Source: Macrostomum lignano (Eukaryota). From it: a DNA stretch of 64,000 bases. Location of the stretch: NCBI GenBank assembly GCA_002269645.1, contig NIVC01000891.1:1-64000 (forward strand), read 5' to 3'. The translations under genes and the position numbers were made by a program. Of the stretch, positions 1-64,000 are shown one piece after another. Below the pieces are notes generated by a model. The model ran no database searches. It saw nothing but the letters and a program-made list of their open reading frames with translations, and was not told the DNA's origin. Within the stretch, counting starts at the first letter, position 1. Each line of letters opens with the position of its first letter.

Positions 1-527
1 CTCGGAGGGCTTAAAATCGGGATCGCTTTAGTTACTCTTCCGTGCCTTTAGCACAAATAACTAATCCAGATCCAGATGTTTCTGGGACTGCAAAACGGAG
101 TCCTGAGTAGCGAGAGTGCCCGCTCGGGGGGGGGGGTCTCGACATAAAACTAGCGCGTTGCTACGGGGCGAGATAAATTATTTGCTATCAGTCAGTTTGC
201 ACGGTTAAGTCAGGGTGATTAGTAGAGGTTTAGTCTAGAGTCCAACTTCCAGTAATTTTGCAAGTCGAGCCACCAGTCTGTCCTCGGTTATCGGTATCGG
301 TTGAGCCGTGACTTCGCTCCCCGGCCGAATCTTCACGTGTAGATGTGGTACATAACTATTATAATTGTTATAACTAACATTTGCATAGTCCTGAATACGC
401 GGCCCTAGGCCTCCGCCCTGCAGATCATTTCTACGAAAACCGAGTGTCATGGCGCCCTTATCTTTACAGTGTACGCACATGTACACTCCGCGCAGATATT
501 TTAAGAAACTGAACCCACGTATAAGTC

Positions 528-630
528 AGTCGCAGACATGTACATTCTTATATGTAGAGAATTTCCAGGAAATTTTTCCAAAGCCTCCCTGCCGTCCCCC
601 ACACACTGACATCCTTATATTTATTATAAA
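528..630 (+). promoter_or_regulatory. Proximal promoter of sacsin-like copy 1: CAGTCGCAGAC box, GAGAATTTCC (kappaB-like, 557-566) overlapping TTCCAGGAA (GAS/STAT-like, 563-571), GC-rich box and TATAAA (625-630)
   Basis: Motifs read directly. The same order of motifs recurs ~190-205 bp upstream of all four paralog ATGs. Confidence 0.5.
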
Positions 631-768
631 AGCCTAATGGCCCAGTAGGCAAGTAACCAGAACGACGAACGAATCCTGGAGTTGAAAACTATAAGCTACA
701 ACGCCTGTTGGCACGTATTATTATCAACAACTGTGTGCGTTTGAACAAGTTTTGAGTGTCAATCACAC

Positions 769-1011
769 ATGAGCTCGGAGTCAGAGTCAGACGGCGACAC
801 CGAAGGTGCTGAGCTCTGCGGCCAGTCGGAGTCGCTGACCCGCCGTCTGCGCAACATCCTCCGCGACTACTCGGACGGCCTGGCCATCCCCAAGGAGCTC
901 ATTCAGAATGCGGACGACGCCGGCGCCACCGAGGTGACGCTGATCTACGACAGCCGGGCCAATCTGCAGTGGCGCGAGACCGTCATGGGCCGGCGGATGG
1001 CCGACTGCCAG
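769..1011 (+). CDS. SACS-like: Sacsin-like gene copy 1, exon 1 (81 codons; start of first GHKL ATPase repeat)
   Basis: CGQSESLTRRLRNILRDYSDGLAIPKELIQNADDAGATEV matches the sacsin repeat motif GQxExLTxR..ELxQNADDA. Ends CAG|GTGGGT donor, phase 0. Confidence 0.9.
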
Positions 1012-1088
1012 GTGGGTGGCGGGCGGCTCTAATTGTGTTGGCTGATGCAGGGGAGTAGCCAGCATCTTTCATTGAGGGGGTCCTTTTT

Positions 1089-1603
1089 GACTGGGCGCCA
1101 TTTTAGTTAACTGGGCGCTGTTTTATTTAACTGGGCGCCATTTTATTCGACTGAGTGCCATTTTATCTGACTGAGCGCCATTCTATTTGACTGAGCGCCG
1201 TTTTATTTGATTGAGTGGCATTTTATTTGATTGGGCGCCATTTTATTTGTCTAAGCGCCATTTTAGTTAACTGAGCGCCATTTTATTTGACTGAGTGCCA
1301 TTTTATCTGACTGAGCGCCATTTTATTTGACTGAGTGCCATTTTATCTGACTGAGCGCCATTTTATTTCACGGGGCGCCATTTTATTTCACGGGGCGCCA
1401 TTTTATTTCACGGGGCGCCCTTTTATTTGACTGAGCGCCATTTTAGTTAACTGGGCGCCGTTTTATTTGACTCAGTGCCATTTTAGTTAACTGGGCGCCG
1501 TTTTATTTGACTAAGCGCCATTTTAATCAACTGGGCGCCATTTTATTTGACTAAGCACCATTTTAATCAACTGGGCGCCGTTTTATTTGACTGAGCGCCA
1601 TTC
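1089..1603. repeat. 20-bp minisatellite (ACTGGGCGCCATTTTATTTG-like), ~25 copies, in intron 1 of copy 1
   Basis: Clear period-20 repeat. Only 1-2 units occur at the same intron position in copies 2-4. Confidence 0.95.
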
Positions 1604-1616
1604 TATGAGTATTTTA

Positions 1617-2683
1617 CAAGGACTTCCATGACGGGAAACTGTGATTCTTAGAAAAAGTTAAGCAGGCTGGTTTTCGCTGAAAATTGGCTACGGAGCTAGG
1701 ACGTTTTCACTTTCTTGATATTAAATTTGTTATCGCTTTCGATAGCAGCAGACCCAATGTTCATATTTTGATATGTTGTGCCTTTCTTATTGCTCTATTG
1801 ATATTCATAAAGCTTTTCAATCAGAAAATTAGAATTCTATGTTAATTTTTTATTCTAAGTACAATTGCGCATGTCCTGTGCCTAACAAGCATTAAAATGG
1901 CACGGCTCATTGGTTTCATGAATCTATTTTATCATTCTTAGCTGACTGTGTAGCAATATGCGTAGCAGAGAATCCAGAGATGATAAAATAGATTTAATAT
2001 CTTTAAGACCAAATATTTGAGCTGTGCCATTTATTTTTATGATTTTTAGATGCAGCAAATGTGCGTAGAATAAAAAGTTTACATGGAATTCTAATTTTCT
2101 GAAGGAAAAGCTTTACAAATATCAATAGAGCTGTAAGAAAGCACAGCATATCAAAAAATGAACACTGGGTCTGCCTGCTATCGAAAGCAATAACAATTTT
2201 TTGTGCTGAAAAAAATGACTTCCTATCTCCATAGTGTATTTTTCGGCGAAAACCAGCCTGCCTAGTAATAATAATAATAAAGCTAATAATATCTAATTAC
2301 ACCTGCCCAATTACGCCTGATGTGCAGCCGACAGACAGCTCAGCCGCAGCTATTGCGCGGCGCATCTGAAGGCTGCGTACGGCTGTTCAGTCCAAGGACT
2401 GGGGGGGGGGTCGCCACACACCCTCAATTACCCTCGCTGAGTGCTGAGCCCCAAGCCGAGAAGTCGATTTTACAGCTGGGTGAACTGAAGCAATGCAGAG
2501 TAAAATGTCCTGCTCAAGGGCACAAATTGTTCCAGTGGGATCGGGAATCGAACCCCCGACCTTCAAGTCGTGAGTCCGACGCTCTAACCACTAGGCTACA
2601 AGTACAGCCCCCTAATAGGGTGAGTAGCCTGCTTAACTTTTCTCAGAAATGTACTGCCCGTCCTTCTACTTGGGTAGTCCTTG
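1617..2683. mobile_element. Fold-back MITE (hAT-like family, same as 41078-41749) interrupted by a SINE
   Basis: Long inverted arms (GCAGGCTGGTTTTCGCTGAAAA ~1662 versus TTTTCGGCGAAAACCAGCCTGC ~2241). Ends CAAGGAC..GACGGGAAAC and CCCGTCCTTCTACTTGGGTAGTCCTTG match the TIR of the 41-kb copy. Confidence 0.75.
2262..2625 (-). mobile_element. tRNA-derived SINE with CORE-like body and (TTA)n tail
   Basis: Minus strand reads GTAGCCTAGTGG (A box)...GGTTCGATTCC (B box), then GTGCCCTTGAGCAGG...CCCAGCTGTAAAAT. (TAA)n on + at 2265-2280. Flanked by AGCCTGC at 2255-2261 and 2626-2632 (TSD). Confidence 0.8.
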
Positions 2684-3256
2684 ATATTGGACTGGGTGCC
2701 AGTTTCCCGTCCTACTTGGGTAGTCCTTGATATTGAACTGGGTGCCAGTTTCCCGTCCTTATACTTGGGTAGTCCTTGATATTGGACTGGGTGCCAGTTT
2801 CCCGTCCTACTTGGGTAGTCCTTGATATTGAACTGGGTGCCAGTTTCCCGTCCTACTTGAGTAGTCCTTGATATTGGACTGGGTGCCAGTTTCCCGTCCT
2901 ACTTGAGTAGTCCTTGACATTGGACTGGGTGCCAGTTTCCCGTCCTACTTGAGTAGTCCTTGACATTGGACTGGGTGCCAGTTTCCCGTCCTACTTGAGT
3001 AGTCCTTGACATTGGACTGGGTGCCAGTTTCCCGTCCTACTTGAGTAGTCCTTGACATTGGACTGGGTGCCAGTTTCCCGTCCTACTTAAGTAGTCCTTG
3101 ACATTGGACTGGGTGCCAGTTTCCCGTCCTAATTGAGTAGTCCTTGACATTGGACTGGGTGCCAGTTTCCCGTCCTACTTGAGTAGTCCTTGACATTGGA
3201 CTGGGTGCCAGTTTCCCGTCCTACTTGAGTAGTCCTTGATATTGGACTGGGTGCCA
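2655..3256. repeat. 46-bp tandem array (~13 copies) made of the MITE right TIR plus 18 bp of flank
   Basis: Unit GTTTCCCGTCCTACTTGAGTAGTCCTTGACATTGGACTGGGTGCCA. Its first 28 bp match the TIR GTTTCCCGTCCTTCTACTTGAGTCGTCCTTG at 41719-41749. Confidence 0.9.
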
Positions 3257-3526
3257 TGCAAATAGCACACGCAAACACTAAAAATGATGTTCTTCAAGTT
3301 TCTATTTCAATTAATCCAGATCATTTGAGTCCCGATTCACAAAAAATCACAACTCACTCAATCGCGATTCTCCAAATTCTACTCAACCAATCACTTTTGA
3401 TCTCGTGTCATCCCAAAAAGTTTGTTAAGTCCCAGCTCACCAAATGTGGGAAACATCTCAGGTAAAAAAAATTCCGACAAAGCTGACTGCTGGGTGTTCC
3501 GCCCCCTCGCCCTACCTGCCTCTCAG

Positions 3527-3755
3527 GGCCCCTGCCTCTGGGCACAACGACGCGCAGTTTACTGACGACGACTTCAAGAACCTGCTGAGCCTTGGCGGCG
3601 CCACCAAGGAGGCGCAGGCGGCGAAGGTGGGCAAATTCGGCCTCGGATTCAACGCCGTCTACAACCTGACGGACGTGCCGGCCGTCCTCAGCGGCTGCCA
3701 GCTGCAGCTGCTTGACCCGCACGGCGAGAAGCGTGGCCGTGGATTCCTGGAGGAG
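3527..3755 (+). CDS. SACS-like: Sacsin-like copy 1, exon 2 (GHKL G1/G2 boxes); 229 bp, i.e. a 2-bp deletion versus copies 2 and 4
   Basis: CTCTCAG| acceptor and GAGGAG|GTGAG donor. Encodes HNDAQFTDDDF...GKFGLGFNAVYNLTDVP. TGGGCAC here versus TGGGCGCAC in paralogs. Confidence 0.85.
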
Positions 3756-3924
3756 GTGAGAAGCTTTGGTGGGGGGGGATTCTGAGCAGCTCTGCCAGCG
3801 CCTTCCCAGTGGGCACTTGAAAGGTACCAAGGTGTCCTGTCCTGTTATGGCATTTTTACTGTATTTTCACCACCTGGCCTCAGTGTCACCCCGGCTTTTC
3901 AATGGAAGCTTTCACCCCAATGTG

Positions 3925-4055
3925 CTTTACTGGCTAGGATATTTGACCCTCCCAATGTGCTTCACTGGCTAGGGTATTTGACCCCCCTGGCTACAGTATT
4001 TGACCCCCTCTGGCTACGGTATTTGACCCCCAACTGTACTTCACTGGCTAGAGTA
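3925..4055. repeat. Degenerate ~35-bp module (CACTGGCTAGGGTATTTGACCCC) repeated 4-5 times in intron 2; also at ~29650-29825 and ~62745-62925
   Basis: Repeated motif visible in intron 2 of copies 1, 2 and 4. Confidence 0.7.
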
Positions 4056-4238
4056 TTTCCCCATGTCCTTAGTTTCACTCCAATCCTGAACCTCTACCGT
4101 CCTTCAGGGCGTCCAAAGCGCAGCTTAATCTTCCGACCAGTTTTCGTTGGTTGATATACGCTCGTAGTTATTATTTTAATGGTCTCCCATTGTTAAATAA
4201 ATGAATGCTACATTTTCTATTGACCCTTACTTCGTCAG

Positions 4239-7200
4239 ATCTACCGCAAATACCGCAAGTGCGACACCGGCCTCAGGCTGAACTTCTCCAAGGAGGCCGG
4301 GCGCCGCATGCTGGCCAAGTATCCGCATCAGTTCGCGCCCTACACCGGCGTCATGGGCTGCGGCCCGGACCTCGGAGCCGAGCCCTACCCCGGCACGCTC
4401 ATCCGACTGCCGCTGCGGACTCAGGAGCAGGCCGGCGATCGCAGATCTGCCAACGGGCCTACAGCGAGCAGGAGATGCGCGACCTGCTTGACAAGACGGC
4501 TCAGCAAGCCCGCCACTTGCTGCTGTTCACCCAGTCCGTGTCCAGCTTCCGGCTGCTGCATCTGCGCGATGGCTCGACGGCTCGCTGCAGACCGACACGC
4601 TGCTCAAAGTGAGTCGCAGCCTGATTAAGTGCATTCGGCCGTTGCCGGGCACAAGCGAATCAGCGGATCTGCGCTCCCAGACGCGTGTACTGGCCGCTGC
4701 GGCCGAATATCTGGCGGGTGACAACGGCGGCGCTGGCGATGGAAGTTTCGCTGGGCAGCTGAAGCTGCACATCGACGTGCAGATAAACGAGACGGAAGCG
4801 AAGCGGGTTGGCATCGACACGAACGTCGCTATAACCGCCTCGGACAACTGGCTGGTGAGCGTAGCTCTGGGCTCGGGCGAGTCGCTGGAGATGTCGCGTC
4901 AACGCGAGGGACTCAGCCTCCCCGTCGCCAGTGTCGCCATTCGCCTGTCGGCTGGCGGCACCGCGATTGAGCCGGTGAATCGCGGCGTCGCCTTCTGCTT
5001 TCTGCCGCTGCCCATCGAGTCGCCGCTGCTGTTCCACGTAAACGCCGCCTTCGCAGTCACGTCCAGCCGACGCTACCTGGAGGAGGCCACCATGGACGAA
5101 GCCGAGGGCCGCTGGCACCCAGGTCGCTGGAACGCCGCCCTGCTGCGCGAAGCCGCCTGCGCCGCGCTGGTGTCTGCGCTCGAGCGACTCACTGCCGAAA
5201 ACATCACGGGCGCACCTTCGATCTGGCCGCTGCTAGAGGCCAACAACGGTGTCTGGCATCCTCTGATTGAGAGTTTCTACAGGACTGTCTTCATCGAAAC
5301 TGATCGCGCTCCAAGCATCTTTTACACCTCGGTGGGCTGGCGGCCGCTGGCTCAAGTTGTTTCTCTCGACGAATCGGCGCTGGGTGCCGCCGCATTGGGC
5401 TTTGAAGCTGCCAATGTTGTGCGCCGTCTGGCCCGGTCACTGATTCCGGCCGGCTCCGGCCTGGCTGAAGGCTTAGCGTCCAGCGTTCAAGCCGCTGCAG
5501 TGCGCCTCAACCTGCTTGGACACAGACTCTGGTCGGGTGAAGTCTTTGTTGCCAATTTTCTGGAACAACTTAACAGTCTGTGGGATTCGTCTGATGATGA
5601 GCGTCATTTGTGCTCCGAGTTTCTTAAATTTTTGCTTAAAAATCTGAGTAGGGAAGACATCGCACCACAGGACCCAACAGTTTGGCTCATGTCGGAGGGC
5701 ATCAGGAGCATGCTTAAATCTAGCCACTTCCTGCCTGACCAATCAAATCGGCTTTGCCGAGTAAGCGATCTGCTGGATCCGCACTGCGCTGCAGCTGCTC
5801 TGTATTTCCCAACTGACTCTGTATTTCCTAGAACAGACTTCAAAGAGGACTACAGTCTACGACCTGTCCTAATTTCTCTTGGGCTTCAGTCTCAAATTCC
5901 ATTTGACCATGTTCTTGAACGAGCTAATACCGTGTCAGCACTGAGCCAAGAAAATCGCCTGGAGGACGCTTTGAAGAGGGCGCGATCTCTGATGAAGTAT
6001 CTCGATCTAAACCGAACTGAATTTCAAGATCGCCTTCGTGAGCTGGCCAGCGTTGAATTTCTTCCAGCCAAGCGGAAGCCCGACGACTGCAGCCTGCACT
6101 GGCGCTCGGATGACTACCCCGTTACTCAGCTGTTCGCACCGGAAGTTCTATTCGAGTCTAAACAAGAGACATTGGGTTCTCTCTGTCAGTTAGTTCTGGA
6201 CAGCTGTGTACTTTCAGATACCAATCATTTAGCCCGAGAAGCATTGAATAAAAGCATTGGGGTACAAAAGGAAGTACCTCGCGTAATTGCTTGGGAACAG
6301 CTGCGTAGGGCGACGCAAACGTTTAGCATCGACAGTCGTCCTGTTTGCCTGGATGTGTATGAACATTTCTCTAAGCTTCTAATCAATAATCCTAAACTGG
6401 CCGATGAGATAAAGCTTGAATTCGAAGGTCTCAGCTCACCAGCAATAGTGTACTCGGATACTGGCTACTTAAAACCACACCAGGTGTCTCTGAGTTTTAA
6501 AGATCGAGAATGTCCACCCTACCTGTTTCGCCTGCCGTCTGACCTTCGAGTGGGCTATTTTAGTCATGAAAAGTATCTGCCGTTTCTTAAAGCGATTGGC
6601 GTTCTCGAAGAATTTGACTGCACCACCTACTGCAGAGTGCTTGAAGAAATACACGAGAACAAAAGTGGATCCGCTCTGACGGATAGTGAGAGAAAGAGTT
6701 GCATTGAGCTGCTAACGCGGCTGAGTGAGCTTAGCGAGCTGCCCGAGCCATCTGAAATTTTCGCTCCAGATCATGAAGGCTTCCTAGTCCGATGCTCGCA
6801 CCTTTGTTTTGGCAGCGTGAAGTGGCTCACCAAAGTCGATAAGCTGCGCTTCGCTCACAAAGACTTGGCGTACGGCGTTTGCGAGAAGTTGCGAATCCCT
6901 GATCAGAGAGTTCAAACTCTGAGAAAACATCACGTGCCGCTGCCGTTCGGCCAAAAAGAAGAGCTCACTACTCGACTCAAAGGAATTCTTCAAGGCTATC
7001 CTCTGGGCATCGAGATCTTCAAGGAGCTCGTTCAGAACGCGGATGACGCCGGTGCTACTAGGCTGCAATTCATCAACGATCGTCGCAATCTCGGAACAGA
7101 GAAGGTGCTGAGCGACGAGTGGAAGGCGCTACAGGGACCGGCGCTTGTAGTTGTCAATGACACGACGTTCAATGACGAAGACATCGAAGGAATTCAGAAG

Positions 7201-10200
7201 CTTGGTGTCGGCTCCAAAGGAAGCCAGCCCTGGAAAACGGGGCAGTACGGCATAGGGTTCAATTGTGTCTATCACGTGACGGATGTGCCGATGTTTCTCT
7301 CTGACAATCGGGTCCTGTGTGTGATGGACCCCCACTGCAGGCACATGCCGCATGCCAACACAGAAAGTCCAGGCGGAATGTACAAAGATGAAGGTCTTGA
7401 CGAAGTGAGGGACGATTTTCGTGACGTTTTTGATGGATTCAAAATCAGCAATGAGACCACGACCGGCTCCACTGTCTTTAGACTGCCTCTCAGAACTTTG
7501 GAAACGGCGCGCCTCTCTGAGATTTTCCCGGCTGCAAAACCTTTGAATTCTAATGATATCTACAAACTATTTAAAAAGTTTGCTGAAGATTTGGCGGAAA
7601 TCTTACTGTTTTTGAGCAGCGTCAAGACTATTCAACTCTCTGAACTGGGCACTGATGGCAAGCTGACCAAAGTCTTTGAAACAAGCTCGACTATATCGGA
7701 CCCATCGGCCTGCATTCGATTCAGAGGCGAGTGTCAGAAAATCGGCAGGCAGCTGGTTCAGAAAGATTTCGACCCGAAGCTCTTGCATTCGTGCACGCAG
7801 GAAGTGTATGAGGCTATGATCTCTACCCATAACACCTTTTTACAAGAACCTGACTCCACCAGCAGTAAGTGGATTGTAGCCCAGCAACTCGGGTTGCCAG
7901 CTGACTCAGCGAGCGTCATTCCCAGCAAAGACCAGAGCAAGCTTGGCTATGCTGTTTCCAATGGCGAGTGGAAGGCACTTCCGAAGGTAGGAGTGGCAGC
8001 GCGGCTTGATCAGAGCAAAAAGTTCCACCGAGAACACCGTGTGTTCAACCTGCTGCCGCTTCCCCTGACAACCGATCTGCCTGTTCACATCAACGGCCAC
8101 TTTGCCCTTGACCCGTCTCGCCGCAGTCTGTGGGAGGCTCATTCTAGCGATGCCTCTGCCGAATGGAACAATCTGCTAGTGAGCACTGCTCTTCCTGTGT
8201 GCTACGCAACTCTTCTGGAGGCGGCGACGCAGCGTCTACCTCTTGAAGATCCAATCGAAAGTGATGGTAATTCATCACCCTTTGAACATTATTACCGTTT
8301 GTTTCCAGAGGCAAAGGATGAGAAACCCGGCAAGTCCCACTGGAACACAATGGCGATTAAATTCTACCAAAATGTATTTAAAAACCAGCGCAGAATTTTT
8401 CCTGTCGTTGACCTGACTAATCAGAGCATGATTAGCTGGCTCCCTCTTGCTCAAAGCCCTCAGTCAGTAGATGGGGAGTCCGCCTTTCTGCAAGAGGATT
8501 TGTCTGAAGATGTGTCAGAAGTGCTGCAGCGTCTGGGCCTTCCTCTCATCGTCAGAGGGCGTCGCTTTACGGATTGCATGAAAAGCAGCCGGCTGAGCTA
8601 TGTTGCCAATGCGAATCCGGACAATATAATCAACTACTTGAAGGGAGTCCGCTGCTCGGCGTTGCGCGACTCTCTTCCAAGGCAGGTCGAGCTGACTCCA
8701 TTTGCCGGAGTACAGCGAGTCGAGACTTTGATGCACTACTTGCTCACAAATCTGTCGCTTGAGGATCGAGCCGACACTAAAGACTCTGAAAGTGACTCTG
8801 CTGAGATTCGGCGTATGGCCTCGCTAATCAGCACACCATTGAATCTGACCGCTGATGGAATGCTTCGAGTTTTCAGAACGGAGAATCTTTCATTTCTCAC
8901 AGAATACGTGCGACTGATACCAGCCAAATCTACCGACTTGCTTTCGCAGTTCTGCCACAAAAAGATTCAAGAGGTTTTTAAGCCTCCGCCAACATCGCTT
9001 CCCGTTGGATATTTTTCAAGGCCCAACCGCTGTCCCAGTGCTCACAAATCCGGGCTGTACCGCAAATTCAGCATTGCTGAGTTCCGCCGTTGTCTTGGCA
9101 ACTTCTTGTCTGCCTGCTGCTCTCCAAACGTACCGTGCATTCCGCTAGCTAGCATTGAGACTCAGCTGAGGGGCTTAAAATTTGCAGACTGGATTCGAGA
9201 CGTGTGGAAATTCTTAGCAGAAGAGTGCGAGATTGTACGCAAAACGTATGATAGCGTTGCTGCCGAATATTATAAAGTTAACCTCAGGCGTTATCCTCAG
9301 AAACCACCTGAAATCAAAGATGTTCTGGCTCCCGTGTCAGACGCAGCCCTAGTGCCAGCCAGCTTTGAGTGGGCATGGGAGAAACACATTTCATGCTGCA
9401 GTTGGCTGTTTAAAATATCGCATGTGTCTTCAGTGTACCACAAGTCTACACCAAAACCGTACGATTTGGAAGAGAAAATTGAAGAGGCTCTTTGTCAGCT
9501 AAAGGCTCCACTTTTAACAATCTATAACAGTAAATTGATCAAACTAGTAGGGAAATTGGAGGAGCCCTACTCAATGCTTGCTGTGCTACGCTACGCACTT
9601 AACGAAAATCCTCACCAACCGCGCCATTTGCCTTCTGCTGACATGGCGAACAGCTTCGCCTGCTTTGTTCAGCAACATCAAGGTGCAATGGAGCAGGTGA
9701 TTGGCCGCAGAGACTTGATTAGTGAGCTGCAGCGTCTACCGATTTTTGTAACTCTCAGTGGCGAGTGCGTTGCGCTTGAGAACTTAAGCCCCAGAATTCT
9801 ACCGGCCGACTTGGTGTCTGAGGAGATGCACCTGTGGAGACGAGCAGCCCAGTTCGTCTTCTTAAGAAAAAACTTTCAGCTGGAGAAATTGCATCGCCTA
9901 ATGAGATGCAACGAACTAAGCGAATTTGCAGCCAATGTTGACTTTATTTTACCGGTTTTCGACAATTTCTCAAACCATACAAAGCAGGCTCAGCTGCAGA
10001 AACTGAAGTCACTCGCTTGGGATTTTCAGAGCTTGCGCCGTCGCAATCCTAGTGAAAGTCGCTCGTTTGAAGACGCGCTGAAGAACGCCAGAATTGTTCC
10101 GTTTCAGCAGTCCTGGTGCAGAGCCAGCAACTTTTTCGACCATCGCGTCGACATTTTTCGAGAATTCTGTTCGTCAGAGGAGTTCCTACCATTCCAATTT

Positions 10201-12981
10201 CAGCAAGATGACATGCTCACACTGATGGAGCTGGCAGGTCTGGTAACTGAGTGCTCACCCGATATGGTGCTGTGGTTCGCTAACGATACCGCCAATCTGC
10301 CACTCGACTTGGCTCGAAACAAATCGGAGACTCTACTGAAGTTTGTAGCTAGCCAAAGCTTCGAGCAGCATCGCACAGAAGCATTCCTGTCTCAACTTGC
10401 CAGAATATCATTCATTGTACCGGATGTGAAGCCTGAGCTGCAACAGCTGTGCGACAAGGGCTATGTACAGTTTTCTTCACTTGAAAATTGTGTAATCCCG
10501 GAGAACGTGTACATCTGTTGGACAGTGCTTCCTGTGGCTCCTGCTTTCATCGAAGAACTTGGTTGCTTCAGAAAGTACCTGCAGGAGAAGCCCCAGATGG
10601 ACAAGTTTTTCTCGCATTTGAAGAACCTAATCGGATCCCGTCAGTTCTGCAACGCTGGTCTGGCGGACAGTATAAAGCAAGTCAGAGGCAAGGTGATGCA
10701 CAAAGTTTACTCATTCATGAGTTCACTGGATCAGGCAGCTTCGGAGCGCTACCTGAATGCGCTAAGAAATTCACCGTGCATTCTCGTCGACAACTATTCG
10801 AGATTTGCTCAGCCATGCCAAGTCACTCTGACCGAAAGGGATGAAATCCCACCGTTTCTCTTTGCCTGCCCTCCTGACTTCTTGCAGTACAGCGAGCTTT
10901 TTCTAAAACTCGGAGTAACACGGCAGCCGAGCATTGAGCAGGCTGCGATGGTGCTGCATCTAATCAAGAGCGCTGCCAAGGATGATTTTTTGCCAGTGGC
11001 CCTGTTGGAACCGACAGCAAAATGCATTCGCCTGTTGCTATCGCTTCTCCATCAGCAGGGGGCATTTCCAACCGGCATTCGCCTGTGCCTGCCAACATCA
11101 GTCAGTACGGAGGAGCAGACCAACAAGAGCTACAAGTTGGTCGAGGCTAGCCAGGTGGTGATCAATGACGCAGTGGCCTATTTCGAACGTTTGGGGGATG
11201 CAACGCTGTCCGGAATTCAGTTCCTGGATCTGGAATTTTGCGGAATCAGCGCAGATCAGCAGCGAACTCTCGAGCGCCGCCTGAGCAAAGATCTCCGGGT
11301 TCCAAGACTGTCCGAACTCGTCGAGGAACATCTGGTGTCCGATGAGTGTCCCGAGTGCTCCGCTGGCGAGGCTGGTTGCCAGGTGTGTGCTGAATTTTCG
11401 AAGAAGCTTAGCAGCTCAGATTTTCGCAGCGGACTCGCAAGCGTTATCGTTTCCGATTCTATGGACGCAAACATTGAGAGCACATTCAAATCGGTCAATG
11501 GAATATTTGAAGACTTTCGAATCGCTTGCAAGCAGAAATTGGTTACTGTGCTGTTAATGAATGGCACTGAGATCGACGCATCCAAGAGGCGAAGGAAGTT
11601 TTTGCTAAAAGACGGTGCGATCTACATGAACCATCTCGACCGCTTGCCTGAGGGCGATGATCGGAACTTTTGGCTCAAGGAACTGATGGGAGCTGTGCAC
11701 GGTCTATTGGAGCCAAGCTTCAGCCTCACCTCACAACAAACATCAAGGCTGCAGTTCATGATGATGCTTGAAGATTTCAGAAATATTCCCCAGATGCTGC
11801 AAGAGGAAAACATTCGCTTTTATGGCCAGAGCGATGACTTGAAGGACATGTGGCATGGAGTTGAGCTGGGAAGTCCGGTAAGTCCGATGGACGCATTGAA
11901 ACTCGAGCCGTTGGGCTTGACGCACCTGCAGCCAGACGACGTGGTAGCGTTTGCGGATCCCGAGGCCGGAGGGTCGCTGATCTACGCCCGAATCGTCGAG
12001 TCACATGGCTCAGTCGATCCCAAAAGCGATGAAGGCGAGTCTGACAGCGGCGAGTGGAGCCTCGAGTTCACCATAGACTGCGGTCGTCAGCGCGGCCGAA
12101 AAGTGCGGGCGTCGGCGGCACTGCTGCAAGCTTTTGGAAAGATCGAGAATGAATTGGAGTTGCATGAGAACAATAGCGGCTGGGAACTCAGGATGGAGCA
12201 GCAGATTCACAAAGCGGCTCGCTTATCCGATAATTTCGAACGGAAAGCCGCCACACAACGGATTCTCGACGCCTGCGATTCAAACCGCTTCGACGAGGAG
12301 CAGCAGCCGGATCCCGAAGCGATTCGGCGGGTGCAGAGTCTCGCTCAAGAGCAGCTGAGGGGCAGTCTGTCTAACGATGATTGGGAGATGATGAGCGGAA
12401 ATGCTGCCAGGGCTGCTCGACGCTATCGATCGGCGCGAGCTGAAAGTCGCATGAATGGCGACTTCGGCTTCGGTGGCGGCGGCGGCGGCGACGGTGGCGG
12501 TTTGGGTGCCGCCTTTTGCGGGGCCTTTAACAGCGCCAGGACGGGTGGCGGAGGTGGCGGCGGTTTTGGCGGACCTGGGTGCATTCCTCCGTCGCCAGGT
12601 GAGGCGCAGCGCTATCTACAGACGGCCCAAGGTGACGCGGAGGCGGCCGTGGCCGCTGAACGAGCCTGCTGGGCCTGCTACCAGAGCTGGCAGGCCGCTG
12701 AGAAAGCGATGAAGGCCGTCGTGCTTGCCGAGAATCGACCGGCTGAGCGGAGTCACAACCTTATGAGCCACCTGCTTCTCGTTGTCGATGAGCAGCTGCG
12801 GGACCAGCTGGAGCCGCTGGTGCACGACCTGCTGGCTGTACTTCACCGGGACCCGCGCTATCCGCGTGATGGCGACACGCCTTACGACGTGTTCCGCGCC
12901 GAGCACGCGCGACAGGCCAGCGGGGCAGCGGCCGGCATTGTGCGACTGGTGGAGGCGGCCGTCAGCGATGCCACTGATTGA
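4239..12981 (+). CDS. SACS-like: Sacsin-like copy 1, giant exon 3 (end of ATPase repeat 1, ATPase repeat 2, J-like domain, HEPN); two 1-bp deletions at ~4438 and ~4576
   Basis: TTCGTCAG|ATCTAC acceptor. 2790-aa ORF with PFGQKEELTTRL..ELVQNADDA, GQYGIGFNCVY, LPVHINGHFALDPSRR and C-terminal QAAEKAMKA..HNL..RYP. Confidence 0.9.
12601..12960 (+). other. HEPN domain of copy 1 (also 38357-38740 in copy 2 and ~49208-49500 in copy 3)
   Basis: EAQRYLQTAQGDAEAA..ACWACYQSWQAAEKAMKA..RPAERSHNL..RYP..P..F..E.A..A matches the HEPN pattern at the C-terminus of sacsins. Confidence 0.8.
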
Positions 12982-13649
12982 AGACCTGGCGCTGACTGCA
13001 GCTGATTGGGTTTGTTTGTTTTCATTGATGCCAGGACACCAAGAGTAAGCTGAGCATGAGTTGAGTTTCCTTTATGCAGAGGCGGGCAAACTGGAGCTGT
13101 TGAATTTAGCAGAAGATTCGAGGCGATTACACTTTCAATCTAAGAAATAGCTGATGAATTTAGACCAGATGATAAAGTTTACCAGATACGAGCGACTAGA
13201 ACTCTGGACCGACAAACCCATGAGAAACGTTTGCCTGCCTCAGCCGTTGAAGCGTAGGTGCAGTCAGCTTCCAGTAATCAAGTAATCAATAATTCTACGT
13301 CGTGTTTTTATTCTGTTGGGACAATGAGGCATTGTCTATTCAATTGTCTATTTAAAATAATGTCTGTTTTAATCAAGCCTTTAACTTAATTTAAGGTTTT
13401 ATTGTTCCTAGTTTGTATTGGTTTGATGTCTAGTTTATTAAATTAACGCCTAATTAATCCAGTCAAATTTAAATAGACTGGTAGACCTAGAAATTGCATG
13501 CTCTTAATTATCTGCAAGGTTGGGAGAAAATTGGGCCAAAGCCAATTGCCTAACATCTTATAGAACGATTCCAAAATAAGCCACGTGTCAGTGATGTTCA
13601 CCCAAATGATGTTCATCAAATTCAAAGTGTCTTTTGGAAGAAAAGGATC

Positions 13650-13900
13650 CCCTCTCCTCCCCTCCATCATTTCTCCTATCCCCGAGCCTCTTCTGTCTTC
13701 TCTTTTATCTCTCCCCTCTCCTCCGTCCCCTCTTTCCCCTTTTTTCTCTCTCTTCCACTCTCTCCCCTCTACTCTCTCCACGTTCTCCCCTCTCTCCGCT
13801 CTCCTCTCCGCTTATCTTCTATCTTTTCTCTTATCTCACCCCATCTATCTTCTCTCATTTCTCATCTTCCATTCCCTCTCATTTCCACTCTTATCAGACC
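13650..13900. repeat. CT-rich low-complexity tract in the 3' flank (also 39420-39670 and 49915-50170)
   Basis: Polypyrimidine sequence present downstream of copies 1-3. Confidence 0.8.
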
Positions 13901-14751
13901 CGGAGTCATAAATTGGATTCTTTTTCTGCCCTTGAGGTAAAAATTTTTTCCGAGCCCAGTTCGATCTAAAGACTCCGGGAACGCCATCGCACGACCTACC
14001 GGTATCACTATCACCCCCTCTGCACTAATATTGTCATGGACAGCTTCTCTTAAAAAACTGAATTTTTTCTCTATTTGTCGATTTTATTACCAAGCTAAAG
14101 TGTTATCACTTATCAACATGGTAGAAGTGCCAAGTTCCCATATTTGATAAATATTATTACATTTTCTTAGTTTTTGCCAGAATAGGACCAACCCCACCAC
14201 ACGAAACTCAAGGACATTGTTGAACATATTTGTTGCAAACCTTCTGAAACAAGATTTAAGTCACCACACCTTCAGGTTCAGACCAGACCAGAAAATCGAT
14301 TCAAAATAAGAGAGTTGCTATAATAGAATAAGCTTGGTACTTCTACTGTTAATTTGCTCGTCCTAATTACTAAATATTATTTTTATCATTTGTCACTGTT
14401 TTTGTTTTCTCATTGTTTTTGCTGATGTCTTGCATACTTAATCTGTTTAGTTACTCTAGAATACTATAGCAGTATAATTAACTTTCTTTCTTTACTTAGA
14501 CTTACGCTCGTAGGCAGACTTCTTTAATATTTTACTTAAAATCTACATAAGGACCCTATCGAACCTTAAAAATTTATTCAGTTATATTTTTACTCTCCTA
14601 ATTCTGTATGTGTTTGCGTCGTTTTAAAATTCTGCTCCGTCTATTTTATTCAAAATACACCTTTTGACGTGAATTAAGTCAAATTTTGTTTTGCCTTTGT
14701 CCTTACTATTAATAAATCTCGTTTGAATGTGTCTTAAGATTTAGGAATTTA

Positions 14752-15642
14752 CTAGCAATCTTCGCCCCCCGATGGGGGACATCTGGATAGAATCTCTGTT
14801 CTCTACACGTATCAAAAAGACAGCCAAATAAAGCCTTCACAAAGACAATAGACAAACTGCTCAAATGAAGACCATTGCGAAAAGAAAACATCCCAAGACA
14901 GCATGCAAGCATCCCTCCCCCCAGATAACAAGCATCCCCCCAGATAGCAAGCACCCCCAGATAGCAAGCATCCACCTAATAGCAAGCACCCCCAGATAGC
15001 AGGCACCCCCAGATAGCAAGCATCCACCTAATAGCAAGCACCCCCAGATAGCAGGCACCCCCAGATAGCAAGCATCCACCTAATAGCAAGTATCGATCCT
15101 TAAATAGCAAGCATCCACCAGACATCCACCAGGCATCCACCAGACAAGTATCTAGTGCAACAATTTCCTTAGCTTTATGGTGGCTCCTTTATGATTGGCA
15201 TGACGCTTCTTTTTACGTTTGAAATGGTGTCTCTTATGTTTGCCATGGTGGCTCTTTAATGTTTGCCATGGTGGCTCTTTAATGTTTGACATGGTGGCTC
15301 TTTAATGTTCGAAATGGTGTCTCTTATGTTTGCCATGGTGGCTCTTTAATGTTTGACATGGTGGATCTTTAATGTTAGGCATGGTGGCTCTTTAATGGTA
15401 GGCATGGTGGCTCTTTAATGTTTGAAATGGTGGCTCTTTTATGTTTGACATGGTGGCTCTTAAATGTTTGCCATGATGGCTCTTTTATGTTAGGCATGGA
15501 GTCACATATATGTTTCTCAATAGAATCTCTGTTCTCTACAAGTAACAAAAAGACAGCCAAATAGAGCTTTCACAAAGACAACAGAAAAACTGCTCAAATG
15601 AAGTGCAACGCAAAAAGAAAACATCCCAAGACAGCAAGCATT
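14752..15642 (-). mobile_element. Insertion with a Helitron-like 3' end (hairpin + CTAG), internal 17-18-bp and 23-bp minisatellites and a ~120-bp direct repeat
   Basis: Minus strand CCCCCATCGGGGGG-CGAAGATTG-CTAG at 14752-14778. Absent from the paralogous flanks at ~40485 and ~50895. TTTAGGAATTTA is duplicated at 14740-14751 and 15643-15654. Confidence 0.5.
15178..15495. repeat. 23-bp minisatellite (ATGGTGGCTCTTTAATGTTTGAC-like)
   Basis: About a dozen degenerate tandem units. Confidence 0.85.
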
Positions 15643-15849
15643 TTTAGGAATTTATGCAAAAATATCGAAAGTTCCGGGGATTATACGCTCGTACTACCGC
15701 CGGTTTTAACAGCTTGTAAATTATATTCTGCAACGCACAAGTTGCAAATCTGTTGATTTTCGTGTGTCAACCAACTGCAGTCGGATGGACCGATAAGAAA
15801 GTTCTTTTCGACTTAATAAAAAAATTGGGGTCTACGACAATTGACTGGC

Positions 15850-16030
15850 ACAATTTGACCGCCCTAATTTGACAGCAGTCAATTTTACTGCGGACAATTT
15901 GACCGCCGAACAATTTGACTGCCGACAATTTGACTGCCGACAATTTGACTGCCGACAATTTGACTGCCAACAATTTGACTGCCGACAATTTGACTGCCGA
16001 CAATTTGACTGCCAACAAAATGACTGCGGA
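15850..16030. repeat. 15-bp minisatellite AATTTGACTGCCGAC; related 15/30-bp array at ~40660-40815
   Basis: Direct reading; explains the QFDCR/AVKLS pseudo-ORFs. Confidence 0.9.
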
Positions 16031-16760
16031 AATTTGAATGACTCAAGTACTACATGTACGTCGTACATCCTTTTTATCTATGCATTGATCGTATTTATGC
16101 AGTACTTACAATTCGCTCTTTACGAGTGAAGATGCAAGCTACACTTTCCTTCCAGCAATACATGCATGTATATATGTTATAACGAATGTTCAAATGGATC
16201 ATCTATACGTAGCTGCGTTCTGTTGAGCTGAGTGCTTTTTATAAAGCTAACTTAGCATTAAATTTAGCTTTTGACTATTAGTCTGTTAGGCTATTATTAG
16301 GTTTTATAGAACGCGTCTGTGGCATTTCTTTTAAGTCTGGACGATTCAATAAGATTCAAATTTATGAGATTAATGACATAGGAGAAAGAAAGAAAGGATA
16401 CTTAATGTCATTAACTGCCCGCTAATTTTATCCCACTTTGTCAAGGACACAAATGTCTATGGCACAATAATGGCACAATAATCTCACTGGGCTGGAAAAT
16501 CAGAGGTATCGCGGACAGAAAATTGAAGTATCGCGCTTGGGCCTCACTGGTATTACTGATGTACATCACTCATTCACTGTGTACATCACTGCTATGTATT
16601 TGACTGCAGTGCCAAAGCATATATGGCTGATGCTAAAAATGATCTGTCTGTGTGTGCCCCTGGTCTCGGGTGCTTGCTACGTCTGTTGGATGCTTGCTGA
16701 CTGGCGCCACTATATAGTAGTCGTATATGCAAGGGATAGAAAAATGCTCAGCGGCTGCGT

Positions 16761-17343
16761 GCTGTCTGGGGGATGCTTGCTGTCTGGGGGATACTTGCTG
16801 TCTGGGGGATGCTTGCTGTCTGGGGGATACTTGCTGTCTGGGGGATGCTTGCTGTCTGGGGGATGCTTGCTGTCTGGGGGATGCTTGCTGTCTGGGGATA
16901 CTTGCTGTCTGGGGGATGCTTGCTGTCTGGGGGATGCTTGCTGTCTGGGGGATGCTTGCTGTCTGGGGATACTTGCTGTCTGGGGGATACTTGCTGACTG
17001 GGGGATTGTTTGCTGTCTGGGGGATGCTTGCTGTCTGGGGGATGCTTGCTGTCTGGGGGATACTTGCTGTCTGGGGGATGCTTGCTGTCTGGGGGATACT
17101 TGCTGTCTGGGGGATGCTTGCTGTCTGGGGGATACTTGCTGTCTGGGGGATACTTGCTGACTGGGGGATTGTTTGCTGTCTGGGGGATGCTTGCTGTCTG
17201 GGGGATGCTTGCTGTCTGGGGGATACTTGCTGTCTAGGGGATTGCTTGCTGACTGGGGGATTGTTTGCTGTCTGAGGAATGCTTGCTGTCTGGGAGATAT
17301 TACATTCTTTCTTTGCTCCCCAACGGGGGGCATAGATTGCTAA
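16761..17343 (+). mobile_element. 18-bp minisatellite (GCTGTCTGGGGGATGCTT, ~29 copies) followed by a Helitron-like 3' hairpin + CTAA; same family as 14752, in inverted orientation
   Basis: CTCCCCAACGGGGGG-CATAGATTG-CTAA at 17316-17343 parallels the minus-strand end at 14752-14778. The repeat unit is the reverse complement of the 14905-15110 array. Confidence 0.5.
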
Positions 17344-18692
17344 GATTTCAAAGCTCACTGGGCTGGGTAAATTGCGTAGATGTCAAGGCTCGAGTTTAAT
17401 TGCTGCGATGTCGATGTTTAATGAGGGAATTCCTCAGATGCCAAGACTTACTGGGGAAATTACTGAGATATCAAGGCCTACTGGGGTCTTGAGATAGCCC
17501 TTGGAATATCATGGCTCATAGGGGATGGCTGAATTGTTGGGGAGGGGGTTAGGTTGCTGAGTGATTGTAAGATCGTCAAGTACATGTAGTACGGCTCAAG
17601 TAGCTCATGTATTTAAGATAATAGAATAGTACACAAAAGTGATGCTGATTTCTTTTAATAGGCAATACCAGTGTATTTAATAAGGGTTTGGTTCTTTGAG
17701 TTAGGCTGATAAAGAGGGGTCTAAGGCCGTGAGCTCCTGCTGTAGACCAGAATATGCCCCGGCCAGTGACAATATGCACTAAGAGTTTGTGCTTGAAAGG
17801 AAAGCACAGTTTGCTAATTGAGAAAGGGTTTTGGGTTGATGAAGGAAACTGTTTTGGCTGATGAAAGTTTCGATTCATGGCAATTTGGTGTCATTTTTAA
17901 GGCCCCCAAAGTGAGGCTAAATGGCCTTACCATTCTGACAAGAGCTTCTGTTTCGTATCCTGGCAGCCCTAGCCTTCTAGGGCTTAAGATTAGGGCTTAA
18001 AATACTGGGTTTAAAAAATAATCCCCGGCACGCGGCGGGGGGGGGGAGAGGTGGACGAAGGGGGAGGATGGGGTTAACACACTTTACACTGACATTAATT
18101 ATGCAAAGCTGAAGGGATGAAATAAATCAAAATTACTGATGAGTCTGTCGCCATTGGATATTTTCGGGATCCCGATGATCAACCCCGGGATTCAGAGTCC
18201 CAGGATTTATTTCCTATTTGCAGTCTTGAGAGGATTTTGTGTATTTGTGAATTGGATCGAAGGCTTCCATTCTGGTTGGTTCTCCTTTTTTGAAGACTTT
18301 TAAGTGCCTTCAAGAAAAACTAGAGTGTTTCGATTTCTTTCCATTTTGAGAGACCAATTCTCCAGGGTGGTACTGTATCGCTTTTTCGCTTTTACAATCC
18401 ATGTCGGTCTTATTGATTTCCGTCTTCCTAATCCACTTTTAAACTGTTAAACTGCAGAGTAAGACCCGCACAGATTCTAGAAAATGGTTAAAGATTTCTT
18501 AGAAAACTTTCCCAGCTACCCGTAGCCTATCAACTGGGGCAAATGCAGCGAAAGCCGCAAATAAAGCCACGTCATTCCAAACACACTGTGCATTATCGTG
18601 TGCATTAAGCCCTATCCCCTGTCCTGGGGGAATTCAATGAAGTAAACTGGACAATAACAGAACATTCCAACAAGCTGCTTTCGTGGTTGTAA

Positions 18693-18770
18693 GCCATCTT
18701 ATTTATGAGCCATCTTATTTATGAGCCATCTTATTTATGAGCCATCTTATTTATGAGCCATCTTATTTAT
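18693..18770 (+). repeat. Five tandem copies of 16-bp GCCATCTTATTTATGA at the 5' end of the LINE
   Basis: Counted: 18693, 18709, 18725, 18741 and 18757 (last copy is 14 bp). Confidence 0.95.
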
Positions 18771-18789
18771 ACGCCCCTGGCGTATAAAT

Positions 18790-21700
18790 ATGCCGCGACC
18801 TCCTGGCACCCCTGGGCAGAGCATCGCCCCGGAGCATAGCCAAGGTTGGCTCGGAGTGCCGCGCCCTCAAGCTGCGGCAGCCAACAGCGGCAAGGCCAAG
18901 ACCCCCCGCGGCCAGCGCAGTGCTGCCCGCCGCACCCAGCGGCGCAGAGAGCGCAACCGGCGCAGTCGTGCCCATGGAGCAGCAAAGCGCGCAGGCAGGC
19001 GGGAGGCCGAGGCCCTGGATCCTCCGGGTGGCGCCGGGGACCACGAGGCCCAACAGCATCGGGCCCCAGCCGTACCAGAGCACCCCCTTCGGCTGGCAAC
19101 CTGGAACTGCCGGACCCTCAAGGAGAACTGGCGCCAGGGCCTGCTGGCAAAGCTGGCTCAAGAGAGACAAAGATGGACCTGGTGGCTCTGCAGGAGGTGT
19201 CTATCGTGGCCGGCCCCGGCCTCCAGCGTGAAGAGCTTGGAGCTGGCTGGAGCCTCCTGTACACATCAGCGGACGAGAGAGGTCATGGAGGAGTAGGAGT
19301 GCTGGTCGGGCCAAAGCTGCAACAGAGTGTGTGCTGCCAGAGCCTGTCCCCTCGGCTGCTGCGGATCGACCTGCGGCTGAGGAGTCGGAGCGCCCACATT
19401 TTCTGCGCCTACGCGCCGACAGCTGCCCACCCCGATGAAGCTCGTGTCTTTTTCGAGTTCTTGTCCGGGCAGGTGGAGGCTGTGGCACAACGGGACACGG
19501 TGATCGTGCTCGGTGATCTGAACGCTGTCATGCGCAGGTCAGACCGGGCCCCCTTCGTGACCCCGCGCGAGAATGCCAACACCGAGGCGCTGACCGACTT
19601 CGTGGCTCGGCATGACATGGTGTCGATGAACACGTGGTTCCGGAAACCCGAGCAGCGGCTGGCAACCTTTGCCGGCTGCAAGCGGCCGCGGCGCAACAAC
19701 AACCGCCGCCGGAATGCCACGACGAGGCTGGCGCAGCTGGACCACGTGCTGCTGCACTTTCGAGAGCGTGGCCGTGTGACCAACTGCGATACCATCATGC
19801 CATTGGCGCCGAAGTCCGACCACAAGCTGCTCTTCTGCGACATCAAGCTGAAGGACCCGCTCTACCGGCCGCCCAAGCGGAAGCCGAAGCACTTCTTCCG
19901 GGCCCTGCGTGACGATGCGACCCAGGTTCGCTTCGCCCGCGCGTTTGTGGATGCCCTCGACGGCAAGAAGGAAGCCGACTACCCCGAGATCTGCACGGCC
20001 GTCCAATCTGCTGCGGAGTGGACCCTACCGTTGGTGAAGCCCCTGCAGAAAGGTCGGCCGGTCTGGGAGGTGGACCCGGAAGTGCAAAGTGCGAGGCTGA
20101 GGCTTGAGCAGCTGCGACGGGCGGGCAGGACTGCGGAGGTGGACGAAGCCGAGGCGGCCCTCGCAGCCGCCTATGAGCAAGGACAACAGGCCGCCGTAGA
20201 AGAGACCATCAGGACGGTGACAACGGCAGGGCACGACGGCAAGCGCCGCGCCGTGTGGAGCGCTGTGAACGCGCTGACCGGGAGGAAGAGCCGCACGAGC
20301 CTCAACCTCCCCGGCGACACGGCGGAGGCCCGCCGGAACGAGCTGCGGGACTTTTTCGGCGCCATCGTGAACGCGCCGCCGCCGGTGCTGCAGGCGGAGA
20401 TGCCGCTGCCACCGGAAGTGGCCCTGCCCAAGGAGGAGGATTTCGACGTCAGCCCCATTACTCTGGACGAGGTGGTGTTGCAGGCGAAGAAGTCCCCTGG
20501 TGGAAGAGCGGCCGGCCCGGATGAGATCCCTGTCGAGGCGCTGCGAGTCCTGCCGGTGGCCCGTGCGGTCGCCGGTGTGATGAACCGCGTACTTGACGGG
20601 GGTGCAGCCCCAACTGAGTGGACGACGGCCCACATGATCCCCATCCCAAAGAAGCCCGGCACAACTCGGAAAGAAGAACATAGGGGCATCTCGCTGATGT
20701 CTTGCGCCGCGAAGCTCTTCAACAAGATCCTGCTGACGCGGCTGCAACCGGTGCTGGACCCGTTTCTGCGGCACGAGCAGAACGGCTTCCGGCCACACCG
20801 GGGCACAGCGACCCAGATCCTTGCCCTCAGGAGGACAATCGAGGAGGCGCGCACCCGCCAGGCGACGCTGATCTGTGTCTTCGTTGACTTCAGAAAGGCG
20901 TTCGACTCGGTGGCGCGCGGCGCCCTTGTGCCGGTGCTCCGGGCTTACCACGTGCCCCAGCGCCTGGTCAGCGCAGTCATGGCGCTCTACCAGGACACTC
21001 AAGCCGCCGTGGTGACGCCCGACGGGCTGTCGGACCCATTCAGTACAACATCTGGAGTGCTGCAGGGCGACACGCTAGCGCCCTTCTTGTTCGTGCTGGT
21101 CCTCGACTGGGTGCTGCGGACTGCGCTTCCATCCGACGCCGACGGCTTCATGCTGTGCAGGCGCACGAGCAGCCGCCATCCAGAGAAGAGACTGTCGCTG
21201 CTGGGCTATGCCGACGACCTGGCGCTGCTGGCCTCCACGGCGGATGGAGCCCAGCGGATGCTGGACAGCCTGGTGGCGATAGCGGCTACGGTCGGCCTGG
21301 TTGTTAACACCGACAAGACGGAGGTCCTGACGGTGCCAGCGGAGCTGCCTGCCAATATCACCTGCCGCGGCGCAGACGGTCACGCGGCCCCTCTACCCCG
21401 CTGCACGCGCTTCACGTACCTCGGCGGTCTGGTGCCCAGCGTTCAGGAGGACCTGGCGCGACGCAGAGGCCTGGCTTGGGCGGCCTTCCGCTCAGTCCGG
21501 GTTGTTCTGCAGAGCGCCGCGCTGCCAGATCGCCTGAGGTCTCGGCTGTTTCAGGCGGTGGTCGAGACCGTCCTGACTTACAACGCCGAGACGTGGACGC
21601 TGACCGAGACGCTGGAGAAGCGGCTGGACGCGGCCCACTCCAGCCTGCTGCGCGCGGCCTTCGGCATCTCCTACCCTGAGGTGGTCTCGAACGCGGCCCT

Positions 21701-21962
21701 CTACCGACGAGCCGGCCTGCGACCACCCAGCGAGACCATCCGGCGGCGGCGGCTGCAGCTGGCGGGCCACGTGATCCGCGCGGAAACCTACTGCCCTGAA
21801 CCGGTGCAGGACGTCCTGCTGCTCACGCTGCGGGGCCCCTGGCGCCGAGGGCAGGCCAAGACGCGCCGGTACGTGGACTGCCTGCTGGCTGACGCCGGTG
21901 TCATCGGCCAGACCAACGCTGCGGCTGCCTTCAGGGAGCAAGCCAGAAGGAGAGTGCTCTGA
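18790..21962 (+). CDS. APE endonuclease-reverse transcriptase polyprotein (~1056 aa after removing a 2-bp insertion at ~19161-19167)
   Basis: RLATWNCRTL (first frame), then DLVALQE, AYAPT, LGDLN, QLDHVL, SDH, QNGFR, VDFRKAFDSV, GVLQGDTLAP, YADD, FTYLG and RLQLAGHVIR (RTE-like C-terminus). Confidence 0.9.
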
Positions 21963-22174
21963 CACTGCCGCCACGCTCTCACATTTCCGTTTCTTTTCCC
22001 CCCTTTTTTTGCTCTTCCGTCCCGTGCTGCCCCCTTTTCCTTTTGCTTTCTTTTGCGGCGGTGTACATGTATGTATGTATGTATGTGGTTGTAAAATGTG
22101 GTGCCATCTGGTTTGAGCGGCTTGGGAGAGTAAATAGCGGTGTAATTTAAAAAAACTCAACCCGCTCTACTCTG

Positions 22175-22290
22175 CAGTCGCAGACATGTTCGTACATTCA
22201 TATGAGTAGAGAGTTTCCAAGAGAATTTCCAAGAAATTTCTCCAAGCCTCTGCCGACCCCCACCACGGTTACCTTATTTATTATAAAACG
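22175..22290 (+). promoter_or_regulatory. Proximal promoter of copy 2: CAGTCGCAGAC, GAGAGTTTCC + GAGAATTTCC (22221-22230), TTCCAAGAA (22227-22235), TATAAA (22282-22287)
   Basis: Motifs read directly; positionally conserved in all copies. Confidence 0.5.
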
Positions 22291-22414
22291 TGGCCGAAGG
22301 AGCCCAGCAGCTAGAGCGAATGAACGAATCGTTGTGTTGAAGCTTCATTAAATGACTGGCTCGTATCACTATCAAAAAGTGCACGCTTGAACAAGCTTTG
22401 AGTGCCAATCACAC

Positions 22415-22657
22415 ATGAGCTCGAAGTCAGAGTCAGACGGCGACACCGAAGGTGCTGAGCTCTGCGGCCAGTCGGAGTCGCTGACCCGCCGGCTGCACAA
22501 CATCCTCCGCGACTACTCGGACGGCCTGGCCATCCCTAAGGAGCTCATTCAGAACGCGGACGACGCCGGCGCCACCGAGGTGACGCTGATCTACGACAGC
22601 CGGGCCAATCTGCAGTGGCGCGAGACCGTCATGGGCCGGCGGATGGCCGGCTGCCAG
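22415..22657 (+). CDS. SACS-like: Sacsin-like copy 2, exon 1
   Basis: Near-identical to 769-1011; CAG|GTGGGT donor. Confidence 0.9.
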
Positions 22658-23419
22658 GTGGGTGGCGGGCGGCTCTAATTGTGTTGGCTGATGCAGGGGA
22701 GTAGCCAGCAGCTTTCATTGAGTGGGTGGGGTCGCGCCGTTTTATCTGACTGATTTCCACTTTTTACTGGGCGCCGTTCAACTCGACAGGACAGGACAGC
22801 GCCATCCTATATCCTTGATTAACAGTAGGAATACCAAGCCATTTTACCGCCCGTCGAACTACCAAGGAGGGGGAATTTTAGGAAACCCCCTGACTATTTT
22901 TTCCTGCGCCGGAATGGAGCAACGCAGGCACACGAGATTCAGGAATCCGCGCTAGCATTTATTGCGCACCTTCTCAAACAAGAATCAAGTCGCCAGCCCT
23001 CCAGATCGTCGAGATATTCGACGAATCTGCCAGAAGGTCGGATTTTTTCCCATAAGCGCTAGTGTATTCAATACAGTTGAGGCTTGCCCACTGTCGAGGC
23101 TTGATTAGCAAAACTCGAGAAATTTGCAACAGATTGCCCACAGTCACATGGTGCCACCTGTTGAAGGTCCAGAAGCTCCGCCTGCGTGAAAGCCAGTGAT
23201 CAACGAAGTCAGAGCTGATGCAGACTTGTGGTGGACGTGCTGATGAAATTTGGAGGCTTGGAAAGGCTGCAGTGAGGAGCAGTGTAGGCTTGCTTGGCAC
23301 ATAGAGGAGCATTGAGTCTTCGGCGCAGCAAAAATTGTCAAGGGGGCGGGCGAATCCCCCATGGTAGTTATATTATGCAAACTAAACCGCGGGAAAGGAA
23401 TAAGGCAGGACGAACCAAA

Positions 23420-24483
23420 GGAATAAGGAATAAGGAATAAGGAATAAGAAATAAGGAATAAGGAATAAGGAATAAGGAATAAGGAATAAGGAATAAGGAA
23501 TAAGGAATAAGAAATAAGGAATAAGGAATAAGGAATAAGGAATAAGGAATAAGGAATAAGGAATAAGGAATAAGGAATAAGGAATAAGGAATAAGGAATA
23601 AGGAATAAGGAATAATGAATAAGGAATAAGGAATAAGGAATAAGGAATAAGGAATAAGGAATAAGGAATAAGGAATAAGGAATAAGGAATAAGGAATAAG
23701 GAATAAGGAATAAGGAATAAGGAATAAGGAATAAGGAATAATGAATAAGGAATAAGGAATAAGGAATAAGGAATAAGAAATAAGGAATAAGGAATAAGGA
23801 ATAAGGAATAAGGAATAAGGAATAAGGAATAAGGAATAAGGAATAAGGAATAAGGAATAAGGAATAAGGAATAAGGAATAAGGAATAAGGAATAAGGAAT
23901 AATGAATAAGGAATAAGGAATAAGGAATAAAGAATAAGGAATAAGGAATAAGGAATAAGGAATAAGGAATAAGGAATAAGGAATAAGGAATAAAGAATAA
24001 GGAATAAGGAATAAGGAATAAGGAATAAGGAATAAGGAATAAGGAATAAGGAATGAGGAATAAAGAATAAGGAATAAGGAATAAGGAATAAGGAATAAGG
24101 AATAAGGAATAAGGAATAAGGAATAAGGAATGAGGAATAAAGAATAAGGAATAAGGAATAAGGAATAAGGAATAAGGAATAAGGAATGAGGAATAAAGAA
24201 TAAGGAATAAGGAATAAGGAATAAGGAATAAGGAATAAGGAATAAGGAATAAGGAATAAGGAATGAGGAATAAAGAATAAGGAATAAGGAATAAGGAATA
24301 AGGAATAAGGAATAAGGAATAAGGAATACGGAATAAGGAATAAGGAATAAGGAATAAGGAATAAGGAATAAGGAATAAGGAATAAGGAATAATGAATTAG
24401 GAATAAGGAATAAGGAATAAGGAATAAGGAATAAGGAATAAGGAATAAGGAATAAGGAATAAGGAATAAGGAATAAGGAATAA
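23420..24483. repeat. (GGAATAA)n heptamer satellite, ~152 units, in intron 1 of copy 2
   Basis: 1064 bp / 7. Variant GAATGAGGAATAAA recurs at 24055, 24132, 24188 and 24265. Confidence 0.97.
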
Positions 24484-24969
24484 GGCAGGGAAAGAAATAA
24501 GGTGGTACGAAAAAAAGCTCCACGAACCAAAACGCTCACGCCGAATTCATTGATGCAAAGCAGTAAAAAGGTCGAAGAAAATACGATCGAAAAATCTGAG
24601 CAAACAAGGCAATCAAAAGCAATAATAAAGCAAGAAAAACGAAAATAAACAGCAGCCCGCACACGCACAACCAGTGAACTTTTAATAAATATGTGCGTAA
24701 GAAATGTTAAAACTAATATTCTTTAATATTTATTTCAATAGATCCAGATCATTTCAGTCCTGATTCACCAAATCGCAATTCTCCTAACCGCGATTCTTCA
24801 AATCATTTGTGCACACCGCCCCCTCCCCAAAGAGCACATAACACAGAGCTGGCGAGCAGACGAGGTGAGGGAGCCTGGCAACGGAGCCCCCAACACCAAA
24901 ACAAAAGCAGGCGCAAAAGGAAAAGCAAAGCAAAATGAATACGCAAAAGACAAAGGGGCAAAGAGGCGA

Positions 24970-26018
24970 TCAGCACCGAGAAAGCAAAGCAACCGCCAGC
25001 TTCCGAGCAGCACCGAAAGCTGCATCGCCCGGCAACAAATAACCGTTCACTGCGTCGCTGCGACAGTCGCCCACGCTCTGGATCTCCCTGACTGACAGAC
25101 CGGAACGCGCCTCCCAGGTGGCTGCACCCCTCCGCAAGCTGTGCACGGAGTAGCCTGCCGCGCTGATGCCCGCCTTGTTGAGCCAGCACTTGAACTGCAC
25201 GTCCAGCATCCGGGATGTCAGAGAGGCGCTGCCGGCTGAACCGCCTGAGATGTGAACAGGCCCTGCTGCGGTAGCCTCAAACGATTGCAGCGAAGATGAT
25301 CTCGCAGCGCCGCGACGGGACAGAGCGGGTGACCGGGCGTCAGCTGCGGCAGCAGTACCCTGTGGCTCCTACCGAACTGGTTGCTTTTCCCATAGCTGGA
25401 CAGCAGAAGCAGACCGTCCTTGCACTCCGACAGAGAACTGAGCCGCAGCACTGGCGGATCAGCGCGCCCAACAGGCAACAGTCTGGACTTCCCAAACATG
25501 CCCCACCAGGCGCACATGACTGCAGCCCAGCAGGCAGCTTGGGCTGGGTTCGAACAGTCAGCTTGGCGACGCAGCCTTGTTAAAATCTCGGGAGACACCG
25601 GCAGCTTGCGGCTCGGCTCCGCTCCGAGCTCGCGCTTGGCTCCCCGCAGCACCAGGTGCAGCAACGGATGCTTGGTCAGATCTGGCGCCCCTGCCAGCCG
25701 GAAGTTGGCGGAGAGAGCGCTGATGTGCACGCGGATGCTGCCGAAGGAGCTGAGCCGGCCATCCACGAGTCGGGCAACGCAATTCGCGAGGTCCACCGCC
25801 CGGCAGCAGAGCGGGTCGAGCCGCCGCTCAAGACAGAAGCGTTGCCAGGAGCGTATGGCGGACGACAGCGACTTCTTGGATGATGAGGCGTAGGCCTGCT
25901 GGAGAAGCTTGGCGGCGGCGTCGTCGAGAGACCCAGGGAGGCGACCTGCAAAAGGAGAAAGGCGGCGGTGGGAGGGCTGAGCGCATGACCGGCAAACTCT
26001 TGCGGGCTGACACAACAT
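24970..26018 (-). pseudogene. Tyrosine recombinase of the DIRS/Ngaro element (frameshifted near 25215)
   Basis: LVLRGAKR, WWGMFGKS (Gly where the catalytic Arg is expected), KSNQFG, CPVAAL, HSLRRGAAT, GDCRSDAVNGY. Confidence 0.85.
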
Positions 26019-26045
26019 GTTGCATGGGCTCGTAACACAAAATTT

Positions 26046-27511
26046 CTACATAAAAACTTCTAGGGAATCTGCGTCAGCAAACAGCTGGAACCGGCCAGGC
26101 ACATGATGGGCGGTAACAATCACGTTCTGCTTCAGGCAAAGCAGAACAACAGTTTGCAGCAGCCGCAGCAACCGGGGCTCCCTGGAAGACCCCTTGTTGA
26201 TGATCGCGCAGGCGGCGGCGTTGTCCCAGTAGACAGCGAAACGGCAGTTGTGCAGCTGATGGCGCCAGCGCAGCAAGGCCAGCAGGACCGCAGCAGCCTC
26301 CTTGTAGTTGATGCAGCACTCGCTGAAGACGCCGCCAGCATCGACATCCCACTTCAGGTAGCATCAGTCAAAATCAGCCGGGTCACGCAAAATAGCTGCC
26401 GCTCCCACCAGGCAGGCGTCCGTCTCTATGGCAACCGGTCTCCTGTCCGTGGGCTAAATTTCACGACCTCGCTGCTGCCGCAAGGCCACCTTCCACCAGC
26501 CGAGGATGCCCTTCAACTGGTCATCCACCAATAGCCGATCCTTAGAGCTTGACAGGTTGCTGACGCGGTCGATCAAGTCGCGCAAGAACGGCCGGCCGTT
26601 GACAATCACCTGGCAGGCCCAGTTGAGCTTGCCCACCAGCTTCTGCAGCTCATGCTTGGAGATCCGCCGCATCGCACAGCTCTGATCAAGGCTGACCCGC
26701 AGCTCTTCCACTTTGGATCCTGGCAAGCTCATAAGCCCTGACAGAGTATTGAACTGGATGCCCAGGAAGCACATTTCTTGAGTCGGCTGCACGCACTTCT
26801 TCCAGTTAACAGTCAGGCCCAGCCTCTGCACCAGGTGCGTCAGCTCCGTGTAGAAACGCCAGCAATCAGTCAGCGACCCCGCGAAGCCGAAGTCGTCCAT
26901 GTAGACCTCGAAGTTGTAAAACTTGCGCTTGAGCATCATGAACCGAATGGCATTGCTAACCTGAAGGAACCTGCTGACAGATGCCGCTGCACCAAAGGGC
27001 AGCCGGGTGTCAACCATGTAGGTCAGCTTAACGACGTCGCCTTCAAACGTGAACTTCAGGCCGTTGAGGCAGTGGTCACTTGGGTGAATGCCGCAAGACC
27101 TGTAAGCCTGGCTCAGGTCCACCTTGCACATGTACATGCCCTTGCGCAGCCTTCTGCCAAAAGCCGCTGCCGAAGAAAACCGAAGCTTCCGTTGGCCCAC
27201 GTACATGTCATTGACCGCGCGACCTTCAGGCTGGCTGCAGTCATGGATGAGCCGGATGCCTCCACCCGACTTGGGAATGGCGCCCAGGGCGCTCACAATC
27301 GCCGGCTTTGCACAAACGCGGTATCTGCCCGTCTGCAGCTCCTATGAACTTGAGCCTCAACACCGTCACGGTGCTGACTGATGGATCTGTAGTTATCCTG
27401 CTCAATAGTGTCAACGGTGCAACTGACATTCCTAATGCGGAAACCCTCCTTCACACCGGAGAGAACGAACTGCGCGAGCTTCGCTGGCATCTCGGTGCCG
27501 GCCAGCTCCAA
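26046..27511 (-). pseudogene. RT-RNase H of the DIRS/Ngaro element (frameshifts near 27345 and 26454)
   Basis: EGFRI..NYRS, AIPKSGGGIRLIHDCSQPEG.AVND, KVDLSQAYR, TRLPFG, YMDDF, FLGI, LVGKLNW; RNase H DNAAACAIINKGSS..HVPG..ADA. Confidence 0.85.
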
Positions 27512-27919
27512 ACGCCAAGCTTAAAAGTGCAAGTCGGTAGAGAAGGTTCCGCCTGAGTCGCCCTCGTCATGGAGTTCATCGAAGGAAGCAGCAGGGGCGG
27601 GCGACTCGATGTTAAGAGACCCCTGCCGCCGAACCCCGCCCATCAGTTTCTTGCCGTTGGGCCACCTGACGCGACGCAGACAAGGCTTGTTTAATTTGAA
27701 CAATAATGCAGCGAACTGATAAATTTGCTGAGTAAATATTACAACGAAGAAAAGCTAGATTCAGTTATTTAAATACGTAGTGGTATAAAACGATATTTGA
27801 GTTATTGATAAAAGTTAGATTTGAAAGTACGTTATGTGCGCATTGATGTACGCATGAGTGGGGTGGACGCTAGGCATGGTAAGCAGGGCACAAAGTGAGT
27901 CAGTTTAATATCTAGCCAG

Positions 27920-28939
27920 TCAATAGTCAGCGACAACCCCCCAACACGTCAGGGCCACCCTCCGATCCGTGGAAGGTGGCCTCCGAGTGCGCCTGGACGC
28001 AGCGCAGACAACAGTGCGTGAACCGGCACGGATCGCGATGGCAGCCGGACAGTCTGTTGTAGTCAAAGCAGACCGTTCCTTGCCGCAGCACCAGCCTGCC
28101 GCTGCAGACTCGGTGCCATCAGGTGCACCGCTACCAATCCGAGGTCGGTCACCGAGCTGTCCCAGGTGCCGGCACCCGCCTACTGCGAGGTCAAGGAGGT
28201 CGCCGATCTTGGCTGTGTGCTTCAGGTACTCGAGCAACTCAGACATGTCGATGGCGCCGTCTCTGAGGACCAGAAGCCTGCAGTCCTTCAGCATCTACAT
28301 CAGCGCATTCACATTCCGGGTAATTCAGTCACGAATAGACAGACTGTCCAGAGTGAACTGTTTCCCTGCCTTGCTCGATTTGTTCAGCGACAGCCGCTTC
28401 GAGTGCTGATGAAGTGCCGATACGTGCTCGGATGCTGCTGTCCTGGCTGCTGCACTTCATTTGGCCCTCCAGTTTTGGGTCCAAAAAACAAAGTCCTCAA
28501 GGGATGAGTACTCACCGGGTACCGTGACATTCGGTGGTCGTTGCGGCGGCTCATCAACCCTGCCGCCCAGCTGCCGGATCTCAGCCTCCATGCGCGCTTG
28601 ATCCCGGCGAATCGTCAGCCGGCGAAGCTGCTTCTCCGCCTCCAGCAGCTCCCGGCCCAGGTCGCCAGTCCCATAGGTCTCTCCTGCCGCCCTCCTGTCG
28701 CCGGATGTCGCCCTCCTGTCGTCCGAAGACATCTCGCTGAGCTCCTGCCTCCTTGGATGATCGCTGCTGTCACGATTGTCGATGAGTCCAGAGATCGATG
28801 CTGATTGGGCTCCTGCTGAGTCTCGTGCCTCCGCCTGTCGGAGTCTCTCTTGCAAGGTGTGTTTGTTTCCAGCAGTATGCAGGCCTCTTGCACGCAAGGC
28901 GGTGCGCAGCTCCTTTACAGTCATAGGGCTGTGTGACAT
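27920..28939 (-). pseudogene. Gag-like ORF with an N-terminal SAP motif (interrupted by stops)
   Basis: MTVKELRTALRARGLHTAGNKHTLQERL is a SAP-type helix-loop-helix. Downstream fragment ELLEYLKHTAKIGDL resembles DIRS gag. Confidence 0.65.
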
Positions 28940-29247
28940 GACTCAGCAGTCCAAAAAACATTTCAAGCGCGCAGCGAAACACAAACTCAGCTAGCCCGCA
29001 GGCATAAAAACCCTCGCAAGGGAGGGGGTGGGCGCAAGCCAGGAGGGGGTTGGCGGTATACACAAACGCCGGTTAGTGCTGGCCGCACAAACCAGTTCAT
29101 AATTTACAAAATCCCTTTGGCCTCGCGTAATCCCAAAAACATTTTGTTTAGTCCCAGCTCACCAAATGTGAGAAACATCTCACGTAAATAAATTCCGACA
29201 AAGCTGACTGCTGGGTGTTTCGCCCCCTCGCCCTACCTGCCTCTCAG

Positions 29248-29478
29248 GGCCCCTGCCTCTGGGCGCACAACGACGCGCAGTTTACTGACGACGACTTCAA
29301 GAACCTGCTGAGCCTTGGCGGCGCCACCAAGGAGGCGCAGGCGGCGAAGGTGGGCAAATTCGGCCTCGGATTCAACGCCGTCTACAACCTGACGGACGTG
29401 CCGGCCGTCCTCAGCGGCTGCCAGCTGCAGCTGCTTGACCCGCACGGCGAGACGCGGGGCCGTGGATTCCTGGAGGAG
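29248..29478 (+). CDS. SACS-like: Sacsin-like copy 2, exon 2 (231 bp, intact)
   Basis: CTCTCAG|GGC CCC TGC CTC TGG GCG CAC AAC (GPCLWAHNDAQF...) to GAG GAG|GTGAG; phase 0. Confidence 0.92.
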
Positions 29479-30010
29479 GTGAGTAGCTTTAGTAGGGGGT
29501 TCTGAGCGGCTCTGCCAGCGCCTTCCCAGTGAAGTGCACTTCAAAGGTACTGTACCAAAGGTGTCCTGTAAGGGCATTTTTACCTGTATTTTCGCCATCG
29601 AGCTTTTAAGTCAGTCCCGGCTTTTCAATGGAAGCTTTCACCTCAATGTGCTTCACTGGAGGCTAAAGGAATTTTGACCGTCCCAATGTGCTCGACTGGC
29701 TAGGGGAGTTGACCCCCCGAAATGTGCTTCACCGGCTAGGGTTTTTGACCCCCCTGGATCCGGTATTTGACCCCTCTGGCTACAGTATTTGATCCCCCAA
29801 AATGTATTTAACTGGCTAGAGTATTTCCTCATGTCCTTTGGTTCACTCTAATCTTGAACCTCTACTGTCCTTCAAAGGCGTCCAAAGCGTGGCTTAACCT
29901 TCCGACCAATTTTTGTTGTTTGATATACGGTTGTAATAGTTATTACTTTGATGGTCTCCTATTGTTAAATAAATGAATGCTACATTTTCTATTGACCCTT
30001 ACTTCGTCAG

Positions 30011-33000
30011 ATCTACCGCAAATACCGCAAGTGCGACACCGGCCTCAGGCTGAACTTCTCCAAGGAGGCCGGGCGCCGCATGCTGGCCAAGTATCCGCAT
30101 CAGTTCGCGCCCTACACCGGCGTCATGGGCTGCGGCCCGGACCTCGGAGCCGAGCCCTACCCCGGCACGCTCATCCGACTGCCGCTGCGGACTCAGGAGC
30201 AGGCCGGCGAGTCGCAGATCTGCCAACGGGCCTACAGCGAGCAGGAGATGCGCGACCTGCTTGACAAGACGGCTCAGCAAGCCCGCCACTTGCTGCTGTT
30301 CACCCAGTCCGTGTCCAGCTTTCGGCTGCTGCATCTGCGCGATGGCTTGGACGGCTCGCTGCAGACCGACACGCTGCTCAAAGTGAGTCGCAGCCTGATT
30401 AAGTGCATTCGGCCGTTGCCGGGCACAAGCGGATCTGCGGATCTGCGCTCCCAGACGCGTGTACTGGCCGCTGCGGCCGAATATCTGACGAGTGACAACG
30501 GCGGCGCTGTCGATGGAAGTTTCGCTGGGCAGCTGAAGCTGCACATCGACGTGCAGGTGAACGAGACGGAAGCGAAGCGGGTTGGCATCGACACGAACGT
30601 CGCTATAACCGCCTCGGACAACTGGCTGCTGAGCGTAGCTCTGGGCTCGGGCGGGTCGCTGGAGATGTCGCGTCAACGCAAGGGACTCAGCCTCCCCGTC
30701 GCCAGTGTCGCCATTCGCCTGTCGGCTGGCGGCACCGCGATTGAGCCGGTGAATCGCGGCGTCGCCTTCTGCTTTCTGCCGCTGCCCATCGAATCGCCGC
30801 TGCTGTTCCACGTAAACGCCGCCTTCGCAGTCACGTCCAGCCGGCGCTACCTGGAGGAGGCCACCATGGACGAAGCCGAGGGCCGCTGGCACCCAGGTCG
30901 CTGGAACGCCGCCCTGCTGCGCGAAGCCGCCTGCACCGCGCTGGTGTCTGCGCTCGAGCGACTCACTGCCGAAAACATCACGGGCGCGCCTTCGATCTGG
31001 CCGCTGCTAGAGGCCAACAACGGTGTCTGGCATCCTCTGATTGAGAGTTTCTACAGGACTGTCTTCACCGAAAGTGATCGCGCTCCAAGCATCTTTTACA
31101 CCTCGGTTGGCTGGCGGCCTCTGGCTCGAGTTGTTTTTCTAGACGAATCGGCGCTGGGTGCCGCCGCATTGGGCTTTGAAGCCGCCAATATTGTGCGCCG
31201 TCTGTCCCGATCACTGGTTCCGGCCGGCTCCGGCCTGGCTGAAGGCTTAGCGTCCAGCGTTCAAGCCGCTGCAGTGCGCCTCAATCTGCTTGGACACAGA
31301 CTCTGGTCGGGTGAAGTCTTTGTTGCCAATTTTCTGGAGCAACTTAATCGTCTGTGGGATTCGTCTGATGAAGAGCACCATTTGTGCTCCGAGTTTCTCA
31401 AATTTTTGCTTAAAAATCTAAGCAGGAAAAATGTAGCACCACAGGACCCAACAGTTTGGCTCATGTCGGAGGGCAACAGGAGCATGCTTAAATCTAGCAG
31501 CTTCCTGCCTGACCAATCAAATCGGCTTTGCCGAGTAAGCGATCTGCTGGATCCGGACTGCGCTGCAGCCGATTTGTACTTTCCAACTGACTCTGTATTT
31601 CCTAGAACAGACTTCAAAGATGACTACAGTCTTCGACCTGTCCTAATTTCTCTTGGACTTCAGTCTGAAATTCCATTTGACCATGTTCTTGAACGAGCTA
31701 ATACCGTGTCAGCACTGAGCCGAGGAAATCGCCTGGATGACGCTTTGAAGAGGGCGCGATCTCTGATGAAGTATCTCGATCTGAACCGGACTGAATTTCA
31801 AGATCGCCTTCGTGAGCTGGCCAGCGTTGAATTTCTTCCAGCCAAGCGGAAGCCCGACGACTGCAGCCTTCACTGGCGCTCGGATGACTACCCCGTTACT
31901 CAGCTGTTCGCACCGGAAGTTCTATTCCACTCTAAGCATAAGACATTGGGTTCTCTCTGTCAGTTGGTTCTGGACAGCTGTGTACTTTCAGATACCAATT
32001 ATTCAGCCCGAGAAGCATTGAATAAAAGCATTGGGGTACAAAATGAAGTGCCGCGCGAAATGGCATGGGAACAGCTGCGTCTGGCAACGCAAACATTTAA
32101 TATCGATAGTCGTCCTGTTTGCCTGGCTGTGTATGAACATTTCTCTAAGCTTCTAATCAAAAATCCTGAACTGGCCAATGAGATAAAGCTTGAATTCGAA
32201 GGTCTCGGCTCACCAGCAATAGTGTACTCGGATACTGGCTACTTAAAACCACACCAGGTGTCTTGGAGTTTGAAAGATCGAGAATGTCCGCCCTACCTGT
32301 ATCGGCTGCCGTCTGACCTTAGAGCGGGCTATTTTAGTCATGAAAAGTATCTGCCGTTTCTTAAAGCGATTGGCGTTCTCGAAGAATTTGACTGCACCAC
32401 CTACTGCAGAGTGCTTGAAGAAATACACGAGAACAAAAGTGGATCCGCTCTGACGGATAGTGAGAGAAAGAGTTGCATTGAGCTGCTAACGCGGCTGAGT
32501 GAGCTTAGCGAGCTGCCCGAGCCATCTGAAATTTTCGCTCCAGATCATGAAGGCTTCCTAGTCCGATGCTCGCACCTTTGTTTTGGCAGCGTGAAGTGGC
32601 TCACCAAAGTCGATAAGCTGCGCTTCGCTCACAAAGACTTGGCGTACGGCGTTTGCGAGAAGTTGCGAATCCCTGATCAGAGAGTTCAAACTCTGAGAAA
32701 ACATCACGTGCCGCTGCCGTTCGGCCAAAAAGAAGAGCTCACTACTCGACTCAAAGGAATTCTTCAAGGCTATCCTCTGGGCATCGAGATCTTCAAGGAG
32801 CTCGTTCAGAACGCGGATGACGCCGGTGCTACTAGGCTGCACTTCATCAACGATCGTCGCAATCTCGGAACAGAGAAGGTGCTGAGCGACGAGTGGAAGA
32901 CGCTACAGGGACCGGCTCTCGTAGTTGTCAATGACACGACGTTCAATGACGAAGACATCGAAGGAATTCAGAAGCTTGGTGTCGGATCCAAAGGAAGCCA

Positions 33001-36000
33001 GCCCTGGAAAACGGGGCAGTACGGCATAGGGTTCAATTGTGTCTATCACGTAACGGATGTACCGATGTTTCTCTCTGACAATCGGGTCCTGTGCGTGATG
33101 GACCCCCACTGCAGGCACATGCCGCATGCCAACACAGAAAGTCCAGGCGGAATGTACAAAGATGAAGGACTTGACGAAGTGAGGGACGATTTTCGTGACG
33201 TTTTTGATGGATTCAAAATCAGCAATGAGACCACGACCGGCTCCACTGTCTTTAGACTGCCTCTCAGAACTTTGGAAACGGCGCGCCTGTCTGAGATTTT
33301 CCCGGCTGCAAAACCTTTGAATTCTGATGACATCTACAAACTATTTAAAGAGTTTGCTGAAGATTTGGCGGAAATCTTACTGTTTTTGAGCAGCGTCAAG
33401 ACTATTCAACTCTCTGAACTGGGCACTGATGGCAAGCTGACCAAAGTTTTTGAAACAAGCTCGACTATATCGGACCCATCGGCCTGCATTCGATTCAGAG
33501 GCGAGTGTCAGAAAATCGGCAGGCAGCTGGTTCAGAAAGATGTTGACCCGAAGCTCTTGCATTCGTGCACGCAGGAAGTGTATGAGGCTACGATCTCTAC
33601 CCATAACAGCTTTTTACAAGAACCTGACTCCACCAGCAGTAAGTGGATTGTAGCCCAGCAACTCGGGTTGCCAGCTGACTCAGCGAGCGTCATTCCCAGC
33701 AAAGACCAGAGCAAGCTTGGCTATGCTGTTTCCAATGGCGAGTGGAAGGCACTTCCGAAGGTAGGAGTGGCAGCGCGACTTGATCAGAGCAAAAAGTCAC
33801 AGCAAAAACACCGCGTGTTCAACCTGCTGCCGCTTCCCCTGACAACCGATCTGCCTGTTCACATCAACGGCCACTTTGCCCTTGACCCGTCTCGCCGCAG
33901 TCTGTGGGAGGCTCATTCTAGCGATGCCTCTGCCGAATGGAACAATCTGCTAGTGAGCACTGCTCTTCCTGTGTGCTACGCAACTCTTCTAGAGGCGGCG
34001 ACGCAGTTTCTGCCACTGGAAGAACAAGTCAAAAGTGATGAGAATTCAACTGGCTTTGAACATTATTACCGTTTGTTTCCAGAGGCAAAGGATGAGAAAC
34101 CCGGAAAGTCCCATTGGAACACAATGGCGATTGAATTCTACCAAAATGTATTTAAAAACCAGCGCAGAATTTTTCCAGTCGTTGACCTGACTAATCAGAG
34201 CCGCATGATTCGCTGGCTCCCTCTTGCTCAAAGCCCTCAGTCAGTAGATGGGAAGTCCGCCTTTCTGCAAGAGAATTTGCCTGAAGATGTGTCGGAAGTG
34301 CTGCAGCGTCTGGGCCTTCCTCTCATCGTCAGAGGGCGTCGCTTTACTGACTGCATGAGAAGCAGCCGGCTGAGCTATGTTCCCAACGTAAATCCAGACA
34401 ATATAATCAACTACTTGAAGGGAGTCCGCTGCTCGGCGTTTCGCTACTCTCTTCCAAGGCAGGTCGAGCTGACTCCATTTGCCGGAGTACCGAGAGTCGA
34501 GACTGTGATGCACTACTTGCTCACAAATCTGTCTCCTGAGGAGCAAACCGACACTAAAGACTCTGAAAGGGACTCTGCTGAGATTCGGCGTATGGCCTCG
34601 CTAATCAGCACACCATTGAATCTGACCGCTGATGGAATGCTTCGAATTTTCAAGGCGGAGAATCCTTCATTTCTCACAGAATACGTGCGTCTGATACCAG
34701 CCGAATCTATCGACTTGCTTTCGCAGTTCTGCCACAAAAAGATTCAAGAGGTTTTTAAGCCTCCGCCAACACCGCTTTTCGTTGGATATTTTTCAAGGCC
34801 CAACCGCTGTCCCAGTGCTCACAAATCCGGCCTGTACCGCAAATTCAGCATTGCTGAGTTCCGCCGTTGTCTTGGCGGCTTCTTGCCTGCCTGCTGCTCT
34901 CCAAACGTCCCGTGCATTCCGCTAGCTAGCATTGAGACTCAGCTGAGGGGCTTAAAATTTGTAGACTGGATTCAAGATGTCTGGAAATTTCTCTCAGAGG
35001 AGTATGATAGCGCTGCTGAAGAACATTTCAGAGCCAACCGCAGAAGTTATTCGCAGAAGAGACCAGAAATCAAATATGTCCTGGCTCCCGTGTCCGATAC
35101 AGCCCTAGTGCCAGTCAGCTTCAAGTGGAAGAAACAAATTTCATGCTGCAATTGCCTATTCAGAGTATCCCATGCGGCTTCAGTGTACAACAAGTCTAGA
35201 CGTAGACCGCAAGATTTGGAAAAGAAAATCGAAGAGGCTCTTTGTCAGCTTAAGGCTCCAGTTTTAACAATCTATGACAGTAAATTGATCAAACTAGTAG
35301 GGAGATTGGAGGAACCCAACTCGATGCTTGCTATTATCCAATACGCACTTAACGAAAATCCTCACAAACCGCGCCATTTGCCTTCTGCTGACATGGCGAA
35401 CAGCTTTGCCTGCTTTGTTCAGCAACATCAAGGTGCAATGGAGCAGGTGATTGGCCGCAGAGACTTGATCAGTAAGCTGCGGTTGCTACCGATTTTTGTA
35501 ACTCTCAGTGGCAAGTGCGTTGCGCTGAAGAATTCAAGCCCCGCAATTCTACCGGCCGACTTGGTGTCTAAGGAGATGCACCTGTGGAGCCGAGCAGCCC
35601 AGTTCGTCTTCTTAAGACAAAAATTTGTCCTGGAGAAATTGCATAGCCTAATGGAATGCAGGGAACTAAGCGAGTTTGCAGCTTATGCTGAATTTATCCT
35701 ACCGGTTTTCGACTATTTTTCAAACCATACAAGGCAAGCTCACCTGCAGAAACTAAAGTCACTCGCTTGGGATTTTCAGGGATTGAGTTATGGTAATCCT
35801 TGTGAAAGTCGCTGGTTTGAAGACTCGCTGAAAAACGCCAGAGTTGTTCCGTTTCAGCAGTCCTGGTGCAGAGCCAGCAACTTTTTCGACCATCGCGTCG
35901 ACATTTTTCGAGAATTCTGTTCGTCAGAGGAGTTCCTACCATTCCAATTTCAGCAAGATGACATGCTCACACTGATGGAGCTGGCAGGACTGGTAACTGA

Positions 36001-38755
36001 GTGCATACCGGATATGGTGCTGCGGTTCGCTAACCATACCGCCAATTTGCCACTCGACTTGGCTCGAAACAAATCGGAGACTCTACTGAAGTTTGTAGCT
36101 AGCCAAAGCTTCGATCAGCAGCATCGCACAGAAGCATTCCTGTCTCAACTTGCCAGAATATCATTCATTGTACCGGATGTGAAGCCTAAGCTGCAACAGC
36201 TGTGCGACAAGGGCTATGTACAGTTTTCTTCACTTGAAAATTGTGTAATCCCGAAGAACGAGTACATCTGTTGGACAGTTCTTCCTGTGGCTCCTGCTTT
36301 CATCGAAGAACTTGGTTGCTTTAGAAAGTACCTGCAGGAGAAGCCCCAGATGGACAAGTTTTTCTCGCATTTGAAGAACCTAATCGGATCCCGTCAGTTC
36401 TGCAACGCTGGTCTGGCGGACAGTATAAAGCAAGTCAGAGGCAAGGTGATGCACAAAGTTTACTCATTCATGAGTTCACTCGATCAGGCAGTTTCAGAGC
36501 CATACCTGAATGCGCTAAGAAATTCACCGTGCATTCTCGTCGACAACTATTCGAGATTTGCTCAGCCAAGCCAAGTCACTCTGTTTGGGGGGAATGAGAT
36601 CCCACCGTTTCTCTTTGCCTGCCTTCCGGAATTTTTGCAGTACAGCGAACTTTTTCTAAAACTCGGAGTAACACGGCAGCCGAGCATTGAGCAGGCTGCG
36701 ATGGTGCTGCAGCTAATCAAGAGCGCTGCCAAGGATGATTTATTGCCAGTGGCCCTGTTGGAACCGACAGCAAAATGCATTCGCCTGTTGCTAACGCTTC
36801 TCGATCAGCAGGGTGCTTTTCCAACTGGCATTCGCCTGTGCCTGCCAACATCAGTCAGTACGGAGGAGCAGACCCCCAAGAGCTACAAGCTGGTCGAGGC
36901 TAGCCAGGTGGTGATCAATGACGCAGTTGCATATTTCGAACGTTTGGGAGGTGCAACGCTGTCCGGAATTCAGTTCCTGGATCTGGAATTCTGCGGAATC
37001 AGCGCAGATCAGCAGCGAACTCTCGAGCGCTACCTGAATAAGGATATCCGGGTTCCAAGACTGTCGGAACTCGTCAAGGAACAACTGGTGTCCGATGAGT
37101 GTCCTGAGTGCTCCGCTGGCGATGCCGGTTGCCAGGTGTGTGCTGAATTTTCGAAGAAGCTTAGCAGCTCAGAATTTCGCAGCGGACTCGCAAGCGTTAT
37201 CGTTTCCGATTCAATGGACGCAAAAATTGAGAGCACATTCAAATCGGTCAATGGAATATTTGAAGACTTTCGCATCGCTTGCAAGCAGAAATTGGTTACT
37301 GTGCTGGTTATGAATGGCACTGAGATCGACGCATCCAAGAGGCGAAGGAAGTTTTTGCTTAAAGACGGCGCGATCTACATGAACCATCTCGACCGCTTGC
37401 CAGAGGGCGATAATCGGAACTTTTGGCTCAAGGAACTGATGGGAGCAGTGCACGGTCTGTTGGAGCCAAGCTTCAGCCTCACCTCACAACAAACATTAGT
37501 GCTGCAGTTCATGATGATGCTTGGAGATTTCAGAAATATTCGCCAGATGCTGCAAGAGGAAAACATTTGCCTTTATGGCCTGAGCGATGACTTGAAGGAC
37601 GTGTGGCATGGAGTTGAGCTGGGAAGTCCGGTAAGTCCGATGGACGCATTGAAACTCGAGCCGTTGGGCTTGACACACCTGCAGCCAGACGACCTGGTAG
37701 CGTTTGCGGATCCCGAGGCCGGAGGGTCGCTGATCTACGCCCGAATCGTCGAGGCACATGGCTCGGCCGATGCCAAGAGCGATGAAGGCGAGTCTGACAC
37801 CGGCGAGTGGAGCCTCGAGTTCACCATCGACTGCGGTCGTCAGCGCGGCCGAAAAGTTCGGGCGCCGGCGGCACTGCTGCAAGCTTTTGCAAAGATCGAG
37901 AATGAATTGGAGTTGCATGAGAACAACAGAGACTGGGAACGCAGGATGGAGCAGCAGATTCACAGAGCGGCTCGCTTATCCGATAATTTCGAACGGAAGG
38001 CCGCCACTCGACGGATTCTCGACGCCTGCGATTCAAACCGCTTTGATGAGGATACCGAGCAGCCGGATCCCGAAGCGATTTGGCGGATGCAGAGTCTCGC
38101 TCAAGAGCAGCTGGGGGAAAGTCTGTCCAACGGCGACTGGGAGATGGTGAGCAGAAATGCTGCCAGGGCTGCTCGTAGGTATCGATCGGCGCGAGCTGAA
38201 AGTCGCATGAATGGCGACTTCGGCTTCGGTGGCGGCGGCGGCGGCGGCGGTGGCGGTTTGGGTGGCGCCTTTTGTGGGGCCTTTAACAGCGCCAGGACGG
38301 ATGGCGGAGGTGGCGGCGGTTTAGGCGGACCTGGGTGCATTCCTCCGTCGCTGGGTGAGGCGCAGCGCTATCTACAGACGGCCCAAGGTGACGCAGAGGC
38401 GGCCGTGGCCACGGCGACTGGAGCGGCCGCTGAACGAGCCTGCTGGGCCTGCTACCAGAGCTGGCAGGCCGCCGAGAAGGCGATGAAGGCCGTCGTGCTT
38501 GCCGAGAATCGACCGGCTGAGCGGAGTCACAACCTTATGAGCCACCTGCTTCTGGTTGGCGATGAGCAGCTGCGGGACCAGCTGGAGCCGCTGGTGCACG
38601 AGCTGCTGGCTGTACTTCACCGGGACCCGCGCTATCCGCGTGATGGCGCCACGCCTTACGACGTGTTCCGCGCCGAGCACGCGCGACAGGCCAGCGAGGC
38701 GGCGGCCGGCATTGTGCGACTGGTGGAGGCGGCCGTGACCGATGCCACCGTTTGA
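30011..38755 (+). CDS. SACS-like: Sacsin-like copy 2, giant exon 3 (8745 bp); spliced product 3072 aa
   Basis: TTCGTCAG|ATC TAC is in frame with the 2891-aa ORF (23 codons upstream of its Met). GHKL repeat 2, J-like domain and HEPN present; no disruptions. Confidence 0.93.
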   Translation: MYRKYRKCDTGLRLNFSKEAGRRMLAKYPHQFAPYTGVMGCGPDLGAEPYPGTLIRLPLRTQEQAGESQICQRAYSEQEMRDLLDKTAQQARHLLLFTQSVSSFRLLHLRDGLDGSLQTDTLLKVSRSLIKCIRPLPGTSGSADLRSQTRVLAAAAEYLTSDNGGAVDGSFAGQLKLHIDVQVNETEAKRVGIDTNVAITASDNWLLSVALGSGGSLEMSRQRKGLSLPVASVAIRLSAGGTAIEPVNRGVAFCFLPLPIESPLLFHVNAAFAVTSSRRYLEEATMDEAEGRWHPGRWNAALLREAACTALVSALERLTAENITGAPSIWPLLEANNGVWHPLIESFYRTVFTESDRAPSIFYTSVGWRPLARVVFLDESALGAAALGFEAANIVRRLSRSLVPAGSGLAEGLASSVQAAAVRLNLLGHRLWSGEVFVANFLEQLNRLWDSSDEEHHLCSEFLKFLLKNLSRKNVAPQDPTVWLMSEGNRSMLKSSSFLPDQSNRLCRVSDLLDPDCAAADLYFPTDSVFPRTDFKDDYSLRPVLISLGLQSEIPFDHVLERANTVSALSRGNRLDDALKRARSLMKYLDLNRTEFQDRLRELASVEFLPAKRKPDDCSLHWRSDDYPVTQLFAPEVLFHSKHKTLGSLCQLVLDSCVLSDTNYSAREALNKSIGVQNEVPREMAWEQLRLATQTFNIDSRPVCLAVYEHFSKLLIKNPELANEIKLEFEGLGSPAIVYSDTGYLKPHQVSWSLKDRECPPYLYRLPSDLRAGYFSHEKYLPFLKAIGVLEEFDCTTYCRVLEEIHENKSGSALTDSERKSCIELLTRLSELSELPEPSEIFAPDHEGFLVRCSHLCFGSVKWLTKVDKLRFAHKDLAYGVCEKLRIPDQRVQTLRKHHVPLPFGQKEELTTRLKGILQGYPLGIEIFKELVQNADDAGATRLHFINDRRNLGTEKVLSDEWKTLQGPALVVVNDTTFNDEDIEGIQKLGVGSKGSQPWKTGQYGIGFNCVYHVTDVPMFLSDNRVLCVMDPHCRHMPHANTESPGGMYKDEGLDEVRDDFRDVFDGFKISNETTTGSTVFRLPLRTLETARLSEIFPAAKPLNSDDIYKLFKEFAEDLAEILLFLSSVKTIQLSELGTDGKLTKVFETSSTISDPSACIRFRGECQKIGRQLVQKDVDPKLLHSCTQEVYEATISTHNSFLQEPDSTSSKWIVAQQLGLPADSASVIPSKDQSKLGYAVSNGEWKALPKVGVAARLDQSKKSQQKHRVFNLLPLPLTTDLPVHINGHFALDPSRRSLWEAHSSDASAEWNNLLVSTALPVCYATLLEAATQFLPLEEQVKSDENSTGFEHYYRLFPEAKDEKPGKSHWNTMAIEFYQNVFKNQRRIFPVVDLTNQSRMIRWLPLAQSPQSVDGKSAFLQENLPEDVSEVLQRLGLPLIVRGRRFTDCMRSSRLSYVPNVNPDNIINYLKGVRCSAFRYSLPRQVELTPFAGVPRVETVMHYLLTNLSPEEQTDTKDSERDSAEIRRMASLISTPLNLTADGMLRIFKAENPSFLTEYVRLIPAESIDLLSQFCHKKIQEVFKPPPTPLFVGYFSRPNRCPSAHKSGLYRKFSIAEFRRCLGGFLPACCSPNVPCIPLASIETQLRGLKFVDWIQDVWKFLSEEYDSAAEEHFRANRRSYSQKRPEIKYVLAPVSDTALVPVSFKWKKQISCCNCLFRVSHAASVYNKSRRRPQDLEKKIEEALCQLKAPVLTIYDSKLIKLVGRLEEPNSMLAIIQYALNENPHKPRHLPSADMANSFACFVQQHQGAMEQVIGRRDLISKLRLLPIFVTLSGKCVALKNSSPAILPADLVSKEMHLWSRAAQFVFLRQKFVLEKLHSLMECRELSEFAAYAEFILPVFDYFSNHTRQAHLQKLKSLAWDFQGLSYGNPCESRWFEDSLKNARVVPFQQSWCRASNFFDHRVDIFREFCSSEEFLPFQFQQDDMLTLMELAGLVTECIPDMVLRFANHTANLPLDLARNKSETLLKFVASQSFDQQHRTEAFLSQLARISFIVPDVKPKLQQLCDKGYVQFSSLENCVIPKNEYICWTVLPVAPAFIEELGCFRKYLQEKPQMDKFFSHLKNLIGSRQFCNAGLADSIKQVRGKVMHKVYSFMSSLDQAVSEPYLNALRNSPCILVDNYSRFAQPSQVTLFGGNEIPPFLFACLPEFLQYSELFLKLGVTRQPSIEQAAMVLQLIKSAAKDDLLPVALLEPTAKCIRLLLTLLDQQGAFPTGIRLCLPTSVSTEEQTPKSYKLVEASQVVINDAVAYFERLGGATLSGIQFLDLEFCGISADQQRTLERYLNKDIRVPRLSELVKEQLVSDECPECSAGDAGCQVCAEFSKKLSSSEFRSGLASVIVSDSMDAKIESTFKSVNGIFEDFRIACKQKLVTVLVMNGTEIDASKRRRKFLLKDGAIYMNHLDRLPEGDNRNFWLKELMGAVHGLLEPSFSLTSQQTLVLQFMMMLGDFRNIRQMLQEENICLYGLSDDLKDVWHGVELGSPVSPMDALKLEPLGLTHLQPDDLVAFADPEAGGSLIYARIVEAHGSADAKSDEGESDTGEWSLEFTIDCGRQRGRKVRAPAALLQAFAKIENELELHENNRDWERRMEQQIHRAARLSDNFERKAATRRILDACDSNRFDEDTEQPDPEAIWRMQSLAQEQLGESLSNGDWEMVSRNAARAARRYRSARAESRMNGDFGFGGGGGGGGGGLGGAFCGAFNSARTDGGGGGGLGGPGCIPPSLGEAQRYLQTAQGDAEAAVATATGAAAERACWACYQSWQAAEKAMKAVVLAENRPAERSHNLMSHLLLVGDEQLRDQLEPLVHELLAVLHRDPRYPRDGATPYDVFRAEHARQASEAAAGIVRLVEAAVTDATV

Positions 38756-41077
38756 AGACCTGGCGTTGGCTGCAGCTGATTGGGTCTGTTTTTTCATTGA
38801 TGCCAAGAGACCAAGAGTAAGCTGAGCATGAGTTGAGTTCCTTTATGCAGAGGCGGGCAAGTTGGAGCTGGTAAATTTAGCAGAAGATTCGAGGCGATTA
38901 CACTTTCAATCTAAGAAATAGCTGATGAATTTAGACCAGATGATAAAGTTTACCAGATACGAGCGACTAGAACTCTGGACCGACAAACCCATGAGAAACG
39001 TTTGCCTGCCTCAGCCGTTGAAGCGTAGGTGCAGTCAGCTTCCAGTAATCAAGTAATCAATAATTCTACGTCGTGTTTTTATTCTGTTGGGACAATGAGG
39101 CATTGTCTATTCAATTGTCTATTTAAAATAATGTCTGTTTTAATCAAGCCTTTAACTTAATTTAAGGTTTTATTGTTCCTAGTTTGTATTGGCTTGATGT
39201 CTAGTTTATTAAATTAACGCCTAATTAATCCAGTCAAATTTAAATAGACTGGTAGACCTAGAAATTGCATGCTCTTAATTATCTGCAAGGTTGGGAGAAA
39301 ATTGGGCCAAAGCCAATTGCCTAACATCTTATAGAACGATTCCAAAATAAGCCACGTGTCAGTGATGTTCACCCAAATGATGTTCATCAAATTCAAAGTG
39401 TCTTTTGCAAGAAAAGGATCCCCTCTCCTCCCCTCCATCATTTCTCCTATCCCCGAGCCTCTTCTGTCTTCTCTTTTATCTCTCCCCTCTCCTCCGTCCC
39501 CTCTTTCCCCTTTTTTCTCTCTCTTCCACTCTCTCCCCTCTACTCTCTCCACGTTCTCCCCTCTCTCCGCTCTCCTCTCCGCTTATCTTCTATCTTTTCT
39601 CTTATCTCGCCCCATCTCTCATCTCTCATTTCTCATCTTCCATTCCCTCTCATTTCCACTCTTATCAGACCCGGAGTCATAAATTGGATTCTTTTTCTGC
39701 CCTTGAGGTAAAAATTTTTTCCGAGCCCAGTTCGATCTAAAGACTCCGGGAACGCCATCGCACGACCTACCGGTATCACTATCACCCCCTCTGCACTAAT
39801 ATTGTCATGGACAGCTTCTCTTAAAAAACTGATTTTTTTCTCTATTTGTCGATTTTATTACCAAGCTAAAGTGTTATCACTTATCAACATGGTAGAAGTG
39901 CCAAGTTCCCATATTTGATAAATTTTATTACATCTGCTTAGTTTTTGCCAGAAGAGACCCCAGCACACGAAACTCAAGGACACGGTGGAACTCTTTGTTG
40001 CAAACCTTCTGAAACAAGAATTACTGAAGTAAGTCACTGTCCCTTAAGACCAGACCAGAAATTGATTTAAAATAAGAGAGTTGGTGTTCCTAATTACTAA
40101 ATATTATTTTTATCATATTCGTGACGTGTTCCTCATTGGTTTTGCTGATGTCTTGCATACTTGATCGGCTTAGTTTCTTTAGAATGCGCTCGTTCTTAAA
40201 CAGTGTAATTAGTTTGAATCCTTTTACTTAGACTTCGGCAGACTTCTTTAATATTTTACTTAAAAGGCAATAAAAGCTACATAATAATTTCATCTCCTTA
40301 CTTAAAAATTTATTCAGTTAGATTTTTACTCTCCTAATACTGTAGGTGTTTACGTCGTTTTAAAATACTGCTCTGTCTATTTTATTCAAAAATACACCTT
40401 TCGACGTGAATTAACTCAAACTGTGTTTTGCCTTTGTCCTTACTATTAATAAGTTTCGTTTGAATGTGACTTAAAATTTAGGAATTTATTCAAAAATATT
40501 GGAAGTTCCTGGGATTATATTACCGCCGGTTTCAACAGCTTGTAAATTATATTTTGCAACGCACAAGCTGCAAATCTGTTGGTTTTCGTGTGTCAACTGC
40601 AGTCGGATGGACCGATAAGAAAGTTCTTTTCGACTTAATAAAAAAATTGGGGTCTACGGCAATTGACTGCCACAATCTTACCACCATAATTTGACTCCGG
40701 ACAATTTGACTGCGGCAATTTGACTGCCGACAATATGGCTGCGGCAATTTGACTGCCGACAATATGGCTGCGGCAATTTGACTGCCGACAATATGGCTGC
40801 GGCAATTTGACTGGCTCAAGTGCTACATGTACATCCTTTTTATATACGAATTGATCGTATTTATGCAGGACTAACAATTCGCTCTTTACGAGTGAAGATG
40901 CAAGCTATGAATACATTTGCCTTTCAGCAATACATGCATGTATATGTTATGACGAATGTCACATCTATACGTAGCTGCGTTCTGTTGAGCTGAGTGCTCT
41001 TTATAAAGCTAGCTTAGCATTAACTTTAGCTTTGACTAATATTCTATTAGGCTATTAATAGATTTTATAGTACGAGT

Positions 41078-41749
41078 CAAGGACGACTCAAGTAGAAGGA
41101 CGGGAAACTTCGTTTCTTAGAAAATTTTAGAAGGCCGGTTTTCCCGAAAAATTACACTAGCTACGGAGATAGGAGGTTTTCATTTTTTCAGCACAAAATT
41201 GTTATTGCTTTTGATAGGAGGCAGATCCAGTGTTCATCTTTTGATATATTGTGCCTTTCTTATTGCTCTATCGATATTCATAAAGCTTTTCGTTCAAAGA
41301 AGTAGGATTCTATGTTAATTTTTTATTCTACGTACATTTCCTGTATCTAAAAATAATAAAAATGCATTGCACAGCTCGAAATCTTTGGTTTTATGAATCC
41401 ATTTTATCATTTGTGCTACGCATATTTGTTACAGTCAGCTAAGAATTATAAAATAGACTCATAAAACCAATGAGCCGAGCCGTGCTATTCTAATGGTTTT
41501 TAGACACGACATGCGCAAATTTACGTAGAATAAAAAAGTAACATAGAATTCTAATTTTTTTAAACGGAGAGCTTTACGAATATCGAAAGAGTAGTAAGAA
41601 AGGCTCTGGCTCCTATCAAAAGCAATAGCAATTTTTGTGCTGAAAAAATGAAAACTTCCTTTCTTCGTAGTGTATTTTTTCGGAAAAACCTGCCTTCACA
41701 AATTTTCCAAGAAACGAGGTTTCCCGTCCTTCTACTTGAGTCGTCCTTG
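41078..41749. mobile_element. hAT-like MITE with perfect 31-bp TIRs and 8-bp TSD
   Basis: CAAGGACGACTCAAGTAGAAGGACGGGAAAC (41078-41108) is the reverse complement of 41719-41749. Flanks GTACGAGT and GTACGAGC. Empty site GAACGCGT at 16309-16316 in the copy 1 flank. Confidence 0.85.
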
Positions 41750-42804
41750 GTACGAGCCTGTGGAATTTCTTTTAAATCTGGAAGATTCAATTAGATTCAA
41801 ATATATGAGATTAATATGACATTAAGAGAAAGAAGGAACCTTGAAATATGGAAATCTTGTGCATGTCGATTTAAAAAGTCAGCAAGCAATTTTTATAGCA
41901 GAGTAACAAAACATGCTAAAATTGCAGAAATAAGCGTTTATTAGTAAGTTCCCTTCAACTTTGTTATTCGTATCTCTCTGTCTCCTTCGCTCCTTTCTGA
42001 TTGGCTGTTCGATCTCGCCTCATTCGATCCTTAGTCGCGCATCTCACCCCTCCTTTTCTTACTTGCAATTAACCCCTTCTGTCTGTCTGCTTTGTTTTCA
42101 ACTCTAATTTAATACAAAGTACATGTAGTTCACTTTTTTTACAGAAACATCGATCCGTTTTCAACCCCTGATGTTTTCTCTGGTCTGCCCCCTGTTTTCG
42201 GCCTCGGCTCCTCCATTATTTTATTATCATCCAACCCCCTTCGTTTAATCGAACTGCGAGGGTCTGCGCCCTTCGCGTGTGCTTTTGCTCCCTGTTAAGT
42301 GGGATCTCTGCTTTTCTCAAAACTATACCAAAACTATACCAATACCAGTACAGAGTCGGTCTGTACTCTGGTTGTCTCGTCGGGCGTGGCGTTCTGGTGG
42401 TTCTTTGGGGTCTGGGCAGCGGCGCACTCTCAGATCCGCTGCGACTCAGCCAGTCTCTTCGTATATTACTCATCTGCTGCTACTTATTCATATATTCGCT
42501 AGTTTTGAGCTTGGAACTCCGCTAGCACAGAGTCTGTTGCTCCTTCCTTTTGTGCTCATGCTGTTGGCTACTTGCTTGTTGTCCAAATGTCGTCGGAAGT
42601 CAGAAAGCGAGCACCGATATGAGCAGCAGTCATTCGAGCTACATGTGCAGTGCTAAAGCCGAGAAGTTGTTGTCAAGTCTTTGGCTTAATACGGAATCTG
42701 AAGAAGAGGCCTGTTCAGACTTGCTCAGAGAGAAGTTCAGCTCCTTGGAAAGTGCAGATGAACTCGTGCAGATGAAGATCAATAGAACTATACGAATGGC
42801 ATAG

Positions 42805-42960
42805 CATATCAAAAGATGAACACTGGGTCTTGCCTCCTATCAAAAGCAATAACAAGAAAATGAAAACTCCCTAAACACCTTCGTGCATTTTTCGGCGAAA
42901 AGTGGCCTTCGAAACATTTTTTATAGATTTCGAGTGTTGCGTTCTACTTTAGTAGTCTTT
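42805..42960. mobile_element. Right-arm fragment of the same MITE family
   Basis: ATATCAAAAGATGAACACTGGGTC..CTATCAAAAGCAATAACAA..TTTTCGGCGAAAA matches 2148-2255. Confidence 0.65.
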
Positions 42961-44189
42961 GTGCACGTACATTATTACATCTTAAATATCCTTACCATTC
43001 TGACAAGAGCTTCTGTTTCGTATCCCAGCAGCCCTAGCCTTCTACTCATACTAACTAGCTTCATGCTTAATCGACAGCCCTACCTAGTCTCCAGTCGAAT
43101 ATTGATGGAGTTGTTTGTTTTCTCTTTCAAACATAACATTGGATTGAGTGTTAACCCCCAACCCCACAAGCATTGGGTTGGCAGCAAGCACAAAGCAGCG
43201 ACGAGGTGGGAAAGGCGACCCTTCGGATGTTGCATGTATTTTGCGCAATTCACGTGAGTACGTCGAATTCGAAATTGGTCGATAAAACCGGGCGGGGAGA
43301 ATAAAACAAGAGAAATTAAAAAATCAGAGCACTTGCACGCAGATGGCCAAGGCAGAAAATACTGGGTTTAAGAAAGAACCCCTCCGGCACGCGGCGGGGG
43401 GCGGAGGAGAGGTGGATGAAGGGGGGAGGGGTGGGGTTAACACACTTTCACTGAGGCCCACTGAGCAGGCCTAGTGTAAAGTAGACATTAATTATGCAAA
43501 GCTGAAGAGATAAAATAAATTCAAAATTACTAATGATTCAGAATCCCAGGATTTGTTCCTATTTGCAGTCCTCAGCGGATTTTGTGTATTGGCATCTCCA
43601 GTGATGGCGCTGGGAGCTTGTCAGTGATCGAAAGCTTCCATTCTGGTTGGTTCTCCTTCTGACGCACCTGCACTCGATCTGGCCTGTGCAGAGCTACGAG
43701 CTACTTGTGTAACTTTTAAGTGCCTTCAAGAAAAACTTCGAGCGTTGCGATTTCTTTCCATTTTGAGTGACCAATTCTCTAGGGTGGTACTGTATCGCTT
43801 TTTCGCTTTTACAATCCATGTCGGTCTTATTGATTTCCGTCTTCCTAATCCACTTTTAAACTGTTAAACTGCAGAGTAAGACCTGCACAGATTCTAGAAA
43901 ATTGTTAAAGATTTCTTAGAAAACTTTCCCAGCTACCCGTAGCCTATCAACTGGGACAAATGCAGCGAAAACCGCAAATAAAGCCACGTCATTCCAAACA
44001 CACTGTGCATTATCGTGTGCATTAAGCCCTATCCCCTGTCCTGGGGGAATTCAATAAAGTAAACTGGACAATAACAGAACATTCCAACAAGCTGCTTTCG
44101 TGGTTGTAAAATGTGGTGCCATCTGGTTTGAGCGGCTTGGGAGAGTAAATAGCGGTGTAACTTAAAAAAACTCAACCCGCTCTACTCTG

Positions 44190-44300
44190 CAGTCGCAGAC
44201 ATGTACATTCATATGAGTAGAGAGTTTCCAAGAGAATTTCCAAGAAATTTCTCCAAGCCTCTGCCGACCCCCACCACGGCTACGTTATTTATTATAAAAC
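44190..44300 (+). promoter_or_regulatory. Proximal promoter of copy 3 (GAGAATTTCC 44232-44241, TTCCAAGAA 44238-44246, TATAAA 44293-44298)
   Basis: Near-identical to the copy 2 promoter. Confidence 0.5.
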
Positions 44301-44424
44301 GTGGCCGAAGGAGCCCAGCAGCTGGAGCGAATGAACGAATCGTTGTGTTGAAGCTTCAATAAATGACTGGCTCGTATCACATCAAAAAGTGCACGCTTGT
44401 TCAAGTTTTGAGCGCCAATCACAC

Positions 44425-47400
44425 ATGAGCTCGGAGTCAGAGTCAGACGGCGACACCGAAGGAGCTGAGCTCTGCGGCCAGTCGGAGTCGCTGACTCGCC
44501 GGCTGCGCAACATCCTCCGCGACTACTCGGACGGCCTGGCCATCCCCAAGGAGCTCATTCAGAATGCGGACGACGCCGGCGCCACCGAGGTAACGCTGAT
44601 CTACGACAGCCGAGCCAATCTGCAGTGGCGCGAGACCGTCATGGGCCGGCGGATGGCCGGCTGCCAGGTGGGTGACGGGCGGCTCTAATTGTGTTGGCTG
44701 ATGCAGGGGATTAGCCAGCAGCTTTCATTGAGTGGGTGGGGTCGCGCCGTTTTATCTGACTGATTGCCATTTTTAACTGGGCGCCGTTTAACTCGACAGG
44801 ACAGGACAGCGCCATCCTATATCCTTGATTAACAGTAGGAATACCAAGCCATTTTTCTAATTATTATTTAGAACATTGAGCTTTGAACATTATTACCGTT
44901 TGTTTCCAGAGGCAAAGGATGAGAAACCCGGCAAGTCCCACTGGAACACAATGGCGATTGAATTCTACAAAGAAGTGTTTAAAAACCGGCGCAGAATTTT
45001 TCCTGTCGTTGATCTGGCTAATCAGAGCAGGATTACCTGGCTCCCTCTTGCTGAAAGCCCTTAGTCAGTAGATGGGGAGTCCGCCTTTCTACAAGAGAGT
45101 CTGCCAGAGGTTGTGTCGGTAGTGCTGCAACGTCTGGGCCTGCCTCTTATCGTCAGAGGGCGTCGCTTTACGGATTGCATGAAAAGCAGCCGGCTGAGCT
45201 ATGTCCCCAACGTGAATCCAGACAATATAATCAACTACTTGAAGGGAGTCCGCTGCTCGGCGTTGCGAGACTCTCTTCCAAGGCAGGTCGAGCTGACTCA
45301 ATTTGCCGGAGTACCGAGAGTCGAGACTGTGATGCACTACTTGCTCACCAATCTGTCACTTAAGGATCAAACCGACACTAAAGACTCTAAAAGTGGTTCT
45401 GCTGAGATTCAGCGTATGGCCTCGCTAATCAGCACACCATTAAATCTGACCGCTGATGGAATGCTTCGAATTTTCAAGGCGGAGAATCCTTCATTTCTCA
45501 CAGAATACGTGCGTCTGATACCAGCCAAATCTACCGACTTGCTTTCGCAGTTCTGCCACAAAAAGATTCAAGAGGTTTTTAGGCCTCCGCAAACATCGCT
45601 TCTCGTTGGATATTTTTCAAGCCCCAACCGCTGTCCCAGTGCTCACAAATCCGGGCTGTACCGCAAATTCAGCATTGCTGAGTTCCGCCGTTGTCTTGGC
45701 AACTTCTTGCCTGCCTGCGGCTCTCCAAACGTCCCGTGCATTCCGCTAGCTAGAATTGAGACTCAGTTGAGGGGCTTGAAATTTGCAGACTGGATTCGAG
45801 ACGTCTAGAAATTTCTCTCAGAGGAGTACGAGATTGTACGCGCAACGTATGGTAGTGCTGCTGCGGAATATTATAAAGTTAACCGCAGGCGTTATCCTCA
45901 GAAACCACCTGAAATCAAAGATGTTCTGTCTCCTGTGTCCGACGCAGCCCTTGTGCCAGCCAGCTTTGAGTGGGAGAAACGCATTTTGAGCTGCGATTTC
46001 TTGTTTAAAGTATCGCATGCAGCTTCAGTGTACCACAAGTCTACACGTAGACCGCAAGATTTGGAAAAGGAAATCGAAGAGGCTCTTTGTCAGCTAAAGG
46101 CTCCAGTTTTAACAGTCAATGACAGTAAATTGATCAAACTAGTAGGGAAATTGGAGGAGCCAAACTCAATGCTTGCTGTGCTCCGCTACGCACTTAACGA
46201 AAATCCTCACAAACCGCGCCATTTGCCTTCTGCTGACATGGCGAACAGCTTTGCCTGCTTTGTTCAGCAACATCAAGGTGCAATGGAACAGGTGATTGAC
46301 CGCAGAGACTTGATCAGTGAGCTGCAGCGTCTACCGATTTTTGTAACTCTTTAGTGGCATGTGTGTCGCGCTTGAGATTGAAAGCCCAAGAATTCTACCA
46401 GCCTACTTGGTGTCTGAGGAGATGCACCTGTGGAGCTTAGCAGCCCAGTTCGTCTTCCTAAGAAAAAACTTTGACCTGGAGAAATTGCATCGCCTAATGG
46501 GATGCGAGGAGGTGAGCAAATTTGCAGCTTATGCTGAATTTATCCTACTCGCGTTCGACAATTTCTCAGACCATACAAAACAAGCTCACCTTTGGAAACT
46601 TGAGTTTCTGGCTTTTGATTTTCAAAGCTTGCGCCGTCGCAATCCTAGTGAAAGTCGCTCGTTTGAGGACTCGCTGAAAAACGCCAGAATTGTTCCGTTT
46701 CAGCAGTCCTGGTGCAGAGCCAGCAACTTTTTCGACCATCGCGTGAATATTTTTAGAGAATTCTGTCCCTCAGAGAGGTTCCTTCTACGCCAATTTCAGC
46801 AAGATGACATGCTCACACTGATGGAGCTGGCAGGTCTGGTAACTGAGTGCATACCGGCTATGGTGCTGCGGTTCGCTAACGATAGTGCCAATCTGCCACT
46901 CGACTTGGCTCGAAACAAATCGGAGACTCTACTGAAGTTTGTAGCTAGCCAAAGCTTCGAGCAGCATCGCACAGAAGCATTCCTGTCTCAACTTGCCAGA
47001 ATATCATTCATTGTACCGGATGTGAAGCCTGAGCTGCAACAGCTGTGCGACAAGGGCTATGTACAGTTTTCTTCACTTGAAAATTGTGTAATCCCGGAGA
47101 ACGTGTACATCTGTTGGACAGTTCTTCCTGTGGCTCCTGCTTTCATCGAAGAACTTGGTTGCTTTAGAAAGTACCTGCAGGAGAAGCCCCAGATGGACAA
47201 GTTTTTCTCGCATTTGAAGAACCTAATCGGATCCCGTCAGTTCTGCAACGCTGGTCTGGCGGACAGTATAAAGCAAGTCAGAGGCAAGGTGATGCACAAA
47301 GTTTACTCATTCATGAGTTCACTGGATCAGGCAGCTTCGGAGCGCTACCTGAATGCGCTAAGAAATTCACCGTGCATTCTCGTCGACAACTGTTCGAGAT

Positions 47401-49618
47401 TTGCTCAGCCATGCCAAGTCACTCTGACCGAAAGGGATGAGATCCCACCGTTTCTCTTTGCCTGCCCTCCTGGCTTCTTGCAGTACAGCGAGCTTTTTCT
47501 AAAACTCGGAGTAACACGGCAGCCGAGCATTGAGCAGGCTGCGATGGTGCTGCATCTAATCAAGAGCGCTACAAAGGATGATTTATTGCCAGTGGCCCTG
47601 TTGGAACCGACAGCAAAATGCATTTGCCTGTTGCTATCGCTTCTCGATCAGCAGGGTGCTTTTCCAACCGGCATTCGCCTGTGCCTGCCAACATCAGTCA
47701 GTACGGAGGAGCAGACCAACAAGAGCTACAAGCTGGTCGATGCAAGCCAGGTGGTGATCAATGACGCAGTGGCCTATTTCGAACGTTTGGGAGGTGCAAC
47801 GCTGTCCGGAATTCAGTTCCTGGATCTGGAATTCTGCGGAATCAGCGCAGATCAGCAGCGAACTCTCGAACGCCGCTTGAACAAGGATCTCCGGGTTCGA
47901 AGACTGTTGGAACTCGTTAAAAAACAACTGGTGTCCGATGAGTGTCCGGAGTGCTCCGCTGGCGAGGCCGGTTGCCAGGTGTGCGCTGAATTTTCGAAGA
48001 AGCTTAGCAGCTCAGATTTTCGCAGCGGACTCGCAAGCGTTATCGTTTCCGATTCTATGGACGCAAACATTGAGAGCACATTCAAATCGGTCAATGGAAT
48101 ATTTGAAGACTTTCGCATCGCTTGCAAGCAGAAATTGGTTACTGTGCTGGTAATGAAAGGCACAGAGATCGACGCATCCAAGAGGCGAAGGAAGTTTTTG
48201 CTTAAAGACGGCGCGATTTACATTACATGAACCATCTCGACCGCTTGCCAGAGGGCGATTATCGGAACTTTTGGCTCAAGGAACTGATGGGAGCTGTGCA
48301 CGGTCTGTTGGAGCCAAGCTTCAGCCTCACCTCACAACAAACATTAAGGCTGCAGTTCATGATGATGCTTGGAGATTTCAGAAACATTCGCCAGATGCTG
48401 CAAGAAGAAAACATTCGCTTTCACGGCCTGAGCGATGACTCGAAGGATACGAGTATGTGGCATGGAGTTGAGCTGGGAAGTCCGGTAAGTCCGATGGACG
48501 CATTGAAACTCGAGCCGTTGGGCATGACGCACCTGCAGCCAGACGACGTGGTAGCGTTTGCGGATCCCGAGGCCGGAGGGTCGCTGATCTACACCCGAAT
48601 CGTCGAGGCACATGGCTCGGCCGATGCCAAGAGCGATGAAGGCGAGTCTGACACCGGCGAGTGGAGCCTCGAGTTCACCATAGACTGCGGTCGTCAGCGC
48701 GGCCGAAAAGTGCGGGCGCCGGCGGCACTACTGCAAGCTTTTGCAAAGATCGAGAATGAATTGGAGTTGCATGAGAACAATAGCGGCTGGGAACTCAGGA
48801 CGGAGCAGCAGATTCACAGAGCGGCTCGCATATCCGATAACTTTGAACGGAAAGCCGCAACCCGGCGAATTCTCGACGCCTGCGATTCAAACCGCTTCGA
48901 TGAGGATCCCGAGCAGCCGGATCCCGAAGCGATTCGGCGGGTGCGGAGTTTTGCTCAAGAGCAGCTGGGGGACAGTCTCTCTAACGGCGACTGGGAGATG
49001 ATGAGCAGAAATGCTGCCAGGGCTGCTGGTAGGTATCGATCGGCGCTAGCTGAAAGTCGCATAAATGGCGACTTCGGCTTCGGTGGCGGCGGCGGCGGCG
49101 GCGGTGGTGTTGGTGGCGCCTTTTGTGGGGCCTTTAACAGTGCCAGGATGGGTGGCGGAGGTGGCGGCGGTTTTGGCGGACCTGGGTGCATTCCTCCGTC
49201 GCCGGGCGAGGCGCAGCGCTATCTACATACGGCCCAAGGTGACGCAGAGGCGGCCGTGGCCACGGCGACTGGAGCGGGCGCTGAACGAGCCTGCTGGGCC
49301 TGCTACCAGAGCTGGCAGGCCGCCGAGAAGGCGATGAAGGCCGTCGTGCTTGCCGAGAATCGACCGGCTGAGCGGAGTCACAACCTTATGATCCACCTGC
49401 TTCTCGTTGTCGATGAGCAGCTGCGGGACCAGCTGGAGCCGCTGGTGCACGACTTGCTGGCTGTACTTCACCGGGACCCGCGCTATCCGCGTGATGGCGC
49501 CACGCTCTTACGACGCGTTCCGCGCCGAGCACGCGCGACAAGCCAGCGAGGCGGCGGCCGGCATTCTGCGACTGGTGGAGGCGGCCGTCTGCGAAGACCT
49601 GGCGCTGACTGCAGCTGA
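44425..49618 (+). pseudogene. SACS-like: Sacsin-like copy 3, pseudogene: exon 1 intact (44425-44667); exon 2 and the first ~4 kb of exon 3 deleted; TAG stops at 45062, 45806 and 46352; frameshifts at ~46355, ~48227 and ~49507
   Basis: Intron homology stops at 44855 and exon 3 homology resumes at 44880 (GCTTTGAACATTATTACC). ORF fragments align with copies 1 and 2. Confidence 0.9.
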
Positions 49619-52493
49619 TTCGGTCTGTTTGTTTTCATTGATGCCAAGAGACCATGAGTGAGCCGAGCATGAGTTGAGTTGCCTTAATGCAGAGGCGGGC
49701 AAACTGCAGCTGCTGAATTAAATAGAAAAGTTGTGAGCCCCGTCCTCCAGAGCGACGCCTACAGCTGAACCCTATTGGGAAGCTGCGACCCCCAGGTCCC
49801 CAGTCAGAGCTCCCGTCCAGTGTCCCAGGGAGAAGCAGGAAAAACGACATAGCAGAACTCACGAGCTTCCGCGCAAAAGCCGATACAGTTCACACTTGCG
49901 AGAAGATCCCATACTCTCCCCTTTTTTTCTCTCCCATCTCTCCCCTTCTCTCTCCTCTCTCCCCTCTTTTCTCGCTTCGTTCCCCTTCCCCCTTCTTCTC
50001 AACTCTCTCCCCTCTTCTCTCCTCTCTCCTCTCCTCTCCTCTCCCCTGTCCTCTCTCCTCTCCTCTACCCTTCTTCTCCTCATCTTCTATCTTTTCTCTC
50101 ATCCCATCTCTTTTGCTCTATTCTCTTCACTTATCTCTCATCCTCTATTCCCTCTCCTTTCCACTCTTATCAACCCGCAGTCATGAGCTGGATTCTTTAT
50201 CTGGCCCTTGAGGAAAAATGTTGCCGACCCCTGCTCGATCTAGAGCCTCCGGGAAGGCCATCCCACAACCTACGAGAGGTCTCTCTCTAAATTATTATTC
50301 GCATGGAGATAACTTGCTCAAAACTTTTTCTCTATTTGTAAAATTTATTACGAGTTACAGTTCCCATATTTTCCCCAAGTTTTCTCAGCAAGATGCGAAC
50401 CAACTCTGAAACAATAATAAATCCACCGCCCATCCAGACCAGACCAGAAAATTGATTTAAAATAAGAAAGTTGGTAGAAGAAAGCTTGGTATTTCTACTT
50501 TTAATTTGATTTGTCAATACCAACTATTATTTAATAACTACTCACATGCTTCTCATTCGTTTAGCTGTTGCCTTGCATACTTACTCTGTTTAGTTTCTCT
50601 TATCAGTATCTGCTAACAGTATCACTTTTTCTCCTTTTACTTAGGCTTAGACAGCAATCGATATCACTTTTTTATTAGTTTACCTTAAAGCTTCATATTA
50701 ATCCCATCTCCTTACTACAAAAGCGATACTCAGTTATTCAGTTAGATTACTGTCCTAATGCTATTAGTGTTTGCTTAGTCCTAGATCCTATTTTTTTAAT
50801 CCATTCTAGAAAATACGCTTTTCGATGTGAATAAACTCAAATTTTGTCCTTACTAATAATAAGTTTTTGTTTAAATTTGACTTACGATTTAGGAATTTAT
50901 GCAAAAATATCCGTAGTTCCGGAGATTGGATTACTGCGGCCTTCAACTGCTCGTTAATATTTGGCAACCCACAAGCTGCAGATCTGTTGGTTTTTCGTGT
51001 GTCAACTGCAGTCGAATGAAGAGATAAATGGATGCTTTTTGATGTTGGCAAGTTGACAATTTCTTCACCTAAAGGTACGAGTATAGATTTCCGCTCTGCA
51101 AACGGAGCACCACAAACTGCAAGTTCGGGGAGTTCTTCTGAATAAAATTATTTGAAGCGAAAGGACCAAAGCTGGTGTAATGTGAGCATCTTACGAATTT
51201 CCTTTAATTGCCATTAATTATTAATTGTTGTTTTCGTTCTGTTTTTAGCTATGTTTTCAAAGTGCTTTTTGTTAGTTAGAGTTTATTATTGCGAAACAAC
51301 TAGACGCGTTCCAAAACCAGTTGACTCAGCGGAGGGTCGACAACTTAACAATGTACCCCGGCTTTGCGCGGCCAGCCAATCAGGATCGGCCTGGACCCCT
51401 TGCACGCGGCAAACCAGCTCTACCCGGCCTGAGAGCGCGCCGCGGGTTCAGTGCAATTTGGATTATCGAGCGGCCAGCCAGACACCCACCACCCGGCTTG
51501 AGGGGGGGGGTTGGAGTGACTATATATGTATGTTTTGGCGGTCGGATCTCATTCTCCGGTTCTTCTCCTTTCGTCTGGCTTCGTTCTCGTTTTGCCATCT
51601 GCCGCGCTTTGAGCCGCTTCTATCGAGTCGAGCCCCGGCCCATATTTTGTTCCGCTGCCCGACCGCAGTAGCCTTGCCGGCGTAACAATCGCGACAACCT
51701 TGTTCAGAGATTGTCGTCGGCAAGCGGTCTAGATAGGAACTGTCGGTTTGACACAGTACGCGACCTCGATCCCGAGGGCCCCAGTGTTTCACTGAAAGGC
51801 ATACCTTGTAGGATTTGGCCAGGGATTCGCTGAACCGTCAGGCCGTCAGTGTCCTCTTCTGAGAGTACGACCTTGGGATTAAGCCAGGGGTGTGTAGGGA
51901 GCTTCTCCGTTAGTCCTGTGTTCTGGTTTGCCTTTTCACTTCTTCCAACATTGAGATCCGCTCGCCAGAGTGCGTTTTTATTATTCATAAAGTGTTAAAT
52001 TTCAAATTGCGTTATCTAATCCGTGTAAATTTGGAGTTAATTAAATTCTAGTCTCAGTCAGCCATTCTGTCAGATCAGGATCACCGCTCAATCGCTCGTA
52101 ATTGTACCTGGAATTGTATTCAATCGTGTAATTCACTTTCTTGTACCATATCTGCGGCTATTGGAGAAAGCTTGGTAGGACTCGCCGACCGGCGATAGGT
52201 AATAGGATCAATAGTTTTAAAAACCTCCGATCGCTCCAGTAGGTTTGTCTAGGGCCTAACCTATTTGCCGTATCGCAATATATCAAATATTACAGCATCT
52301 TCGACGCTTCGAAGCGCACCGTACTGACTAAAACAACTCTATAGTGGTTAGTGCGAGAGATAAAAAAGTATTGAGCTCTGAGCTCACTAGACGACTTTTA
52401 TATTTTTGGTACAAGCGAACGTAAGAATAATTGATGCATAAAAGCACAAGGGTTTTAAAAGAAAGCAGACACTAGTCACGCTCAATGAAGCAT

Positions 52494-53444
52494 TGTCAGT
52501 CAATGGATAAAATAAAACGGCGAGTGTACACAATGTACACCCGCTGAGTCACGCGATACGACACCTCTCCCATCGTAGTTTAGGCGGACGGGAATCGATC
52601 GAGCTCTGCTTGATCTTCTGAGAGCTTGTACTGGTCCTTGATCCGGAAGTTGCAGCGGTCGAGGCTGCGACGGCGGCGGCGACGGTGGCGGTGGCGGCGG
52701 CAGCTGCAGCGGCGGTGGCGGCGGAACCAACGGTTGCGGTAGTGGAGGCCTGAGCTCACCGCTGGATTTCGGATTCGTCTGCAGCGGCCCAGGCCGCTGG
52801 GAAGTCTTGTCGATTCGCATCTGTTCTGTGTGCCGCCGCACCATCCGGTTGTTCGGCAGAATGCACTTGTACCAGTTGCTGCCCTCCTTGCCGACCACCA
52901 TAGCCGATGTCCAGGTTCGCTCGTTCCCGCGGCTAAAGTCTTGAACGAACACTGCCTCGCCCTCCTCGAAGATTCGTCTTTGCGCGCCCGAGTTGTGCTG
53001 CTGCTTCTGCTTTTCCTGGCTCTCGAGAACTCGCTTGGCGATGTCTGGCCTCGGTACGTCGAGCAGGCTACGCAGCGTCCGGTGCATCAGCAGCTCACAC
53101 GGTGCCACTCCCGTCGTTGGATGCGGTGTAGTACGGTAGCTGAGCAAGAATCTGGCCAGCTGGGTCTCCAGGGAGCTGCTGTTGTTGGCCTGCTTCTTCA
53201 GGGAGTTCTTAACAGTTTGCACTGCTCGCTCAGCTTGGCCATTGGAAGACGGGTGGTAGGGTGGCGTGCGGATGTGCCGAATTCCGTTCTTGGCACAAAA
53301 GGCGTCGAACTCGAAGCTGGCAAAGCAGGGCCCATTGTCCGAGACGGTGGTCTCCGGTAGGCCTGAGTGCTGAAGCTCTGTCAATTGATAAAATAAAACA
53401 GCGAGTGTACTCAATGTACACCCGCTGAGTCACGCGATACGACA
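52494..53444 (-). mobile_element. Truncated Gypsy (K02A2.6-like) element: integrase C-terminal half between two ~66-70-bp LTR-like direct repeats
   Basis: GLPETTVSDNGPCF..TPPYHPSSNGQAERAVQTVK..FLLSYRTTPHPTTG. Repeats at 52494-52563 and 53379-53444 with TG..CA ends. Purine tract GATGGGAGAGG (minus strand) precedes the 3' repeat. Confidence 0.8.
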
Positions 53445-55357
53445 CTGACAACAGACGCCAGCGAGAAAGCGGTCTCGGCCATCCTGACTCAAGACGAGCA
53501 CCCGGTGATCTATCTGTCTCGACGGCTCACAGTGGCGGAGCAGAACTACTCCAACATCGGGCGAGAGGCCCTTGCCATCGTGTGGGTGACTCAGCGAGCA
53601 CGACACTTTCTGCTGGGGGCCAAGTTCACCCTGAACTGCGACCATCAGCCGCTGGAGTTCATCTTCAGTCCAGCCAATGAGATCCCGAAGGTTACGTCTG
53701 CGAGAATCTCGCGGTGGGCGATCCAACTGGCGACTTTCGACTACTATATCGCGTACGTCCGCGGAAGAAGCATCGCACATGTCAACGTGATGTCGAGGCT
53801 CGAGTTCGAGGAGAAACCCGAGCAACCGGAGGTAGTCGAGAGTGTCATCCATTGGACCGAGACGGACGTACTGAAACTCGAGGACGTTCAGCAGGCAACG
53901 GCGAACGACTCAGTGCTGCTGGGGATCAAACGCCGGATCCGCGACAACGTCTGGAGCAACTGCTCTACGGCCGAGCGTCCCTTCAAGAGCTTGCGCCAGA
54001 AGCTGTCCGTCGAGGACAGGGTCATCTGCCTGGGAGACTTGGTGGTGCCGCCAGCCGTGCTGCGACCTCAGCTGCTGCAAGCGGCACACGGCGATACCCA
54101 CTGCGGAGCGCTGGCGACGCGCAACCGGCTCAAGCGAGAGGCCTGGTGGCCGGGCCACTGCGACGACGTCGAGCGATACGTCAAGCAGTATGTGAGGTGC
54201 GCGGAGATCTGCACGCCAGCAGCCCTCACGACGCATACCTGGCCAGCGGAGACCACGGCGTGGCAGCGCGTGCACATCGACCACGCGCACGTGCAAGGAG
54301 CCGGCTCTCTCCTCATCGCGGTGGCCGCCTACTCAGGTTGGCCGGAGGCAGTGCTGGTGCCCGACAGGACGGCCAGAACGACGCTGCGGGTTCTGCGGGC
54401 GATCTTCTCGAGGCTAGGCGTGCCCCGGACCCTGGTATCTGACAACGCGCCAGAATTCTGCGACGGCGAGCTGCAGCAGTGTCTACAGCGCATTGGGTGA
54501 AACCTGGTGCACTCGCCGCCGTACCATACGCCGTGCCGAGCGCATGGTCCAGACGGTGAAGCACGGCTCCGGGCATTCGCAGCGCACCGCGCCTCCTTCG
54601 AAGCGTACCTGGCCAAGCTGCTGCTCAATTACCGTTCGAAGGCGAGGAGCGACGGCCGGAGCAGCCCGTCGGCTCTGATGGGCCGACAGCTGAGGAGTCC
54701 GCTGACGATGACCTTCGAGATCGACGCACCAGTCGTTTACCAGCCAAGCTCCAGTGCAACGGCCGACTCCGCGCGCTTTGTGGTCAAAGCTGGCAGCAAC
54801 ACGGCGGTGATCGTCCGCGACAACAACCGGCCGGTCCTCGCCCATCGGGACCAAATTCGGCCGCTGCCCGTCGACTCGACGGTCAAGCCAGGGCAGGAGC
54901 AAGTGACCGGGCGCGGACCAGGGACAGCGGCTGAGAAGACTCAGGCCGAGCCCGAGACTCCGAGGCCGGGCAGCCCCAACGCCGAAATCGAGTTGCCGGC
55001 GGCCCCGAGGCGCAGCGAACGCGGGAACAAAGGAGTCCCCCCCCGAGCGGCTGACTCCTCGGTGGTGAGGGGATGTGGCGCCGCTTGGCGGTGCTCATTA
55101 ACTATCTCTGACTCGCGTTGCAAATCTGCGTACTTACGAGCTAGCATCTAGTGTACTCATTGCCAATGTACTTAGCGTGCACGCGCGGCACGTTGCATCT
55201 TTCTATCTATATGCTAAAGCTTGGAGCGGTTTGATCGCGCTGTATTCGTATTGTAGGGGGCACGTTGCCGTCGGTCATTTTTAAGATAATACAAAGGCCG
55301 GTTTGGCCATCAGTTGAGGTTTCGTATTCTTTGCTCAGCTAAGAGCTCACTTAAACA
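53445..55357 (+). mobile_element. 5'-truncated Gypsy (K02A2.6-like) pol (RNase H + integrase) with PPT and putative 3' LTR (55074-~55357)
   Basis: LTTDASEKAVSAIL..YLSRRL..EQNYS..REALAIVW, DHQPL, HGDTHCG..WWPG..C..C, WQRVHID, SDNAPEF. Stop at 54498. GGTGGTGAGGGGA|TGTGG; the CA end at 55357 is tentative. Confidence 0.85.
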
Positions 55358-55379
55358 GAAAAGAGTCCACCTTATTGCT

Positions 55380-56061
55380 ACGGCACGACAGAAAAGATAG
55401 AAGATAATCTGAGAGATGAGGGGGTGAGGACGATATGAGAGAGAGGGGGAGAAGAGGGGAGGGAGGAGAAGCGAGATGAGAGAGACGAGATGAGAGAAGA
55501 GAGAGTAGAGGAGCGAGTAGAGAGGAGAGAGAAGAGAGTAGAGATGAGAGAGCAGAGAGCTGCAGATGAGAGGAGACAGGAGAGAGGAGAGCAGAGAGGA
55601 GAGAGGAAAGAGGTGAAAGGAGAGATGAGAGAGTAAAGGGAAGAGAGAAGAGATAAAGATACATCTCTACATCTCCAAGGTTGTAGAGATGAGAGAGGTG
55701 TAAGGAGAGATGAGAAATGAGAAATGAGAGATGAGAGATAAAGGAGGAGAGAGGAGAGTGGAGAGAGAAAAGAGGAGACAAGAGAGAGAGAGAGAGTATA
55801 GAAGAGGGAATATAATAGAAAAGAAGAAAGGAGAAAAGAATGTGAGAAGTCAAAACAGGGGAAAGAAAAGAGTACAGAGGAGAGAGGTGAGAGAAAATAT
55901 AAGACAGTAAAGATTCCAGATGAAAGAGGGGGGATGAGAGAGCAGAGACGAGAGTGAACAGACTTGAGATGGGAGAGTAGAGAGAACAGAGGAGAGATAA
56001 GAGATAAGAGAGAAGAGATTACAGAGACTAGAGGAGAGAGGAAAGACAAAGGGGAGAGAGT

Positions 56062-56138
<77 letters not shown>

Positions 56139-56290
56139 GGAGAGCAGAGAGAAAAGACATGATAGATCTAGAGAAAATACAAAAGAAGAGGAAGGAGAGA
56201 TGATAGAGCAAAGAATAGAGAGAAGAGAGGTGAGAAGAGGGGAGAAAGGAGAGAGGAAAGAAGAGAAGAGATGAGAGGAGAGAGATGTTA
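55380..56290. repeat. GA-rich low-complexity tract with a pure (GA)n core at ~56070-56130
   Basis: Direct reading. Confidence 0.9.
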
Positions 56291-56509
56291 TTGTTCAGGG
56301 AAGAGGCGAAAGGAATAATACTCCGCTTTTGCTGACACCAATTATTTGCACTGCTCAGGCACGTTAACTATAATTTATTTTCCAAGTATATTTTGATCTT
56401 AGTGACTCGCGCTCTCGAATACACTGTACGTATTTGCCATAAACAAAAGTTAGTCAGCCGTTGACGACTCTTTAGAATTGAACTAAAAGTTCATCTTCAA
56501 CTCCAACAA

Positions 56510-57607
<1,098 letters not shown>

Positions 57608-58649
57608 AGGCCCTGACACGGTAGAAAGGACTGAAGAAAGTCAATTTAGTTGAATTGCCGATATTTCGAATTAGGTAAATTCTTCGTCAGGGCTGTAAGC
57701 GAGTAAAATTTAAAAGGCGATATCGCCAGGGAGAGACGATCGATAAATGGGTGTGCTCAAGCGCTTAAAACAGTACGCATGGCCAGTACATTAAAACGAG
57801 TGTGACGATTCTAGTGTGGCGGCCTCGAGAATAAGCGAAGGCAAATGAATTCGGCAGAGGCAAACTTGTAGCGGTAGCACTTGGCCGTAATATCAGTTGA
57901 GGTTAATGCCAATGCAATCAATGGCTGCAGGCTTGGTTTATTGTCAACAAAAGTACAGGTTGGAATCATAACGATGCACTGGCGGCTACACAACAACGAG
58001 TTAGATAGATAGGTAGTAAAAGTGGCGTGGCTGAGAGTGGCAGAGGCGTGTCACAAGGCCGTGGCGAAGCGAGGCGGAGATAGAGAAGGCAAGTAGACAA
58101 GTAAAGGCGGCAAGAGTCTACAGGCGGGGACGCAAAGCCAGGCGGGACCAGTGGGGTCGGCGGAGGAGGCGGCGGCGGCGGCGGTCTAGCCCCGAGCGCA
58201 CGGCCAGACAGAACTGATAAAGAGCGGGCTGGGGGTGGGCGCGCGAGGAGAACTTAGTATAATTAATGCGCGGCTTTTCTATTGGCCGGCTGAGAAAAAC
58301 AGGAACAGAAATTATCGATCGCGCGCTGTACGCAGGCTTTACAAATGTACGCAGCTGATTAAAATTCTTAGGGCACTACTTTAAGCAAACGTGGGAGAAC
58401 GGAACTAGTAATATTAAAGATTGGTACCGTATGTCGAAACGGCCCTTGGCAGGGCTACTTAAACTGACAACGTCACACGAGTCTGAGACTCTGAGAAATG
58501 CGGAGGGGTGGCTATAGAACTGTGCGCCTAAACGACCTTTAAGTGTAGGAGAACAATTTTAAAATTAAAAGCCAAAATAAGTAGACAAGGTAACAAAAAA
58601 GTTAGTAAAAGCCCAGAGCAAACAGTGCAGGTGTACCGTACACAGTGTC

Positions 58650-58774
58650 TAAAAACCTAGAGAGAAAAATAAACAAAATAAATCAAAGTAAAGCCAATGA
58701 AAAAAATCACAGAGGGGAACAAATAATAGCAGTAAAAGAGAGAGGAAAGAAGAGAAGAGATGAGAGGAGAGAGA

Positions 58775-58868
<94 letters not shown>

Positions 58869-59040
58869 AGGAGAGATGAGAGACTAGAGGAGAGAGAGTT
58901 GAGAAGCGAGAGGAGAGAGAAGAGAGCTGAGAGAAATGAGAAGAGATAAAAGAGGAGAAAGGAGAGATGAGAGAGCAGACGAGAGAGAAGAGAGGAGAGA
59001 CGAGGGTCGAGAGAGAAGAGAGGAAACAGAAGAGAATATA
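58650..59040. repeat. GA-rich tract with (GA)n at ~58780-58862
   Basis: Direct reading. Confidence 0.9.

Positions 59041-64000: not shown

What the first reader, a model, noticed from the sequence alone, without database searches (positions are those of the whole stretch)
12736..12756. HEPN domain retains an R-x5-H motif, so it may be an active RNase
Seen: R-P-A-E-R-S-H at 12736-12756, 38510-38530 and 49361-49381, invariant in three copies and preceded by EKAMKA. Known: Rx4-6H is the catalytic signature of RNase-active HEPN dimers, and vertebrate sacsin HEPN is generally regarded as lacking it. Caveat: HNL/HDL is common in this HEPN subfamily and the Arg may not be positioned catalytically.
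Basis: partly seen in the sequence, partly recalled or inferred. Interest (0 to 1): 0.7.

Follow-up and report, generated by a model that had tools for sequence, protein, structure and literature searches.

The report
Flatworm sacsin-like HEPN keeps ancestral histidine
The R-P-A-E-R-S-H peptide is real and lies in the C-terminal HEPN domain of tandemly duplicated sacsin-like genes of the flatworm Macrostomum; only its histidine is a conserved family feature, the arginine is not, and the idea that some animal sacsin HEPN domains may still cut RNA was already published in 2013.

Summary
Observation confirmed: RPAERSH is at all three coordinates, in frame, preceded by EKAMKA. It lies in a Pfam PF05168 HEPN domain that ends large sacsin-like ORFs.

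- **Source:** the window is Macrostomum lignano. It is 97% identical over 10.8 kb to a contig of assembly GCA_002269645.1.
- **Three-copy invariance means little:** the copies are recent tandem duplicates, about 91% identical in protein. Copy 3 is broken, and R.{4,6}H occurs 16 times in one ORF.
- **Position:** in a confident model (pLDDT 94.9) the peptide is the loop just after helix 2.
- **His:** His58 is nearly invariant (150 of 153 family members). It survives in diverged M. lignano paralogues and in gastropod and cnidarian sacsin-likes, and is lost in human sacsin.
- **Arg:** Arg52 is Q or K in those paralogues. None of 14 other eukaryote-like relatives has R at -5 to -7. It is followed by Pro, not a polar residue.
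- **Signature:** the flatworm domain keeps D18, Q37, E40, K41, K44, H58 and R92-Y-P. Human sacsin has replaced six of these.

The domain is ancestral-type and a fair RNase candidate, but not through a demonstrable canonical Rx5H dyad. I found no assayed PF05168 HEPN. Anantharaman et al. (2013) already made the general prediction. Verdict: new member of a known kind, low to moderate interest.

The parts
12736..12756 (+). RPAERSH, copy A (domain residues R52-H58; residue 1 = window 12583). This is the loop between helix 2 and the short helix 3 of the HEPN domain.
   Evidence: Translation. AF2 model with helices 28-49 and 60-65. His58 is H in 150 of 153 family members; R at -6 occurs in 6 of 150.
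38510..38530 (+). RPAERSH, copy B.
49361..49381 (+). RPAERSH, copy C, in a broken gene copy.
   Evidence: A 1-bp insertion near 49506 removes the last HEPN helix.
12583..12981 (+). HEPN domain of copy A (132 aa plus stop), PF05168 type.
   Evidence: Pfam E = 4e-8. AF2 pLDDT 94.9. Foldseek best match is human sacsin HEPN 3o10, TM 0.80. The family profile hits 1ufb, 1o3u, 1wol and 3o10.
12700..12717 (+). EKAMKA in helix 2. E40, K41 and K44 form the Ex3K acidic/basic motif of HEPN domains.
   Evidence: E is present in 151, K41 in 152 and K44 in 151 of 153 family members. Human sacsin has K, L and I at these positions. The Ex3[KR] motif is described.
12853..12873 (+). P-R-Y-P-R-D-G. R92-Y93-P94 lie in the loop after helix 4 (core helix 3), which is topologically the canonical HEPN motif position.
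   Evidence: R is present in 147 of 153 members, and Y and P are nearly invariant. The loop spans residues 87-99 in the model. The canonical motif location is given.
38345..38755 (+). HEPN domain of copy B. It has a 6-aa insertion in the helix 1-2 loop relative to copy A.
4609..12981 (+). Main ORF of sacsin-like copy A (2790 aa): SACS (Hsp90-like) domain plus C-terminal HEPN. The 5' part is disrupted by two 1-bp gaps near 4439 and 4574 relative to copy B.
30080..38755 (+). Main ORF of sacsin-like copy B (2891 aa), the most intact copy: two SACS stretches plus HEPN.
44881..49719 (+). Copy C, 5'-truncated and frameshifted (ORFs 46359-48230 and 48227-49618). Probably a pseudogene, or it carries assembly indels.
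769..1029 (+). Putative first coding exon of copy A (start of the first SACS domain).
   Evidence: Pfam SACS model positions 2-64, E = 8.5e-17. Similar segments lie at 22220-22727, 44231-44737 and 60885-61437.
3444..3785 (+). Putative second coding exon of copy A (SACS model positions 71-132).
   Evidence: The counterpart upstream of copy B lies at 29215-29505.
62766..64000 (+). Start of a fourth sacsin-like copy, which runs off the window.
   Evidence: 94.6% identical to 3916-5130.

Best explanation
[quoted passage not shown] The domain ends each member of a tandem array of sacsin-like genes in Macrostomum lignano.

**Shown**
- The domain is a real HEPN whose closest solved structure is the human sacsin HEPN.
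- It keeps every near-invariant residue of the prokaryotic family: D18, Q37, E40, K41, K44, H58 and R92-Y93-P94. Human sacsin has replaced six of these.
- His58 is kept in M. lignano paralogues that are only 31-46% identical in this domain.
- Arg52 is not kept in those paralogues.

**Inferred**
- Like human sacsin HEPN and AbiV, the domain forms a symmetric dimer.
- The two His58 loops (with R56 and R52) and the two R92-Y-P loops line a positively charged pocket that binds phosphate groups of RNA or nucleotides.
- Because the full ancestral signature is intact, the pocket most likely retains the ancestral HEPN-T chemistry. That chemistry is predicted to be metal-independent RNA cleavage, with His58 as the general base and a conserved basic residue (R92, possibly helped by R56) holding the phosphate.

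On this reading the match to 'Rx5H' is largely fortuitous. The informative features are His58 together with E40, K41, K44 and R92. I put the chance that the isolated domain cleaves RNA at about 0.35-0.4.
For: - **Family and fold.** Pfam HEPN above threshold. The family profile hits TT1696 (3e-31), TM0613, ST0689 and human sacsin HEPN (6e-19). The AF2 model has pLDDT 94.9. Foldseek ranks 3o10 first with TM 0.80, then 1ufb, 1wol, 1o3u, 4nqf and 2hsb.
- **Signature residues.** Counts over 153 members: H58 150, E40 151, K41 152, K44 151, R92 147. Human sacsin has D18N, Q37L, E40K, K41L, K44I and H58V.
- **Conservation across animals.** His58, E-K-x-x-K and R-Y-P are kept in M. lignano paralogues P0003 and P0009/P0155, in the gastropods Batillaria and Babylonia, and in the cnidarian Clytia.
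- **Selection.** dN/dS between copies A and B is 0.44 overall and 0.23 in the HEPN domain.
- **Literature.** An alternative active site built from an insert His plus the basic residue of the canonical position is proposed for AF0298-like HEPN-T and AbiV. AbiV's R91-x5-H97 lies in the flexible segment after the E67/K70 helix, R91A abolishes rRNA cleavage, and the AbiV dimer was superposed on the sacsin HEPN structure 3O10. The human sacsin HEPN dimer has a positively charged pocket at the dimer surface that binds phosphates and RNA.
Against: - I found no report of a PF05168-type HEPN assayed for RNase activity. Yao et al. 2020 state that no RX4H RNase motif is found in this class and that no biochemistry exists.
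- I could not obtain model coordinates or model a dimer, so the proximity of H58, R56, R52 and R92 is taken from the literature and not measured here.
- In 66 of 150 family members an Arg lies at -5 from His58 (a true Rx4H in this loop).
- dN/dS of 0.44, frameshifts in copies A and C, and a LINE insertion suggest relaxed constraint on at least part of the array.
- A profile-profile comparison with HepT/DUF86 gave no usable alignment, so the mapping onto the canonical motif rests on helix topology alone.
Confidence: 0.45

Rival explanations
1. The domain is a non-catalytic dimerisation and RNA/nucleotide-binding module, as in human sacsin. His58 and the E-K-x-x-K residues are structural or ligand-binding, and no RNA is cut.
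For: The only experimentally characterised sacsin HEPN (human) binds nucleotides through their phosphates and binds RNA, with no nuclease activity reported. The PF05168 class has no demonstrated RNase activity, and Yao et al. find no RX4H motif in it. In AbiV the equivalent E67 and K70 are described as dimer-interface residues. Arg52 is not conserved.
Against: The flatworm domain keeps exactly the residues that human sacsin lost, including a His that is 98% conserved in the family. Such conservation of a solvent-exposed loop His is more typical of catalysis than of packing. AbiV, a structural neighbour, is an RNase.
Confidence: 0.35
2. One reading: R52-x5-H58 is a bona fide canonical HEPN Rx4-6H dyad, with Arg52 and His58 of two protomers forming the composite RNase site.
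For: The spacing falls within Rx4-6H. 82 of 150 PF05168 members have an Arg at -5 to -7 of this His, mostly at -5. AbiV uses an R-x5-H in the topologically equivalent loop, and R91A kills activity. Anantharaman et al. say several animal sacsins keep 'the conserved motif'.
Against: Arg52 is Q or K in diverged M. lignano paralogues, and none of 14 other eukaryote-like relatives has R at -5 to -7. The residue after R is Pro, not the usual N, D or H. The loop follows core helix 2, not core helix 3. The chance of an R at -5 to -7 of any given His is about 0.2.
Confidence: 0.1
3. The array is decaying. These copies are pseudogenes or weakly constrained recent duplicates, and the motif persists only because too little time has passed.
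For: Copy C is 5'-truncated, has a frame break at 48227-48230, and has a 1-bp insertion inside the HEPN domain. Copy A has two 1-bp gaps in its first SACS domain. A LINE and satellites lie between the copies. dN/dS is 0.44. In the public M. lignano assembly only a 90-aa gene is annotated at the homologous locus.
Against: Copy B has an uninterrupted 2891-codon ORF and copy A a 2790-codon ORF, which is very unlikely without selection at about 50% GC. dN/dS is below 1, and 0.23 in the HEPN domain. Single-base indels may be long-read assembly errors. The same residues are kept in much older paralogues.
Confidence: 0.1

Closest known systems
Human sacsin HEPN domain (PDB 3O10)
   Same: Same position at the C-terminus of a giant protein with Hsp90-like SACS repeats. 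It is the best structural match (TM 0.80) and a profile match at E = 6e-19. The R-Y-P motif is shared. The human domain dimerises and has a phosphate-binding pocket.
   Different: Human sacsin has D18N, Q37L, E40K, K41L, K44I and H58V, whereas the flatworm domain keeps all six ancestral residues. No DnaJ domain is detected upstream in the flatworm protein. A Gly-rich linker precedes the flatworm HEPN.
Prokaryotic stand-alone PF05168 HEPN proteins (TT1696/1ufb, TM0613/1o3u, ST0689/1wol; 'class II' HEPN of HEPN/MNT pairs)
   Same: Same Pfam family and the same signature: W-L..A..DL, QQAAEKALKA, a loop His followed by [SND]-[VLI], and RYP. At the sequence level these are the closest relatives apart from other sacsin-likes.
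   Different: The prokaryotic proteins are about 130 aa, stand alone and often pair with MNT nucleotidyltransferases. A plurality have R at -5 (Rx4H), whereas the flatworm has R at -6 and -2. Their biochemical activity is untested.
AbiV (Lactococcus abortive-infection HEPN RNase)
   Same: AbiV's reported structural neighbours are AF0298, TT1696 and the sacsin HEPN. Its R91-x5-H97 lies in the segment after the helix carrying the conserved E and K, which is the same topological place as RPAERSH. R91A abolishes rRNA cleavage.
   Different: I obtained no significant sequence match; the only hint is a Pfam HEPN_AbiV hit at E = 0.22 to one bacterial relative. The AbiV loop is long, Lys-rich and disordered. 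The AbiV authors note that neither R nor H is strictly conserved in their family. The work is a preprint.
HepT/DUF86 (PF01934) type VII toxin HEPN RNases with RX4HXY
   Same: Same superfamily (Pfam clan), a four-helix core and dimeric RNases.
   Different: The canonical motif lies on core helix 3 with a polar residue after R and a Tyr at +2 from H. No profile-profile alignment to the flatworm family was obtained. Foldseek gives TM of only 0.42 (7bxo_F).

Membership tests
HEPN domain, Pfam PF05168 (HEPN-T clade) | Significant match to the family profile above the curated threshold. | tested here: met
   33.8 bits against a cut-off of 22, E = 4e-8. A profile of 29 members hits 1ufb, 1o3u, 1wol and 3o10 at 3e-31 to 6e-19.
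HEPN domain, Pfam PF05168 (HEPN-T clade) | Up-down helical bundle fold of solved HEPN-T structures. | tested here: met
   AF2 pLDDT 94.9 with helices 7-24, 28-49, 60-65, 70-86 and 106-131. Foldseek top hits are all HEPN-T structures.
HEPN domain, Pfam PF05168 (HEPN-T clade) | Family signature residues: E-K-x-x-K in helix 2, the loop His, and R-Y-P. | tested here: met
   All are present, and each is conserved in at least 147 of 153 members.
Sacsin / sacsin-like proteins | One or more SACS (Hsp90-like ATPase) repeat regions followed by a C-terminal HEPN. | tested here: met
   PF25794 SACS at E = 3e-72 and 5e-89, plus a C-terminal HEPN. Upstream exons carry the start of a further SACS domain.
Sacsin / sacsin-like proteins | DnaJ (J) domain just before the HEPN, and an N-terminal ubiquitin-like domain, as in vertebrate sacsin. 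| tested here: not met
   No DnaJ hit at E <= 1 in the 258 aa before the HEPN. No UBL appears among the Pfam hits. This makes the protein a sacsin-like paralogue and not an orthologue of vertebrate sacsin.
Catalytically active HEPN RNases (canonical R-polar-xxx-H / Rx4-6H) | An Arg and a His spaced by 4-6 residues. | tested here: met
   R52-x5-H58, and also R56-x6-H63. The pattern is common by chance: 16 matches in ORF A.
Catalytically active HEPN RNases (canonical R-polar-xxx-H / Rx4-6H) | Both R and H conserved among homologues. | tested here: not met
   His meets this (150 of 153). Arg52 does not: it is Q or K in M. lignano paralogues, none of 14 other eukaryote-like relatives has R at -5 to -7, and R at -6 occurs in 6 of 150 members.
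Catalytically active HEPN RNases (canonical R-polar-xxx-H / Rx4-6H) | Polar residue (N, D or H) immediately after the Arg. | tested here: not met
   Pro53 follows Arg52.
Catalytically active HEPN RNases (canonical R-polar-xxx-H / Rx4-6H) | Motif at the end of core helix 3 and the start of the loop to helix 4. | tested here: not met
   The peptide is the loop after core helix 2 (model residues 50-59). R92-Y-P occupies the position after core helix 3. The mapping rests on helix order only, because the profile comparison with HepT failed.
Catalytically active HEPN RNases (canonical R-polar-xxx-H / Rx4-6H) | R and H of two protomers juxtaposed at the dimer interface. | not testable with these tools
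The arrangement is inferred only from the AbiV and sacsin literature.
Catalytically active HEPN RNases (canonical R-polar-xxx-H / Rx4-6H) | Metal-independent RNA cleavage that is lost in R and H mutants. | not testable with these tools
   This is an experiment. I found no such data for any PF05168 member.

The most novel reading that the evidence does not exclude
The flatworm sacsin-like array encodes active, chaperone-tethered RNases. These would use the 'alternative' HEPN-T site (loop His58 plus R92/R56) instead of the canonical helix-3 dyad. If so, this would be the first biochemical proof that the large, unassayed PF05168 ('class II') HEPN clade is catalytic. It would also mean that vertebrate sacsin is a nuclease-dead descendant of an RNA-cutting stress or defence protein. 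The tandem, fast-turnover array would then resemble an innate-immunity gene family.
Probability: 0.25. Interest if true: 0.55.

Novelty: new member of a known kind. Interest (0 to 1): 0.27.

Why it matters
[quoted passage not shown] An invertebrate sacsin-like HEPN that keeps all ancestral signature residues is a convenient natural 'wild-type' comparator. It would allow two questions to be tested. Was the ancestral sacsin HEPN an RNase that vertebrates inactivated? Is the abundant but unassayed PF05168 HEPN class catalytic at all? Both ideas are already in the literature (Anantharaman et al. 2013), so this locus adds an example and a cleaner residue-level hypothesis, not a new concept.

Tried and rejected
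1. **Single-sequence AF2 model**. It gave three long helices at pLDDT 75. I discarded it in favour of the alignment-based model.
2. **Word-indexed homologue search with the domain alone**. It found one protein only, so the exhaustive representative search and a profile search were needed.
3. **Profile-profile alignment of the HEPN-T family against HepT/DUF86.** The aim was to map RPAERSH onto the canonical RX4HXY residue by residue.
   - hhalign against a consensus sequence and against 120 DUF86 proteins gave probabilities of about 0.2%. No mapping was obtained.
   - The DUF86 set lacked diversity, so this used the last homologue search for little return.
4. **Scans for a link to defence or named bacterial families.** PADLOC and NCBIfam scans of the domain and bacterial relatives found nothing relevant.
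5. **My first reading that R-Y-P is simply 'the' Rx4-6H site and His58 is irrelevant.** I softened this after seeing that 66 of 150 family members carry a true Rx4H in the His58 loop, and that AbiV's tested motif lies in the equivalent loop.
6. **Papers not held.** Kozlov 2011 (sacsin HEPN structure) and Aravind & Koonin 1999 could not be read.
7. **Exact-match look-up of ORF B.** It is not on record. The organism was established through P0001 and its contig.
Full report
**1. The observation**

Translating the three stated intervals in frame gives R-P-A-E-R-S-H each time. E-K-A-M-K-A lies six residues upstream in each copy. A six-frame scan finds the heptapeptide only at 12736-12756, 38510-38530 and 49361-49381.

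The peptides lie near the ends of three ORFs: 4609-12981 (2790 aa), 30080-38755 (2891 aa) and 48227-49618 (463 aa). [quoted passage not shown] The domain alone scores 33.8 bits against a cut-off of 22.

**2. Where the sequence comes from and what the locus is**

- **Organism.** The only close database protein is a 90-aa 'hypothetical protein' of the flatworm Macrostomum lignano (P0001, 89% identical). Its contig (GCA_002269645.1, NIVC01003100.1) matches window 3951-14751 at 97.1% over 10.8 kb, with collinear flanks. The window is thus M. lignano, or a homeologue, allele or other line of it.
- **Array structure.** A self-comparison shows a tandem array. Unit A (3916-14317) and unit B (29682-40083) are 94.4% identical. 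Unit C (44881-49719) is 92.5% identical to unit A and truncated at its 5' end. A fourth copy starts at 62766 and runs off the window.
- **Upstream exons.** Short ORFs at 769-1029 and 3444-3785 encode the first 130 positions of another SACS domain and are probably exons.
- **Between the copies.** There is a LINE-type ORF with endonuclease and reverse transcriptase domains (18846-21962), a SAP-domain ORF, and several satellites.
- **Damage.** Copy A has two 1-bp gaps near 4439 and 4574 relative to B. Copy C has a frame break at 48227-48230 and a 1-bp insertion near 49506 that removes the last HEPN helix. These may be real decay or long-read assembly errors.
- **Selection.** Between A and B, dN/dS is 0.44 overall and 0.23 in the HEPN domain, the latter resting on only 7 synonymous and 5 non-synonymous changes.

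**3. Is the pattern more than chance?**

Taken alone, no.

- The C-terminal proteins are about 91% identical pairwise, so by my rough estimate seven unchanged residues in three copies would occur about 40% of the time.
- R.{4,6}H occurs 16 times in ORF A, against about 12 in shuffles.
- Given a His, an Arg at -5 to -7 is expected with probability about 0.2.

'Invariant in three copies' therefore adds nothing. Any significance has to come from the wider family.

**4. The wider family**

An exhaustive HMMER search with the 132-aa domain found 35 proteins at E <= 1e-3. These include:
- two diverged M. lignano paralogues, P0003 (46% identical) and P0009/P0155 (31-33% in my alignments);
- sacsin-like proteins of the gastropods Batillaria and Babylonia and the cnidarian Clytia (4305 aa, J domain);
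- many stand-alone prokaryotic HEPN proteins of about 130 aa.

A profile search added 120 more, including Acropora and Ruditapes proteins. I aligned 153 members to one profile and counted residues. Domain numbering sets residue 1 at window 12583.

| Position | Members with the residue |
|---|---|
| E40 | 151 of 153 |
| K41 | 152 of 153 |
| K44 | 151 of 153 |
| H58 | 150 of 153 |
| R92 | 147 of 153 |
| Y93, P94 | nearly invariant |

Among the 150 members that have the His, Arg positions before it are:

| Offset from His58 | Members with R |
|---|---|
| -5 | 66 |
| -6 | 6 |
| -7 | 11 |
| -2 | 28 |

In the eukaryotic sacsin-like subset, 15 of 17 sequences keep the His. None of the 14 outside the window's own lineage has an Arg at -5 to -7; I counted this by eye from the rows printed. 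The two older M. lignano paralogues read Q-P-I-E-R-S-H and K-P-A-V-K-S-H. The His is under long-term constraint. The Arg that creates the 'Rx5H' is not.

**5. Structure**

With the 29-sequence alignment, AlphaFold2 gives a confident model (pLDDT 94.9). Its helices are 7-24, 28-49, 60-65, 70-86, 100-103 and 106-131. RPAERSH (residues 52-58) is the loop immediately after helix 2, which carries E40, K41 and K44. R92-Y-P lies in the long loop after helix 70-86.

Foldseek ranks the human sacsin HEPN first (3o10, TM 0.80). TT1696, ST0689, TM0613, 4nqf and AF0298 follow.

The family profile aligned to 3o10 shows that human sacsin has replaced D18 (N), Q37 (L), E40 (K), K41 (L), K44 (I) and H58 (V) while keeping R-Y-P. 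The flatworm domain is the ancestral, prokaryote-like state. The human domain is the derived one.

**6. How this relates to the canonical HEPN active site**

Anantharaman et al. 2013 make four relevant points:
- The Rx4-6H motif lies at the end of core helix 3 and the start of the loop to helix 4.
- A polar residue usually follows the Arg.
- A conserved acidic residue (Ex3[KR]) lies in helix 2.
- In AF0298-like HEPN-T proteins and AbiV the canonical His is usually missing. A second, strongly conserved His from the insert between helices 2 and 3 could form an alternative active site with the basic residue of the canonical position.

By helix order in my model, E40-x3-K44 is the helix-2 motif, His58 is that insert His, and R92 occupies the canonical position.

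Yao et al. 2020 independently report that PF05168 ('class II') HEPNs lack an RX4H RNase motif and had never been studied biochemically. My literature searches found no later assay.

Three points run the other way:
- 44% of my family sample carry a true Rx4H in the His58 loop.
- A 2024 preprint reports that AbiV's 91-RNHKSKH-97 lies in the flexible segment after the helix with the conserved E67 and K70. Its structural neighbours are AF0298, TT1696 and the sacsin HEPN. R91A abolishes rRNA cleavage, and the two motifs are juxtaposed in a dimer that the authors superposed on the sacsin HEPN structure 3O10.
- The human sacsin HEPN dimer has a positively charged pocket at the dimer surface that binds nucleotide phosphates and, in a 2025 preprint, RNA.

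I tried to map the loop onto HepT's RX4HXY by profile-profile alignment, but this failed. The mapping therefore rests on topology and the literature.

**7. Most likely mechanism**

- **Shown:** the domain is an intact ancestral-type HEPN-T domain, with a conserved His58, a conserved E-K-x-x-K and R-Y-P, and a non-conserved Arg52.
- **Inferred:** the domain forms a symmetric dimer whose His58 loops and R92 loops line a basic pocket for RNA or nucleotide phosphates. If catalytic, the chemistry would be metal-independent cleavage with His58 as general base and R92 and/or R56 as the phosphate clamp. R52 would be at most auxiliary.

I rate RNase activity at about 0.35-0.4. The main rival, at about the same weight, is a non-catalytic binder like human sacsin.

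**8. Comparison with the known, and novelty**

- **Membership.** PF05168 and the sacsin-like architecture are met. Orthology to vertebrate sacsin is not: no J domain or UBL was detected.
- **Canonical RNase motif.** Spacing is met. Conservation of the Arg, the polar residue after it, and the helix-3 location are not met. Geometry and activity are untestable here.

The finding is therefore a new member of a known kind, with a sharper residue-level hypothesis. Interest is low to moderate.

**9. What would decide it**

- A dimer model or structure with measured His58 to Arg distances.
- A structure-based alignment to HepT.
- Expression and RNA-cleavage assays in laboratory E. coli or yeast, comparing wild type with H58A, R52A/Q, R56A, R92A and E40A.
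- Read-level and transcript checks of gene integrity.

Noticed in passing
window 18846-21962 (+): A 1038-aa ORF with an Exo_endo_phos endonuclease domain and an RVT_1 reverse transcriptase domain. It looks like a non-LTR (LINE-type) retrotransposon inserted between sacsin-like copies A and B, in a region of 57-67% GC.
   Followed up: partly
window 28457-28939 (-): A 160-aa ORF with an N-terminal SAP domain (E = 1e-11) lies just upstream of copy B on the opposite strand. Whether it is a gene or part of a mobile element is unknown.
   Followed up: partly
window 23418-24485; 56509-57606; 2666-3256; 16756-17298; 1086-1606: Large simple repeats and satellites: AAGGAAT x152, (AG)n x551, a 46-bp unit x12.8, an 18-bp unit x30 and a 20-bp unit x26. 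The 7-bp array creates spurious ORFs of more than 400 aa on the minus strand (23144-24668).
   Followed up: partly
window 11809-12582 (+), and 12460-12580: There is no DnaJ match in the 258 aa before the HEPN, although cnidarian and gastropod sacsin-like relatives carry a J-domain HPD motif there (for example WHPDKH in Clytia). Instead a Gly-rich low-complexity linker (GFGGGGGGDGGG...GGGGGGGFGG) precedes the HEPN.
   Followed up: partly
window 4439, 4574, 48227-48230, 49506: Single-base indels relative to sister copies break the frame in copy A (first SACS domain) and in copy C (including inside the HEPN). They may reflect pseudogenisation or long-read assembly errors.
   Followed up: partly
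L001 (M. lignano GCA_002269645.1 NIVC01003100.1:35436-55708), versus window 3951-14751: The public assembly holds a 97.1% identical copy of unit A. Only a 90-aa gene (the HEPN C-terminus, P0001) is annotated there, so the giant sacsin-like gene appears to be missed or fragmented in that annotation.
   Followed up: partly
window 44100-44881: In copy C, an exon-1-like segment (44231-44737) is followed almost directly by sequence matching position 8280 of unit A. This implies an internal deletion of about 7 kb, or a chimeric duplication junction.
   Followed up: no
relatives P0007, P0021, P0038, P0039 (metagenome or unnamed eukaryote-like sacsin HEPNs): Some relatives carry a His 4-6 residues after the R-Y-P position (for example R-Y-P-T-S-H in P0007). 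P0007 is also one of the few with Asp in place of His58. This suggests the catalytic-type His may have moved between the two loops in different lineages.
   Followed up: no
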